Assembly: GCA_033763375.1 (NCBI GenBank) | Contig: JANRKR010000006.1 | Span: 1 to 49,217 of the forward strand | Reading direction: 5' to 3' | DNA from: Rickettsiales bacterium | GTDB taxonomy: Bacteria; Pseudomonadota; Alphaproteobacteria; Rickettsiales; UBA1997 | DNA length: 49,217 bases | Part shown: positions 1 to 49,217 of the stretch, one piece after another | Layout: every line of letters starts with the position of its first letter | Position numbering within the stretch: the first letter of the stretch is position 1 | Made by a program: the position numbers and the translations under genes | The notes under the pieces: generated by a model | The model's database searches: none | The model's input: the letters and a program-made list of their open reading frames with translations, nothing else | What the model was told of the DNA's origin: nothing

Positions 1-14
1 TCTAGAATCAAAAG

Positions 15-626
15 TTAAAATTTTGTTTGAATCTGATTTGCTATGTAGCGCGCCAGCAAGTCAATTTCGATATTTACCAAATCGCCAATTCTAGCCTTTT
101 TAAAAGAAGTATTATTGATGGTGTGATTGATTAAATAAACACTGAAAGAATTTTTAGTTATCTCATTCACAGTTAAAGAAGTGCCGTTGATCGTAACTGA
201 GCCTTTCTTGGCAATAAAAGACATTAATTTTTTTTCAGGCGCAAAAATAAATTTGAAAGATTCTTTAATTTTAGAAATTTTTGAAATTTTAGCGCAACCA
301 TCAACATGCCCTAAAACCATATGTCCGCCGAGTTCATCGCCAACCTTCAGCGAGAATTCCAGATTTATTAAATCGCCAATTTGCCAGTTTTTTAAGGTAG
401 TTTTATCCAGAGTTTCTTTTGATGCCTGAAAAAATAATAAAGTCGCGGAATTATGTTTTTGTTTCTTGATCAAAGTAAGACAAATGCCGTTGCAGGCAAT
501 AGAACAACCAATTTCTAGCTTACGATTAGAAATTTTATCAACTGCAATTGTTAGTAATAAATCTTTATTTTCACTTCTATTTAAAGCACGAACTTCGCCA
601 AGATTGGTGATTATGCCAGTAAACAT
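15..626 (-). CDS. ribE: riboflavin synthase (alpha chain)
   Basis: 203-aa ORF starting MFTGII.N.GEV. It has the internally duplicated lumazine-binding half-domains (second half ..GGHMVLGHVDG..). Its ATG overlaps the rpoH stop (TAATG at 624-628). Confidence 0.9.
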   Translation of the reverse strand: MFTGIITNLGEVRALNRSENKDLLLTIAVDKISNRKLEIGCSIACNGICLTLIKKQKHNSATLLFFQASKETLDKTTLKNWQIGDLINLEFSLKVGDELGGHMVLGHVDGCAKISKISKIKESFKFIFAPEKKLMSFIAKKGSVTINGTSLTVNEITKNSFSVYLINHTINNTSFKKARIGDLVNIEIDLLARYIANQIQTKF

Positions 627-1510
627 TAGGCGCTGGTTTTTTTAAGTTCTTTTCTGATTTTATTAATAGCATTTTCTTCAATTTGGCGAATGCGCTCACG
701 CGAAACCTGATAAATCTTGCTCAACTCTTCAAGAGTAAGTGGATTTTCAATCATTTGGCGTTTAAACAAAATATCTTTTTCACGCTCATTTAAAATTTCC
801 AGCGCATTTTTTAAGGCATTTTCTTGTCGGGATTTTTCCTGATTAGCAATTGCCAAATGTTCTTGATTATAATCATTTGAAGCTAATTCGTGAATTAGTT
901 CATCGTCATTTTCATCGCTGATAAAATTATTCAATGAAGAATCAGGTTGTTGTAGTCTGGAATCCATTTCAATGACATCTTTTTGTGAGACATTTAGATC
1001 TTGAGCAATTTTTTCAATATGTTCTAAAGGCAGACGATCATTGCTTGCAGAGCTACCAATAATTTTTTGTTTAATTTTGCGTAGGTTAAAAAAAAGTTTT
1101 TTTTGTGCCGCAGTTGTGCCTATTTTAACCAAAGACCAAGAGCGCAAAACATATTCTTGAATGCAGGCTCTGATCCACCACATAGCGTAAGTTGAAAAAC
1201 GAAAGCCTTTGGTTGGATCAAATTTTTTTACTGCTTGAATTAAACCGACATTTCCTTCAGCAACAATGTCGAACATTGGCAAACCATAATTTTTGAATTT
1301 ACGAGCAATTTTTACAACTAAACGTAAATGGCTTTGAACCAGCATTTTAGCAGCTTCTTTGTCACCGTTTTTTTGAAATCTGACACCATAATCATATTCT
1401 TCCTGCGCAGTTAGAATAGGAAATTTTTGAATTTCTCTAAGATATTGTAAAAAGCCAGCATCAGCAGATTTACCAATGGCTGTTGGATTTGTGATTAAAA
1501 AAGCTGTCAT
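626..1510 (-). CDS. rpoH: RNA polymerase sigma-32 (heat-shock sigma factor)
   Basis: 294 aa with sigma-70 regions 2-4 and the RpoH box TTAAQKKLFFNLRK. The stretch GFRFSTYAMWWIRACIQEYVLRSWSLVKIG matches alphaproteobacterial RpoH. Confidence 0.92.
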   Translation of the reverse strand: MTAFLITNPTAIGKSADAGFLQYLREIQKFPILTAQEEYDYGVRFQKNGDKEAAKMLVQSHLRLVVKIARKFKNYGLPMFDIVAEGNVGLIQAVKKFDPTKGFRFSTYAMWWIRACIQEYVLRSWSLVKIGTTAAQKKLFFNLRKIKQKIIGSSASNDRLPLEHIEKIAQDLNVSQKDVIEMDSRLQQPDSSLNNFISDENDDELIHELASNDYNQEHLAIANQEKSRQENALKNALEILNEREKDILFKRQMIENPLTLEELSKIYQVSRERIRQIEENAINKIRKELKKTSA

Positions 1511-1612
1511 TTTTTGAAATTTTTATTGGTTTAAAACACAGAAAAAAAGTTAATCGACAAAATTTGTGCAATTTAATTTATGTGTCGATCCACACTTTGT
1601 CAAGATAGCCAA

Positions 1613-2482
1613 TTAAAAACCTGATACTGGAATTTTATATTTATCGCTGAGATAAGAAAAAATATCTTTACGTTCTTTTGCTTGCAGTTGGCGGTTAAAA
1701 ATTATTACTTCGGCTATGAAGCCATTAAAACCATTACCGCCACTTTTATTGCTGCCGATGGTTAGTCCTGAAAGTGGATTGCTGCCGGCATCAATTGTGC
1801 TATTTCCGGCGGGGTTTGTGATATTATTGACATAAACTTTAGAAGATGATCCAAAAAAATGAGCAGCCATAATATAATTGCCATCAACTTGAAAGTTTGC
1901 CGGATTAGATGTTCCGGTGCTGACTGATGATCCGGCGTTAAGATTTACGGCTGAGGCGGAAATAGCAATTGCAGAAGTGTTGCTGGTTGAATAAGAATCA
2001 AGCAAAGTTGTGTTGATAGTTTTGGGTCTAAATACCAAAAAAATTGTGCTTTGGATAAAATCTCCCTGATAAAATTTAGATAAGACAATATTTGCTGAGC
2101 CGTTAAAATTAAGTGCGGGCAAATTATTAATAGCTTTGGCTTTGTAAGTAAGAGCGCTTGAAGCGGTGCGGTTGAGAGTATTTTTTTTTAATGTGATTGA
2201 AGCTGGGCTGATATCATACCAAGTGCTGATTTGTGCTGATTCAAAAGCTTCAGACGCTTTTAGACTATCAATTGCAGAAGTTTCATACCAGGCGACTAAA
2301 CCTTCAACTGAAGAAACTGTAGCTTTTGAGGTAATTGATCTGGCGTTGGCAATTCTTGAGTTATTGATCAGAGCTTTGCCCTGAATAGTGCCGCCAATTA
2401 AAATAGCGATTATAACTATAACAATTGATAGCTCGATTAAAGAAAATGCTTTTTTACAAAAACGACTTTGCGCTGTTTTCAT
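1613..2482 (-). CDS. prepilin-type N-terminal cleavage/methylation domain protein with C-terminal LamG-like (concanavalin-type) domain
   Basis: The N-terminus has a basic leader followed by A|FSLIELSIVIVIIAILIGG (Phe+1, Glu+5, hydrophobic helix). The C-terminus reads GFNGFIAEVIIFNRQLQAKERKDIF, the hallmark last strands of Laminin_G_3. By eye it is about 50% identical to the neighbouring ORF. Confidence 0.6.
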   Translation of the reverse strand: MKTAQSRFCKKAFSLIELSIVIVIIAILIGGTIQGKALINNSRIANARSITSKATVSSVEGLVAWYETSAIDSLKASEAFESAQISTWYDISPASITLKKNTLNRTASSALTYKAKAINNLPALNFNGSANIVLSKFYQGDFIQSTIFLVFRPKTINTTLLDSYSTSNTSAIAISASAVNLNAGSSVSTGTSNPANFQVDGNYIMAAHFFGSSSKVYVNNITNPAGNSTIDAGSNPLSGLTIGSNKSGGNGFNGFIAEVIIFNRQLQAKERKDIFSYLSDKYKIPVSGF

Positions 2483-2488
2483 AGCGTT

Positions 2489-3355
2489 TTAAATTCCGGT
2501 TACAGAAATTTTATATTTATAGGAAAGATATTTAAAAACATCGCGCCTTTCTTGAATTTGCAGGGCGCGATTATAAATAATAATTTCAGAAATTAATCCG
2601 TTATATGGATTTGTTGAGTTATATTGACTGCCAATGGTAAGTCCATTTAAAGAATTTGTTCCGGCATCAATTGTGGAATTACCCGCAGAAGTTGTGGCAT
2701 TATTTAGATAAGCTTTTGAAGATGAGCCGCTGAAATAAACCGCCATGATATAATTATTGTTAAGTGAAATATTGGCAGGATTAGAAGCTGTAGAAGTGCT
2801 GGCTGATATTCCGGCATTTAAAGTTATATTATTACTGTTTAAGGCAATTGAAGTTGAACTGGTTGAATTTGAGTCAGATATAGTAGCCAAAGTAACGCTG
2901 TTGGTTGGTCTAAAGACAATAAATATCGTGCTTTGAGTTAAGCTGCCTTGATAAAAACTGCTCAGATTAAAAGAAGCATTGGCTCCTGATATAAAACTTA
3001 CCGAAGGAATTTTATTAATACCGCTGATTTGATAAAGAACTTGAGCCGAGGCGCTACGAGTTAAGCTATTTCTTTTAGCAATTCTAGAGCTGGGAGAAAT
3101 GTCATACCAAGTGCTGATTTGTCCAGAATTATATGCCTCACTTTTGATAAAGCTGTCGTCGAGCGAGGCTTCATACCAAGCAGTTAAACCATTTATTGTT
3201 GGTACTACTGATTTTGCGGTGAAAGATCTGGCGCTGTTAATTCTGGCGGATTTAACTACTCCTGAACCGCTAATAACACCAGCAATCAGAATGCCGATTA
3301 TTAAAATAACAATTGCCAATTCAATTAGTGAAAAAGCGGAGTAGTTTTTTTTCAT
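2489..3355 (-). CDS. prepilin-type N-terminal domain protein with LamG-like domain (paralog of 1613..2482)
   Basis: N-terminus MKKNYSA|FSLIELAIVILIIGILIAG. C-terminus YNGLISEIIIYNRALQIQERRDVF. The start overlaps the gcvPB stop by 4 nt (ATGA at 3352-3355). Confidence 0.6.
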   Translation of the reverse strand: MKKNYSAFSLIELAIVILIIGILIAGVISGSGVVKSARINSARSFTAKSVVPTINGLTAWYEASLDDSFIKSEAYNSGQISTWYDISPSSRIAKRNSLTRSASAQVLYQISGINKIPSVSFISGANASFNLSSFYQGSLTQSTIFIVFRPTNSVTLATISDSNSTSSTSIALNSNNITLNAGISASTSTASNPANISLNNNYIMAVYFSGSSSKAYLNNATTSAGNSTIDAGTNSLNGLTIGSQYNSTNPYNGLISEIIIYNRALQIQERRDVFKYLSYKYKISVTGI

Positions 3356-4836
3356 TGATTTTGCATCCAGTTTATAATCGGAGTTTTAGCGGCTTTAACA
3401 TCGTCCAATCTTTTTCTTGGCGTAGAGATTGGATAATTATGAAATTTATCGCCGCGATTTTCTCTGATTTCTTCTGCGATGTAAATCATGGTGTCAATAA
3501 ATTGATCGATAGTTTCTTTGGTCTCAGTTTCAGTTGGTTCAATTAACATCGCGCCTTGAACTACAAGTGGAAAAAACACCGTCATTGGATGAATACCATA
3601 TTCAACCAAAGCCTTGGCAATATCAAGAGTGCTAATGCCTTGAGCTTTTTGTAATTTATCAGTTAGCAAGCATTCATGCATACAATTGCCTTCAAAAGGC
3701 ACGTGAAAATGATTTTTTAAGCGCGCTAAAATATAATTGGCGCTTAGAACTGAATCCTCAGCAACTTTTTGTAGACCATCAGCACCGTGTGAAAGCATGT
3801 AAGTCAAGGCACGAACGTGCATACCAAATTGTCCGTTAAAGCCTTTGACCTTGCCGCAAGTATCTTTAGGAGTTTCTAATTTATAAATATCGCCATCTTT
3901 TTTTACGTGCGGTGTTGGTAAAAATTCTGCTAATTCTTTGCGCACTGCAATTGGTCCAGAGCCAGGTCCACCGCCGCCATGTGGCGTTGAAAAAGTTTTA
4001 TGTAAATTAAAATGCATAACGTCAACACCAACATCAGCAGGACGAACTTTACCAACAATGGCATTATAATTGGCGCCATCGCAATAAAAATAAGCGCCAA
4101 CTCCATGAATTAAATCGGCAATTTCTTTGATATTTTTTTCAAATTTTCCGCAAGTATTTGGATTGGTAATCATGGTTGCAGCAATTGATTTGCCGTGCTC
4201 AGCGATTAGCTTTTTGAATAAATCCAAATCAATCAAACCTTCTTTATCAGAAGGAATAACTTTAATTTGAAAGCCACACATTGCTGCTGTTGCAGGATTT
4301 GTTCCATGTGCTGAGTCGGGAATTAAAACGATTTTTCTGGTTTGTGCTTCGCCATTTTTTTCATGAGCTTTTTTAATAACTAACATACCAGAAAACTCAC
4401 CTTGGGCGCCAGCTGCTGGAGCTAAAGAGACCGCGCCAAGTCCAGTTAAGGTTGCCAACCAATTTTGTAAATTAAACATTAATTCTAAAGCACCTTGAAC
4501 GGTTGATTGATCTTGCAGCGGATGAATATCAGCAAAGCCAGGTAAGCGAGCCATTTTTTCATTCAAACGCGGATTATGTTTCATGGTGCAAGAACCCAGA
4601 GGATAAAAGCCGGCATCAATTGAATAATTTTGATTAGAAAGACGCACGAAATGGCGAATAACTTGTGGTTCGTTGACTTGTGGCAAACCAATTTCTTGAC
4701 GATTATTTAAACCAGTACGCAAAGTGAAATTTTCAATTTCTGGCAAATCTACGCCACAAGCGCCTGTGCGCGATTGATTAATTAGAAGTTCAGTTTCGTG
4801 ACGCAGCCCGCCAATTTCTTTTGGAATAAATATCAT
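3352..4836 (-). CDS. gcvPB: glycine dehydrogenase (decarboxylating) subunit 2
   Basis: 494 aa with GSCTMKHNP and the PLP-lysine region NLHKTFSTPHGGGGPG. Length and N-terminus are typical of the split P-protein beta subunit. Confidence 0.9.
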   Translation of the reverse strand: MIFIPKEIGGLRHETELLINQSRTGACGVDLPEIENFTLRTGLNNRQEIGLPQVNEPQVIRHFVRLSNQNYSIDAGFYPLGSCTMKHNPRLNEKMARLPGFADIHPLQDQSTVQGALELMFNLQNWLATLTGLGAVSLAPAAGAQGEFSGMLVIKKAHEKNGEAQTRKIVLIPDSAHGTNPATAAMCGFQIKVIPSDKEGLIDLDLFKKLIAEHGKSIAATMITNPNTCGKFEKNIKEIADLIHGVGAYFYCDGANYNAIVGKVRPADVGVDVMHFNLHKTFSTPHGGGGPGSGPIAVRKELAEFLPTPHVKKDGDIYKLETPKDTCGKVKGFNGQFGMHVRALTYMLSHGADGLQKVAEDSVLSANYILARLKNHFHVPFEGNCMHECLLTDKLQKAQGISTLDIAKALVEYGIHPMTVFFPLVVQGAMLIEPTETETKETIDQFIDTMIYIAEEIRENRGDKFHNYPISTPRKRLDDVKAAKTPIINWMQNQ

Positions 4837-4855
4837 ATTTATGTTTTAGATTTTA

Positions 4856-4957
4856 TTATTTTAGATTCTTATTTTGTTCGGCATGAAAATGTGGTGGATT
4901 ATGTTCGTCATATTACATTGAAATAACAATTCCAAGAAAGCGGCTGATTTCGGGCAT
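4856..4957 (-). pseudogene. relic of a DUF4160-family gene (N-terminal ~26 codons, in-frame TAA)
   Basis: The minus-strand frame reads MPEISRFLGIVISM*YDEHNPPHFHAEQNKNLK*. This matches the conserved DUF4160 N-terminus (MP.ISRF.GI.I.MYY.DHNPPHFHA) with a TAA (4913-4915) replacing one Tyr codon of the conserved MYY. The body of the gene is missing. Confidence 0.5.
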
Positions 4958-4984
4958 GGTGGTGATTTGATTGGTAGCTTGATT

Positions 4985-5014
4985 GGCTTTGTTTTTATCG
5001 GCTTTGTTTTTATG
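4985..5014. repeat. 15-bp tandem direct repeat x2 (ggctttgtttttatc / ggctttgtttttatg)
   Basis: Read directly from the gcvPA-gcvPB spacer. The two units differ only at the last base. Confidence 0.8.
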
Positions 5015-5025
5015 GGTGTTTGCCA

Positions 5026-6303
5026 TTAATTCAAAATTTTTTCAAGTTCGCTGGCAAAATTTTCCATATCTTGCGCGCTGGTTAATTCGCTAACTGCAAT
5101 AATCATTTTATTTTTAAGCGCAAAACCGCCGATAATATTTTTGGCTAGCAATTTTTTATTTACCAAAGTGGCGTCTTGATCAAATTCAATTGTAAATTCA
5201 TTAAAGAAATTTTTGTTTAAAATTTTTAAAGCTGGAATTTTTGCCAAGCGATCAGCCAATTCGCAGGCTTTTTTATGGTTGATTAAAGCTAGTTTTTTGA
5301 AACCGATTTCACCAAGTAAAGAAGCGTGAATCGTAAAAGCAGTAGCGCACAAACCTTGATTTGAACAGATGTTAGAAGTGGCTTTTTCGCGGCGAATATG
5401 TTGTTCGCGGGCGTTAAGAGTTAAAACATAACCAGCTTTGCCGTCAGCATCAACGGTTGCGCCACAGATTCTTCCTGGTAATTGACGCATAAATTCTTTG
5501 CGACAAGCAAAAAATCCTAAAAGTGGACCGCCGAAATTTAAACCAACGCCAAGACTAGAAGCTTCGCCAACCACGATATCAGCTTGTTTTGGTGGTTGTA
5601 AAAGTCCTAAAGCTAAAATTTCATTATTAATTACAATCATCAAAGCGCCAGCAGCATCGCATTTTTTTCGCACTTCATCAAGATCAGGAATTTCGCCAAA
5701 AAAATCAGGATATTGCACAATCATTGCTGCGCAGCTTTCATCAACATTTTCCAATAATTTGGCGTTATTTAAGTTTAGTGAAGTTTTGGTAACTTCCAAA
5801 TAATCGGGATGAATATTGCCAAAAGTTGCAATATTTTTACGATCGGATTTTATGCGCAGCGCCATTAAGCAGCTTTCAGCCGTAGCCGTTGCGCCGTCAT
5901 ACATTGAGGCGTTAGCAACTTCCATACCAGTTAAAAGAGCGATGATACTTTGAAATTGAAAAATTACTGCCAAGGTTCCTTGCGAAATTTCTGGCTGATA
6001 AGGTGTATAAGAAGTTAAAAATTCTGAACGTTGAATTAAATGATCAACAGTTGCCGGAATATGATGTTTGTAGCAACCAGCGCCCAAAAAAAATGCGCCA
6101 GCTGAAGCGGGACGATTTTTTGCAGCGTAAGATTTTAAAATATTTTCAACTTCAATTTCACCTAAATGATTTGGCAAATTGGCGATTGGTTTTTTAAGCA
6201 AAGATTCTACATCAACAGCATCGTAAAGTTGGTCAATATCAGAAACGCCAATAGTTTTTAACATTTCTTGGCGATCGTTTTCAGTCAAGGCTAGATAACG
6301 CAT
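5026..6303 (-). CDS. gcvPA: glycine dehydrogenase (decarboxylating) subunit 1
   Basis: 425 aa starting MRYLALTENDRQEML, with FLGAGCYKHHIPA and TSYTPYQPEISQGTL motifs. Confidence 0.9.
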   Translation of the reverse strand: MRYLALTENDRQEMLKTIGVSDIDQLYDAVDVESLLKKPIANLPNHLGEIEVENILKSYAAKNRPASAGAFFLGAGCYKHHIPATVDHLIQRSEFLTSYTPYQPEISQGTLAVIFQFQSIIALLTGMEVANASMYDGATATAESCLMALRIKSDRKNIATFGNIHPDYLEVTKTSLNLNNAKLLENVDESCAAMIVQYPDFFGEIPDLDEVRKKCDAAGALMIVINNEILALGLLQPPKQADIVVGEASSLGVGLNFGGPLLGFFACRKEFMRQLPGRICGATVDADGKAGYVLTLNAREQHIRREKATSNICSNQGLCATAFTIHASLLGEIGFKKLALINHKKACELADRLAKIPALKILNKNFFNEFTIEFDQDATLVNKKLLAKNIIGGFALKNKMIIAVSELTSAQDMENFASELEKILN

Positions 6304-6382
6304 TTTTATGAATTTTTTTAAAAATATTTATGAAAGAAGTAAAATATGAGCGCGGTGAAACTAAAGATTTAGCGAGAATAAG

Positions 6383-6925
6383 TCAAATACTCAAAAGTTT
6401 TTTAGTAATAGTTGGATGAGAACTTTTTTCGCCAAGCCAGATATCAACAAATAATTTGGCTAATTTTGGGTCAGAAATTTTGCCGATTAATTGATCGTTG
6501 TAAAACATTTCAAGACCTTGATTAGGAAGAAAAACTGCAGTTTTTTCATCACCTTTTTTTACTGATCTAAAAATTTTTATTAGCTGAGCAAAATATTTTT
6601 CTTCGTCTTCAGCACTTAAATTTTGCGAATGTTTGATTTCTTCAATTGATTTTTTTGCTAAATCATTTTTAGAAAAATTCATTTCATAGTGAATGTGAAT
6701 GGCGAATTTTTTATCGTAAGAAAATTTTTGATCTGCGCTCCAAAGTTCAATATGATAAACTTTCATCATTAAAAATTTTAAATCAGCAGCGCCGATTAAA
6801 TAATTTGGTGAAAAATTTTGATCAATTATTTTAGGCGTTGCTTGCGCTGAAAGTGTTGATGAAAAAAATAATAAAAAAATCAAAGCAGAAATTTTTTTAC
6901 GAAAGCAGAAATTTTTCAGTGTCAT
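6383..6925 (-). CDS. secreted chalcone-isomerase-like (Chalcone_3-type) protein
   Basis: 180 aa with a signal peptide (..LLFFSSTLSAQA). It has ..LKFLMMKVYHIELWS.. and a C-terminal FVDIWLGEKSSHPTITKKLL resembling the fatty-acid-binding chalcone-isomerase-like family. It is the last gene of the lipid-modification operon (4-nt overlap with the CFA-like gene). Confidence 0.5.
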   Translation of the reverse strand: MTLKNFCFRKKISALIFLLFFSSTLSAQATPKIIDQNFSPNYLIGAADLKFLMMKVYHIELWSADQKFSYDKKFAIHIHYEMNFSKNDLAKKSIEEIKHSQNLSAEDEEKYFAQLIKIFRSVKKGDEKTAVFLPNQGLEMFYNDQLIGKISDPKLAKLFVDIWLGEKSSHPTITKKLLSI

Positions 6926-8178
6926 AACTTTAGCAGTTCAAATTGTATAACATCAGTTCTTTTGGCGCTAAAACCCGCGGCGCAGTAAGATAAATAAAAA
7001 CGCCATTTGCGAATAAATTCTTCACTAAAACCCAAAGCTTTTATTCGATCATGATTTTGATCAAAATTTTTAAGCCAAATTAAAAGTGTTTTAGCGTAAT
7101 CAAAACCAAAATTAGTTTCGCTTTTTATAGCAAAATTATGTTTTTTTGCTAGATCGCGAATTGTGGTTTTTGCAGGTAAAATTCCGCCCGGAAAAATATG
7201 TTTTTGAATAAAATCAACGCGATTTATATAATCTTTAAAAACCTGTTCATCGATAGTTATAATTTGTAAAACCGCAATTCCGCTGGTTTTAAGAGAATTG
7301 TTGATAGTTTGAAAATATTTATCCCAATAATCTTGTCCAACCGCTTCAAACATTTCAATTGAAACTACATTGTCGTAGACTGCTTTTTCGTCGCGATAAT
7401 CCTGCAATTTGATTTCAACTAAATTTTCAGCATTAATTTTTCTGATACGATTTTGCGCGTAAATTTTTTGCTTTGATGAAAGAGTCAAGCAAGTAACTTT
7501 ATAATTATTTTGCGAGGCAATTTCTGCAAATCCGCCCCAACCGCAGCCAATTTCAAGAATAGAATTTCCGGTTAATTTTGCTAAAATATTTTGATATTTT
7601 TGTTTTTGAGCTTTTTGTAAATCGTCATTTTGATCAATAAACAAAGCGCTGGAATAAGTCATTGATTGATCAAGCCACAATTCATAAAAATCATTACCTA
7701 AATCGTAATGCGCGGCGATATTTTTTTTGCTGCCGCGTTTGGTATTTTTAGAAAAAAAACTTTTTAAAAAAAGTAACAAAGCTTGAAATTTTCTGGCGTG
7801 AAAAAAATCTTCCAAAGCATGAGAATTAAGCGTGAAGAATGTTAATAATTCTGGCAAGTTGGAGCTTTCCCACATTTTTTGCATATAACATTCGCCTAAA
7901 GCAACATCGCCGCCAGTTATAATTGCATCAATTAAATCATAATTTTTGATTTCCATTTCCGCATTTGGTCCAAAATTTTTACCTTGAAATTCTTTGCTTG
8001 AACCATCGGGAAAAACTATTTTAAGTGAACCAAAATCAATACGGCTCAACGCTTGCCAGATAAAATCGTAGTTTTTATTTTTAATCAAATTCAAATCATG
8101 TTTGAATTTGGGCTCATTTGCAATCAAATTATTTTTTTTAAAAAGTTTAGTTTCTTGAATTATCTTGGTTAAATTCAT
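6922..8178 (-). CDS. cyclopropane-fatty-acyl-phospholipid synthase-like SAM-dependent methyltransferase
   Basis: 418 aa with HYDLGNDFYELWLDQSMTYSSALF and the SAM motif ILEIGCGWGGFAE. Confidence 0.85.
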   Translation of the reverse strand: MNLTKIIQETKLFKKNNLIANEPKFKHDLNLIKNKNYDFIWQALSRIDFGSLKIVFPDGSSKEFQGKNFGPNAEMEIKNYDLIDAIITGGDVALGECYMQKMWESSNLPELLTFFTLNSHALEDFFHARKFQALLLFLKSFFSKNTKRGSKKNIAAHYDLGNDFYELWLDQSMTYSSALFIDQNDDLQKAQKQKYQNILAKLTGNSILEIGCGWGGFAEIASQNNYKVTCLTLSSKQKIYAQNRIRKINAENLVEIKLQDYRDEKAVYDNVVSIEMFEAVGQDYWDKYFQTINNSLKTSGIAVLQIITIDEQVFKDYINRVDFIQKHIFPGGILPAKTTIRDLAKKHNFAIKSETNFGFDYAKTLLIWLKNFDQNHDRIKALGFSEEFIRKWRFYLSYCAAGFSAKRTDVIQFELLKL

Positions 8179-8965
8179 GATTAAAAGTTATGTTATGCGC
8201 CAATTTTTTGGGCTTGGTTATATATTTATTTTTTTTGAGGAATAATTTTAAAGCTTGCCAGTGAATTAAGAAAATTACTTTTAATGTCATAAAAGGAATG
8301 TTGAAAAAAGCTTTGATTAAAGCCAAATCACAAAAATTTTCTCTGCGACAAATTAAGCTGGTGATTAAAGCTTTTTCATTTTTCTGATCTAAATAATCAA
8401 TCCAAACTGCGATATTTTTTTGATTAAAAATAAAACGAAATTTGTAAGTTCCCTGCACATAAAAAAATGGCGAAACGTGAAATTCTTTATTAGCTTCAAA
8501 CCATTGATTTTCTTGAATTGGAGATTGATCTTGATTAAAAATTAAGTAATTATGATTTTCACCAAAAGTATTATTAACTTCTGCTAAAACTGCGACTAGA
8601 TTTTCTTTTTCATCAAGACAAAACCAAAAGCTGACCGGAGCAAAAACATAGCCTAAAATTTTTGGAAAAGTTAGAAGAAAAATTCTTTGTATTTTTTGGT
8701 CTAATTTTTTTTCTCGCAAAATTTCTCTAATCCAGTTTTCAAGGTTTGAGCCATCACGTTTACCATAATTCTTATCGTAAAAACTAAAAAGATTAAAGCG
8801 ATTTAGTGATAAAAATTTTGAAGCAATTTGTGATTTTTTAGCGATATCAAAACATAAATAAAAAACACGATAAGTGAATTGATTGATCGTGGGTTTTAAT
8901 CTTTTATGCATTACGTAAGCTGGGCAAAAGAAAGCCGATTTTTCTATTGCCGTTTTTATTGCCAT
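8147..8965 (-). CDS. DUF1365-family protein
   Basis: 272 aa. The N-terminal YVMHKRLKPTINQFTYRVFYLCFDI matches the DUF1365 signature (V.H.R..P..H.F.Y). It overlaps both neighbours. Confidence 0.7.
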   Translation of the reverse strand: MAIKTAIEKSAFFCPAYVMHKRLKPTINQFTYRVFYLCFDIAKKSQIASKFLSLNRFNLFSFYDKNYGKRDGSNLENWIREILREKKLDQKIQRIFLLTFPKILGYVFAPVSFWFCLDEKENLVAVLAEVNNTFGENHNYLIFNQDQSPIQENQWFEANKEFHVSPFFYVQGTYKFRFIFNQKNIAVWIDYLDQKNEKALITSLICRRENFCDLALIKAFFNIPFMTLKVIFLIHWQALKLFLKKNKYITKPKKLAHNITFNHEFNQDNSRN

Positions 8966-10233
8966 GGCGCGAAGACGTCTAATTTATTGATTGCGTTAAG
9001 TGCTGAAGAAATTCCATCTTCATGAAAACCATTTTTATGATAAGCGCCACAAAAATAAATCTGATTTAAACCTTGTAATGCCGAAATTTTTTCCTGAGCT
9101 TTAATTGCAGCGCTGTCGAAAATTGGATGTGAATAATTAAACTGAGCAAAGATTTTTTCTTGAGCAATTTCTTGCGTTGGATTTAGCGTCACAAAAAGCG
9201 GATAATTGTGATCAATATTTTGTAAATTATTCATCCAATAAGTAACGGCAATTTTATCATCAGAATTTTTATCATTACGACTGTAAACCCAGCTTGCCCA
9301 AGCTTTCTTGCATTTTGGCATTAATGACGAATCGTGATGCAAAATCGCTAAATTATTTTGATATTTAAAGCTGCTAAAAACTTCTTTTTGAATGTTGGAA
9401 GGATTTTGTAAAATTTTTAAAACTTGATCGCCATGCGTTGCGAATAAAACATAATCAAATAATTCTTCAGCGTTTTTTGTTTTGATTAAAACCTTATTTT
9501 CAGAAGTTGTTAAAACTTGCAAAACTTCGTTTTCTAAGCTAATTGCGTCAGCGCCAATTTTAGCAGCAATTTTTTTTACATATTGAATTGAGCCGCCAGA
9601 AACCGTGAACCATTGCGGCTGATTTTCAACAGTCAATAAGCCGTGATTTTTAAAAAAATTTACGAAACTTTGCGCCGGATAATTGAGCATAATTTCAGTG
9701 CTACAACTCCAGATTGCGCCAGACATTGGTAATAAATAAAATTCGCGAAAATATTTTTTAACCGCCAAATCATCGAGCAGATTTTTTAAAGAATAATTAG
9801 CATCGAAAGGTTTTTCTAGAATTGCTTCAGCTTTTTTATTAAAGCGCAAAATATCGCGCAACATCATTAAAAATTGCCAATTAAAAATATTTTTTCTTTG
9901 GGCAAAAACTGTGTTTAAATTTGTTCCAGCATATTCCAAACCATTGTCAATCTTGACGCCAAAAGACATGTTACTTTTTTCATAATCAACTTTAAGCAAT
10001 TCAAAAAACTTTTTTAAATTGGGATAAGTTTGATGATTAAAAACGATAAAACCGGTATCAACGGCAATTTTTTTATTGTTATAATCAACAAAAACAGTGT
10101 TGGAATGTCCGCCAAGATAATTATTTTTCTCAAAGATTTTAAGGCGATATTTTTGCGATAAAAAATATGCTGCAGAAAGTCCAGAAATACCTGAACCAAT
10201 AATCGCAATTGATTTTGAATCCATCAGTTTCAA
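8956..10233 (-). CDS. FAD-dependent oxidoreductase (amine-oxidase / desaturase-like)
   Basis: 425 aa with the dinucleotide-binding N-terminus IAIIGSGISGLSAAYFL...E.NNYLGGH. Confidence 0.8.
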   Translation of the reverse strand: MKLMDSKSIAIIGSGISGLSAAYFLSQKYRLKIFEKNNYLGGHSNTVFVDYNNKKIAVDTGFIVFNHQTYPNLKKFFELLKVDYEKSNMSFGVKIDNGLEYAGTNLNTVFAQRKNIFNWQFLMMLRDILRFNKKAEAILEKPFDANYSLKNLLDDLAVKKYFREFYLLPMSGAIWSCSTEIMLNYPAQSFVNFFKNHGLLTVENQPQWFTVSGGSIQYVKKIAAKIGADAISLENEVLQVLTTSENKVLIKTKNAEELFDYVLFATHGDQVLKILQNPSNIQKEVFSSFKYQNNLAILHHDSSLMPKCKKAWASWVYSRNDKNSDDKIAVTYWMNNLQNIDHNYPLFVTLNPTQEIAQEKIFAQFNYSHPIFDSAAIKAQEKISALQGLNQIYFCGAYHKNGFHEDGISSALNAINKLDVFAPWQ

Positions 10234-11042
10234 ACAATTTTTTTAGTTAGAAAAAAGAAGATTGAGTAAGGTAAAAGGCGTAAAATTTTTAAAAGAAAAG
10301 TGAACTTTTTGGGAAAATGAATCTCAAATTTTTTTGCTTCCAATCCTTTTAAAATTTTTTTTGCCGCTAATTCTGACGAGATTATAAAAGGCATTTTAAA
10401 AGAATTTTTATCAGTTAAACGCGTTTTAACAAAACCCGGATTGATAACAGATAAATCAATGTTGTGACTTTTTAACTCGGGATAAATTCCTTCACAAAGA
10501 TTTATCAAAGCAGCCTTGGAAGCTCCATAAGCAAAAGATTTTGGCAAACCGCGATAACCAGCAACGCTTGCAATAACGGCAATTTGACCGGATTTTTGCT
10601 CCACCATTTTTGGAATTATAATGTCGAATAAATTTAAGCAGCCAATTAAATTTACCTGAATTGTTTGTTTGGCAATTGCCAAATCAAAATTGATTACAGA
10701 AGTTGGCTGATAAAGCGCCGAGCAGAAAATTACCAAATCGATTTTACCAAAATCTTGCAAAATTTTATCACAAGTTTTTTCCAAAGAATTGTAATCAACA
10801 ACATCAGTTTTTGTGACTGTAATTTCATCAGATTTTTTGTGAAGATTTTTTTTTAGTAAGTTTCGCTCAATTTCAAAAAGTTTATCTTGGCTGCGCGCAG
10901 AAATAATTAAATTATAATTTTGTGAAAAAATTTCTTGCGCCAAAGCTTCGCCAATTCCGTGACTAGCGCCAATAATCCAGCAGGTTTTTTTATCGGATGA
11001 TTGCTGAGAAGATAATTTTTTTCTTGTAAATAATTTTAGCAT
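10230..11042 (-). CDS. short-chain dehydrogenase/reductase (SDR)
   Basis: 270 aa with WIIGASHGIGEALA (TGxxxGIG-type) and the catalytic YGASKAAL (YxxxK). Confidence 0.85.
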   Translation of the reverse strand: MLKLFTRKKLSSQQSSDKKTCWIIGASHGIGEALAQEIFSQNYNLIISARSQDKLFEIERNLLKKNLHKKSDEITVTKTDVVDYNSLEKTCDKILQDFGKIDLVIFCSALYQPTSVINFDLAIAKQTIQVNLIGCLNLFDIIIPKMVEQKSGQIAVIASVAGYRGLPKSFAYGASKAALINLCEGIYPELKSHNIDLSVINPGFVKTRLTDKNSFKMPFIISSELAAKKILKGLEAKKFEIHFPKKFTFLLKILRLLPYSIFFFLTKKIV

Positions 11043-11059
11043 TTTTTTGAAAAAAGGCT

Positions 11060-11602
11060 TTAAAGTTTTTTGAAAGAAATTGTCAATGTGCCGACATTAA
11101 AGCCAAATTTTGACATGCGCGAAACATTGATAGCGGTTTTTTCATCAACTAAAAAAATCCAATCAACTAATTTTATGTCATATTTTTTGCCATCAACATC
11201 AACGCTTAAAACATAATTCATTTTCATAGCATTGCCAAATTGCTGACCAGTTGCAATGCCAACTGTATCATGGGCTTTGGCTGTAAAATTATTATCGTCA
11301 ATCATGTTAATTTTCCAAGTGCGCTGATCTTTTTTGCCGTCAGAAAAAACAAAATTTTCTTCTAATTGACCTGCATTTCCAACCCAATTACCGCGCATTT
11401 TAACCGTAAAACTTTTGATAACTTTACCGCTGCGATCTTGCAAAATTCCTTGAGCTTCAAGATCGCCATTTAAATATTGGCGAATGTCAAATTTAGGAGA
11501 ATTATCAACATAAATTTTTGGATCAATTGCTGACGAACAGCCAAATAAGAAAGATAAAGTCATAAATGTTAGAATGATTCTTGGATTGATAATTTTTGCC
11601 AT
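11060..11602 (-). CDS. DUF3833-family lipoprotein
   Basis: 180 aa with lipobox LSFLFG|CSS. The body (..FTVKMRGNWVGNAGQLEENFVFSDGKKDQRTWKI..MSKFGFNVGTLTISFKK) resembles DUF3833. Confidence 0.55.
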   Translation of the reverse strand: MAKIINPRIILTFMTLSFLFGCSSAIDPKIYVDNSPKFDIRQYLNGDLEAQGILQDRSGKVIKSFTVKMRGNWVGNAGQLEENFVFSDGKKDQRTWKINMIDDNNFTAKAHDTVGIATGQQFGNAMKMNYVLSVDVDGKKYDIKLVDWIFLVDEKTAINVSRMSKFGFNVGTLTISFKKL

Positions 11603-12876
11603 TTTTTAAGAAGTAAAATTGTTATAATTTTTAATATACAAGGAAGCAAAGCGTAAAAAAAAGCTATTAAATTTAGATCGCGCCAAGCCAAATTTTGTGA
11701 CCAATTTTCAGGTTGATAACCAAAAAATCCTAAAACAATTAAACTGGTAGAAGCGGCAATCATTAAACCTAATTTTGCTACTAAATTCCACATTGAAAAA
11801 TAAGACGAAGCTAATTCTTTTTTGGATGAAATTATTTGAGCCAAAATTATCGGTGGTGCAATCAAATCACAGCCTAAAAATATCCCAGAAAAAAAACAAA
11901 CGAAATAAAAATATTGCCAAGTTTGATTGTCTAAAAAGTAGGCTAAAAAGAAAGTTAAAACCGAGAAAGAGATTGATAAAATCCATAGTTTTATCACGCC
12001 GATTTTGTTAAATAAAATTTTCCAAATTGGGATAAAAAAACAAGCCGACAAAAAATAAATGCTTAAAAACCAACCTAGATTTTTTTCACTGTTTAAAACT
12101 TCGCGAATATAGAAATTTAGATTAGCTGCTGGCAAACTTACCGCAATTGAATTAACCAAAAAAATTAATAAAAAAAATAGAAATTTTTGATCACGCCAAA
12201 CTGCTAAAAAAGTTATTTTTTTTGAAAAACTGGCAGAAATTTTTTGGCTTAAATTTTCATTATCAATTTGTATTTTTGGTAAAAAAAACAAAACAGCCAA
12301 AACTATTAAAACAGCAAAAGTAAGGCTTAAAACATGATAATTCTGTTGATCACTTTGCGCTAAATTTTGCACCAAAATTGTTGGCAAAATAAAGGCAAGA
12401 ATCATACCAATTAAACCCAAAAATTCTTTGCAAGAATTGATGATAATTCTTTCGCGATCATCTTTGGCGATGATTGCAATTAAAGCCTCAAAGTTAATTA
12501 TGGTGAAATTAAAAAAACTATAAGTGAAAATTAAAGTGATGAAAAACCAAGTGATGGCTAAATTTTTGTTAAGAAATAAAGGCGGATTAAAAACCAAATA
12601 AAAACTTAATACTAAAAATAGCGCCGAAACGCTGATAATTTTTTGGCGAGAAATTTTTTTACGCGCCAGATAATCAGAAAAATAGCCAATTAATGGATCT
12701 TGCAGCGCATCAACTACACGAATAAAAATCAGTAAAATTCCAATCAAAGTTAAGCTAAGTTGAAATTTTTGCGCGTAAAAATCGCTAATATTTAAATAAA
12801 TTGGAATGCCAACAAACGCTAAAGGTAAAGCTAAAAAACTTAAGAAAAAAATTTGCGACTTTTTTATTGGTGTCAT
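11569..12876 (-). CDS. MFS / glycoside-pentoside-hexuronide-type transporter
   Basis: 435 aa and polytopic (about 12 hydrophobic segments). It has the GPH-family loop motif RVVDALQDPLIGYFSD. Confidence 0.7.
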   Translation of the reverse strand: MTPIKKSQIFFLSFLALPLAFVGIPIYLNISDFYAQKFQLSLTLIGILLIFIRVVDALQDPLIGYFSDYLARKKISRQKIISVSALFLVLSFYLVFNPPLFLNKNLAITWFFITLIFTYSFFNFTIINFEALIAIIAKDDRERIIINSCKEFLGLIGMILAFILPTILVQNLAQSDQQNYHVLSLTFAVLIVLAVLFFLPKIQIDNENLSQKISASFSKKITFLAVWRDQKFLFFLLIFLVNSIAVSLPAANLNFYIREVLNSEKNLGWFLSIYFLSACFFIPIWKILFNKIGVIKLWILSISFSVLTFFLAYFLDNQTWQYFYFVCFFSGIFLGCDLIAPPIILAQIISSKKELASSYFSMWNLVAKLGLMIAASTSLIVLGFFGYQPENWSQNLAWRDLNLIAFFYALLPCILKIITILLLKKWQKLSIQESF

Positions 12877-12879
12877 TTT

Positions 12880-13596
12880 TTAAATATTAGTTAAATCTGT
12901 TGTGGAAATTTTTCGATCATAAATTGCGCGACCAACAATTGCGCCAATTACGCCAAATCTTTCTAAAGATTTTATTTTTAAAATATCTTTGAAATCAGCA
13001 ATTCCGCCTGACGCAATGATTGGAATTTTTAAATTTTCTGCCAGATTTTTTGTACCTTCAAAATCAAAGCCAGTCATAGTTCCGTCACGAGAAATATCAG
13101 TATAAATAATTGCGGCAATACCAAAATCAGAATATTTTTTTGCCAGTTCCAAAGCTTTAATTTTTGAAGTTTCAACCCAACCGTGAGTTGCAACAAAACC
13201 ATCTTTAGCATCAATTCCAACCACAATTTTATTTGGAAATTTTTTACAAGCTTCAATAACTAAATCAGGATTTTTAAGTGCAATTGTGCCAAGAATAACG
13301 CGGTTTATTCCCAAGCTAAGCCATTTTTCAATATCAGCAATTGATCTGATGCCGCCGCCAAGTTGAGTAGGAATTTTTACAGTTTTTAAAATTTCAATGA
13401 TAGATTCTTGATTAGCACTAGCGCCTGCAATTGCGCCATCCAAATCAACAATATGTAAAAATTTAAAACCGGATTTTTCAAATTCTCGCGCTTGTTGACT
13501 TGGATTATTATTGAAAATTGTTGCTTGATTCATATCGCCTTTGAAAAGGCGAACACATTGCCCATTTTTTAAATCAATTGCTGGAAATATTATCAT
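12880..13596 (-). CDS. hisA: 1-(5-phosphoribosyl)-5-[(5-phosphoribosylamino)methylideneamino]imidazole-4-carboxamide isomerase
   Basis: MIIFPAIDLKNGQCVRL..., VDLDGA and GGGIRS motifs. I place the start at the internal ATG 13596 (M33 of the tracked ORF) because homologs begin at MI.PAIDL. Confidence 0.85.
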   Translation of the reverse strand: MIIFPAIDLKNGQCVRLFKGDMNQATIFNNNPSQQAREFEKSGFKFLHIVDLDGAIAGASANQESIIEILKTVKIPTQLGGGIRSIADIEKWLSLGINRVILGTIALKNPDLVIEACKKFPNKIVVGIDAKDGFVATHGWVETSKIKALELAKKYSDFGIAAIIYTDISRDGTMTGFDFEGTKNLAENLKIPIIASGGIADFKDILKIKSLERFGVIGAIVGRAIYDRKISTTDLTNI

Positions 13597-13818
13597 AAAA
13601 AATTCAGTTAAATAATTAATGATCGATGAGTTTTTTAGGTTGCAATTTTTTATGAGCCTTCTAAAAAAGCGCGCTTCTTGATCTTCTTTCAAGAAAATAA
13701 TCTTACAACAATTCCTACAACATAAATTTCTACAACATAGGCATTTTGGTGTTCATTCAAGGTTTTTCCTTTCGTGAATTTTGCTGATGTTGCTTAATTA
13801 ACCAAAATAAATTTAAAC

Positions 13819-14865
13819 ATGTCTAAAACAGAACTTCCAACTTTTACCATCAAACAGCTGCTTGAAGCAGGCGTACACTTTGGCCATAAAACTATGCGCC
13901 GAAATCCAAAAATGACCAAATATATTTACACCAACAGTAACGGCGTAAGCATAATTGATCTTAACAAAACTGCTACTTTGCTGCACAAAGCTTTAATTAC
14001 CGTTAAAGATATCGCTAAAAATAATGGCAGAATTTTATTTGTGGCTACTAAAAAACAAGGCGCTGAACCAGTTGCCGAAGCTGCTAAAAGATGTGGTCAA
14101 TATTATGTTAATTTCAGATGGTTGGGTGGCATGTTGACTAATTGGAAAACTGTTTCGCAATCGATTAAAACTTTGAAAAAAATTGATGAGCAACTCGCCA
14201 GTGAAGAAATTGACTTTAAGAAAAAAGAAAAATTAGTTTTGCAAAGACAAAAACTTAAACTTGAACAAGCGCTTGGCGGAATCAAAAATATGGGCGGTTA
14301 TCCTGATCTTGTTTTTATCATTGATACTCACAAAGAAGCGCTGGCTATTGCTGAAGCTAAAAAACTTGGCGTGCCAATCATGGCAATTCTTGATTCTAAT
14401 TGTAATCCGGATGGCATTGCTTTTCCAATTCCTGGAAATGATGATTCTGCTAAAGCAATTAAACTTTATTGTCGTTTAATTTCTGATGCTGCAATTGCCG
14501 GCGTTAAAGAGAATATGGCAATTTCTGGCGTTGATATCAGTAAATTTGAAAGCGATGAAGAAATTTCTAACTATAAAAATTCTCTCGCTGAAAAAACCGA
14601 GAAAAAACCTGCTGAAAAAGACGCTAAAGATTTCAAAGGCAAAAAGGATTTTAAAGGTAAAAAAGATTCCAAACATGCTAAAACAGAAGTGAAACACGAA
14701 AAGCATGATAAAAAATCTGATAAACACCAAGCTCATAAAACCGATCATGATAAAAAGCATCAAACTCATGACAAGAGTGAAAAATCTGATCGTGATACAA
14801 AAAAAGAAGATAAAAAACCGGCAGCAAAAAAACCAGCAGCTAAGAAACCAGCAGCAAAAAAATAA
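13819..14865 (+). CDS. rpsB: 30S ribosomal protein S2 with ~90-aa Lys/His-rich C-terminal extension
   Basis: The N-terminal ~255 aa is canonical S2 (LLEAGVHFGH.., NFRWLGGMLTNW). The tail contains DFKGKK x2 and KKPAA x3. Confidence 0.92.
   Translation: MSKTELPTFTIKQLLEAGVHFGHKTMRRNPKMTKYIYTNSNGVSIIDLNKTATLLHKALITVKDIAKNNGRILFVATKKQGAEPVAEAAKRCGQYYVNFRWLGGMLTNWKTVSQSIKTLKKIDEQLASEEIDFKKKEKLVLQRQKLKLEQALGGIKNMGGYPDLVFIIDTHKEALAIAEAKKLGVPIMAILDSNCNPDGIAFPIPGNDDSAKAIKLYCRLISDAAIAGVKENMAISGVDISKFESDEEISNYKNSLAEKTEKKPAEKDAKDFKGKKDFKGKKDSKHAKTEVKHEKHDKKSDKHQAHKTDHDKKHQTHDKSEKSDRDTKKEDKKPAAKKPAAKKPAAKK
14812..14856 (+). repeat. 15-bp in-frame tandem repeat x3 encoding KKPAA at the rpsB 3' end
   Basis: aaaaaaccggcagca / aaaaaaccagcagct / aagaaaccagcagca, read directly. 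Confidence 0.85.
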
Positions 14866-14886
14866 CTTAAAAATTTAGTAAATATT

Positions 14887-15798
14887 ATGGCAGATTTATC
14901 TCTTATTAAAAAACTTCGTGAAGCCACAGGTTGTGGAATTTCCGATTGCAACAAAGCTTTGGCTGAAAATGGTGATGATTTTGAAAAATCAGTTGATTGG
15001 TTGCGCAAAAAAGGTCTTTCGGCAGCAGTTAAAAAAAGTGGCAGAATTACTTCGGAAGGTGCGGTTGCAGTTATAGTTGAAAATAACAACGCTGCAATTG
15101 TTGAAGTTAATTCTGAAACTGATTTCGTTGCCAGAAATCAAAAATTCCAAGACTTCGTTTTGGCGCTTTCTAAGCTTGCAATTGGCTGCGGCGAAGATGT
15201 TGAAAAGCTTAAAAACAAAAATTTCAATTCAAATCATTTGGTTGATACTGAGTTAAAAAATCAAATCAGCGTTATTGGCGAAAATATTAATATTCGTCGT
15301 ATTGCTAATTTATCAGTCAATAAAGGTGAAATTGTAAGCTATATTCACAACGCAACCGCACCAAATATGGGTAAAATTGCTGTTTTGGTGGCTTTTGAGT
15401 CTGAATCAGAAAAATCAAAATTAACAGAATTTGGCAAACAAATCGCGATGCATATTGCAGCGGCAAAACCTGACGCGTTAAATATTCAATCAGTGGCGCC
15501 AGAAAAATTAAAAAGAGAAGTTGAAGTTTTAAAAGAACAAGCGCGCGCATCGGGCAAGCCAGAAAATATTATTGATAAAATGATTGAAGGCAGAATTAGA
15601 AAATACTACGAAGAAGTGGTTCTTTTGGAGCAGCCTTTTGTGATGGATGACAAAATAAAAATTAAAGATTTGCTTGCCAAATTCAGCAAAGAAAATGGCG
15701 AAACTAAAATTTCAGCTTTCAAACTTTTTATTCTTGGAGAAGGAATTGAAAAGAAGGAAAATGATTTTGCTGCTGAAGTTGCTTCAATGACTAGTTAA
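14887..15798 (+). CDS. tsf: translation elongation factor Ts
   Basis: 303 aa starting [20 protein letters not shown] (UBA-like N-terminal domain). It follows rpsB as in the conserved operon. Confidence 0.92.
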
Positions 15799-15811
15799 CT
15801 TAATCAATAAA

Positions 15812-16534
15812 ATGGCAGAAAAATCGGCGCTAAAATTTAAACGCATTCTTTTTAAAGTCTCAGGCGAGGCGATGATGGGCGATAAAGGTTTTGGTCACGA
15901 TTTAGAAGCAATTAAAAAAATCTGTGACCAAATAATTTCCGCTTATGAACTTGGTTGCGAAATTTGTTTGGTTGTTGGTGGTGGAAATATTTTTCGTGGC
16001 GTTTCAGTTGCTGCTTCAGGAATGGAGCGTGCAAGCGCCGATTATATGGGAATGCTTGCCACTTGTATAAACGGTTTGGCTTTACAAAACGCACTGGAAA
16101 AACGCGGCGTTGAAACGCGCATGCAATCAGCAATTCAGATGGATAGTATTTGCGAACCTTACATTAAAAGAAAAGCTTCTCGCCATTTAGAAAAAAAGCG
16201 CATCGTAATTTTTGCCGCTGGAACTGGAAATCCTTTTTTTACCACCGACACCGCCGCCGTTCTTCGCGCCATTGAAGTTAAATGTGATGTAATTTTAAAA
16301 GGTACACAAGTTGATGGCGTTTATTCTGCTGATCCCAAAATTGATAAAACCGCCACGCGCTATGATTCTCTGCGTTATATTGATGTTTTAAAACAAGATT
16401 TAAAAGTTATGGATCAAACCGCCATCACTCTTGCCAAAGACAATAAATTGCCAATTATTGTTTTTTCAATTAAAGGCGAAAATGCTTTATGTGAAGTGGT
16501 TTTAGGGCGCGGAAAATTTACGATTATTAATTGA
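15812..16534 (+). CDS. pyrH: UMP kinase
   Basis: 240 aa with [20 protein letters not shown] and [13 protein letters not shown] motifs. Confidence 0.92.
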
Positions 16535-16540
16535 TAACCT

Positions 16541-16614
16541 TCGTCATTGCGAGGAGCGAAGCGACGCGGCAATCTCAGAAGATTGCCGCGTCGCTTCGCT
16601 CCTCGCAATGACGA
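16541..16614. repeat. perfect 74-bp GC-rich palindrome (35-bp arms, 4-nt loop), REP/MITE-like element
   Basis: Left arm tcgtcattgcgaggagcgaagcgacgcggcaatct, loop caga, then the exact reverse complement. The arm is 21/35 G+C in an AT-rich background. It lies in the pyrH-frr spacer. Confidence 0.9.
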
Positions 16615-16639
16615 GATTATAAACATTTTTCAAAATTTT

Positions 16640-17197
16640 ATGATTAACGAACTGGCCGATAAAACTCGTAAAAAAATGGAAGAAGCAATGGCTTCTCTCA
16701 AGCGCGATATGGATTCAATTTCAACTGGTCGTGCTACACCAAGTTTGCTGGATTTAGTGCGAGTTGAAGTCTACGGTCAGTTAATGCCAATTTCTCAACT
16801 TGCCAGTGTTTCTGTTTCTGACGCTACAACTTTATCAATTCAAGTTTGGGATCGCGGCAATGTCAAAGCAGTAGAAAAGGCCATCATGAATTCTAATTTA
16901 GGTTTCAATCCTTTAGTTGATGGAACTATAATTCGCATCATGATTCCAAAGCTTAGTGAAGAGCGCCGCAAAGAATTGGTTAAATTAGCTAAAAAATATG
17001 GTGAAGATAAAAAAATTGTTGTGCGCAATATTCGTCGCGATGTTTTGGATGATTTTAAAAAAAGAGAAAAAGAATTGGCAGCTTCCAAAGATCAGATTCA
17101 TTCCTGCAACGATGTTGTCCAAAAAATTACTGATGAATTTGTTAAAAAAATTGATGATGTAGTTGCTCTAAAGGAAAAAGAATTAATGAAAGTTTAA
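16640..17197 (+). CDS. frr: ribosome recycling factor
   Basis: The start is moved to ATG 16640 (M32 of the tracked ORF), because the upstream 31 codons are the translated palindrome. The body is typical: ..SISTGRATPSLLD.., LSEERRKELVK. Confidence 0.9.
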   Translation: MINELADKTRKKMEEAMASLKRDMDSISTGRATPSLLDLVRVEVYGQLMPISQLASVSVSDATTLSIQVWDRGNVKAVEKAIMNSNLGFNPLVDGTIIRIMIPKLSEERRKELVKLAKKYGEDKKIVVRNIRRDVLDDFKKREKELAASKDQIHSCNDVVQKITDEFVKKIDDVVALKEKELMKV

Positions 17198-17207
17198 AAA
17201 AATTTTA

Positions 17208-17948
17208 ATGTTTTTTCTTAAAAAAAAAATCTCCGAAAGAAAATTACCAAAAAAAATTCCAACTCACATTGCTATAATTATGGATGGCAATGCGCGCTGG
17301 GCAAAAGCCAAAAAATTACCAATCACTATCGGTCATAAAACTGGCTCAGAAAATGTTAAAAAAATTGCTGAAAATTGCATTGAAATTGGAGTTAAAAATT
17401 TAACCATTTATGCTTTCTCTTCAGAAAATTGGGATCGTCCGCAAAGCGAAGTAGAATATTTGATGAAGTTGCTTGATGATTATTTGGAAAAAGAAACTAA
17501 GCCGCTGATTGAAAAAGATGTGCGTATTATAATTTCTGGCAACTTAACAAAATTATCTGCCGCAACCAAAACGCGCATTCAATCTTTGCAAGATCTTACC
17601 AAAAATAATCAGGCTTTAACTTTAAATGTAGCTTTCAGCTATGGTGCAAGACAAGAAATTGTCAACGCCGCGAAGAAGATAAGCCTTGCAGTTAGTGAAG
17701 GCAAAATTAGCTTACATGAGCTTGATGAAAAACTTTTTGCTCAGAATTTATATCAGCCGCAAATTCCTGATCCGGATCTTTTGATCAGAACTGCGGGCGA
17801 TTTAAGATTGAGTAATTTTTTATTATGGCAATTGGCTTATAGCGAACTTTATTTTACTGAAGTTTTCTGGCCAGATTTTAGCAAGCACCATTTGTTAGAA
17901 GCAATTAACGAATTTAACAAAAGAGAGAGGCGATATGGCAAAAGATAA
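17208..17948 (+). CDS. uppS: di-trans,poly-cis-undecaprenyl-diphosphate synthase
   Basis: 246 aa with HIAIIMDGNARWA, YAFSSENW.RP and RTAGDLRLSNFLLWQ.AYSE. Confidence 0.9.
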   Translation: MFFLKKKISERKLPKKIPTHIAIIMDGNARWAKAKKLPITIGHKTGSENVKKIAENCIEIGVKNLTIYAFSSENWDRPQSEVEYLMKLLDDYLEKETKPLIEKDVRIIISGNLTKLSAATKTRIQSLQDLTKNNQALTLNVAFSYGARQEIVNAAKKISLAVSEGKISLHELDEKLFAQNLYQPQIPDPDLLIRTAGDLRLSNFLLWQLAYSELYFTEVFWPDFSKHHLLEAINEFNKRERRYGKR

Positions 17949-18705
17949 ATCAAAAAAATTGGCAGAAAAATTTTTAAATGACGGCAAAAGTTTGCTTCAC
18001 AAAGTTTGCTTGGTTTTCACTAAGCTAGTTGAAAAAATCATTGCAATAATTGATAAAATTGATCCGGCAGAAAATACCAAACAAAGAGTTATTAGTGCTT
18101 TGGTTCTTTTGCCAGTTGCTATTTACGCTATTTGCTTTTCACAAAATTTATTTTTTTTACTAACTATTATCGTTACAATTTTGATGACTGCAGAATGGCT
18201 GAATTTAATCAAAAACTCTCAAGATCAAAAAAAATGGAGCTTGATTGGTTTGGCTTACATCGCTATTCCAATGTATTGTTTAATCAAACTCAGAATGCAT
18301 GATGTTAATATTTTATTGTGGATGTTTTCGATAATTTGGGTAACAGATATTTTTGCTTTTTTTTCAGGAAAAACCTTTGCTGGCGCTAAATTGGCGCCAA
18401 ATATAAGTCCTAACAAAACTTGGACTGGTCTTGCTGGCGGTGTTTTTGCCAGTGTTATTATTGGTTTTTTAAGCGCTTTTATGTTTCGCGGTGGCATTTT
18501 TTTCTTCGTTTTTTTTAGCGCTTTTTTATCAATTGTCGAACAAGCCAGCGATTTGCTTGAATCAAAGTTTAAAAGAATTTTCGGCGTTAAAGATTCTGGC
18601 GATTTAATTCCAGGTCATGGCGGAATTCTTGATCGTCTTGATGGCGTAATGTTGGTTGCGCCAGCGGTTTTGTTTTTGGTTACAGTTTTCTCGGATAAAT
18701 TCTAA
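17935..18705 (+). CDS. cdsA: phosphatidate cytidylyltransferase
   Basis: 256 aa and polytopic. The C-terminal signature is [27 protein letters not shown]. The start is uncertain (~45-aa N-terminal extension). Confidence 0.8.
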
Positions 18706-18707
18706 AA

Positions 18708-19502
18708 ATGATTAGCGCGCAAAATAATTCTGATTTTTTTACAATTGCTGGGCGCAAATTTAAATCGCGTCTTTTAGTTGGAACTGGCAAGTATAAAGAT
18801 TTCTCTGAAACTGCCGCAGCAATTGAAGCCAGTGGCGCTGAAATCGTTACCGTTGCGCTTCGCCGCGTCAACATCGAGAAAAAAGGCGAGACGATGTTGC
18901 AAGATTTTATTGATCCAAAAAAATTCACTTACCTGCCAAACACCGCAGGCTGTTTTACCGCTGAAGACGCCATTCGTACCTTGCGTTTGGCGCGCGCAGC
19001 TGGAGGTTGGAATTTAGTAAAGCTCGAAGTTCTAGCTGATGAAAAAACGCTTTATCCCAAAGTTACAGAAACTATCAAAGCCGCAGAATTGCTGATCAAA
19101 GATGGTTTTGAAGTTATGGTTTATACTTCTGATGATCCCATCGTTGCCAAAGAATTAGAAGAAGTGGGCTGCTGCGCCATCATGCCACTAGCGGCGCCAA
19201 TTGGTTCTGGTCTTGGCATTCAAAACCGCCTCAATATTGAATTAATTGTTGAACAATCAAAAGTTCCCGTTTTAGTTGACGCTGGGGTTGGAACTGCATC
19301 TGACGCCGCAATCGCCATGGAACTTGGTTGCGACGGCGTTCTAATGAACACCGCAATTGCTAAAGCCAAAAACCCAGTTTTAATGGCACACGCCATGAAA
19401 CTGGCAATTCAAGCAGGTCGCGCTGCTTATTTGGCGGGCAGAATGGAAATAAAAAAATTCGGCGCGGCGTCAAGCCCGCTTGATGGTAGAATTAATAAAT
19501 AA
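18708..19502 (+). CDS. thiG: thiazole synthase
   Basis: 264 aa with [18 protein letters not shown] and [12 protein letters not shown] motifs. Confidence 0.9.
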
Positions 19503-19511
19503 AAATCTTTC

Positions 19512-21098
19512 ATGAAACAAAACGCTGTTTACCAAAATCTTATCGAAAAATCTGCGCAAGATATTTTAGAAATAATTAATAAAGCAATTGAAGGTCAGAC
19601 TTGGAATATTGAAGAAATTTTAGCAACGCTTCAAAATCATGAAGAACAAACCAAAGATTTAATTATGATCAAAGTTGCAGAATTGCAGTTAAAAGATATT
19701 GAAGAGCTGACTGGCGGACAATTTGATAATCTGACTAAAAATATTGATGAACAAAAAGTTGAAAATGTAAATTTTTTTTCAGAGATGTTGTATGAGAAAT
19801 ATGACAAAAATATATTGCAATTTCTTGAGCTTAATAATTCTCGAAATGAAGAAGGACAAGATTCGTTTCTACTTGGAGTTATAAAAAACCAAGCAGAAAT
19901 TATCAAAGCGCAAAAGGAGTTTGAATCACAAAAAGCTGAATCGCAAAATACTCCTGACACTAAAGAAGTTCTACCAATTAGAACTGATAATCCAATGACT
20001 AATTATGATATTGATAGCGTTTATGGTGGTAGTACTCTTACAGATACAACAGGTAAAACAGATAATGAAGATGGTAATTCATATGCTTCTAATATAACGA
20101 TAAGAACGATGCAAGATCCCAAAACGAAACCTAATATTTCGCCTAAGCTAAAGAAAGTTATCAGTAAAATTTCTAAATCGATTGTTAAACTTAATCAAAA
20201 ACCTAATGTAATATTAAATTTAAAAACAAAAAGATCTATAGATAAAGCTTTAATTACGCTAACTCAAAAAGAGAAGATGGATATTTTGGATTATAGTATT
20301 TGGAATGAAGTTGCTTATAAAGATCTCATACCTACTAAAGAAAACCTTACTTATATTTGGAGTGGAATTACTTACGCTCAGCAAGAACTGATGAGACAAA
20401 TAACTTCTGAGATGAGTGAAGAAGAGAAGCTTGAGTTTCTTAAGCAGAAAATTTCATCAATGACTCCAGAAAATTTTGATTCTTTTCATGAAGGTTCTGA
20501 TGTGATTATAAAGGCCTTTGAAAATTCAGATGTGATTATAGAGGTCTCCGAAAATTCAGAATTTGGTTTTGATCCAGCAAGTGTTGAATTTTACAGACTT
20601 GCAATGAAAGTAGCGCTAACAGAGCTTAATTCAAGAAAGTCATCAACAAATATGGCTTTAGAAAGAAGGCCAAGAGATCCAATATATGATACAGTATCTG
20701 GATATTATTATGGAGGTGAGCCTGTCAGCGCAATCCTAAGTAGATCAATGCGAGCTTCCAAGCAAAGTGGTGCAAAAAAATCTTCTTTAGAAGATAAGGC
20801 TTCAGAGCTTCTTACATTGCTTAATGATCGAGAAAACAAAGAAGAAGAAGTGAAAGAATTTTTAAAAGAATTGGCAAATGAAAAGGATGATTTTTTTGGT
20901 TATATTTTTTCTAGTGACAAATTTTCTCAAGAAAATATACAATTATTGCTAGAAATTAATGAGGAAATTAATGATTTTGGTGAAGAAATTGAAGATTATT
21001 TGGATTATTTGGACGAATCAGAAAAACCATCTCCCAGCGTAGAAAAACCCTCGGTTTTAGAGCAAATTAAAAAAGAAGAAAAAAGTGAAAAACGCTAA
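19512..21098 (+). CDS. hypothetical acidic protein, no recognisable domain
   Basis: 528-aa uninterrupted ORF starting 10 nt after thiG. It has no signal peptide or TM segment, is Glu/Asp/Lys-rich, and carries an internal 30-bp repeat. Confidence 0.6.
   Translation: MKQNAVYQNLIEKSAQDILEIINKAIEGQTWNIEEILATLQNHEEQTKDLIMIKVAELQLKDIEELTGGQFDNLTKNIDEQKVENVNFFSEMLYEKYDKNILQFLELNNSRNEEGQDSFLLGVIKNQAEIIKAQKEFESQKAESQNTPDTKEVLPIRTDNPMTNYDIDSVYGGSTLTDTTGKTDNEDGNSYASNITIRTMQDPKTKPNISPKLKKVISKISKSIVKLNQKPNVILNLKTKRSIDKALITLTQKEKMDILDYSIWNEVAYKDLIPTKENLTYIWSGITYAQQELMRQITSEMSEEEKLEFLKQKISSMTPENFDSFHEGSDVIIKAFENSDVIIEVSENSEFGFDPASVEFYRLAMKVALTELNSRKSSTNMALERRPRDPIYDTVSGYYYGGEPVSAILSRSMRASKQSGAKKSSLEDKASELLTLLNDRENKEEEVKEFLKELANEKDDFFGYIFSSDKFSQENIQLLLEINEEINDFGEEIEDYLDYLDESEKPSPSVEKPSVLEQIKKEEKSEKR
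20496..20555 (+). repeat. 30-bp in-frame tandem repeat x2 (SDVIIKAFEN / SDVIIEVSEN)
   Basis: The two units match at 25/30 positions when compared directly. A third unit begins (tcaga) and then diverges. Confidence 0.7.
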
Positions 21099-21158
21099 TT
21101 ATAAACCAAAGGATTATTTCAATTTTAATTCAAAATTAGGAAAGTTACTAAAAAATTC

Positions 21159-22601
21159 ATGACTCATAATTTTCATTCTTCAATCCTTCGCGCTTATGAT
21201 ATTCGCGGCATTTATGGTCAAACCTTAAATGATATTGATGCTTTTTTTGTTGGTAAATCTTTCGCCTCTTTTTTGCATAAAAATGGTAAAAATAAAATTT
21301 CAGTTGCTTGCGACGGGCGTTTGAGTTCCCCAGCTTTGAAAGAACAATTAATCAAAGGTTTATTAGAGTCAGGCTTGGAAGTTACTGATATTGGTCTTGG
21401 ACCAACTCCGATGTTATATTTTTCAGTTTTTGAATTGCAGCAAGATGCCGGAATTATGGTTACTGGTTCGCATAATCCTAAAGATCATAATGGTTTTAAA
21501 ATGATGCTCAAAGAACGTCCTTTTTACGGTGATGATATTTTGAATTTGGCAAAAATTACTCAAAATAATGATTTTGTTAATATTGACGGCAGTTTAAAAA
21601 ACGCTGATGTTAAAGAAGAATATATTAATCGTATTTTAAATGATTGTATTTTGGCAGAAAGCGAAAGTCCGTTGCTCGATGAAATCGACCAATTTAAACC
21701 TAAAAAAGAATTACGAATTGCTTGGGATAACGGCAATGGCGCCGCTGGTGATATTATGATGCGTTTAACTGAGCGTATTGCTTCTGAACATATTTTACTT
21801 TTCAGCGAGATTGACGGAACTTTTCCCAATCATCATCCCGATCCAACAGTTCCTAAAAATCTTGAGGCTTTAAAAAAAGTTGTAATTGAACAGCAATGTG
21901 ACATTGGCATTGCCTTTGACGGCGACGGTGATCGCATTGGTGTAATGGATAATAAAGGTGAAATTTTGTGGGGCGATCAATTAATGGTTTTTTATGCGCG
22001 CGAAATTTTACAAAATCGTCGCGGCGCCACAATAATCGCCGATGTCAAAGCTAGCGACATTTTATTTAAAGAAATTTCTAAGGCTGGTGGCAAACCTTTA
22101 ATGTGGAAAACTGGTCATTCTTTAGTTAAAGCCAAAATGAAAGAAACCAAAGCGCCGCTTGCTGGCGAAATGTCGGGTCACATTTTTTTTGCTGATAAAT
22201 ATTATGGTTTTGATGATGCGCTTTATGCCGCAATTCGAATTATCAATATCGTTGCCGCCGCCAAAGAACCATTATCAATAATGCGTAAATCAATGCCGCA
22301 AACTTTTTCAACTCCTGAAATTAGAATTGATTGCGCCGAAGAACGAAAATTTAAAATTGTTGAAGAATTAAAAAATAACCTGCAAAAAAATAACATTGCT
22401 TTCAACGATGTTGATGGAATTCGTGTTACTCAAAAAACAGCGCAAGGAAGCGGTTGGTGGCTGATTCGTGCTTCCAATACGCAATCAGTTTTGGTTGCGC
22501 GCGCTGAAAGCACTTCTAAAAAAGATTTAACAGAACTTAAAAATAATCTAAAAAAATATTTAGAATTTTGTCAGGTAAAAATTCCTCTCGAACTACAATA
22601 A
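21159..22601 (+). CDS. phosphomannomutase/phosphoglucomutase (alpha-D-phosphohexomutase family)
   Basis: 480 aa with the active-site loop TGSHNPKDHNGFK, the metal loop FDGDGDR and GEMSGH. Confidence 0.85.
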   Translation: MTHNFHSSILRAYDIRGIYGQTLNDIDAFFVGKSFASFLHKNGKNKISVACDGRLSSPALKEQLIKGLLESGLEVTDIGLGPTPMLYFSVFELQQDAGIMVTGSHNPKDHNGFKMMLKERPFYGDDILNLAKITQNNDFVNIDGSLKNADVKEEYINRILNDCILAESESPLLDEIDQFKPKKELRIAWDNGNGAAGDIMMRLTERIASEHILLFSEIDGTFPNHHPDPTVPKNLEALKKVVIEQQCDIGIAFDGDGDRIGVMDNKGEILWGDQLMVFYAREILQNRRGATIIADVKASDILFKEISKAGGKPLMWKTGHSLVKAKMKETKAPLAGEMSGHIFFADKYYGFDDALYAAIRIINIVAAAKEPLSIMRKSMPQTFSTPEIRIDCAEERKFKIVEELKNNLQKNNIAFNDVDGIRVTQKTAQGSGWWLIRASNTQSVLVARAESTSKKDLTELKNNLKKYLEFCQVKIPLELQ

Positions 22602-23230
22602 TTGGCTTAACTGGCGGAATTGCTTCCGGAAAAAATTTCGTTGCTGAAATTTTTGCAAAAAACGGCGCTGCTGTTTTTGATGCTGATCAAGAAGTTCATA
22701 ATTTGTTGGCAAACAACTCTTATGTAATTTCACAAGTTAGAAAAAATTTTCCTAATTGTTTTGTCGATCAAAAAATTAATCGTCAAATTTTAGCTAAAAT
22801 TGTTTTTGCCAATCAAAAAAAATTACGAATTTTAGAAAAAATTTTGCATCCGCAAGTACGAAAAAGTTACCAAGAATTTTTAAAAAAACTTGCCGCAAAA
22901 AAAGTTAAAATTGCTATTTTGAATATTCCATTATTGCTTGAAAGCAAAGCTTATAAATGCGATAAAATCGTTGCGATTATTGCGCCTAAGTCAGTTCAAA
23001 AAAAACGCTTTTTAGCGCGCGCCCAGAAAAATAAGCAGAGAAATAAACAAAAAAATAAAGCAAAAAATTCGGCAATTGAAAAAGAAAATTTAATTAAAAA
23101 ATTTGAGCAAATTCATCAAAAACAAATCAGCAATATTGAAAGAAAACTTCACGCCGACTTTATCATTAACAGCGCTATTTCCAAAGTTGATACAATCAAA
23201 CAAGTGCAAAAAATTCTATACCAAATCTAA
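22568..23230 (+). CDS. coaE: dephospho-CoA kinase
   Basis: P-loop IIGLTGGIASGK near the N-terminus. The tracked start is TTG 22568, overlapping the upstream gene; I saw no in-frame ATG between it and the P-loop, so the start is uncertain. It has a Lys/Asn/Gln-rich insertion (KNKQRNKQKNKAKN). Confidence 0.8.
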   Translation: MSGKNSSRTTIIGLTGGIASGKNFVAEIFAKNGAAVFDADQEVHNLLANNSYVISQVRKNFPNCFVDQKINRQILAKIVFANQKKLRILEKILHPQVRKSYQEFLKKLAAKKVKIAILNIPLLLESKAYKCDKIVAIIAPKSVQKKRFLARAQKNKQRNKQKNKAKNSAIEKENLIKKFEQIHQKQISNIERKLHADFIINSAISKVDTIKQVQKILYQI

Positions 23231-23248
23231 ATTCTTTAGATTTGGTAT
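23218..23248 (+). terminator. hairpin overlapping the coaE stop, with a T-rich trail
   Basis: ataccaaatctaaa-ttc-tttagatttggtat forms a perfect 14-bp stem. It is followed by tgatttatttttt. Confidence 0.5.
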
Positions 23249-23261
23249 TGATTTATTTTTT

Positions 23262-23292
23262 CGTGACACGGGTCACGCCCCGCATTGCGGGG
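23262..23292. repeat. two adjacent GC-rich mini-hairpins (cgtgac-acgg-gtcacg; ccccgc-att-gcgggg)
   Basis: Read directly. They sit between two copies of the ataccaaatc/gatttggtat inverted repeat in the coaE/ccmH convergent spacer. Confidence 0.6.
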
Positions 23293-23346
23293 AACCCCAA
23301 TATACCAAATCAAGTAATATCAATAGATTTTAGATTTGGTATAAAA

Positions 23347-23805
23347 TTACTTTGAATTAGTTTTTAAAAAAAACAGCGGCAAAAGCGTCAAAGCCAGAAT
23401 TGCCGGCAAAAGCCAAAGCAAAAAATTATTTTTTTCAAAGCTGGAATAAACTAAAATATCGCTGCCAAATTCTTCAATTAATTGTTTTTTGATTGCGTCG
23501 TCACTTTCGCCTTGAGAAATTTTTTGGCGAATAAATTTGCGCATTTGAAAAGCAAATTCTGTGTTGGAATTTTCAATAACTTGACCTTGACAAACCAAGC
23601 AGCGAACTTGCAAAAATAAATTCATAGCGCGGCTTTCTTGTTTGGCGTCGGCTAAATGATTTTCTGGCGCTAAAGCCAAAGAATTGCTTGTGAAAAAATA
23701 AAAAATTGTCATCACAAAAAGAATGTTGCAAAAACAAATTTGTGATAGTTTTTTAAAGTTTTGAAAAGTGGAATTTTTTTTAAAAAGTCTCATCAATTGT
23801 GCCAT
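23347..23805 (-). CDS. ccmH: cytochrome c-type biogenesis protein CcmH/CycL
   Basis: 152 aa with an N-terminal anchor, the LRCLVCQGQVIENSN motif (CXXC) and a C-terminal TM segment. The start is uncertain. Confidence 0.75.
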   Translation of the reverse strand: MAQLMRLFKKNSTFQNFKKLSQICFCNILFVMTIFYFFTSNSLALAPENHLADAKQESRAMNLFLQVRCLVCQGQVIENSNTEFAFQMRKFIRQKISQGESDDAIKKQLIEEFGSDILVYSSFEKNNFLLWLLPAILALTLLPLFFLKTNSK

Positions 23806-24592
23806 CGCCAGTTTTTTTAAAGTCGCCTGTCATAATTACCGCAGAACCATCGCCATTCCATTCAATGATTAAATCGCCACCTTTAAATTGTGTAGTGATT
23901 TTATTTTTTGCGACCAATTTATTTTTAATTGCTAAAACGCCAACAGCGCAAGCGCCGCTGCCACAAGCCAAAGTTTCGCCGCTGCCGCGCTCCCAGACGC
24001 GCACATTAATTTTGTCTTCAGAAATAATTTGAGCAAATTCAACATTGGTTTTTTGCGGAAAAATTTTGTCGTTTTCAACTTTTGGACCAACATTAAAAAA
24101 TATTTCGTCGTTAAGTGGTCGATCGATAAAAGTTACGGCGTGAGGATTGCCAATATTTGCGCAGGTAAAATCAAAACCATGAAGTGAAATTTTATCGCTT
24201 GCAGTTTGGTGCGAAAGTGGAATTTTTTTCCAGTCAAAAGTTGGAATTCCCATATCAACTGAAATTAAATTATCGCTTTTCCAGCATTTTAAAATGCCCG
24301 CAGCAGTTTTGATTTTAACTTCGCGATGTTTAGTTTCGTTCATTAAAATTGAAGCCACGCAGCGAGTGGCGTTACCGCAGGCGGAAGCTTTCGATCCGTC
24401 AGAATTAAAAATTTCCATCAAACAATTTGCCGCTGTTGAACTTTTGAGAATAATCAGTTGATCGCAACCGATTATTTTACGATCACAGATTTTTTTAATT
24501 TGCTCATTGGTTAAAATTATTGGTTTTTTGCGCGCATCAAAAATGACAAAATCATTGCCAGCACCTGACATTTTTAAATAAGGAATTTTCAT
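23780..24592 (-). CDS. dapF: diaminopimelate epimerase
   Basis: 270 aa starting KMSGAGNDFVIFD, with the two catalytic-Cys regions ACGNATRC and ETLACGSGACA. Confidence 0.9.
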   Translation of the reverse strand: MKIPYLKMSGAGNDFVIFDARKKPIILTNEQIKKICDRKIIGCDQLIILKSSTAANCLMEIFNSDGSKASACGNATRCVASILMNETKHREVKIKTAAGILKCWKSDNLISVDMGIPTFDWKKIPLSHQTASDKISLHGFDFTCANIGNPHAVTFIDRPLNDEIFFNVGPKVENDKIFPQKTNVEFAQIISEDKINVRVWERGSGETLACGSGACAVGVLAIKNKLVAKNKITTQFKGGDLIIEWNGDGSAVIMTGDFKKTGDGTIDETF

Positions 24593-24609
24593 TTTGGTGA
24601 ATTATAAAC

Positions 24610-25188
24610 TTAAAAATTATTACCTTTGGCGCGACTTACATAAGTGAAATCTTCGGTTCTGACGATAACTTCTTCGCCAGATTCAACAAAGGGTGGCACC
24701 ATAATACGAACGCCATTTTCAAGAATCGCTGGCTTATAAGATGAAGCGGCGGTTTGACCTTTCACAACCGCATCAGCTTGAGCAATTATACCGTGAACTT
24801 GTTCTGGTAAAAATACTGAAATTGGTTTGTCATTGCAATATTCAACGCGAATATCCATGCCTTCTTGCAAGAAAGGTAAAGCTTCGCCAACCAAGTCTTT
24901 GCTTAAATTAAAAGATTCAAAACTTTCCATATCCATGGCGACTAAATCATTTTGGTCGAAATATTGAAACTGATAATTTTTTTGTTCAACGTAAGCCACA
25001 TCAACATCTTCGCTAGAATTGTAGCGCGTGTTGGTTTTGTTGCCTGTGACAATATTTTTCATTTCTACTTGAATATATGCGCCGCCTTTTCCGGGTTTTA
25101 CATGTTCGCGTTTTAAAACTTTCCAAAGTTGATTTTGATATTCGATTACATTTCCAACACGAATGGAATTAGCGTTAGTTTTACTCAT
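24610..25188 (-). CDS. efp: translation elongation factor P
   Basis: 192 aa with ..HVKPGKGGAYIQVEMKN.. and a three-domain length. Confidence 0.92.
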   Translation of the reverse strand: MSKTNANSIRVGNVIEYQNQLWKVLKREHVKPGKGGAYIQVEMKNIVTGNKTNTRYNSSEDVDVAYVEQKNYQFQYFDQNDLVAMDMESFESFNLSKDLVGEALPFLQEGMDIRVEYCNDKPISVFLPEQVHGIIAQADAVVKGQTAASSYKPAILENGVRIMVPPFVESGEEVIVRTEDFTYVSRAKGNNF

Positions 25189-25211
25189 AAATTTATTTAG
25201 TTTTTAGTTGA

Positions 25212-25264
25212 ATGAGTTGCAAATTACTCGCCAGCCTTTGGCAGGCTGCGTCATTTGTACTCAT
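25212..25264. repeat. imperfect 53-bp palindrome in the pntB-efp spacer
   Basis: atgagt..caaat..gccagcc-ttt-ggcaggc..atttg..actcat. The pairing of these arm segments was checked by hand. No T-run follows on the transcribed (minus) strand. Confidence 0.35.
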
Positions 25265-25270
25265 AAATTT

Positions 25271-26659
25271 CTAGTTTAAATTTTTTACAATTTCTTCGGC
25301 AATTTTTTTAGCATCGCCAAAAATCATCAAAGTATTATCATTGAAGAAGAGCTCATTTTCAATGCCGGCATAACCAGCATTCATCGATCTTTTAACGAAG
25401 AAAACTGTTTTTGCCAAACCAACATCTAAAATTGGCATACCATAAATTGGGCTGGTTTTGTCAGTTTTGGCAGCTGGATTTGTAACGTCATTGGCGCCAA
25501 TAACAAAAACAACGTCGGTAGTTTTGAACTCGCTGTTAATTTCTTCTAATTCAAAAACTTTTTCATAATCGATATTAGCTTCAGCAAGCAAAACATTCAT
25601 GTGACCTGGCATTCTGCCAGCAACTGGATGAATGGCGAATTTTACGGTAATGCCAGCTTTTTCCAAAAGATGAGTTAATTCAGCAACGGCGTGTTGTGCG
25701 CCGGCAACCGCCATGCCATAACCCGGAACAATTATTACCGATGAGCAGCTTTTCATCATATAAGCGGCATCTTCAGCGCTGGCTTGTTTGATTGGTTTTT
25801 GTTCTTTGGTTGAATCTGCAACTGTATTTATTTGTTCGCCAAAGCTGCTGAAAATAACATTAAAAATTGAGCGATTCATCGCTTTACACATTATATAACT
25901 TAGAATGGCGCCAGAAGCACCAACTAAAGCGCCGGTGATAATTAAAAGTGGATTTGCCAAAGTAAAACCAATACCACTTGCCGCCCAACCTGAATAAGAA
26001 TTTAACATTGAAACTACAACTGGCATGTCAGCGCCGCCAACTGGCGCAATTAACATAAAGCCAATAAAAAAAGAAAGCAGAGTTAAAATAACAAAGAAAA
26101 ATTTTGAGCCAAATATTATGAATAGCAGTAAGATGAATATCAAAGAGTAAGCGCTGTATTTGGTAACTTTTTGTGTATCTTTAAAAAGAGTTAACTTTGA
26201 TTTCATCACGCCACTTAATTTTAAGAACGCGACAATTGAGCCAGTGAATGTGATTGCGCCAATAACAACTCCAAGCCCCATTTCAATTAAGCTAGAAAAT
26301 TTGATTTTATTGCCATCAATAATTTTAAAGGCTTGAGGAAGCCACAAAGCGCTGGCGGCGATCAAGACTGCAGCAAGTCCAACCAAAGAGTGAAAGCCGG
26401 CGATTAATTGTGGCATAGCGGTCATTTTAACTTTTTTAGTAATGAAGTAACCAATGCCAGCGCCAATTGTGATGGCAATTAGAATTAGAAAATGATGTTT
26501 GATTTGTGGTAAAAACAGAGTGGTTAAAATTGCCAAAGCCATTCCTGCCATGCCAAAGTAATTGCCAATGCGCGAGGTTTTTGGCGAAGAAAGTCCGTAG
26601 ATTGATAAAATAAAAAGTACCGCTGAAACTAGGTAAGAAAAGGCAACGAGAGAATTCAT
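25271..26659 (-). CDS. pntB: NAD(P) transhydrogenase subunit beta
   Basis: 462 aa. It has a polytopic N-terminal half and a C-terminal dIII domain with PGYGMAVAGAQH and VIGANDVTNPAA. Confidence 0.9.
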   Translation of the reverse strand: MNSLVAFSYLVSAVLFILSIYGLSSPKTSRIGNYFGMAGMALAILTTLFLPQIKHHFLILIAITIGAGIGYFITKKVKMTAMPQLIAGFHSLVGLAAVLIAASALWLPQAFKIIDGNKIKFSSLIEMGLGVVIGAITFTGSIVAFLKLSGVMKSKLTLFKDTQKVTKYSAYSLIFILLLFIIFGSKFFFVILTLLSFFIGFMLIAPVGGADMPVVVSMLNSYSGWAASGIGFTLANPLLIITGALVGASGAILSYIMCKAMNRSIFNVIFSSFGEQINTVADSTKEQKPIKQASAEDAAYMMKSCSSVIIVPGYGMAVAGAQHAVAELTHLLEKAGITVKFAIHPVAGRMPGHMNVLLAEANIDYEKVFELEEINSEFKTTDVVFVIGANDVTNPAAKTDKTSPIYGMPILDVGLAKTVFFVKRSMNAGYAGIENELFFNDNTLMIFGDAKKIAEEIVKNLN

Positions 26660-26677
26660 AATTTATATTAAGTTAAT

Positions 26678-27640
26678 TTAAACAACGCCACTGCGTAGAC
26701 AATCGTGTAAGTGCAGAATTCCAACCACATTTTTTTGTTCATTTAAAACAAAAAGACTAGTGATGGATTTTTTATTCATCACGGCAATTGCTTCAACCGC
26801 AAGTGTATTTGCGTCACTGACAATTGGATTTTTAGTCATAATTTCAGAGGCGCGATGATTTAAAAAATTATTGTCGAGATGACGACGTAAATCGCCATCG
26901 GTTATAATGCCAATTAACTTATTTTCTAGGTTAATAACTCCAGTGCAACCCAAATGTTTGGAAGTCATTTCTAAAAGAACTTCTGACATTTTTTTATCTT
27001 CTGAAACTAAAGGAATTTGATCGTCTTGGCGCATTAAATCTTTAACTTTTAGAAAGTTTGAACCCAGTTTTCCACCGGGATGAAAAATGCCAAATCTTTC
27101 CAAACTAAAACCATGAGCATCAATTAAACTAACCGCTAAAGCATCGCCCAAAGCTAACATCATGGTAGTTGAAGTGGTTGGAGCGTTAATAGAATTAGCT
27201 TCAGGAATTGCTGGTAAAACTAATGCCACATTACTGGCTTTGGTAAGTTCAGATTCAACGCGGCGAATAATGCCGATAATTGGAATTTCAAATCTTTTGC
27301 AATAATAAATTATATCTTTGAGTTCTTTAGTTTCGCCAGAATTGGAAAGTAAAATTACTACATCTTTTGGCGTGATCATGCCAAGATCGCCGTGGCTGGC
27401 TTCACCTGGATGAATAAAAAAAGCCGGCGTGCCGGTTGAAGCAAAAGTTGCAGCAATTTTATTAGCAATATGACCAGATTTTCCCATACCGCTGACAATG
27501 ACGCGACCATGACAATTTAAAATTAAATCAACTGCTTTGATGTAATTTTCATCGAAAAAATTTAATAAAGAATTCAAGCCGGTAATTTCGCTTTCAATAG
27601 TTTTAATTGCTGAATTAATATAGGATTTTTTATCTTGCAT
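26678..27640 (-). CDS. kdsD: arabinose-5-phosphate isomerase (KdsD/KpsF family; SIS + tandem CBS)
   Basis: 320 aa with GRVIVSGMGKSGHIA, SNSGET and C-terminal CBS pairs. Confidence 0.85.
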   Translation of the reverse strand: MQDKKSYINSAIKTIESEITGLNSLLNFFDENYIKAVDLILNCHGRVIVSGMGKSGHIANKIAATFASTGTPAFFIHPGEASHGDLGMITPKDVVILLSNSGETKELKDIIYYCKRFEIPIIGIIRRVESELTKASNVALVLPAIPEANSINAPTTSTTMMLALGDALAVSLIDAHGFSLERFGIFHPGGKLGSNFLKVKDLMRQDDQIPLVSEDKKMSEVLLEMTSKHLGCTGVINLENKLIGIITDGDLRRHLDNNFLNHRASEIMTKNPIVSDANTLAVEAIAVMNKKSITSLFVLNEQKNVVGILHLHDCLRSGVV

Positions 27641-27702
27641 ATTTTTTTTGAAGCTTGATTTTATTGGCTGCAGAAGCGACTAAACTTTTTATAATTTCAA
27701 CC

Positions 27703-28308
27703 ATGAGTCTTAAAGAGCAAGAAATTTTACAAGAATTCATTGATGCTAAGGCAATTTTAAAAGGACATTTTATTTTATCTTCCGGCTTACATTCTGATAC
27801 TTACATGCAATGTGCGCGAGTTTTGATGAATGCTAAAAAATCTGAAAAATTATGTCAGGAATTAGCAAGAAAAATTGAAAATAAATTGGGCAAAAATTTT
27901 GCTGATATTGTTTTAGCGCCGGCAATGGGCGGCGTAATTGTTGGTTATGAAATGGGTCGACAATTAAATTTACCGACAATTTTTTGTGAAAGAGTAAATG
28001 GTGTTTTTGAGTTGCGTCGTGGTTTTGAAATTTTTGAAAATAGTCGCGTTTTGGTCATCGAAGATGTGATCACAACTGGAAAATCATCGCTTGAAACTTT
28101 TGCTTTGGTAAAAAAAACGGGAGCTAAAATTATTGCTGAAGCTTGTTTAGTTGATCGCAGCAGCGATGAAAACTTATCAGAAAAATTACAAGTTCCGGTA
28201 ATTTCTTTATTGAAAGTGAATGTTAAAACTTTCACTTCAGATAATATTCCTCAAGAACTGAAAAATATCACTGCGATAAAGCCAGGAAGTAGATTTTTAA
28301 AAAGCTAG
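27703..28308 (+). CDS. pyrE: orotate phosphoribosyltransferase
   Basis: The start is moved to ATG 27703 (M17). Motifs include GHFILSSGLHSDTY and the PRPP loop VLVIEDVITTGKS. Confidence 0.85.
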   Translation: MSLKEQEILQEFIDAKAILKGHFILSSGLHSDTYMQCARVLMNAKKSEKLCQELARKIENKLGKNFADIVLAPAMGGVIVGYEMGRQLNLPTIFCERVNGVFELRRGFEIFENSRVLVIEDVITTGKSSLETFALVKKTGAKIIAEACLVDRSSDENLSEKLQVPVISLLKVNVKTFTSDNIPQELKNITAIKPGSRFLKS

Positions 28309-28380
28309 AGCCTGTTTGCAAATAATTAGTTTCAGATTTTGGTATAAATATGAGACTAATTAGGTTTGAAAACGGGCTCT
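28307..28380. terminator. imperfect ~30-bp-arm palindrome between convergent pyrE and the PilP-like gene (candidate bidirectional terminator)
   Basis: agagcctgtttgcaaataattagtttca ... tgagactaattaggtttgaaaacgggctct. The arms pair with about 6 mismatches. Confidence 0.4.
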
Positions 28381-28387
28381 AGAACAG

Positions 28388-29245
28388 CTATTTTTTGTCT
28401 GGCAATATTGAATTGATTGAATTCATGATGGTTGGTTCAGATTTTTTGGCTTCAGCAAGAGCTGATTCTTCAGCTTTTTTCTTTTTAAGCATTTCTATAA
28501 CTGATTTACCTTCAACAATTGTGTTTGAACCAAATAAAAATGCCTGATTTGTTTTGAGAGTAAATTTTATCTCAATCTTGCCGTCGGCATTTTTTTTAAA
28601 ATCTGAATTTTCAACCTGATCTTCGCCAATCAATACTTTAGCTTTGCTAACACTCATATTCCAAAGAACTGAAACCTGATCTTTTTCAACAGAATTAAGA
28701 AAAATTTCCTGAGTCTTTTTGTTACTTTGGGAAGTAATTTTTTTGTCGTTAATCCAAACAACCCAGTCTTGAGGTGTGGAATACATTATCGAAGCCAAAT
28801 AAATATAAGATTCTTGGTTAAAATTATTTGCTAGTTTTTCAGAGTCGTCGGAATCTTGGTTAGAATTTATGCCTTTGATTGAGTTCACCATTTTTTCAAT
28901 GATAACATTTTCCTTATCGTCAAACATCAAAGAAGTGGTTTTTTTGCCCAGCAAAAGATCAACCATTCCGCCTTCCATATTATTGATTAAGGAAGAGCTG
29001 CTTAAAGATTTTGTAGCAATATCAAGCTTTTGTTTGGAAACCAGTTTTTTGGCGGTTTTTATTGGTGAATCAACAATGTATTTTGATTCAGAATCAAGAT
29101 TTTGATCGTTTGAAATATTTGATGAAGAATTGGCATCAGTTATATTATCGGTGGTTTTGGTTTCAGAATTTTGTGCGTAAGACTGAATTATCGAAGTTGA
29201 AAATATCAATATCAAAAACAATCTAGATAAAGTTTTTATCATCAT
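28388..29245 (-). CDS. secreted protein, possible PilP/GspC-like periplasmic component
   Basis: 285 aa with a signal peptide (..STSIIQSYAQ), a Ser/Asn/Asp-rich linker and a beta-rich C-terminal domain. The call rests on context only (third gene of the PilM/N-PilO-like operon, 4-nt overlap). Confidence 0.3.
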   Translation of the reverse strand: MMIKTLSRLFLILIFSTSIIQSYAQNSETKTTDNITDANSSSNISNDQNLDSESKYIVDSPIKTAKKLVSKQKLDIATKSLSSSSLINNMEGGMVDLLLGKKTTSLMFDDKENVIIEKMVNSIKGINSNQDSDDSEKLANNFNQESYIYLASIMYSTPQDWVVWINDKKITSQSNKKTQEIFLNSVEKDQVSVLWNMSVSKAKVLIGEDQVENSDFKKNADGKIEIKFTLKTNQAFLFGSNTIVEGKSVIEMLKKKKAEESALAEAKKSEPTIMNSINSILPDKK

Positions 29246-29940
29246 TTTCCAATTTTTGTTTGATTTATTTCTGTGTTGGTTTTGTTGGTTGAAGATGAAT
29301 TATCTTTTGTTTGATTTTGTAAGGTTTTTGCTACTAATGAATACCAAAAGAAATTAACCTGAACACTAACAGCACTTGGTAATTCTTTAAGATTAATCTT
29401 GAGTAAGTCTTGTTCGCTGTAATCTCTGGTTTTTTTGATTTCAAACCTTGAAATTACCATATATCCCGGAGTTGATTCTATTAATTCTGAAATAAACGAT
29501 ATTGCTCTTACATCGTCAATAGCGTTGAAGTCCAGCTTGCCAGAACTTACCAAAACATCTATGGTTGAAATTTTGAAAGGCAAACCAGTGATATTCTCTG
29601 GAATGCTCATTTTTATTGATGGTTTGTTAATTGAATATTTTTCAGCGATTAAATTCATTCTTGAAATTATATCAGAGATTTTAACTTCAGCCGTAGATTT
29701 TTTACTGGCGCTAATTGTTGGCCAAAGATCTTGATATTTTTTTATTTCTGCGACTTTTTCTCCCAGATTATTTCTTTTCTCCAGAAGGGATAAAGTTTCT
29801 GCCTTAATTTTTTGTGCCTGATTGATATTAGTTTGTTCTTGATAGTTTTTATAAAAAATAATTATAGCAAAAATTCCAGCAAGCATTGCTGTGATTAGAA
29901 TATTGGTAGTAATTTTTTTACGTAACTTAACAAGTTTCAT
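29242..29940 (-). CDS. PilO/GspM-like bitopic membrane protein
   Basis: 232 aa with a single N-terminal TM (ILITAMLAGIFAIIIFY), a coiled-coil segment, then an alpha/beta domain. It overlaps both neighbours by 4 nt. Confidence 0.4.
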   Translation of the reverse strand: MKLVKLRKKITTNILITAMLAGIFAIIIFYKNYQEQTNINQAQKIKAETLSLLEKRNNLGEKVAEIKKYQDLWPTISASKKSTAEVKISDIISRMNLIAEKYSINKPSIKMSIPENITGLPFKISTIDVLVSSGKLDFNAIDDVRAISFISELIESTPGYMVISRFEIKKTRDYSEQDLLKINLKELPSAVSVQVNFFWYSLVAKTLQNQTKDNSSSTNKTNTEINQTKIGK

Positions 29941-31484
29941 TGCTGTGAAATAGTAAATTCAACTGGAAAAGTGTAATATTTTTGCACGAAATCAATGTTA
30001 CGTGGAATGGCTGGGTATTCTATCTTTTTATCAGCAAATTTCTTTTTTATTTCCCCAGATAAAGAATCAAAATCTTTGAAAATATCGTTAATATCTCCGC
30101 TTTTATTATCAATATTGCCTTTGAAAGATAAGCTATATTTGGTTTTTGTCGCGATATTTTTTCCGTTAAAAGAAGATGAAATAGAGTATAAAAAAGAGAG
30201 AAGCTTAACATCGTTTTTCTTTAAAAAACTTAAGTCGTAGTAAGTTTTTACAAAGTCAGTTCCGATTGCGCTTATTGTTTCGTTCACTTTTCCGATATCA
30301 ACAATTTGGTCATTTTCTATTACAACATTGTTTTCTGTTATTTTTGGACCTTGATCATCGTTTAATAGATTTGCCTTCTCAAGTTCGCGATTAGCGATCG
30401 ATCTTTCTATTTTAGCTTGAGCAACCATTTTTGACGTTGAACTTGGTATAAAAACTACTGCAACTGCGCTGATAAAAGATATAAGAGCTATTATAAAATT
30501 TACCCAATATGAAATTTTCAAAGCGTTAAAAAGCTTTCCCAAAGAATTTATCTGTGGAGTAGTGAACTTTAAAATTTTTTTACTACTAGATACTGCTTTT
30601 GATATTAGTAGGTCGCAATATTTTGAATTTTCAGAAAGTATTTTATCATAACCAGTTTTTGTTGCTGCTTCTGATGGTGTGTAATTGATAAAGTTAAGTT
30701 CGGTTGAATGAATGGTTTTTATTTTTTCTAAAAAATCTGCCGAAAGTATATTTATTATGTCTATTTCTAAAATTCGGATTTCTGGAAGTAAGCGTTTTAA
30801 ATATTCAAAAGTGCTATAAATATCTTGCTCATATTTTTCTAAAAAATCTTTTTCTTGTACCTCATAATTAACTGAACGAGTAAAAATAATTCCCTGATCA
30901 GAAAATATAATTTGACGCATGCCGCTGACTTTGGTTTGAATTATCAGAAAATAAATACTATCGCCAGAAGATCTTTTTGCTTTAGAAATTATTTTTATGT
31001 CTTTTTTTAAAAGTTGGAAAAGATGAAAAGATTCAATTGGCAACATATAAATGCCAGTTGTGTGATTTGGCATATCTAATAGAAAATCTAGCCAATTGCT
31101 TATTTTTTCTGTTTTGGAAGCAAGTACAAAAAGAGATTCGCTTTTAACTCCTGAACCATCTTTTTTCTTATTGTCGAAAATAAGATAATTTTTCAGGCTT
31201 TCGCTATCTCCTTCATTTGCCATGTCTCTTTTGACAATATGCTCAAGATCGCGTTTTTTAATCGTGGGATAAGTTTTTTTCTTATAGCTTTGATCAACAG
31301 TATCTAACAATATCGATATTGGAACTAGCTGATTTTTGATGAATAAATTTTTTAAATCTATTTTTGATTCTTCGGTAAGCTCTTCTAAAAAAATTTTATT
31401 TTTAATTTTATTGCTATCATTTAGAGCAATAACAGCGCCTTTATCTCCAATTATAACAATGAATTTCTTTTTGTTAGATAACAT
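29937..31484 (-). CDS. PilM-like actin-fold domain fused to a PilN-like TM/periplasmic domain (GspL-like architecture)
   Basis: 515 aa. The N-terminal ~320 aa has a PilM-like pattern: FIVIIGDKGAVIAL, ..GIYMLPIESFHLFQLL.., ..YFLIIQTKVSGMRQIIFSDQGIIFTRSV... One TM follows (YWVNFIIALISFISAVAVVFIP), then a coiled coil and an alpha/beta periplasmic domain. Confidence 0.45.
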   Translation of the reverse strand: MLSNKKKFIVIIGDKGAVIALNDSNKIKNKIFLEELTEESKIDLKNLFIKNQLVPISILLDTVDQSYKKKTYPTIKKRDLEHIVKRDMANEGDSESLKNYLIFDNKKKDGSGVKSESLFVLASKTEKISNWLDFLLDMPNHTTGIYMLPIESFHLFQLLKKDIKIISKAKRSSGDSIYFLIIQTKVSGMRQIIFSDQGIIFTRSVNYEVQEKDFLEKYEQDIYSTFEYLKRLLPEIRILEIDIINILSADFLEKIKTIHSTELNFINYTPSEAATKTGYDKILSENSKYCDLLISKAVSSSKKILKFTTPQINSLGKLFNALKISYWVNFIIALISFISAVAVVFIPSSTSKMVAQAKIERSIANRELEKANLLNDDQGPKITENNVVIENDQIVDIGKVNETISAIGTDFVKTYYDLSFLKKNDVKLLSFLYSISSSFNGKNIATKTKYSLSFKGNIDNKSGDINDIFKDFDSLSGEIKKKFADKKIEYPAIPRNIDFVQKYYTFPVEFTISQQ

Positions 31485-31613
31485 TCTTTGATTTTAAAGA
31501 TTAGTTGCCCGAGATTATTCTAATTCAAGCTTTATTTTAAGTTGATTTAAATATGAGATATTACGAATAACTAAAGAGACTTTAAAAAAACATACAATTT
31601 TTTTTTAATCAAA

Positions 31614-32027
31614 ATGATAGTTGGCGTTGGAAACGACTTAATTTCTGTTCTCAGAGTTCAGAATATAATTTTTAAATTCAAAGAAAAATTTGCCAAAAAA
31701 ATTTTTACTAAAAACGAATTGTTGCAAGCAAAAACTCTAAAAATATCTGCAGAAAATTTTTTACCATTAGCAAAATTTTACGCCAAGAGATTTGCCGCTA
31801 AAGAAGCTTTTGCCAAAGCTTTAGGTCTTGGAATTGGCAGAGGAATTAACTTTAAAGACATTGAAATTTTTAATGATAAATTTGGCAAGCCAGCTATTAA
31901 AATTTTAAATCACAAAGAAAATTTTATTAAAAATCATTTTCACTGCGAAAATTTTGCAATTCATTTGTCGCTTTCTGATGAAGAAAATTTAGCCAGTGCT
32001 TTTGTTGTAATTGAAAAAATCTCATGA
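31614..32027 (+). CDS. acpS: holo-[acyl-carrier-protein] synthase
   Basis: 137 aa starting MIVGVGNDLISVLRV, with FAAKEAFAKALG. Confidence 0.85.
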   Translation: MIVGVGNDLISVLRVQNIIFKFKEKFAKKIFTKNELLQAKTLKISAENFLPLAKFYAKRFAAKEAFAKALGLGIGRGINFKDIEIFNDKFGKPAIKILNHKENFIKNHFHCENFAIHLSLSDEENLASAFVVIEKIS

Positions 32028-33007
32028 AAAAAATTATCGTAATTGGCGCCGGCGCCTGGGGAACTTCAATCGCTAATCTTTTGGCGCGCAATTCTCAGCA
32101 AGTTTTTTTAAACGCTAATCAACAAAAAATTATTGATGAAATTAATCACAACAACACCAATAACAGATTTTTGCCGGAAGTAAAATTAGATAAAAAAATC
32201 ACAGCAATAATTGATTTTACTGATCAAATAAAAAGTGCTGATTTGGTTTTTATTGTTACGCCAAGCGCCAATGCTACAATAATTTTTAAAAAAATTGCGG
32301 CATTAAAAATTAAAAAAACTTGTGGATTTGTAATTTGCTCAAAAGGTTTTGAACATCATTCTTTAATGCTTTTAAGCGATGCTTTTGAAAAATTTACTGG
32401 CATAAAAAATTATGCAATTTTATCTGGTCCAAATTTTGCTCTTGAGGTTGCAAATCAAGAGCCAACAATTACTACAATTGCTTCACGAAATAAAAAATTA
32501 GCCAAAGAAATAATCGCAGTTTTAAACAATGAAAATTTTCAGGCGCAATATTTCTCTGATCCGCGCACCGCAGAAATTTGCGGAATTATTAAAAATATTA
32601 TCGCCATTGGTTGTGGAATTATTGACGGTCTTAAATTGGGCGAAAATGCCAAAGCGGCTTTGGTTATGAAAGGAATTAACGAAATTCAAATTTTGTCTAA
32701 AAAATTAAAAGCCAGTGAAAACTTAAACCATGCTGCTGGTTTTGGTGATATTTTTCTTACTTGCTCATCGCCAAAATCGCGTAATTATTCACTTGGAATT
32801 CTCTTGGCGCAAGGAAAGTCATACCAGCAAATTGCCAAAGAAACTGGAAAAACTTACGAAGGTGAATTTTCAGCTGGAGCAATTTCAAAAATTGCCAAAA
32901 AACTAAAATTGCAACTAGACTTGTGCGCAAATATAAATGATATTTTAAGTCGCAAACACAGCGCCACTCAAATCAAAACTCTAATTTCAAAATCAATTTT
33001 AAGTTAA
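32024..33007 (+). CDS. gpsA: NAD(P)H-dependent glycerol-3-phosphate dehydrogenase
   Basis: 327 aa with IIVIGAGAWGTSIA, SGPNFA.EVA and NYSLG motifs. Confidence 0.9.
   Translation: MKKIIVIGAGAWGTSIANLLARNSQQVFLNANQQKIIDEINHNNTNNRFLPEVKLDKKITAIIDFTDQIKSADLVFIVTPSANATIIFKKIAALKIKKTCGFVICSKGFEHHSLMLLSDAFEKFTGIKNYAILSGPNFALEVANQEPTITTIASRNKKLAKEIIAVLNNENFQAQYFSDPRTAEICGIIKNIIAIGCGIIDGLKLGENAKAALVMKGINEIQILSKKLKASENLNHAAGFGDIFLTCSSPKSRNYSLGILLAQGKSYQQIAKETGKTYEGEFSAGAISKIAKKLKLQLDLCANINDILSRKHSATQIKTLISKSILS
32953..33007 (+). repeat. left copy of a 55-bp direct repeat (gpsA 3' end)
   Basis: A base-by-base comparison with 37303..37357 (offset exactly 4350 nt) gives 54/55 identical. Identity stops at both edges. 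Confidence 0.9.
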
Positions 33008-34098
33008 CTTCTACTCTTCCTGTTTTCTTCAATATCACTTTGGTAACCGGCCCTTTTTGCGCTTGCTTTCTTTATTATGGTATTGGGAGCTTCGCTAATA
33101 TTACCTGATTTTTGCTGCGGTTCGTTGTAGTTATCAATTTTTTGAATGACTTCTCTACTTTCTCTTGGTTTTATTATCTCAACAATATTTCTTGCTTTTT
33201 CTAACTCTCTTAGCATTCCGTCCCATAACTTTGCTTGGTGATCCAAAAATATTAATCCTCCTTCTCTGACTTGCTCAATGTGAGTCAGACTCTCTAAGCA
33301 AGCTGATTCGACAGTTTTTCTTGCCATTTTTTCGTGTTGTTTTTCAACGCTTTTATCTTCGCGTAATTGATCTTTATGAACAGTAAAAAACCTAGCAATA
33401 TTCTTATATTCTTTTGGCTCGTAATAACTCTTATAAGGGTCAAAAAAAGCTTTTCTAAAATTATCCAACATACTATCGGCAGCTAATTCGTGAGCCCAAG
33501 TATTCCCAGCGATAACAGGATATTGTCTTGTAAAAATATCTTCTTTTGCTTTTCTATATTCCTCCACTTCTGGCAGTAATACTTCTGATTTTTCCACATC
33601 GGTCATTCGGGCAACTGGATCAAGTCCAAAAACTCTTATTCCATGAATATTATGACTCTCCAACAAGAGCTGGGAATGTATCTTTTTCACATTGCCTCCG
33701 CCCATCTTATTACTTAAATTTTTGAAACCCAATACAGCTGCATCAAAGTCTCCATAGAGTACTGAAGCTCTCAGGGTTGAGGCAATTGATGGAATTTCTA
33801 ACTGAGATCTGCGAAAAAAATTATCTCTATAAATCAAAAATTGTTTTGCCGTAAATCCTTCTTTAGAGCGCTCTTCTAGATAAACAAATAAAGGATGCTT
33901 TAAAGCCTTATGCTCAGAAAACTCATGTGCAACAGGGTCTAATTTTTTTACAATTTCTTTTCTAAAATCTTCAGAAAGATAGAAACTTTTTTGGGGGTAA
34001 TAATTTCTTACTGCAATGGAAAACAGACCCGACCTTGCAATTGTTGTATTTAAACTGTTGATGGCGCGAATTCCTTTCATTGTGAATAGTAAAAACAA
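33004..34098 (-). CDS. heme-oxygenase-like fold protein (iron-containing redox enzyme / CADD-PqqC-TenA-like), disordered C-terminal tail
   Basis: 364 aa. The motif pattern is HPLFVYLEE, GGGNVKKIHSQLLLES, WAHELAADS and FFTVHKDQLREDKSVEKQHEKM, reminiscent of E/H-rich helix pairs of heme-oxygenase-like di-iron proteins. The assignment is from memory of the family pattern only. Confidence 0.4.
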   Translation of the reverse strand: MFLLFTMKGIRAINSLNTTIARSGLFSIAVRNYYPQKSFYLSEDFRKEIVKKLDPVAHEFSEHKALKHPLFVYLEERSKEGFTAKQFLIYRDNFFRRSQLEIPSIASTLRASVLYGDFDAAVLGFKNLSNKMGGGNVKKIHSQLLLESHNIHGIRVFGLDPVARMTDVEKSEVLLPEVEEYRKAKEDIFTRQYPVIAGNTWAHELAADSMLDNFRKAFFDPYKSYYEPKEYKNIARFFTVHKDQLREDKSVEKQHEKMARKTVESACLESLTHIEQVREGGLIFLDHQAKLWDGMLRELEKARNIVEIIKPRESREVIQKIDNYNEPQQKSGNISEAPNTIIKKASAKRAGYQSDIEENRKSRS

Positions 34099-34259
34099 TT
34101 AATAATCGGTGTAGTGTTGCTTGCTGGGTGTTTATTAATGAAACAACTTAACGGCCATTTTTGACTTTATTAAGAAAAAACAAGGCAAAAGAACTAATCT
34201 ACAGATTAGGTTGCGCCGCCTTCATTTACAAATTGGACTACGAGTTAATCACTAAAAAA

Positions 34260-36398
34260 ATGCCAAACCAAAACCACCTATCTCTTAAAAACTATTTTAT
34301 TTTTGTTTTAGCTACAATTTTTCTTGTGGCTTTAACAGCTTTGGTTTTGGTATTTGTTATATCAAAAAGTAATCACAAATCTCGCATCGAATTATCGCAA
34401 AAAGAAGCTGTAAATATTGAAAAAACAATTTCTGAATCATTTAGCTACTGCAACAAAATTAGCAGTTATGTTGGCAAGCAAATTGCCCAACATGGAAGCA
34501 ATGATTTACAATTTATTTTAAAAATATTTCGTCAGACAGATGAAGAAAAAAACAGAAATTCACAATTGCTTTCCTGGTCCTCTTTCGACTTTGTTGCGCC
34601 AAATAATTTGCAGTTAGTTAATGGCAAAGTTGGCGTAAGAAAAGATCCGCCAGATATGTCGGAAAGGCAATATTGCATTCGCTCTAAAGAAAAGCCTTGG
34701 AGTTTGCAGGTTTCTTTTCCGGTTTTTGGTAACCCAAGTGGATCTTGGGTAATTCCTGTGGGAACGGGAATTACTGATGATAAAGGAAAATATTTGGGAA
34801 TTATTGTCGTTGGAATTGATATTTTTGAGCTAACTGCTCTTGTTGAAAAAAGACTTATTAGTCAAAGCAGTTTCGTGGTTTTGGATGAAAATCAAAACAT
34901 TATAATTCAATCAAAAGATGCTGAAACTGATAATGAAATTTACCGCAAAAAACTTGCACAATTTAACTTCAAAGAAAAGTCGGGAATAATTTTTAAAGAC
35001 TTAACCATTGGCAAAATTAAGTATTTTTATTATCAGAAATTCGACGATTATCCCTACATTGTTTTAACTGGTTTTAATAAAGTTTTATTAGAGAAGGAAT
35101 TTAACAATTCGGTTCTGCCAATCGTTGGCGGATCAGTGATAATTACTTTTTTCTTCCTGATGATATTATACTTATTTAAGGCAAGAATTTTACTCTTGAT
35201 TAAGAAAGAAATATATTTGCAAAAGTCGCTATTAAAAAGAGACGATCTCATTAATTCTAAAACCAGACTAATTAGAGCGGTCAGTCACGATTTGAAAAAT
35301 TATATTTTTGGCATTTCCGGCCTTTCACATCTAATTTTACAGGGCAAAAACAAATCAGAAATTGAAGAAAGCGAAGATCTAAAAATGGTGGAAGAGCTAC
35401 ATCATCAATCAGAAGAATTGATGGGTTTTGTTGAAGATTTACTTGATACCAACCAAAACCAAGCTGGTGAATTTAGCTTAGGCAAAAAGCAAGTTTGCAA
35501 TGTTGTTGATCTGGTAAAGAGAATGATAATTTTAAACAAAAACTTCGCTTTAGAAAACCGTATTGATCTTGAATTTGACAATCAAACAAAGCACAAAGTA
35601 GTTAATGTTGAGTGCGATGTGCGCAGGCTGAAACAAGTCTTAAACAACATCATAAGTAACGCTGTTAAATACAGCAATTCTGGCAGTGTGGTAATTTTGC
35701 AAATTACTTTACTTGAAGAAAGCGGTGAAGTTTGCATTGCTGCAATTGATCAAGGAATTGGCATGAGCGAAGATGAAATTAAAATAGCCCTACTTGGTAA
35801 TGGAGAAAAAATTACTAAAAATGGTTTGAATAAATCTTTTGATTCCCATGGTCTTGGTATTCCGATTATCAAGAAATTAATTGAGCTGCACCGAGGAAGG
35901 CTAGAAATAAATTCCGCCAAAGGCTATGGCACCGAAATTAAAATTTATCTCGCAACTTATGACGATAATAAAAACACCCTAAATGAAGAAATTTACCAAG
36001 CTGGCAGCATCAATAATAAATTTAAAAATAAGGCGGCTCTAATTGCGGAAGATAACGCAATTACTAATAAAGTGATTACGTTTCTGCTGCGCAAAATGGG
36101 TTTTAATGTTAAGCATGTAGAAAATGGTGAAGAGATTTTAGAGCAATTGGATAAGCAGCATTTTGATTTGGTTTTTCTCGATATTAACATGCCAAAATTA
36201 GGCGGATTTGAAACGGCAAAGACGATTAGAGAAGGTAAAAACTTCAAGAGATTTAAGAATCATAACATTCCAATTATTGCGGTCAGCACAGAAAAACAGG
36301 AGCTTTCTAATCTTAAACTTCATGGCATTAATATGCTTCTTGGAAAACCATTTTCTGAAAAAGAGTTAATCGATTTTGTGATGGGGTGCATGAATTGA
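34260..36398 (+). CDS. hybrid sensor histidine kinase (TM - Cache-like periplasmic domain - TM - HisKA - HATPase_c - receiver)
   Basis: H-box RLIRAVSHDLKNY. N-box NIISNAVKYS. G-boxes DQGIGM and HGLGIPIIKKLIELHRG. The receiver has ALIAEDN, LVFLDINMPKLGG and LLGKPF. I place the start at ATG 34260 rather than the tracked TTG 34161. Confidence 0.85.
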   Translation: MPNQNHLSLKNYFIFVLATIFLVALTALVLVFVISKSNHKSRIELSQKEAVNIEKTISESFSYCNKISSYVGKQIAQHGSNDLQFILKIFRQTDEEKNRNSQLLSWSSFDFVAPNNLQLVNGKVGVRKDPPDMSERQYCIRSKEKPWSLQVSFPVFGNPSGSWVIPVGTGITDDKGKYLGIIVVGIDIFELTALVEKRLISQSSFVVLDENQNIIIQSKDAETDNEIYRKKLAQFNFKEKSGIIFKDLTIGKIKYFYYQKFDDYPYIVLTGFNKVLLEKEFNNSVLPIVGGSVIITFFFLMILYLFKARILLLIKKEIYLQKSLLKRDDLINSKTRLIRAVSHDLKNYIFGISGLSHLILQGKNKSEIEESEDLKMVEELHHQSEELMGFVEDLLDTNQNQAGEFSLGKKQVCNVVDLVKRMIILNKNFALENRIDLEFDNQTKHKVVNVECDVRRLKQVLNNIISNAVKYSNSGSVVILQITLLEESGEVCIAAIDQGIGMSEDEIKIALLGNGEKITKNGLNKSFDSHGLGIPIIKKLIELHRGRLEINSAKGYGTEIKIYLATYDDNKNTLNEEIYQAGSINNKFKNKAALIAEDNAITNKVITFLLRKMGFNVKHVENGEEILEQLDKQHFDLVFLDINMPKLGGFETAKTIREGKNFKRFKNHNIPIIAVSTEKQELSNLKLHGINMLLGKPFSEKELIDFVMGCMN

Positions 36399-37261
36399 TG
36401 AAAATTTCACTACCTATAAAATCCAAAGCACATGAATCGCGCATAAAAGAAATTGCTGAAATTATTATTAAATCGGCAAAAGACAAAATCGCTTTTTTGA
36501 TTTTATTTGGCTCTTTTGCGCGCGGTACTTGGGTTCGTTATAAATATGCTGAAATGGGCGTGGTTTATGAATACGCTTCTGATTACGATTTTTTAATTAT
36601 TACTAAAACTGGCAAACAAGCCAATGGCAACACAGCTTTTGATCTTGAGAGAAAGATTAAAAAAGCAATTGAGAACTCAACGCCAATTAGAGAAATACAT
36701 CGCAGCCATATTATTATTGAGTCGGTCAATCGCGTGAATGAAGAGCTCGAGAAATCGCAATATTTTTTCTCTGACATTAAGAAAGAAGGAATTTTGCTTT
36801 ACGATTCTGGAGAATTTGAATTGTCTAATCCAAAAGAATTTAACAAAGAGCAAAGAGAAAAAATTGCCAAACTAAATTATGAGCATTGGCTTGCCAGCGC
36901 CAACGGATTTTTGATTGATTGCGAAAGTGCCTTTAAGCGAAATGATTATAAAAGAGCCTCGTTTTATCTGCATCAAGCAACAGAAAGTCTTTACAGTTGT
37001 GCTTTATTAACCCTTGGCGGATACAAACCAAAATCTCACAATCTTGAAGAATTAAACCAGCTCTGCATTTTTTATTCTCCTGATTTCTTAACGATTTTCC
37101 CCAAAGCTATTAAAGAGCAAAAAGAATGTTTTGAGCTTTTGCAGCGGTCTTACATAGAAGCTCGTTATAGTGAATATTTCTGTATCACCAAAGCGCAATT
37201 AGAATATTTGATTGCAAAAGTTGAGGGACTGAAAGGCTTGGTTAAAAGTGTTTGTTGTTGA
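36398..37261 (+). CDS. fused nucleotidyltransferase (MNT/Pol-beta-type) - HEPN domain protein
   Basis: The N-terminal half has LFGSFARGT...SDYDFLII (GS...DxD NTase motif). The C-terminal half has KRASFYLHQATESLYSCALLTLGGYKPKSHNLEEL and SYIEARYSE, typical of the PF05168-type HEPN pattern. ATG 36398 overlaps the kinase TGA (TGATG); an in-frame GTG lies at 36386. Confidence 0.7.
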   Translation: MKISLPIKSKAHESRIKEIAEIIIKSAKDKIAFLILFGSFARGTWVRYKYAEMGVVYEYASDYDFLIITKTGKQANGNTAFDLERKIKKAIENSTPIREIHRSHIIIESVNRVNEELEKSQYFFSDIKKEGILLYDSGEFELSNPKEFNKEQREKIAKLNYEHWLASANGFLIDCESAFKRNDYKRASFYLHQATESLYSCALLTLGGYKPKSHNLEELNQLCIFYSPDFLTIFPKAIKEQKECFELLQRSYIEARYSEYFCITKAQLEYLIAKVEGLKGLVKSVCC

Positions 37262-37302
37262 AAATTTCTTTAAAAAAGAAAAGTTATGGCTAGTGTTGTT
37301 TA

Positions 37303-37357
37303 CAAACACAGCGCCACTCAAATCAAAACCCTAATTTCAAAATCAATTTTAAGTTAA
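37303..37357 (+). repeat. right copy of the 55-bp direct repeat (relic gpsA 3' end abutting guaA)
   Basis: See 32953..33007. It is embedded in a 23-codon relic ORF (37286..37357, [23 protein letters not shown]). Confidence 0.9.
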
Positions 37358-38892
37358 TGTCCAACTCAATTTTAATTATCGACTTTGGTAGTCAGGTAAC
37401 ACAATTAATTGCGCGCAGAATTCGTGAGCTTGGTGTTTTTTGTGAGGTGAAAAATCCTGACATCGCGCTTGATCAAATTAAAAAAATTGCACCTAAGGCG
37501 ATTATTTTTTCTGGCGGGCCGGCGTCAGTTTATGAAAAAAACGCGCCAACAATTGATAAAAAAATTTTCGATTTAGGCGCGCCAATTCTTGGAATTTGCT
37601 ATGGCGAGCAATTAATCTGTCATTTGCTTGGCGGCAAAGTTGGCAAATCTTTTGAGCGCGAATTTGGTAAGGCTGAAATTAAAATAATTTCCAATTCGCC
37701 ACTTTTAAAAACTCTGAAAAGCAAGCAAGTTTGGATGAGTCATGGCGATCACATCAGCAAAATTCCGGCAGGTTTTAAAGTTATTGCGGTCACGCCAAAA
37801 GCGCCTTACGCGGCAATTGCTGATGAGAAAAGAAAAATTTACGGCGTGCAGTTTCATCCTGAAGTTGTTCATTCAATTGATGGCAAAAAAATCATCGAAA
37901 ATTTTGTGATGAAAATCGCTGGCTGTAAGGCCGAATGGACAATGAAAAATTTCAAAAAAGATGAAATTTTAGAAATTAAAAAAATTGTCGGCAAAAATCG
38001 CGTAATCTGCGGACTCAGTGGTGGCGTGGATTCATCGGTTGTTGCAGCGTTGATTAATGAGGCAATTGGCAAACAATTAACTTGCATTTTTGTTGATCAC
38101 GGACTTTTGCGCAAAGGCGAGGGCGCGGAGGTTAAAGAAGTTTTTCACAAAAAATTTAAAACTAATTTGGTTTATGTTGATGCTTCCAAGCTTTTCTTAT
38201 CAAAGCTAAAAGGCGTTTTGGATCCTGAGAAAAAACGTAAAATTATCGGCAAAACTTTTATTGAAGTTTTTGATCGCGAGGCAGCAAAAATCAAAGACGC
38301 CAATTTTTTGGCGCAAGGAACTTTATATCCCGACGTGATTGAATCTTCGCACCCAAATAAAGGCGCTTCTCACACTATTAAGTCGCATCACAATGTTGGC
38401 GGCTTGCCAAAAAAAATGAAATTAAAATTGCTCGAACCAGTTCGCATGCTGTTCAAAGACGAAGTGCGTTTGCTGGGTCGTGAGCTTGGTTTGCCTGAAC
38501 ATGTTGTTGGGCGTCATCCTTTTCCGGGCCCAGGACTTGCAATTAGAATTATTGGCGAAATCACGCCAGAAAAAATAAAAATTTTACAAGAAGCTGACGC
38601 AATCTATATTGAAGAAATCCGCAAGGCGGGATTATACAACGAGATTTGGCAAGCGTTTAGTGTGTTGCTCCCAATTAAAACTGTTGGCGTAATGGGTGAC
38701 GCCAGAACTTATGAAAACGTCTTGGCACTGCGCGCCGTCACCTCAATTGATGGTATGACCGCTGACGTTTATCGCTTCGATTCCGAATTTCTCTGTAATG
38801 TAACTAATCGCATCATCAACGAAGTGCGCGGCATCAATCGCGTGGTTTATGACTTCACTTCCAAGCCACCGGGAACTATTGAGTGGGAATAA
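37357..38892 (+). CDS. guaA: GMP synthase (glutamine-hydrolysing)
   Basis: 511 aa. It has a GATase domain ([15 protein letters not shown]), the ATP-PPase P-loop [10 protein letters not shown] and a C-terminal GTIEWE. Confidence 0.92.
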
Positions 38893-38921
38893 TCTTGCGT
38901 CGCTTCTTATAAAAACTAGTC

Positions 38922-38955
38922 AGCCGCCTTCACAATAAATTCTGCGAAGGCGGCT
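38922..38955 (+). terminator. 10-bp perfect GC-rich stem (agccgccttc / gaaggcggct) with 14-nt loop downstream of guaA
   Basis: Read directly. There is no clear T-run afterwards, so terminator function is tentative. Confidence 0.3.
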
Positions 38956-39163
38956 TCAGTGGCTATTGCCAATTTGTTAGCTTTATCTCAGATCGAGTAT
39001 ATTATTTAGTCAAAGACTTTTTTCCGTTAGCCTAGAAAAAAATGCCTTGAGATAGAAGGTAAAATACAACAGAAACTTTAAACATTTAAAAAATACGAAT
39101 CGCTGTTTATAGTTTGGTGCTATTGCTTCAAAGGCTTTTAAGCTTTTAATGTTAGTGGAAGCT

Positions 39164-39541
39164 TTATTTTTTCTCTTTACGAACTTCTTTTACTACAGCT
39201 TTGCAGGAAGAAACATCATTGGCATTTGCGCTAACTTTAATTTCTTTGCCTTTTAAATTAGCAGATTTGCTTTCAAGAACTTGGGCAAAACAATTTCTCC
39301 ACAAGCCTTTTCCTTCTTTAAATCCGCCAGCAACGAAGCCTAATTTTTTACATTCGCCAAGAATATTTTGGCAGGCAGAATTTTTTTCAATTTCAGCGCG
39401 AAGAGCGATTTCTTTAGCGTCAATGTCGGAATTTTCGTGATGATTTTTTGCTTTGGTTGCAATTGTTTCTTGAGCATTGGCAGTTGTTGCTAAAGCAAGA
39501 AAAGCGCAAATCGACAAAGTGGTTAAAAAAGTTTTTTTCAT
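39164..39541 (-). CDS. small secreted Cys-containing protein
   Basis: 125 aa with a signal peptide (..LALATTANAQ) and four Cys in the mature part. It is Lys-rich. The gene is monocistronic, flanked by 271-bp and 184-bp non-coding regions. Confidence 0.5.
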   Translation of the reverse strand: MKKTFLTTLSICAFLALATTANAQETIATKAKNHHENSDIDAKEIALRAEIEKNSACQNILGECKKLGFVAGGFKEGKGLWRNCFAQVLESKSANLKGKEIKVSANANDVSSCKAVVKEVRKEKK

Positions 39542-39725
39542 AAAAATTTTAATTTAATTAATAAATGGCTTTGAAAATTAAAGCTTGTCAACTCAAGTAA
39601 AATAAGAGCTAAATTAAGCAAGAATAAGTTCTATTTTTAAGAAGATTAATTCAAAAAAACTTTTGCCTAATTTGCTTTCAATATGCACGATTGCGAAAAA
39701 AAACTAAATCTAATTTTTAAAATCT

Positions 39726-41051
39726 ATGCCAAAATTTGAACTTCCATATTTGCAAAAAATTTCTGCGGATAAAAAAATTCTCTATAAAAATGCCCGCATA
39801 ATTGATCCTGAATCAGGATATGACAAGCTTGGCAGCCTTTTAACAATTGGTGATAAAATTGCCGATTTTGGTGAAAATGTTTCGGCGTCAGACGCTGAAG
39901 TTGTTGATTGTAAAGGCCATGTTTTATCTCCTGGATTAATCGATATTCAAGTTCACTTCCGCGATCCCGGGCAAACTCATAAAGAAGATTTAGCTTCAGG
40001 AAGCAAGTCGGCAGTAGCTGGCGGAATCACAACTGTGGTGTGTCAACCAAATACCATTCCAACTCTCGACTCGGTTTTAACTTTTGATTACTTGCGCTTA
40101 AAAGCCATTGAGGCGGCTTATTGCAACGTCAAAGCCTATGGCTGCATTACCAAAGGCATGAAAGGCGAAGAACTTGCCGACATGCACTCGCTTAAAGAAG
40201 CGGGAGCAGTTGGTTTTACTGACGATGGTTTGCCAGTTATGAATGCTAATGTCATGCGTCGCGCTTTTGAATATTCTAAAAATTTAAACGTAGTAATTGC
40301 TCAGCACGCCGAAGATTTAAATTTGACTAACAAAGGCTGTATTAATGAAGGCAAAGTGTCGCTTGAACTTGGCGTGCGCGGTATTCCTAACATTTCTGAA
40401 AGCGTGATTGTAGAGCGCGATTTGGCGATTCTTGAAAGCACGGGCGGACGTTATCACTTGCTGCACGTTTCAACCGCGCAAGCTTTAGATGCAATTAAGC
40501 GCGCCAAAGCAAAAGGCTTGAATGCCACAGTTGAAGTGTCGCCACATCATTTTACTTTAACTGATGCGCAAGTTTTAAAATCAGGAACTAACGCTAAAAT
40601 GAATCCGCCACTTCGAAGTGAAGCTGATCGCGACGCTTTAATTGAAGGCTTGCGCTCTGGTTTGATTGACGCTATTGCCACCGATCACGCGCCGCACGAT
40701 GAGCTTTCCAAAGAAAAAACTTTAGAAGAAGCAACCTTTGGCATTGTTGGCGTTGAAACCATGCTGCCACTTTCTTTGGCGCTTTATCATCAAGGCGTTT
40801 TAAGCTTAAAAGACTTGCTTGCCAAAATGACTTGCAACGCTGCAAAAATAATTAACTTTGACGGCGGCGTAATCAAAAAAGGTGCGCGCGCTGATTTAAC
40901 GCTGATTGATCTTAACCATGAATGGACAATCGATTCGCAAAAATTTCACTCAAAATCAAAAAATTCACCATTTGATGGCTTTAAAGTAAAAGGTCGCGCC
41001 ATCATGACCACAGTTGGTGGGAAAATAGTTTATGATGAAAAAAATATTTAA
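39726..41051 (+). CDS. pyrC: dihydroorotase (class I, long form)
   Basis: 441 aa with DIQVHFRDPG (the HxH-type metal site is QVH here), GGITTVVCQPNT and ATDHAPH. Confidence 0.85.
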   Translation: MPKFELPYLQKISADKKILYKNARIIDPESGYDKLGSLLTIGDKIADFGENVSASDAEVVDCKGHVLSPGLIDIQVHFRDPGQTHKEDLASGSKSAVAGGITTVVCQPNTIPTLDSVLTFDYLRLKAIEAAYCNVKAYGCITKGMKGEELADMHSLKEAGAVGFTDDGLPVMNANVMRRAFEYSKNLNVVIAQHAEDLNLTNKGCINEGKVSLELGVRGIPNISESVIVERDLAILESTGGRYHLLHVSTAQALDAIKRAKAKGLNATVEVSPHHFTLTDAQVLKSGTNAKMNPPLRSEADRDALIEGLRSGLIDAIATDHAPHDELSKEKTLEEATFGIVGVETMLPLSLALYHQGVLSLKDLLAKMTCNAAKIINFDGGVIKKGARADLTLIDLNHEWTIDSQKFHSKSKNSPFDGFKVKGRAIMTTVGGKIVYDEKNI

Positions 41052-42057
41052 AACACGCTCGGCAAAGCTTATTTTTTATTGCCTGATTCTGGCGATCCTA
41101 AATTTTTTTTTAACCAATAAAGAAGGCTCAATTCTTCAGCCGCTGGTTGGAATTTTATTTTACGCGGCTATTTTTAGCATTTTTTTTGATTGCTATAAAA
41201 GGCGTCTTCCAACCTTTGTTGGCGCTATCACAGCGCTTTTAATAATTATATATATAATCGCCTATCAACTCAGCCAAAACCAGTTTAATAAAATTGATCA
41301 AGAAATCAGCGCCGCCCAAAAGCAGTCAACTAAAATTGCCTTCGACATTAAATCCGACAAGTTAGTTTTTGCTCAAGATTTAGGTGTTTATAAAATAAGA
41401 TCATTGATGCAGTTTTATGATTTTCCGGCAATTTACTTCAAAACTTCTGATCCCAAAAAATTTATTTCTTATAGTATTTTTGACCAAGATTTTTGTCGCC
41501 AATTAACAAAAAAACTTGGGCTAAAAAGTGCAAATTCTCCATCGCAAAAAGAAATTGAAGAAGATGATAAGAATGACGATCCTGGTGTGGTTTTGGTTGG
41601 GGTTAGCGAGCAAGTTTTTTCCTCGCCAAATAGTGAAATTGCGGTTTCTTATTTAAAAAACTTTCAACCTTCAAGAACTTTGCAAAGCGGATGGGAAAGG
41701 CACAAAACAATAAGAAAGGTGTGTCTACTCAAACAAGTTGAAATCTTAGAAACTGACAGAATCTTTCACATCGATATTTCAACAAAAAAAAGACACGGTT
41801 TTATTTTTAATGCTGACGAAACTCATATAAAAATTACCACGCCGCAAAAAGAAGAAATTAATTTGATGGCCTCAGCCAGAATAATCAAAGAGCCATTTTT
41901 TGTTTTTCTTGGAATTAATAATCAGCAAAAAGGTTATGGTGAATATGAAATAGAAAAAATAACAAAAATCTTTTCAATTGAAGCTTCAAATATTGCGACT
42001 TCTTCTAGATTGCGTAGTAATGACGAAATTTTACCAAAAACTGTTGAAACAAAATGA
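41032..42057 (+). CDS. hypothetical membrane protein (3 N-terminal TM segments + ~250-aa soluble domain)
   Basis: 341-aa ORF overlapping pyrC by 20 nt and thiD by 4 nt. I recognise no family motif. Confidence 0.5.
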   Translation: MMKKIFKTRSAKLIFYCLILAILNFFLTNKEGSILQPLVGILFYAAIFSIFFDCYKRRLPTFVGAITALLIIIYIIAYQLSQNQFNKIDQEISAAQKQSTKIAFDIKSDKLVFAQDLGVYKIRSLMQFYDFPAIYFKTSDPKKFISYSIFDQDFCRQLTKKLGLKSANSPSQKEIEEDDKNDDPGVVLVGVSEQVFSSPNSEIAVSYLKNFQPSRTLQSGWERHKTIRKVCLLKQVEILETDRIFHIDISTKKRHGFIFNADETHIKITTPQKEEINLMASARIIKEPFFVFLGINNQQKGYGEYEIEKITKIFSIEASNIATSSRLRSNDEILPKTVETK

Positions 42058-42851
42058 CTGCAAAAATTTTAATTATTGCCGGTTCCGATCCAAGTGGCGG
42101 CGCGGGAATTCAGGCTGATATTAAAACTGCTAGCGCCAATAAAGTTTATTCATCAGCCGTAATTACTTGCTTGACGGCGCAAAATACTTGCAAAGTTTTT
42201 GATATTTTTTATCCGCCAATTGAATTTTTGCGCGCTCAAATTGCAGCAGTTTTGGATGATATAAAATTTGATGCCATAAAAATTGGTATGCTGGGAAATG
42301 CTGAAATTATTGATTGTGTGGCAGATGTTTTACAAAAAAAAGCTAAAAAAATTCCGCTAATTCTTGATCCAGTAATGGTTGCTACTTCGGGCGATTTATT
42401 GCTGAAAAAAAATGCGCTTGCGGCTTTAAAATCAAAACTCATTAAAAATGCTTTTATTGTAACGCCAAATATTGATGAAGCAGAAATTTTAGCCGAAATA
42501 AAAATTAAAAATTTAGAAGACATGAAGCGCGCCGCCTTGAAAATCAAAGCTTTAGGCTGTAAGTCAGTTTTGGTAAAAGGTGGGCATTTAAAATTTTTGG
42601 ATGGCAAAATTCACTCAATTTTACTTGATGAGAAAAATAAATTTCATGTGATTAGCAATCAAAAATTCGGTAATAAAAATTTACACGGAACTGGCTGCAC
42701 ATTGGCTTCAGCGCTTGCCTGTAACTTGGCTAAAAAAGTTTCGCTAGTTACAGCGGTTAAAAAATCTAATAATTATGTCTATGGCGCTATTTTAAAAAAT
42801 ATGAAAGTTGGCAAAGGTAGCAAAGTTTTGTGGCACTTTAGCGTTTTATGA
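42054..42851 (+). CDS. thiD: hydroxymethylpyrimidine/phosphomethylpyrimidine kinase
   Basis: 265 aa with ILIIAGSDPSGGAGIQADIKT, DPVMVATSGD and HGTGCTLASA. Confidence 0.88.
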   Translation: MTAKILIIAGSDPSGGAGIQADIKTASANKVYSSAVITCLTAQNTCKVFDIFYPPIEFLRAQIAAVLDDIKFDAIKIGMLGNAEIIDCVADVLQKKAKKIPLILDPVMVATSGDLLLKKNALAALKSKLIKNAFIVTPNIDEAEILAEIKIKNLEDMKRAALKIKALGCKSVLVKGGHLKFLDGKIHSILLDEKNKFHVISNQKFGNKNLHGTGCTLASALACNLAKKVSLVTAVKKSNNYVYGAILKNMKVGKGSKVLWHFSVL

Positions 42852-44030
42852 TTTGCCTTGAGCTTTAGAATTATTGTCCAGTTGTTTGGAAGAAGGTTTT
42901 TTTATTGATGATGAAGGCGCTAAGTCTAGTCCATTTTCTAGTGCTAAATCCTTTAAAGTTTTAAATGCTTCTGATTCTTTATTTTTAGATAATTTTTGTG
43001 CTGCTTGTATAATAATTTTCTTACCTTTTTTTCTTTCTTCTTCTTGACGTTCAGTAAAATTTTCACCTCTTGGCGGCACTAAAAATTTTATTATTTGACC
43101 AATATCTTTGTTCAATAAATTGCTTTCATTGATGTTGTTTTTTTGTGCAGCATCTTTTAGTGCTTTTAAAATTTTTTCTTCAGCTAAAATTTTTTTATTT
43201 CTTTCTTCGTAAAATGCTAATTGCTCTGGAGTTTTTTGTTCCTCTTCTTCTTTAAAAGCTTTAGTAACTTTTTTATAAGAAACTTGCTGTGAATTTATGC
43301 GATTGATAGCTTCCTGTTCTTCTTCGGCAATTTGTTTTGCCAAAGCTGCGTCTGAAATTATTTGATAGTTTGGTTTTTTGTCTTGACTTCCTTGGGTTTG
43401 TTCAGATTCATCAACAATAAATTTTTGTTCTAAAATTTGGGTGAAAATTGCTTCTGCCAGAATATTTTCAGGAGTATTTTCAGAGTTCAATGCTTGCTTA
43501 GTTTGAGAGAAAATATTAGCAGATTCTGTTTTATTTTTTTTAATAAAATTTATAACTTTAATTAAGATAGAAAAAGCTTCGTCTAAACTTTCAAATTCCT
43601 CTTTTAGGGGTTTTAAACTTTCTTCCAAAGAACTAATATCATTTGATTCTATCATGTCTCTAAAAAAGTGAGCTGCTGCACCATTAATAATTTCATCGTC
43701 GATGCTTTCTTCGTTTATAGTTTCTTCTGCATCAACTAAATCAGCATTAATAACTAGTTGTGTTGATGTACTTTCAACAGCTGTTGTAATTGATTTTATA
43801 AATTTAATATATCTTGGTATTGTCGAATTTTCTGCTTCAATTGTTTTCTCAATTAATCTATTCGTGGATTGTTTTTCTTCTATTATTTTTTTCTGGCTTT
43901 TAACATAGCCTAACTCCCTCGATTGTATATTTTGTGAATCTTTTTCGTTAGATATTGCTTTAAAATTAAGCATTGTACTAACAAATCCTATCACATCTAA
44001 CTCGTTTAAATTTTGATTAATGCTTTTCAT
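42846..44030 (-). CDS. hypothetical acidic coiled-coil-rich protein
   Basis: 394-aa uninterrupted ORF with no signal peptide or TM, rich in Glu/Lys/Gln. It contains SDAALAKQIAEEEQE (aa 226-240). Confidence 0.55.
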   Translation of the reverse strand: MKSINQNLNELDVIGFVSTMLNFKAISNEKDSQNIQSRELGYVKSQKKIIEEKQSTNRLIEKTIEAENSTIPRYIKFIKSITTAVESTSTQLVINADLVDAEETINEESIDDEIINGAAAHFFRDMIESNDISSLEESLKPLKEEFESLDEAFSILIKVINFIKKNKTESANIFSQTKQALNSENTPENILAEAIFTQILEQKFIVDESEQTQGSQDKKPNYQIISDAALAKQIAEEEQEAINRINSQQVSYKKVTKAFKEEEEQKTPEQLAFYEERNKKILAEEKILKALKDAAQKNNINESNLLNKDIGQIIKFLVPPRGENFTERQEEERKKGKKIIIQAAQKLSKNKESEAFKTLKDLALENGLDLAPSSSIKKPSSKQLDNNSKAQGKS

Positions 44031-44055
44031 TAGTTATTCTTTTTCGTTCTAAAAT

Positions 44056-49217: not shown

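Follow-up and report, generated by a model that had tools for sequence, protein, structure and literature searches.

Pilins that carry a lectin-type module on a type IV filament have been described before. [quoted passage not shown] 2021, PMC8179133), and in the form IPR012902 plus PF13385 it is widespread in both diderms and monoderms (PMC8179133). In these proteins a prepilin methylation motif is followed by Laminin_G_3, and the filament presents a predicted carbohydrate-binding module. One lectin pilin that has been characterised is the minor pilin PilC of S. sanguinis (7OA7), whose lectin-fold module was shown to bind glycans and for which a tip position has been proposed (PMC9934059). For the Rickettsiales, machinery of the type IVa pilus has been published for the basal and DDG-clade members (PMC9352585, PMC10847448). 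The initial attachment of such bacteria to eukaryotic cells is not yet explained (PMC10847448).

Here we describe two adjacent genes, pB and pA, which probably encode glycan-binding adhesins built as subunits into a retractile type IV pilus. They lie in a window of 49,217 nucleotides (the whole stretch of DNA analysed) from the genome of a freshwater, Rickettsiales-like bacterium, which has 1.5 Mb and is an estimated 97% complete. Since lectin-type modular pilins are already published and one is characterised, nothing is changed in principle. What is notable is the multiplication of these genes, with 2-17 copies in relatives, and the joining of the head directly to the pilin helix.

Prepilin signals of the gene pair

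The two reading frames were found on the minus strand where an earlier note on this DNA had placed them (Table 1), 6 bp apart (2483-2488). The note had judged them to be tandem paralogues about 50% identical by eye; in the BLASTP alignment they share 53% of 281 residues (E 7e-88). There are 290 homologues at E<=0.001, which rules out a chance pattern. The motifs STIF(I/L)VFRP, NYIMA..F.GSSSK.Y.NN and G.I.E(I/V)II(Y/F)NR.L....ER were all found in the pair.

The prepilin leader proposed for both proteins was borne out by PF07963 (N_methyl), with 26.1 bits in pB and 25.3 bits in pA against a cut-off of 21.2. With TIGR02532 (cut-off 16.3), hmmscan gave 24.7 bits for pA and 16.0 bits for pB, and the genome scan 28.0 and 19.6 bits, respectively. 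The junction between leader and mature protein is MKKNYSA↓FSLIELAIVILIIGILIAG in pB and MKTAQSRFCKKA↓FSLIELSIVIVIIAILIGG in pA, with Glu at +5 in both cases. The cleavage site is A↓FSLIE in both proteins, in a register that emerges when the genome's 14 prepilins are aligned. In all 14 the residue at -1 is Ala and not the canonical Gly, as in at least 90% of 53 homologues, and E12 (mature Glu5) is invariant in these 53. Ala is the one substitution at -1 that prepilin peptidases are known to tolerate. Judged from their sequences, pA and pB have the short basic leader, cleavage site, hydrophobic stretch of about 20 residues and Glu5 of type IV pilins.

Table 1. Features of the gene pair and its neighbours (positions in the window)
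Feature	Position	Strand	Basis and remarks
rpoH-like sigma factor gene, conserved downstream neighbour	626..1510	-	Sigma70_r2/r4/r1_2; synteny
Promoter-like site TTGACA-17-TAAATT in the pA-rpoH spacer	1575..1603	-	Consensus scan, 10/12 matches
pA, LamG-headed prepilin gene, tandem paralogue of pB	1613..2482	-	ORF, 289 aa; N_methyl over cut-off
pA leader peptide MKTAQSRFCKKA (aa 1-12)	2447..2482	-	Sequence; register from alignment of prepilins
pB, LamG-headed prepilin gene	2489..3355	-	ORF, 288 aa; N_methyl and Laminin_G_3 over cut-off; AF2 model
pB head (aa 48-288), single ConA-like/LamG jelly roll	2492..3214	-	Conserved strand and helix (251-281) at the end
pB alpha-1 helix (aa 8-47), Glu5 = E12, invariant hydrophobic N-terminal half	3215..3334	-	DSSP helix 10-47
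pB leader peptide MKKNYSA (aa 1-7)	3335..3355	-	Sequence; predicted PilD cleavage after Ala7
ATGA overlap of gcvPB stop and pB start	3352..3355	-	Sequence caATGAaaaaaaac; reads caATGAaa
gcvPB (glycine dehydrogenase subunit 2), conserved upstream neighbour	3352..4836	-	GcvP2_C, GDC-P
gcvPA, first gene of the conserved block	5026..6303	-	ORF; GDC-P in orthologous loci; synteny

The head domain

A LamG jelly roll had been suspected in the heads of both proteins. PF13385 (Laminin_G_3) scores 37.9 bits in pB, above the cut-off of 27.6, and 26.9 bits, slightly below it, in pA; along its whole length, however, pA shares 53% identity with pB. The AF2 model of pB (pLDDT 90.9, pTM 0.88) has a helix at residues 10-47, and residues 43-282 align as one jelly roll, the curved two-sheet beta-sandwich of the ConA-like lectin-glucanase superfamily. 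No pilin beta-sheet module (4-5-stranded and antiparallel, on which the C-terminal half of alpha-1 packs in a globular pilin head) was found between helix and jelly roll in this predicted model, nor the complete pilin module with a short loop to the functional module that defines modular pilins. Packing of such a helix-plus-jelly-roll subunit into a filament is therefore conjectural. In a profile search of the PDB by sequence, the solved pilins (Geopilin, PilA and MshA) match the alpha-1 segment only, and for the head there is one marginal match (4qvs, E 0.005).

The pB model matches the S. sanguinis lectin pilin PilC (7oa7) with a Foldseek E of 4e-7 and a TM of 0.49 by query, at a sequence identity of 14%. 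Like pA and pB, PilC combines a class III signal, Glu5 included, with a module of lectin fold. However, it is a protein of 52.8 kDa in which a short pilin moiety is followed by an Ig-like module and then by the lectin module, whereas pA and pB have about 30 kDa and consist of helix and lectin only. Its gene is single-copy in the 22-kb pil locus of a monoderm, while the genes studied here are dispersed in the genome of a diderm. The modular pilins surveyed previously (PMC8179133) resemble pA and pB in their domain order, and the earlier view of lectin-headed pilins as unusual is not supported, given how frequent this architecture is. They differ in three respects: in pA and pB the jelly roll is predicted to come directly after the helix, with no recognisable beta-sheet module or linker; the 1.5-Mb genome has as many as 11 copies of the gene (2-17 in relatives); and Ala replaces Gly at -1.

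Other structural relatives are LamG-type receptor- or carbohydrate-binding domains, namely the cyanopodophage Pan3 tailspike (9VYH), domain 4 of AbnA (5HON) and the lectin domain of the T. cruzi trans-sialidase (1MS9). Unlike pA and pB, these are parts of virions or enzymes and have no prepilin signal; identity to the solved structures is 12-18%. Among structural relatives, phage receptor-binding proteins come closest to the helix-plus-LamG subunits. The whole head recurs 4-23 times per protein in giant surface proteins of 1,200-7,000 aa, from the same order and from other bacteria. Their repeated unit corresponds to profile positions of about 55-294 and includes the C-terminal helix motif, but it stands in tandem without a pilin helix, and these proteins presumably use other export routes.

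A family of lectin-headed prepilins

The genome encodes 14 prepilins of 274-320 aa, of which 11 are LamG paralogues; the earlier note saw two genes where there is a family of 11. The N-terminal half of alpha-1 is nearly identical in all 14, as expected of subunits that share one filament core. Among the LamG paralogues residues 8-30 and 251-281 are conserved, and residues 130-250 are hypervariable with indels. This variable face is only suggestive of a ligand-binding face; no ligand-binding residues were identified.

Of 20 genomes sampled from the family, 11 have full-length LamG-pilin genes, in 2-17 copies. The pilins linked to gcvPB form one well-supported clade in the tree (33 rows, support 97) that includes the pair. 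One-to-one orthology of pA and pB was considered and rejected: the tree pairs each with partners in other genomes with an SH-aLRT of only 91-92, below the starred level, and by identity pA is ambiguous, being 57% identical to the first gene of locus L018 and 50% to the second. We therefore claim only the membership of the pair in the gcvPB-linked clade.

On contig C15 there are pilins with an invariant Cys pair and a 54-residue alpha-1, with a confident model (pLDDT 89). They are candidates for the conventional, major pilin of the filament, a role that is a lead only, because Foldseek matched PilA1 and CofA only weakly (E 0.016 at best).

Pilus machinery and the role of the pair

No pilus machinery gene was found on the contig of the pair, in agreement with the earlier remark that none is adjacent; all matches are on contigs C8, C43, C50, C56 and C63. 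The genome scan that the earlier note had proposed did find the type IVa set PilB, PilC, PilD, PilQ and PilT. None of the three outcomes that the note had named as refuting its reading was seen: the HMM matches are significant, the predicted fold is a jelly roll, and a prepilin peptidase and assembly genes are encoded. PilD (G000:C43:11887-12696) is bifunctional, matching A24_N_bact (89.7 bits) as well as Peptidase_A24 (51.1 bits). There is a PilB/GspE-like ATPase with MshEN, a PilC/GspF homologue and a secretin. PilT (446 bits, cut-off 319) alone passes an equivalog or subfamily cut-off, while PilB, PilC, PilD and PilQ pass Pfam domain cut-offs; ATPase, platform and secretin are below the equivalog cut-offs for T4P and T2SS alike. 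For the alignment subcomplex, PilN, PilO and GspL (T2SSL) have no match in the genome, and PilM_2 has only weak matches, in frames of 411 aa and 348 aa that are taken, solely from their lengths, as FtsA and MreB. Either this is a minimal machine, therefore, or some of its parts are divergent. The earlier note had held type IVa pilins to be atypical of Alphaproteobacteria, which normally use Tad/Flp; in this order, however, type IVa machinery is common, with PilT over cut-off in 83 of 121 sampled genomes, and it is published for basal and DDG-clade members. The ATP/ADP translocase (TLC), a marker of parasitism, had no match in this genome, and the control genomes were equally silent.

We consider it probable that pA and pB are modular type IV pilins processed by PilD, in which a class III signal peptide and alpha-1 helix are joined directly to a LamG/ConA-like, lectin-type head. 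They would insert into the inner membrane through the hydrophobic helix. The bifunctional PilD would then cut the leader of 7 or 12 residues after Ala and methylate Phe1. The PilB-like ATPase, the PilC platform and the secretin would extrude them as subunits of a pilus that PilT could retract. Most probably they would be low-abundance or tip subunits beside a conventional pilin, for which the C15 proteins are candidates. The exposed head may bind a glycan or another surface ligand. The 11 paralogues, which differ mainly in the middle of the head, would thus form a repertoire of binding specificities with which the bacterium could attach to host cells, prey cells or particles.

If this is right, about 0.8% of the 1.5-Mb genome is spent on 14 pilin genes, 11 of them lectin-headed, and surface attachment by type IV pili would be central to the way of life of this bacterium. 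The family would be a concrete set of candidate host- or particle-recognition proteins in an uncultured freshwater lineage related to obligate symbionts. As a compact natural series of helix-plus-lectin pilins, it could also serve as a model for the carriage of bulky modules by type IV filaments.

A bolder and doubtful reading is a retractile "multi-lectin" pilus, in which 7-17 helix-plus-LamG subunits with hypervariable ligand faces are swapped into one filament or even make up its body. In this reading every LamG-pilin gene follows a housekeeping operon of its own, and the mix on display would therefore change with the physiological state of the cell. Such a pilus would serve to capture host cells, prey cells or particles of polysaccharide, and a helix leading directly to a jelly roll would set these pilins apart as a structural class of their own and be more than a minor variation.

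The same proteins might have no place in long pili. The class III signal could serve export and anchoring only, with the cleaved proteins kept in the inner membrane or periplasm, or in a short stub, as tethered lectins that capture substrate or act in the envelope. That no PilM/N/O or GspL was detected in the genome, and that the pB model is without the pilin beta-sheet module, would agree with anchoring. The same holds for the dispersal of the LamG-pilin genes behind housekeeping genes and not in pilus operons, for a copy number that is very high for minor pilins, and for the use of the same head as a repeat module in giant surface proteins that are not pilins. Sugar-binding proteins of archaea that carry prepilin-like signals (the "bindosome") may be comparable, as may the large families of prepilin-like proteins in Planctomycetes. 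However, Glu5 of pilins matters for assembly rather than for cleavage, and Glu5 and the N-terminal half of alpha-1 are invariant among the paralogues and the 53 homologues. PilT and the secretin are kept, implying a surface filament that is extended and retracted, and conventional-looking pilins with the same N-terminus exist to make its body. Anchored lectins are thus an unlikely explanation.

It is quite unlikely that pA and pB serve a type II secretion-like system, either as pseudopilins or as cargo adaptors, with LamG heads that recognise cargo or cap the pseudopilus. The homologous apparatus in Deianiraea is called a T2SS (10.1101/479196), the ATPase scores nearly the same against GspE (495 bits) as against PilB (505 bits), and the platform protein is best against GspF. 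Like the pseudopilins GspG and GspH, pA and pB have the N-terminal helix and would depend on a prepilin peptidase. The matches to GspG and GspH are weak (13-17 bits), far under the equivalog cut-offs of 80-89 bits, and cover the shared N-terminal helix only. In addition, GspL was not found in the genome, a retraction ATPase of the PilT family exceeds its cut-off, the secretin is best against MshL of the MSHA pilus, and 11 lectin-headed paralogues with hypervariable heads are unlike a GspH-K set.

Genomic context

The order gcvPA-gcvPB-pilin(x1-2)-rpoH-ribE recurs in 25-38 loci from related MAGs, a selected set, as these loci are the pilin homology matches themselves. The gcvPB orthologues upstream of the pilin are 72-90% identical. 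Of the 25 loci in which the gap from gcvPB to the pilin was measured, 16 have at most 55 bp. In the 19 loci with the first pilin caught by the scan, this junction ranges from -19 to +150 bp. In our sequence the start of pB does lie inside the gcvPB stop codon, as had been pointed out, and the scan detected neither a convincing terminator nor a convincing promoter on the way from gcvPB to the pilins. The pair is probably read through from the gcvP genes. Of the translational coupling claimed earlier, the 4-bp overlap is real, but such overlaps are ordinary in this genome, where they occur at 8.6% of the same-strand neighbour pairs and 48% of these pairs have gaps of 10 bp or less; there is no sign of a functional tie to glycine catabolism. 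Other paralogues follow unrelated genes at 11-19 bp (a FixG-like gene, a Cys/Met PLP enzyme gene and pilB). The copy 19 bp after pilB is the only one that adjoins a machinery gene; linkage to the machinery was not used as evidence, because a prepilin lies within 1.5 kb of pilB in none of 11 related genomes.

We read the arrangement as operon hitch-hiking in a compact genome and not as a metabolic link. A functional link of pilin output to glycine catabolism, such as glycine-dependent control of the whole gcvP-pilin transcript, would suit the overlap, the conserved order and the uninterrupted junction, but is very improbable in view of the routine nature of the overlap, the unrelated genes before other paralogues, the variable junction in relatives and the finding that no Rfam family, the glycine riboswitch included, exceeds its gathering score across the whole window. 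The spacer between pA and the rpoH-like gene is 102 bp. In a scan whose promoter and terminator counts across the region were not above those of shuffled sequence, the promoter-like site in this spacer (Table 1) suggests that rpoH may have its own start.

The pA and pB prepilins

The genes of two LamG-headed prepilins, pB and pA, lie in tandem at the positions reported in the earlier note (table), and the 6 bp claimed to separate them were confirmed. Aligned across 281 residues, the two proteins share 53% identity (E 7e-88), close to the 50% estimated by eye. Both carry the class III signal described there: a short, basic leader is followed by A|FSLIEL, which places Glu at +5, and by a hydrophobic segment. 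Every quoted motif is present in them. The suggested Pfam searches detected N_methyl in both (26.1 and 25.3 bits, cut-off 21.2); Laminin_G_3 (cut-off 27.6) recognized pB with 37.9 bits and fell slightly short with pA (26.9 bits). The prepilin domain model of NCBIfam also matched in the pair.

An alignment of 53 homologues was the input for an AlphaFold2 prediction of the pB structure (mean pLDDT 90.9, pTM 0.88). The model has a single helix (residues 10-47) followed by a beta sandwich, which closes with a conserved strand and helix (267-281). Foldseek returned 289 PDB chains at E<=0.001, and the best 50 of these are all lectin-type jelly rolls, including the trans-sialidase lectin domain, AbnA domain 4, a cyanophage tailspike, the N-terminal halves of clostridial neurotoxin binding domains and the Streptococcus sanguinis pilin PilC (rank 34). 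The predicted head is thus the jelly roll that had been proposed, and the model and its matches indicate that residues 43-282 form one ConA-like domain. A separate pilin beta-sheet module is absent from the predicted structure, and sequence-only comparison of pB with solved pilins (Geopilin, PilA, MshA) gave a match confined to the N-terminal helix.

Prepilin family and pilus machinery

By motif scan and by TIGR02532 alike, the genome has exactly 14 prepilins, which measure 274-320 aa and include no short member. Eleven belong to the LamG type, with a common C-terminal signature, G.I.E.II(F/Y).R.L....ER...YL..K(W/Y). Alignment of all 14 showed that the mature N-terminal ~25 residues are near-identical and that the -1 residue of the predicted cleavage site is always Ala, not the canonical Gly, as in at least 90% of 53 homologues. 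Among the LamG paralogues, positions 8-30 and 251-281 are conserved, while 130-250 are hypervariable and hold most indels. The three other prepilins are a tandem pair on contig C15 and a single gene on C119. The C15 proteins have an alpha-1 of 54 residues, an invariant C-terminal Cys pair and closest orthologues with 74-79% identity, and are therefore the best candidates for a filament-forming pilin; in structure comparisons they match known major pilins only weakly.

The assembly (1.51 Mb, 128 contigs, estimated 97% complete), of which the window is contig C6, harbors pilB, pilC, pilD, pilT and a secretin gene, one apiece on different contigs amid housekeeping genes. The proposed genome-wide scan thus found a prepilin peptidase and assembly machinery, all of it away from the window's contig, in line with the claim that none is adjacent. 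A rickettsial-type VirB11 is also encoded. PilN, PilO and GspL had no match in this genome, and PilM_2 gave only weak matches in frames of 411 and 348 aa, which we take, on length alone, as FtsA and MreB. The pilus machine looks minimal. Of 121 genomes from the order, 83 have a PilT match above the cut-off, and type IV pili, with a proposed role in host-cell attachment, were reported in basal and DDG-clade Rickettsiales (PMC9352585, PMC10847448).

Features of the prepilin family and pilus machinery (G, genome, G000 being the window's own; C, contig; L, fetched locus)
Feature	Position	Strand	Remarks
pB, LamG-headed prepilin, 288 aa	2489-3355	-	ORF
pA, LamG-headed prepilin, 289 aa	1613-2482	-	ORF
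Promoter-like site TTGACA-17-TAAATT	1575-1603	-	in 102-bp pA/rpoH-like spacer
Non-LamG tandem prepilins, 289 and 274 aa	L009:4018-4887, 4929-5753 = G000:C15:13817-14686, 14728-15552		143 bp downstream of greA
14th prepilin, 320 aa	L016:4077-5039 = G000:C119:16276-17238		TTG start, six Cys; weak GspG-like stretch after helix, LamG tail absent
Prepilin peptidase (PilD)	off window contig		A24_N_bact 89.7 bits (N-terminal) and Peptidase_A24
PilB/GspE-like ATPase, 594 aa	off window contig		MshEN domain
PilT-family ATPase	off window contig		446 bits, cut-off 319
PilC/GspF platform protein	off window contig		profile match
Secretin	off window contig		closest to MshL
Extended family member in a congener, 657 aa	L182:1005-2978 (G022:C8)		
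Extended family member in a congener, 1066 aa	L183:1323-4523 (G079:C1)		

Possible role

The evidence best fits a reading of pA and pB as PilD-processed, lectin-headed components of a retractile type IV pilus. Their exposed part would be the lectin-type domain, and the eleven LamG paralogues may offer a choice of binding faces while sharing one scaffold. Three lines of evidence underlie the inferred path from gene to filament: the invariance of Glu5 and the helix, the genes for PilD, PilB, PilC, PilT and a secretin, and published precedent. The most serious rival, given that no PilM/N/O was found and that the pB model has no pilin sheet, is that the prepilin signal serves anchoring or export only, with no incorporation into long pili. 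Alternatively, the pair may be T2SS-like pseudopilins; the GspG/GspH pseudopilin equivalogs reached only 13-17 bits with pA and pB (cut-offs 80-89).

Lectin-headed pilins are less unusual than had been claimed. Their architecture and likely function are already in the literature; Shahin et al. (PMC9934059) showed that S. sanguinis PilC is a lectin pilin that binds glycans, and it was modelled at the tip of the pilus. What distinguishes the present family is the jelly roll predicted to follow the helix directly, the invariant Ala at -1, the expansion to 7-17 copies per genome at genome sizes of 1.2-1.8 Mb, the copies being scattered behind housekeeping genes, and a head similar to phage receptor-binding domains and giant-adhesin repeats. 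None of this should surprise a pilus specialist; the family is a reasonable target for attachment studies in uncultured freshwater relatives of Rickettsiales.

Linkage to gcvPB

The ATGA at 3352-3355 joins the gcvPB stop and the pB start, as first read. The pB frame opens ATG AAA AAA AAC, with an eight-A run right after the overlap (window 3343-3351, minus strand); such runs are commonplace in AT-rich genomes. The 4-bp overlap as such is also ordinary, since 8.6% of adjacent gene pairs on one strand of this genome share it, and 48% are <=10 bp apart (simple ORF caller). In up to 38 loci fetched from related MAGs, gcvPA and gcvPB are followed by one or two LamG pilin genes and then by rpoH and ribE; these loci are the pilin homology matches themselves. 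Identity across them is 72-90% for gcvPB and 36-62% for the pilins. Of the 25 loci in which the distance from gcvPB stop to pilin start could be measured, 16 have <=55 bp, and six have a negative value. Another six gaps exceed 800 bp, including two (L020 and L023) that are artefacts of a leader pattern which missed the first pilin. A tree of 101 family members places pA and pB inside a supported 33-row clade (SH-aLRT 97). Given the recurring synteny, the gaps and this clade, the linkage is old and stable. The remaining nine paralogues fall outside the clade, several with their own orthologues in other genomes. Co-transcription of gcvP and the pilins is plausible, and a genuine regulatory tie between the pilin genes and glycine catabolism is a rival explanation. 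Other LamG paralogues follow a FixG-like gene, a gene for a Cys/Met PLP enzyme and pilB at distances of 11-19 bp. The window has no Rfam elements, and its promoter-like and terminator-like sites are not more frequent than in shuffles.

Distribution of the family

At E<=0.001, 290 homologues were found in metagenomes, and their records point to freshwater MAGs labelled Rickettsiales or Alphaproteobacteria. The homologues with a name are annotated as 'prepilin-type N-terminal cleavage/methylation domain-containing protein', 'LamG domain-containing protein', 'pseudopilin PulG', 'large repetitive protein' or 'hypothetical protein'. Among 121 sampled genomes of the order, full-length pilin-LamG genes cluster in the window's family (9-20 matches per genome, E<=1e-10) and occur in single copies in one other family; in the other sampled genomes the head is found by itself, as a repeat inside giant proteins that reach 3,877 aa. 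Eleven of 20 further genomes of the window's family carry 2-17 copies (E<=1e-30), and at this threshold the smallest family genomes (0.7-1.2 Mb) carry none.

Among 1.84 billion representatives, 108,001 proteins matched a profile search (E<=0.001), and those ranked highest are 1,200-7,000 aa long with 4-23 head repeats. Head relatives (24-35% identity, residues ~45-285) are encoded by 122 stretches on viral contigs (IMG/VR, L102-L181, including giant-virus MAGs); on one contig (L103) the match begins at residue 6. Uroviricota proteins of ~240 aa reach a TM of ~0.7 to the head. The 657-aa protein of one congener combines a prepilin signal, LamG head, Cys-rich linker and Gly_rich_2 domain, and its genome (G022) has five family matches inside open frames of 641-713 aa.

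Truncated or stop-containing copies lie beside intact ones in relatives (G098:C3:52270-54651, G022:C19:11484-11987 and G121:C20:10155-10730), which suggests gene birth and death. This alphaproteobacterial pilin family also has four members on a 44-kb contig, JBLHVR010000007.1 (L062, L083), of a MAG labelled as Verrucomicrobiota (Lentimonas sp.), and this contig is probably mis-binned.

Follow-up and report, generated by a model that had tools for sequence, protein, structure and literature searches.

A three-gene accessory islet between 55-bp direct repeats at the gpsA-guaA junction of a Rickettsiales bacterium

The window analysed in this study, a stretch of 49,217 nucleotides on a single MAG contig of a Rickettsiales bacterium, contains an intact gpsA gene (NAD(P)H-dependent glycerol-3-phosphate dehydrogenase, 32024-33007, forward strand; Pfam NAD_Gly3P_dh_N/C; NCBIfam NF000942, 295 bits) and an intact guaA gene (glutamine-hydrolysing GMP synthase, 37357-38892, forward strand; NF000848, 820 bits), with an islet of three genes between them. 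Direct repeats at 32953-33007 and 37303-37357 bracket an insert of 4295 bp. As a preliminary description of this DNA had reported, and as we confirmed, the two copies, 4350 nt apart throughout, agree at 54 of 55 positions, the sole mismatch being T/C at 32979/37329, and identity breaks off sharply on either side. The left copy is the functional 3' end of gpsA, comprising its last 17 codons and stop, and homology to the gpsA of relatives runs on leftward from it; the right copy is a relic gpsA tail that now forms the upstream region of guaA, and its homology to the relatives' junction runs on rightward into guaA. This relic lies, again as described, in an ORF of 23 codons (37286-37357, forward strand) made up of five insert-derived codons and one junction-spanning codon, followed by the 17 duplicated codons of gpsA; the TAATG at its end retains the stop/start overlap with guaA, the ATG serving as the guaA start. 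The non-coding end of the insert, 41 nt long (37262-37302), gives the relic ORF its ATG and first five codons, and shows no similarity to the cassette ends found at other loci. Within the 49-kb window no other direct repeat is both long and of high identity; in a flank-against-flank blastn comparison the 55-bp pair scored E = 7e-20, the runner-up reaching 0.003. A generic multi-copy repeat, which the preliminary description had named as a possible refutation, is ruled out for the window, since no third copy of the 55-mer was found on either strand with as many as 12 mismatches allowed.

The first cargo gene (33004-34080, reverse strand) encodes a protein of 358 amino acids with the fold of heme-oxygenase-like diiron oxidases (HDO). 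Its stop had been said to abut the left repeat; the adjacency holds, but the stop codon, at 33004-33006, falls inside the last four nucleotides of the repeat and overlaps the gpsA stop, so that TTAA at 33004-33007 may belong either to the target or to the HDO gene, whose stop codon it contains. The protein has 35 homologues, many of them with PF14518, and its C-terminus is full length relative to them. The AF2 model (pLDDT 81.7) found its best Foldseek matches in the PDB in a CADD-like protein, HrmI, BesC, FlcD, CT610, UndA and PolF, and the probability of 1.0 with TM(target) of 0.77-0.80 to the CADD-like protein, BesC and CT610 places it in the seven-helix heme-oxygenase-like fold. Many His and Glu residues are invariant across 28 homologues (H57, H62, H135, H143, H146, H197, E198, H235, E246 and H249) and are candidates for the metal ligands of a putative diiron cofactor. 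The second gene (34161-36398, forward strand), divergent from the first, encodes a hybrid sensor histidine kinase with the order dCache-HisKA-HATPase_c-REC according to Pfam and NCBIfam; translation may in fact begin at the ATG at 34260. Pfam matched HATPase_c at 6e-18 and Response_reg at 4e-20, HisKA at 24.9 bits is slightly below its cut-off of 26.9, and dCache_1 at 39 bits is below its cut-off of 45; HisKA, HATPase_c and receiver therefore stand in one protein, as in hybrid two-component sensor kinases. Among the kinase orthologues, precomputed dCache_1 matches have E ≤ 1e-5 at five loci (L003-L005, L021 and L022) and are weak at L023. The third gene (36386-37261, forward strand), which overlaps the kinase gene by 13 nt, encodes a nucleotidyltransferase of the Pol-beta type fused to HEPN (Pfam HEPN 2e-14, Polbeta, NTP_transf_2; HEPN match to PDB 4nqf). 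All three identities agree with those first proposed from the sequence. Folds and gene order suggest that the cargo likely comprises an enzyme that makes or modifies a small molecule, paired with a periplasmic-sensing kinase. A defence-system identity was rejected, as PADLOC matches were at noise level only. In the literature we found no description of an HDO-kinase pair; a second search, on genomic islets, direct repeats and integrases, yielded general papers only.

The empty-site comparison suggested in the preliminary description was informative. In four related lineages (five contigs: L001, L002, L013 and L014/L015), gpsA is followed by guaA with no element of any kind at the junction; the exact gpsA-TAATG-guaA overlap is present in L002 and L013, and the genes are adjacent in L001 and L014/L015. 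The window's genes are 70-79 % (gpsA) and 86-92 % (guaA) identical to those of L001, L002, L013 and L014, and its flanks are syntenic with the relatives across the site, from the PNTB gene to leuA. Judging from these lineages, the ancestral state of the junction is the one-base overlap without the islet, and everything between the repeats is accessory, both as first proposed. An exact-protein look-up of the window's gpsA returned no record, and with the nearest relative only 79 % identical no close date can be put on the insertion. Elsewhere in the window, three more lineage-specific insertions lack flanking repeats, which indicates that duplicative insertion is not the only route of gene gain in this genome.

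These empty sites also bear on whether the islet was chimerically joined during assembly at a shared 55-mer. The sequence comes from one MAG contig, and the repeat is as long as a common assembler k-mer. Nevertheless, we regard such an artefact as extremely improbable: the copies differ at position 27 and so have no 55-mer or even 33-mer in common, an artefact would take two independent chimeric joins at a sequence present only once in the empty genome, reading frames are intact over both junctions with flanks colinear with relatives on either side, and the same architecture recurs at a second locus (L009, below) with more diverged repeats and an independently assembled empty site.

The absence of an integrase, a transposase and a tRNA, stated in the preliminary description, was borne out across the window. 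None of the 48 window ORFs of at least 100 amino acids, the three islet genes included, encodes an integrase, resolvase or transposase domain (Phage_integrase, resolvase, DDE), and the window holds no tRNA, tmRNA or Rfam family, so that a tRNA, tmRNA or structured RNA was rejected as the target. Terminal inverted repeats were absent from the window, L004 and L009 inserts, where the best end-to-end inverted alignments scored 10-13 over 120 nt, gapped and mismatched, and no pair of flanking IS copies, as in a composite transposon, is present in the window. A scan for promoters and terminators around the junctions gave no excess over shuffles. The proposed comparison of 33008-37302 with its flanks could be made and says nothing on origin: GC, GC3 and synonymous codon usage are within the host range, and the tetranucleotide distance is 1.8 SD above the mean. 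Across loci, cassette GC follows each host, mostly 2-5 points lower.

A search for the cassette in other contexts, also proposed earlier, was productive. The HDO-kinase module occurs at 10 other loci in 10 unrelated neighbourhoods with no flanking gene in common, although the sample is restricted to cassette-carrying loci and thus subject to ascertainment bias. The kinase orthologues adjoining the HDO gene at these loci are 57-77 % identical. Six loci (L003-L007 and L021) have the same three-gene order as the window and four (L008, L009, L022 and L023) the two-gene core of kinase and HDO; NTase-HEPN is found in six cassette loci and is absent from L009, L022 and L023, while L010 encodes an HDO homologue but no such kinase. 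Taken across these neighbourhoods, the module, with NTase-HEPN here, is a horizontally mobile accessory unit. No integrase lies beside the cassette at the 10 loci, and no conserved motif extends beyond either cassette end across the 11; downstream of the distal gene no word of at least 8 nt is common to three or more loci, and downstream of the HDO gene the common words are A/T-rich 8-mers only. All six boundaries examined (window, L004 and L009) lie 0-46 nt from a terminal stop codon. As for a carrier replicon, the HDO protein has only distant relatives (24-28 % identity) on three plasmids and none in phages or viral contigs.

Repeats of other kinds flank the module elsewhere, and they raise the possibility of a transposase acting in trans, either one of the IS1549/IS1634 kind, with long target duplications of variable length, or one that moves a composite transposon or MITE-flanked unit. 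At L008, the kinase-HDO pair lies between identical inverted 128-nt contig ends that stop 3 nt from the kinase stop and encode the C-terminus of a DDE_3/IS630-like transposase, the Pfam match being weak (E = 0.2). At L004, an 82-nt repeat (87 %) lies within a 150-nt palindrome, and L023 has a partly inverted, AT-rich repeat of 145 nt (77 %); these direct copies of possibly repetitive elements are ambiguous and were left out of the target-duplication count. Two further candidates were rejected as target duplications: the pair at 12705-12829 and 14848-14973 of L009, a multi-copy palindromic element, and the 116-nt and 69-nt repeats of L021, which resemble MITE or IS ends. In general, the repeats around the cassette at other loci probably represent MITE or IS copies; they remained uncounted. 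Against a transposase, the window and L009 inserts have neither terminal inverted repeats nor IS or MITE sequence at their ends, cassette ends vary between loci, and the window contains no transposase. IS630-type elements duplicate TA, as opposed to the 55-130 bp seen here, and instead of the short duplication of fixed length that characterises DDE enzymes we find 55 bp in the window and ~110-133 bp in L009. We therefore consider this explanation very unlikely.

At L009, a 3374-bp kinase-HDO insert occupies the junction at which a dCache kinase gene and pheA overlap by 4 nt. It is bracketed by ~110-133 bp of duplicated target, the copies being 92 % identical, and the upstream relic copy carries a frameshift and additional substitutions. 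L016 and L017 (PheA 98 % identical) have the uninterrupted junction, colinear with left flank plus repeat and with repeat plus right flank. The duplicated target is here a 5' gene end, unrelated in sequence and length to the 55 bp of the window, and both duplicated sequences are unstructured. By its repeats and empty sites, L009 is an independent second case of insertion with a long target duplication. A possible third case, with different cargo, is L014, where an ORF of 441 amino acids sits between two copies of the first ~130 nt of an LRR gene, with a frameshift in the relic.

The L009 flanks match the empty-site strain at 163 of 164 positions, both repeat copies share four differences from that strain, and a sister strain carries an HDO gene 94 % identical that probably adjoins pheA. 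These observations fit an allele imported or spread by homologous recombination, and would suit RecA-dependent integration, of the Campbell type, of a circle carrying a short chromosomal segment: a circle excised between the repeats carries one repeat, and its entry into the empty site of a related strain would yield exactly the structure observed. As a proximate origin of the present allele we judge this quite unlikely. A first duplicative event would still be needed, since this model does not account for the initial joining of target segment to cassette; a repeat of 55 bp comes close to the shortest length at which RecA recombines efficiently; and no circular form or carrier replicon appeared in the plasmid, phage and viral-contig collections.

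The preliminary description had read the repeat as a trace of site-specific integration, left by an element that has decayed or is mobilised in trans. In this reading, the 3' end of gpsA was the target of an element that had a tyrosine integrase and carried a second copy of these 55 bp as attP, and either only cargo, attL and attR were left later or the integrase resides elsewhere in the genome. Elements that lack integration and transfer genes and keep attL and attR are known as CIMEs (PMC5704250). A gene-restoring duplication of a 3' end is typical of them, the direct repeat corresponds to the gpsA 3' end at 54 of 55 positions with sharp edges, and a trans-acting integrase could lie outside the 49-kb window. 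A decayed integrative element is also one of the points that weigh against our own best reading, in that it too would leave a 55-bp duplicate of a gene 3' end. Nevertheless, with no integrase, transposase, tRNA, inverted repeats or end motif, and no recombinase in the window, site-specific integration is poorly supported. No integrase or remnant accompanies the cassette at any of the 10 loci, and reuse of an att site is not seen, as gpsA|guaA is empty in the four related lineages and the cargo occupies 10 different sites. The ~130 bp duplicated at L009 is an unrelated 5' gene end, and the four variants shared by its copies against the empty-site allele suggest that both descend from a single chromosomal sequence. 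Decay would, moreover, have to trim the element to 0-46 nt from the cargo genes independently each time. We regard this explanation as unlikely; the best fit is the third option of the preliminary description, insertion by a mechanism that is unrecognised or, as we would add, non-canonical.

The reading we prefer, which we give about an even chance of being correct, is a duplicative illegitimate insertion that is not site-specific and that involves neither a site-specific recombinase nor a cassette-encoded enzyme. The comparisons show that the accessory module entered the one-base-overlap junction and that 55 bp of target were duplicated in the event, the left copy still completing gpsA and the right copy still supplying the upstream sequence of guaA with the TAATG overlap. 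Two breaks ~55 nt apart may have been filled in once a piece of foreign DNA had joined, or, equivalently, replication may have switched template, copying the cassette and then returning to the chromosome at a point ~55 nt upstream. Insertion may have been aided by short homologies at the joints. The 9-nt word ATTTTAAGT occurs in the gpsA tail at 32942-32950 (forward strand), where it stops 2 nt short of the duplicated segment on the left, and again at 32996-33004 (forward strand), where it stops 3 nt short of the segment's right edge. Such a 9-nt direct repeat near both edges was found in both proven cases, window and L009, with a chance of ~0.015 each in a test devised post hoc, the L009 boundaries being fuzzy. 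These joint details (the dual reading of TTAA, the full-length HDO protein and the 9-nt repeats) fit illegitimate joining, the microhomology at the joints being putative. The duplication would have been retained because a cell can tolerate an insertion into two overlapping and probably essential genes only when the ends of both survive. The resulting allele could then spread between strains by homologous recombination in the flanks, and the islet could be lost by recombination between the repeats. Some observations weigh against this reading: the boundaries, 0-46 nt from stops, are tighter than random breakpoints predict, as if the cassette might have defined ends or follow an excision rule not yet recognised, and the three other lineage-specific insertions of the window lack repeats.

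Bacterial gene gain is usually credited to integrases, transposases and homologous replacement. Here, two independently verified insertions, each with an empty site, have put the same cargo into overlapping gene junctions without an encoded recombination function, and with target duplications whose length exceeds many times over what nearly every known transposase produces. As a rather doubtful generalisation, streamlined, AT-rich Rickettsiales-like bacteria might gain cassettes through an undescribed, recombinase-independent duplicative pathway (template switch or staggered-break capture between short direct repeats) that copies 50-130 bp of target and enters overlapping essential-gene junctions undamaged, with the HDO and dCache kinase passenger perhaps a portable pair of signal synthase and receptor. 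If general, such a pathway would explain accessory gene gain in compact genomes with almost no intergenic space, and its signature in metagenomes would be long target duplications carrying relic gene ends. Independently of this, the conserved mobile pair of HDO enzyme and dCache kinase forms a sensory module not previously characterised.

Among known systems, integron cassettes and Xer/pdif modules are bounded by conserved sites (attC, pdif) and cause no target duplication; like them, the islet is compact, gene-trimmed, recombinase-less and found in many contexts, whereas its ends carry no conserved recombination site. Compared with a CIME or decayed island at the 3' end of a protein gene, the cargo of the window has no known integrase-bearing counterpart at the site, recurs trimmed at unrelated sites and, in L009, is associated with a 5' end. 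Composite transposons and MITE- or IS-flanked modules resemble L008, between inverted IS630-like copies, and L004 and L023, between possible palindromic direct repeats, whereas the repeats of the window and L009 are unique gene sequence, single-copy at the empty sites. IS1549/IS1634 produce long, variable target duplications of 8-514 bp (PMC2266710). The islet is like these elements in having a duplication far above the usual 2-14 bp, of a length that varies by event, but they possess their own DDE transposase and terminal inverted repeats, and the islet has neither and carries 3.4-4.3 kb of cargo. Finally, microhomology-mediated templated insertion and filler-DNA tandem duplication of the MMBIR/FoSTeS type come mostly from eukaryotic genomics, and to our knowledge have not been recognised as a route for horizontally acquired bacterial gene cassettes. 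As in those events, the islet would be a tandem local duplication that captured foreign or ectopic DNA and needed no element-encoded enzyme, with short direct repeats near the edges of the duplication and a possible, putative homology of 4-5 nt at one joint.

The 3' end of gpsA (32024-33007) forms the left copy of a direct repeat, 32953-33007, that recurs at 37303-37357 with 54 of 55 nucleotides identical, the offset being 4350 nt throughout, and identity drops off directly beyond both edges of each copy. The right copy closes with TAATG, which contains the ATG of guaA (37357-38892), and it lies in a 23-codon relic ORF (37286-37357) that proved to be real; the identification of both housekeeping genes is firm. 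The possibility that the 55-mer is a multi-copy repeat was checked, and the window held just these two copies when up to 12 mismatches were allowed, with no third. A flank-versus-flank blastn comparison gave E = 7e-20 for this pair and E = 0.003 for the runner-up, and no further long high-identity direct repeats were found in the 49 kb. The sharply bounded repeat pair reported in the preliminary description is therefore borne out. An assembly artefact is unlikely: no 33-mer is common to the two copies, no reading frame is broken, relatives have colinear flanks, and the architecture recurs elsewhere with diverged repeats.

Comparison of the gpsA-guaA junction across relatives revealed islet-free sites in L001, L002, L013 and L014/L015, that is, four lineages on five contigs. 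A one-genome-per-species scan returned two relatives, and the closest gpsA by protein search was that of L013 (79 % identical, none nearer found). In L002, with gpsA 70 % identical, the two genes overlap by one base and the junction reads TAATGTCCAAC, matching the ancestral state that had been predicted; in L013 guaA likewise begins where gpsA ends, so that exact TAATG in these two relatives confirms the overlap. L014/L015 (gpsA 75 % identical) have a short spacer before guaA, and L001 (76 %) keeps TAATG and has an insert of ~135 bp ahead of the guaA ATG. This insert (L001 6416-6560) is a perfect-looking palindrome of TTAGTG/CACTAA hexamer repeats lying between the kept TAATG and a new guaA ATG; as it is a different small insert at the same junction, the junction was hit independently there. 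Synteny around the site is kept in the relatives, from the transhydrogenase (PNTB) gene through acpS-gpsA on one side and along guaA-pyrC-thiD-leuA on the other. In alignment A4, leftward gpsA homology runs on from the left copy and rightward guaA homology from the right copy. Kept synteny and two-sided homology together indicate, from sequence comparison, that the islet was inserted in the lineage of the window and that 55 bp of target were duplicated in the process.

The gene identities given in the preliminary description hold, on model and structure matches and domains. The islet encodes a 358-aa minus-strand protein (33004-34080) with a heme-oxygenase-like diiron oxidase (HDO) fold, a hybrid histidine kinase (34161-36398) and an NTase-HEPN fusion (36386-37261). 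Homologues of the minus-strand protein number 35, many bearing the PF14518 annotation, and the AlphaFold model of the protein (pLDDT 81.7) matches the structures of a CADD-like protein, HrmI, BesC, FlcD, CT610, UndA and PolF, a predicted resemblance to heme-oxygenase-like diiron oxidases. No similarity to recombinases or known defence proteins was found in any of the three islet proteins, and a comparison of islet and flanks found the islet composition to be host-like. Throughout the closer clade, the HDO gene adjoins the dCache hybrid kinase gene in divergent orientation; at two further loci with HDO homologues, the genes are co-oriented (L011) or the kinase is missing (L010). The pair, of which we found no description in the literature, could be an uncharacterised enzyme/sensor pair.

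A search for the same cassette in other contexts recovered the arrangement of an HDO gene divergent from a dCache hybrid kinase gene, followed by an NTase-HEPN gene, at six loci (L003, L004, L005, L006, L007 and L021), all with different flanks, and a two-gene core of kinase and HDO at L008, L009, L022 and L023. No flanking gene is common to any two cassette loci, the sole cross-match among flanks involving paralogous kinase domains that flank two loci on opposite sides, even though the window's housekeeping flanks retain synteny with relatives at comparable divergence. This pattern of unshared neighbours argues that the module is a mobile unit.

A second insertion is documented at L009, where a 3374-bp kinase and HDO insert lies between direct repeats of 131/133 nt that are 92 % identical and comprise the final nucleotides of an upstream dCache kinase gene, the stop/start overlap ATGA and ~100 nt at the start of pheA. 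Two empty-site strains, the NCBI MAG L016 and the Logan assembly L017, encode PheA 98 % identical; in both the kinase gene overlaps pheA with nothing between, and the sequence is colinear with the L009 left flank plus repeat and with repeat plus right flank. The upstream relic copy in L009 has lost 1 nt and carries private substitutions. Four differences from the empty allele are common to both repeat copies, and the outer flanks are identical to that allele at 163/164 positions; both copies therefore come from one chromosomal sequence, and the L009 allele predates the divergence of its flanks, an age relation that would fit spread by homologous recombination. In a sister strain, an HDO gene 94 % identical apparently lies beside pheA. 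In both proven insertions the target is an overlapping gene junction and both neighbour genes are intact, while the duplicated sequences are unrelated and differ in length. Separately, the trio of a response regulator, a 462-aa protein of unknown function and the dCache kinase upstream of pheA (L016 3213-7000) is missing where PheA is 78-83 % identical (L018 3206-3321, L020 6913-7001), DAHP synthase and pheA being adjacent and divergent there; the region upstream of pheA thus gained sensory genes twice.

Long target duplications are proven for the window and L009 only; most of the remaining flanking repeats are not target duplications, because these genomes carry dispersed repeat elements. In L009, the 128-nt pair that encloses a beta-lactamase-like gene was rejected as such a duplication, being a multi-copy palindromic element. 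This intergenic family (AAATCACCCGTCT...CTCTTTTTCAAAGAGGGCT...AGACGGGTGATTT; dG -86 kcal/mol over 125 nt) occurs at L009 12705-12829, 14848-14973 and 16811-16852 and at L016 8661-8818 and 12946-12987, and two direct copies enclose the strain-specific 611-aa beta-lactamase-domain gene of L009, which suggests repeat-mediated exchange of cargo there. The L021 repeats were likewise rejected, as they look like MITE or IS ends. MITE or IS debris seems abundant at this locus: ~130-nt tandem repeats occupy one contig end (4-314), reiterated GGGGACAG(A/T)A(A/T)... units, together with a palindrome (10700-10810), lie beside a 69-nt repeat, and a nuoE-like fragment truncated at its N-terminus (3179-3505) borders that repeat as well. 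The repeats bracketing the module in L004 (82 nt, 87 %) and L023 (145 nt, 77 %) may be repeat elements.

An arrangement resembling a composite transposon occurs at L008, where copies of an IS630-like element, inverted relative to each other, enclose the module. The inverted contig ends (1-128 and 3604-3731) are 100 % identical, encode a DDE_3/IS630-like transposase C-terminus (NPIEQKWGHVK...) and surround the kinase and HDO pair, with 3 nt separating the kinase-side copy from the stop codon of the kinase. As no more than 35 aa can be seen, Pfam gives a weak match (E = 0.2). L014 may provide a third case, in which the cargo is different: there, an LRR-protein gene has had its first ~130 nt duplicated (10837-10968 / 12554-12684, 83 %). 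Its relic, a frameshifted 80-aa ORF, lies upstream of an inserted 441-aa ORF without a Pfam family and adjoins a truncated DDE_Tnp_1 transposase gene, an architecture like that of the L009 insertion. Three single-gene window segments missing from L013 and/or L002 encode a probably secreted 125-aa protein (38893-39725), a 341-aa protein that weakly matches Wzy_C (41032-42057) and a 394-aa protein without a family (42846-44030); no flanking direct repeats were found at these lineage-specific insertions. Two tandem paralogous pseudopilin-like genes (1613-3355), each with an N-terminal methylation motif and Laminin_G_3, have a 158-nt stretch in common (70 % identity, offset 876 nt).

The reported lack of an integrase, transposase or tRNA near the islet extends to the whole window, where none was found (48 ORFs for the enzymes), nor any Rfam family. 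No terminal inverted repeats were found at the inserts, no conserved sequence past the terminal stop codons across 11 loci, and no plasmid, phage or viral-contig carrier. All six boundaries examined lie 0-46 nt from cargo stop codons. Site-specific integration, suggested earlier by the duplicated gene 3' end, is disfavoured by the missing integrase, the lack of site reuse and the differing second case; an unrecognised mechanism, also proposed earlier, may apply. With the insertion, its target duplication and the differing targets shown, and with neither defined ends nor recombination functions encoded in cassette or window, we infer that the islet entered by a duplicative illegitimate event. 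Staggered breaks followed by fill-in could produce it, as could a replication template switch with re-entry upstream. Two features point to such an event. First, the TTAA at 33004-33007 fits gpsA (…GT TAA) as well as the stop codon of the HDO gene, whose protein is full length, as expected from a joint at 4-5 nt of homology. Second, both targets already contained a 9-nt direct repeat close to the two edges of the duplicated segment, ATTTTAAGT in gpsA (32942-32950 / 32996-33004) and CCTTTCCAA in the L017 allele (6963-6971 / 7085-7093), with a chance probability of about 0.015 each in a test devised once the pattern had been noticed. The duplication is kept by selection, as its loss would cost the gpsA C-terminus or the guaA upstream region. 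The illegitimate-event model leaves the closeness of all six boundaries to stop codons unaccounted for.

The event is cleanly documented, recurrent and outside standard element types, in a small sample and with its mechanism inferred. The closest mechanistic analogue is MMBIR-type templated insertion with local duplication, for which we know of no recognised role in bacterial cassette acquisition. Long, variable target duplications occur in bacteria with IS1549/IS1634, by a mechanism that is unexplained (PMC2266710), but those two are insertion sequences, equipped with the transposases and inverted repeats that the islet lacks. The nearest textbook category is a cis-mobilizable element (CIME) or decayed island at a gene 3' end (PMC5704250), from which the islet differs in integrase, site reuse and the second case at L009; it is a genomic islet with target duplication.

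Follow-up and report, generated by a model that had tools for sequence, protein, structure and literature searches.

The core of the window (by which we mean the whole stretch of 49,217 nucleotides analyzed here) is a pair of plus-strand genes for a Cache-type hybrid histidine kinase of 712 aa and, directly downstream, a protein of 287 aa that fuses a minimal nucleotidyltransferase (NTase) to a HEPN domain. The pair is not confined to this locus: in ten distinct contigs (the window, G021, G002, G004, L110, L189, L190/191, L197, L198 and the P0007 contig), a hybrid kinase gene ends at most 30 nt ahead of the NTase-HEPN gene. Among these, the NTase-HEPN proteins are 64-79% identical and fall into one clade on the gene tree (support 100/99), as do the linked kinases on theirs (100/100), while none of the ten clade members lacks the kinase. 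A single origin of the link is thus supported, and the close pairing with overlapping stop and start codons described in an earlier note on this DNA is real. The reading that we favor over that of a selfish hitch-hiker, at a probability of about one half, is that the NTase-HEPN protein acts as a toxin-antitoxin-like effector gated by the receiver domain of the kinase.

Both open reading frames and the TGATG overlap that joins them were recovered as previously described, at the coordinates given in the table. The last base of the kinase stop codon (TGA, 36396-36398) doubles as the first base of the NTase-HEPN start codon, and in eight other cassettes whose junctions were read, the distance from stop to start varies between an overlap of 1 nt and a gap of 30 nt. 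For the kinase, the ATG at 34260 is preferred as start codon to an upstream TTG at 34161, because the orthologues align from residue 1. Many genes in the window touch or overlap. Scans for promoters (20 promoter-like sites versus 15 expected) and terminators (5 versus 3.8 expected) gave no signal exceeding that of shuffled sequence and are uninformative on co-transcription; a search of sequencing runs for the stretch returned no RNA run and one DNA run with 5% of the sampled words. The conserved pairing supports the view that kinase and NTase-HEPN gene make up a single tight operon, linked beyond chance adjacency.

Features of the inserted block and its surroundings (coordinates in the window)
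Feature	Position	Strand	Basis or remark
Left 55-bp direct repeat, 3' end of gpsA	32953..33007	.	54/55 match to right copy
Haem-oxygenase-like (di-iron-type) protein, 364 aa	33004..34098	-	weak Haem_oxygenas_2 match, E 0.0016
Hybrid sensor histidine kinase	34260..36398	+	Pfam; phosphorelay residues; NCBIfam hybrid-kinase models best
Receiver domain of the kinase	36039..36377	+	best-conserved part of the linked kinases
TGATG stop/start overlap, kinase to NTase-HEPN gene	36396..36400	+	sequence
NTase-HEPN gene	36398-37261	+	287 aa
Minimal nucleotidyltransferase (Pol-beta fold), residues 1-147	36398..36838	+	Pfam, invariant residues, structure match
HEPN-T (PF05168) four-helix domain, residues 148-287	36839..37261	+	Pfam, invariant residues, structure match
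Right 55-bp direct repeat, relic of the 3' end of gpsA, directly before guaA	37303..37357	.	54/55 match

The kinase shares its layout with the hybrid kinases of multistep phosphorelays (ArcB, TorS, LuxQ, BarA type), namely a transmembrane segment, a periplasmic dCache domain (residues 67-269), a second transmembrane segment, a DHp domain (H343), a catalytic ATPase domain (453-564) and a receiver (594-706). All four domains expected for it were retrieved with Pfam, Response_reg (72.7 bits) and HATPase_c (65.9 bits, cut-off 26.4) above their cut-offs and the other two below, i.e. dCache_1 with an E-value of 7.5e-10 yet only 39 of the required 45 bits, and HisKA (E 1.9e-5) with 25.0 bits, slightly under 26.9. 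As in these systems, the catalytic residues are complete: H343 is a conserved H-box histidine within an SHDLKN motif, the N, G1 and G2 boxes of the ATPase read NNIISNAVKYS, DQGIGM and GLGIPI, and the receiver pocket (E597, D598, D641, S676/T677, K696) is present and conserved in all orthologues. The best NCBIfam models are likewise those of hybrid kinases (LuxQ, TorS, ArcB), none of which reaches its cut-off; no orthology to any named kinase is assigned, because the matches lie far below these thresholds. In contrast to the named systems, the operon contains neither an Hpt nor a response regulator gene and carries the NTase-HEPN gene downstream instead. The earlier remark that no such partner is encoded nearby holds for the 49-kb contig, on which no Hpt or further receiver domain was found; both kinds occur elsewhere in the genome, Hpt proteins being encoded separately as in the named systems. 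In total, the genome encodes 11 receiver domains (ten besides that of the kinase) and three Hpt domains, two of the latter in free-standing short ORFs (127 and 144 aa). These Hpt ORFs and the several response regulators speak against the favored model, since the kinase may thus have an ordinary output route and no need of the NTase-HEPN protein.

Within the linked clade, conservation is concentrated in the receiver, with a mean identity of 86% among linked kinases compared with 63% to sister kinases without an NTase-HEPN partner; the other kinase domains are 68-74% identical among the linked proteins. In some linked variants of about 450 aa, the sensor is missing and the G1/G2 boxes (the ATP-lid motifs) are degenerate, while the receiver is still 85% identical. 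Judged by this pattern of conservation, the receiver is a candidate interface with the downstream NTase-HEPN protein.

The suspicion that the pair lies on an inserted islet was borne out. Two 55-bp direct repeats bound a block of 4.35 kb with three genes, and gpsA is directly followed by guaA in all 27 congeners with sequence downstream of gpsA, so that only the genome of the window has the block in between. The third gene, divergent from the kinase, encodes the haem-oxygenase-like protein. Pfam assigned no integrase or transposase domain to any of the three genes; the block has the flanking direct repeats of an integrative element without a recombinase or transposase of its own, and is not classed as one. 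At the other loci the flanks of the cassette vary (gpsA|guaA, mutS-LysR, purE, a kinase cluster, transglutaminase). On contig L189, 56-bp direct repeats bound exactly the two genes, to which the DNA homology with the window is also restricted, at 80%. Target duplications of about 55 bp thus bound the cassette in two genomes, and no flanking repeat pair was found around it in L009, L191 and L110. Moreover, the order of housekeeping identities is the reverse of that of cassette identities, a pattern indicative of intragenus transfer. These observations support movement of the pair as one unit between uncultured freshwater alphaproteobacteria, the kinase association being limited to one genus-level lineage. 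The ten contexts may stem from few independent events.

The domains of the downstream protein were likewise recovered with the anticipated models, HEPN (PF05168) scoring 53.9 bits, Polbeta (PF18765) 28.6 bits and NTP_transf_2 (PF01909) 27.1 bits. NCBIfam has no model for it, and PADLOC-DB 2.0 gave weak matches to the NTase domain only (PDC-S09, E 1.2e-4; 'Cyclase', E 1.8e-3). The catalytic set of the NTase consists of G38-S39, D62-x-D64 and E108; among 68 homologues, three of these residues (G38, D62, E108) never vary and two (S39, D64) almost never do. In the HEPN domain, H192, Q193, E196, K210, K212, H214, Y252, R256 and Y257 are invariant. The structure model (pLDDT 92.9) matches 4NQF (Z 23.3), sacsin HEPN (15.2), TT1696 (14.7) and AF0298 (13.6) on the HEPN side, and AadA (11.2) and ANT(4') (10.5) on the NTase side. 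PDB 4NQF, deposited as 'HEPN domain protein' with the molecule name 'Nucleotidyltransferase', is the closest solved relative (profile E 7e-30, rmsd 1.1 Å in the structural alignment). It belongs with the HEPN-T/minimal-NTase fusions (PMC3710099), which have the same two-domain architecture of about 290 aa and share with the window protein the Arg-Tyr motif and an upstream conserved histidine.

Regarding the HEPN domain, it had been proposed that the protein lacks the histidine of the Rx4-6H motif of HEPN RNases and is therefore a non-nuclease binding module. The first part stands: the canonical site reads R256-Y257-S-E-Y-F261 (family consensus R-Y-x3-Y), with R256 invariant and Y-F-C at positions R+4 to R+6. 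The second part was too quick, because the motif KSHNLEEL, quoted in the earlier note itself, contains an alternative invariant histidine. This residue, H214, is located in the loop that separates helices 184-206 and 216-224 of the structure model and aligns with histidines of ST0689 and 4NQF. For AF0298-type HEPN-T domains, such an alternative histidine has been proposed as a substitute active site (Anantharaman et al., PMC3710099), and H214 is the candidate for this role. With H192, H214 and the Arg-Tyr pair invariant, the HEPN domain may have nuclease activity. Two positions set the linked clade apart from other HEPN-T fusions. At R+5, tyrosine is found in 138 of 152 non-linked copies (91%) and phenylalanine (F261) in all nine linked copies compared, Y261F being sporadic outside the clade (12/152). 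Position 48, a site that is 89% conserved and occupied by Asp or Glu in non-linked relatives, is Tyr in the same 9/9 copies. These clade-wide changes at otherwise conserved sites suggest altered regulation.

The fusion had been regarded as an unusual combination, a view that did not survive. A word-seeded search yielded at least 1351 homologues, ESM Atlas clusters contain up to 1652 members, and Table 1 of the HEPN survey from 2013 (PMC3710099) already includes NTases fused to PF05168-type HEPN domains. The architecture is a common, known type in a large and mostly stand-alone family; what is new is the lasting partnership with a kinase. Accordingly, a survey of gene neighborhoods for recurrent kinase partners, as suggested earlier, was positive in one clade (the ten contigs) and negative family-wide, with no adjacent kinase at about 170 other homologous loci. 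A seemingly independent kinase association at L157 was rejected, a DsbA-like gene intervening between kinase and NTase-HEPN gene in housekeeping surroundings, and a 633-aa protein at L079, considered as a Rosetta-stone receiver fusion, is actually an NTase-HEPN protein with a large insert. Nor was a small upstream partner (antitoxin or regulator) found family-wide, Xre-HTH, BrnA-like and GIY-YIG neighbors being sporadic. Neither the description in PMC3710099 nor the searched literature links this family to histidine kinases, and no reported function for any PF05168-type NTase-HEPN fusion was found in the latter.

The proposed defence-like character of the module fits the contexts in which its relatives occur. 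The family is patchy across phyla and multi-copy, with 13 copies in one genome of 1.4 Mb (G012) and several in Megaera; members are found within defence islands and on small Rep3 plasmids (some circular and of about 5.7 kb), and endosymbiont genomes contain many copies. One near non-linked relative lies between an Xre-like HTH gene and a restriction-modification-type methylase-nuclease, another adjoins an AAA_21 ATPase, and others are adjacent to Fic, the nuclease YhcG or BrnT/BrnA. The same habit of adjoining restriction-modification and other conflict genes characterizes HEPN-T fusions in general.

Under the favored model, a conflict-associated, otherwise stand-alone NTase/HEPN-T fusion would have been captured once directly downstream of a Cache-type hybrid kinase and retained since, giving a horizontally mobile two-gene cassette that is accompanied at this locus by the haem-oxygenase-like gene. 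The protein may then act like a single-chain type VII toxin-antitoxin module, in which the NTase domain would nucleotidylylate a protein target, be it the HEPN domain of the same chain or a partner. That HEPN domain, in turn, could cleave RNA through the alternative His214/Arg256 site or have a regulatory role by binding RNA or nucleotides. In the linked clade, the phosphorylation state of the adjacent receiver would gate this activity, or the receiver itself would be the target of the NTase; in this way, an extracytoplasmic signal perceived by the Cache domain would turn on or off an effector that is directed at RNA or arrests growth. A stricter version appears doubtful, in which the cassette is a new kind of two-component output: the phosphorylated receiver directly switches the MNT-HEPN toxin-antitoxin-like enzyme, Y261F and D48Y exchange control by self-nucleotidylylation for phospho-control, the Cache cue leads to RNA-directed growth arrest or defence, and the cassette spreads without a recombinase while duplicating a target of about 55 bp. 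That the rest of the family is kinase-free and that the NTase-HEPN protein contains no recognizable receiver, Hpt or other signalling domain speaks against the favored model.

The closest functional precedents are the type VII HepT/MntA systems and the fused FhepTA (SO_1440) of Shewanella. According to PMC7641770 and PMC13000451, FhepTA likewise is a single chain of about 280 aa in which an N-terminal MNT (GS...DxD) is followed by a HEPN domain at the C terminus, and these systems, like the window protein, are borne on mobile DNA. Fused MNT-HEPN proteins are described there to auto-oligoAMPylate a tyrosine beside the active motif (PMC13000451), as do separate MntA/HepT pairs (PMC7641770), and the conserved tyrosine next to the conserved arginine of the window protein occupies the position to which MntA-type enzymes attach AMP. 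In the structural comparison, HepT aligns with the window HEPN domain (Z 8.5-9). However, the described FhepTA/HepT proteins possess a DUF86-type HEPN domain with an R-phi-xxx-H RNase motif, whereas the window protein is of the PF05168 type, lacks that histidine and has no match to PF01934 at E <= 0.01. Furthermore, FhepTA is portrayed in the available text as a solo gene controlled by AMPylation, redox state and oligomerization, with no kinase partner reported.

A possible, though less probable, explanation is that the NTase-HEPN gene, as a single-chain toxin-antitoxin or defence element, came to lie at the 3' end of a kinase operon in one event and has persisted selfishly, by addiction or by lying in the same mobile block, with no signalling link and at most a stabilizing effect on the cassette. 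The stand-alone, patchy and multi-copy nature of the family, the conflict-type contexts of the nearest non-linked relatives (others lie beside toxin-antitoxin-type genes or on Rep3 plasmids) and the unchanged catalytic residues of the linked clade are all consistent with such a hitch-hiker, and addiction would offer a further account of retention, provided that the gene is a toxin-antitoxin-like element. Yet addiction accounts for keeping the NTase-HEPN gene and not for its upstream kinase, which is present in all ten members of the linked clade and remains intact as an ORF with a conserved receiver, also in the variants with no sensor and degenerate ATP-lid motifs. The clade-wide changes at two conserved sites also argue for the receiver-gated effector.

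It is improbable that the protein acts like a kanamycin NTase on an antibiotic or metabolite that the co-expressed kinase senses, with the HEPN domain as substrate-binding lid. The aminoglycoside enzymes ANT(4')/KNTase (1KNY) and AadA/ANT(3'')(9) do combine a Pol-beta NTase with a helical HEPN-like domain in the same order; ANT(4') aligns over both domains (217 residues) and AadA over 125 residues, mainly of the NTase. In addition, it is argued in PMC3710099 that the HEPN part of MNT fusions is typically inactive and serves to bind substrate, and the divergent haem-oxygenase-like gene would be in line with small-molecule chemistry. However, identity to the ANT enzymes amounts to only 11-14%, the domains are oriented differently (two-domain rmsd above 8 Å), and the invariant His/Arg/Tyr pattern is of the HEPN-T and not the KNTase_C type, PF07827 giving no match. 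A detoxifying enzyme would not be expected in thirteen paralogues in a 1.4-Mb genome or on plasmids with neighboring toxin-antitoxin genes, and such multi-copy, toxin-antitoxin and defence contexts are unlike those of resistance enzymes. An MFS efflux-type gene 8 nt downstream in G021 would suit the small-molecule reading, but occurs in one of ten contexts. Finally, an adjacency of unrelated neighbors on a recent insert, with TGATG as ordinary packing in a compact 1.5-Mb genome, would agree with the crowded genes of the window and the signal-free promoter and terminator scans, but is most improbable and already contradicted by pairs kept at 64-79% protein identity between differing flanks and on congruent single-clade trees.

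Fused MNT-HEPN proteins of a different HEPN subfamily have only recently been shown to be self-regulating toxin-antitoxin modules, and PF05168-type fusions are abundant. The kinase-linked clade offers a natural experiment on the control of NTase-HEPN modules, and a receiver-gated effector, if true, would extend two-component signalling to a nucleotidyltransferase/HEPN output. The value of the system is limited by the narrow, uncultured lineage and by the plausible selfish-element alternative. As to the third gene of the block, the divergent pairing of a haem-oxygenase-like gene with an orthologue of the kinase recurs in G002, L110, L190/191, G058, G022, G048, G050 and G041; it is the kinase's older and more widely conserved neighbor.

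The hybrid kinase and the fused nucleotidyltransferase (NTase)-HEPN protein proposed in the earlier note were recovered from a six-frame ORF list as two co-directional genes with a TGATG junction. For the kinase, ATG 34260 is preferred as start over an upstream TTG at 34161, because alignments with its orthologues begin at residue 1 of the 712-aa product. Profile searches bear out the domain assignments. In the kinase, Response_reg (72.7 bits) and HATPase_c (65.9 bits) exceed the Pfam cut-offs, while dCache_1 (E 7.5e-10) and HisKA (E 1.9e-5) are significant, yet just under their gathering scores; in the fused protein, HEPN PF05168 (53.9 bits), Polbeta (28.6) and NTP_transf_2 (27.1) are matched. 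All phosphorelay residues of the kinase are present, i.e. H343, the N, G1 and G2 boxes, and E597, D598, D641, S676/T677 and K696 of the receiver. The favoured reading of this cassette, held at a probability of about one half, is a receiver-gated toxin-antitoxin-like effector. In keeping with the earlier note, neither a further receiver nor an Hpt domain is encoded on the 49-kb contig besides the kinase's own receiver. The whole genome holds 11 receiver and 3 Hpt domains, two of the latter in stand-alone ORFs (127 and 144 aa), which leaves the kinase a conventional route from Hpt to regulator. A second Cache-type hybrid kinase of the genome (contig C108), 41% identical, has neither a haem-oxygenase-like nor an NTase-HEPN neighbour.

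Coordinates of the features discussed, in the numbering of each contig
Feature	Location	Strand	Remarks
Direct repeats, 55 bp, bounding three-gene block	window, 32953-33007 and 37303-37357		54/55 positions match
Haem-oxygenase-like protein, 364 aa	window, 33004-34098	-	divergent from kinase
Hybrid kinase, 712 aa	window, 34260 (ATG) to 36396-36398 (TGA)	+	ORF list, translation
NTase-HEPN, 287 aa	window, 36398 (ATG) to 37261	+	ORF list, translation
Direct repeats, 56 bp, bounding cassette	L189, 4645-4700 and 7925-7980		55/56 positions match; copies of local terminator hairpin
Sensor-less kinases, ~450 aa	L194, 5123-6490; L198, 633-1982		H-box intact, G1/G2 ATP-lid motifs degenerate
Second Cache-type hybrid kinase, 720 aa	C108, 28303-30423
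Tandem NTase-HEPN pair	L047, 6989-8891		Candidatus Megaera polyxenophila
Long NTase-HEPN family member, 633 aa	L079, 6627-8528		Megaera endosymbiont
Apparent circular small plasmids	L036, L116, L173, L127		whole contigs, ~5.7-6.1 kb

The window genome (1.5 Mb, 128 contigs, the window being one entire contig) represents a genus of uncultured alphaproteobacteria whose relatives in public databases are MAGs from freshwater. Between gpsA and guaA, it carries a block consisting of the kinase, the NTase-HEPN gene and a divergent gene for a haem-oxygenase-like protein. In all 27 congeners with sequence downstream of gpsA, guaA follows without such a block, which is therefore an insertion specific to the window genome; this and the flanking repeats agree with its previous description as an inserted islet. 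In the closest relative, L189, the repeats bound exactly the kinase and NTase-HEPN genes. Two independent cassette insertions are each flanked by a ~55-bp duplication of the local sequence, which is unrelated between the sites (3' end of gpsA in the window, a terminator hairpin in L189). Each repeat pair has its single mismatch exactly in the middle, at position 28 of 55 and 27 of 56, respectively. These duplications may be an assembly effect. Neither inserted block encodes a recombinase, and Pfam detects no integrase or transposase domain among the three genes in the window.

The fusion itself had been regarded as unusual, a view that finds no support: a word-seeded protein search yielded at least 1351 homologues, almost all of them 285-300 aa long and with the same domains, the ESM Atlas contains many clusters (the largest with 1652 members), and JGI already uses the name 'predicted nucleotidyltransferase/HEPN domain-containing protein'. 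The protein belongs to a large family that is already known. Its members are patchily distributed and multi-copy, with several copies in Megaera, Rickettsiaceae, Pirellulales and gammaproteobacterial MAGs and 13 copies at 13 loci in the 1.4-Mb congener G012. The genes that recur beside family members are those usual in accessory DNA and include Fic, YhcG-type nuclease, Xre-HTH and NUDIX genes, as well as BrnT/BrnA and Rep3 on ~5.7-kb contigs, whose ends overlap by 123-141 bp and so point to circular plasmids. Surroundings of this kind also hold for the two relatives nearest to the window's clade: one is flanked by a gene for an Xre-like HTH protein and a restriction-modification-type gene of 737 aa, while the other has an AAA_21 ATPase 125 nt downstream. 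Clustering the neighbours of 184 family genes revealed no family-wide partner. The family is strongly expanded in some reduced genomes and in this resembles a selfish or defence gene that multiplies. For the linked cassette, a selfish hitch-hiker is a possible explanation, though less probable than a receiver-gated effector. Of the apparent plasmids, the annotated one, L116, encodes a Rep3 initiator, a patatin-like phospholipase, a BrnT/BrnA pair and an NTase-HEPN protein 49% identical to that of the window. The long L079 protein carries its NTase motif at residues 28-103 and HEPN at 501-623, with ~350 residues in between that lack any Pfam match.

The NTase catalytic set (G38, S39, D62, D64, E108) is invariant or nearly so, and the AlphaFold2 model is confident (pLDDT 92.9, pTM 0.89). 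Its HEPN half matches 4NQF (Z 23.3), sacsin, TT1696, AF0298, ST0689 and TM0613, and more remotely Csm6, HepT and AbiV. The NTase half matches AadA and both halves jointly match ANT(4'), with HalB as a further match; that the protein is a small-molecule NTase is nonetheless considered unlikely. Within the HEPN domain, H192, E196, H214, Y252, R256 and Y257 are invariant. The canonical His of Rx4-6H is indeed absent (position 261 is Phe), yet the suggestion drawn from this, a non-nuclease HEPN, is uncertain. In alignments, H214 falls on the 'second strongly conserved H' of AF0298-type HEPN-T domains, a proposed alternative active site (Anantharaman et al., PMC3710099). With the canonical His missing but the H214/Arg/Tyr set invariant, nuclease activity is therefore neither to be assumed nor dismissed. 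If HepT/MntA and the fused FhepTA are a guide, the NTase domain would plausibly nucleotidylylate a Tyr next to the Arg motif. The window's protein is not of FhepTA type, since its HEPN belongs to another subfamily and lacks the motif R-phi-xxx-H.

Ten distinct contigs (the window, congeners G021, G002 and G004, and metagenomic L110, L189, L190/191, L197, L198 and the P0007 contig) have a hybrid kinase that ends at most 30 nt ahead of the NTase-HEPN gene, with NTase-HEPN identities of 64% to 79%. In a 60-sequence tree, nine linked copies form one clade (support 100/99) with non-linked immediate outgroups. The linked kinases also form one clade (100/100), sister to the kinases of congeners G058, which has no NTase-HEPN downstream, and G022, whose contig ends before that region. 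The link is real but clade-specific, and chance adjacency is highly improbable. The neighbourhood survey thus finds the suspected kinase partner within this clade, not family-wide. No account of a kinase-linked MNT-HEPN came up in the literature searches.

Flanking genes differ among the ten contexts, for example an MFS gene downstream in the G021-type locus and a kinase cluster in the G004-type locus, and L189 and the window are homologous at the nucleotide level over the two genes only (80% over 3006 bp). By guaA/pyrC/gpsA identity, G056 (90/87/76%), G002 (88/88/74%) and G004 (86/88/74%) are all closer to the window genome than G021 (81/80/55%). Kinase/NTase-HEPN identities rank oppositely (G021 78/73%, G002 67/64%, G004 56/65%, cassette absent from G056), which therefore indicates transfer within the genus. 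These comparisons support a conserved, mobile, single-origin operon; the module proposed earlier holds up in this form, limited to one genus-level lineage.

The haem-oxygenase-like gene is divergently paired with kinase orthologues on both sides of the linked/sister split. This pairing occurs genus-wide (L199, L200, L202, L203, L205, L110, L190/191), with or without NTase-HEPN, at kinase identities of 40-80%; it predates the NTase-HEPN link and is conserved more widely.

Among five full-length linked kinases, mean identity is 72% for the sensor, 74% for DHp, 68% for the ATPase and 86% for the receiver. The L194 and L198 kinases have lost the Cache/TM part, yet their receiver is still 85% identical to the others, while linked receivers are only 63% identical to those of sister kinases without NTase-HEPN. 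The receiver is therefore the segment most strongly retained alongside NTase-HEPN, and the sensor-less forms look like pseudokinase phosphorelay intermediates kept beside it. Tyr48 and Phe261 occur in 9/9 linked NTase-HEPN proteins, whereas non-linked relatives mostly have Asp or Glu at position 48 (136 of 152) and Tyr (138 of 152) at position 261, i.e. R256+5, the site of the Rx4-6H His in canonical HEPN RNases. Receiver retention and these substitutions both hint at a functional link between the two proteins. The L192-194 locus carries three more kinase genes upstream, one with an Hpt domain.
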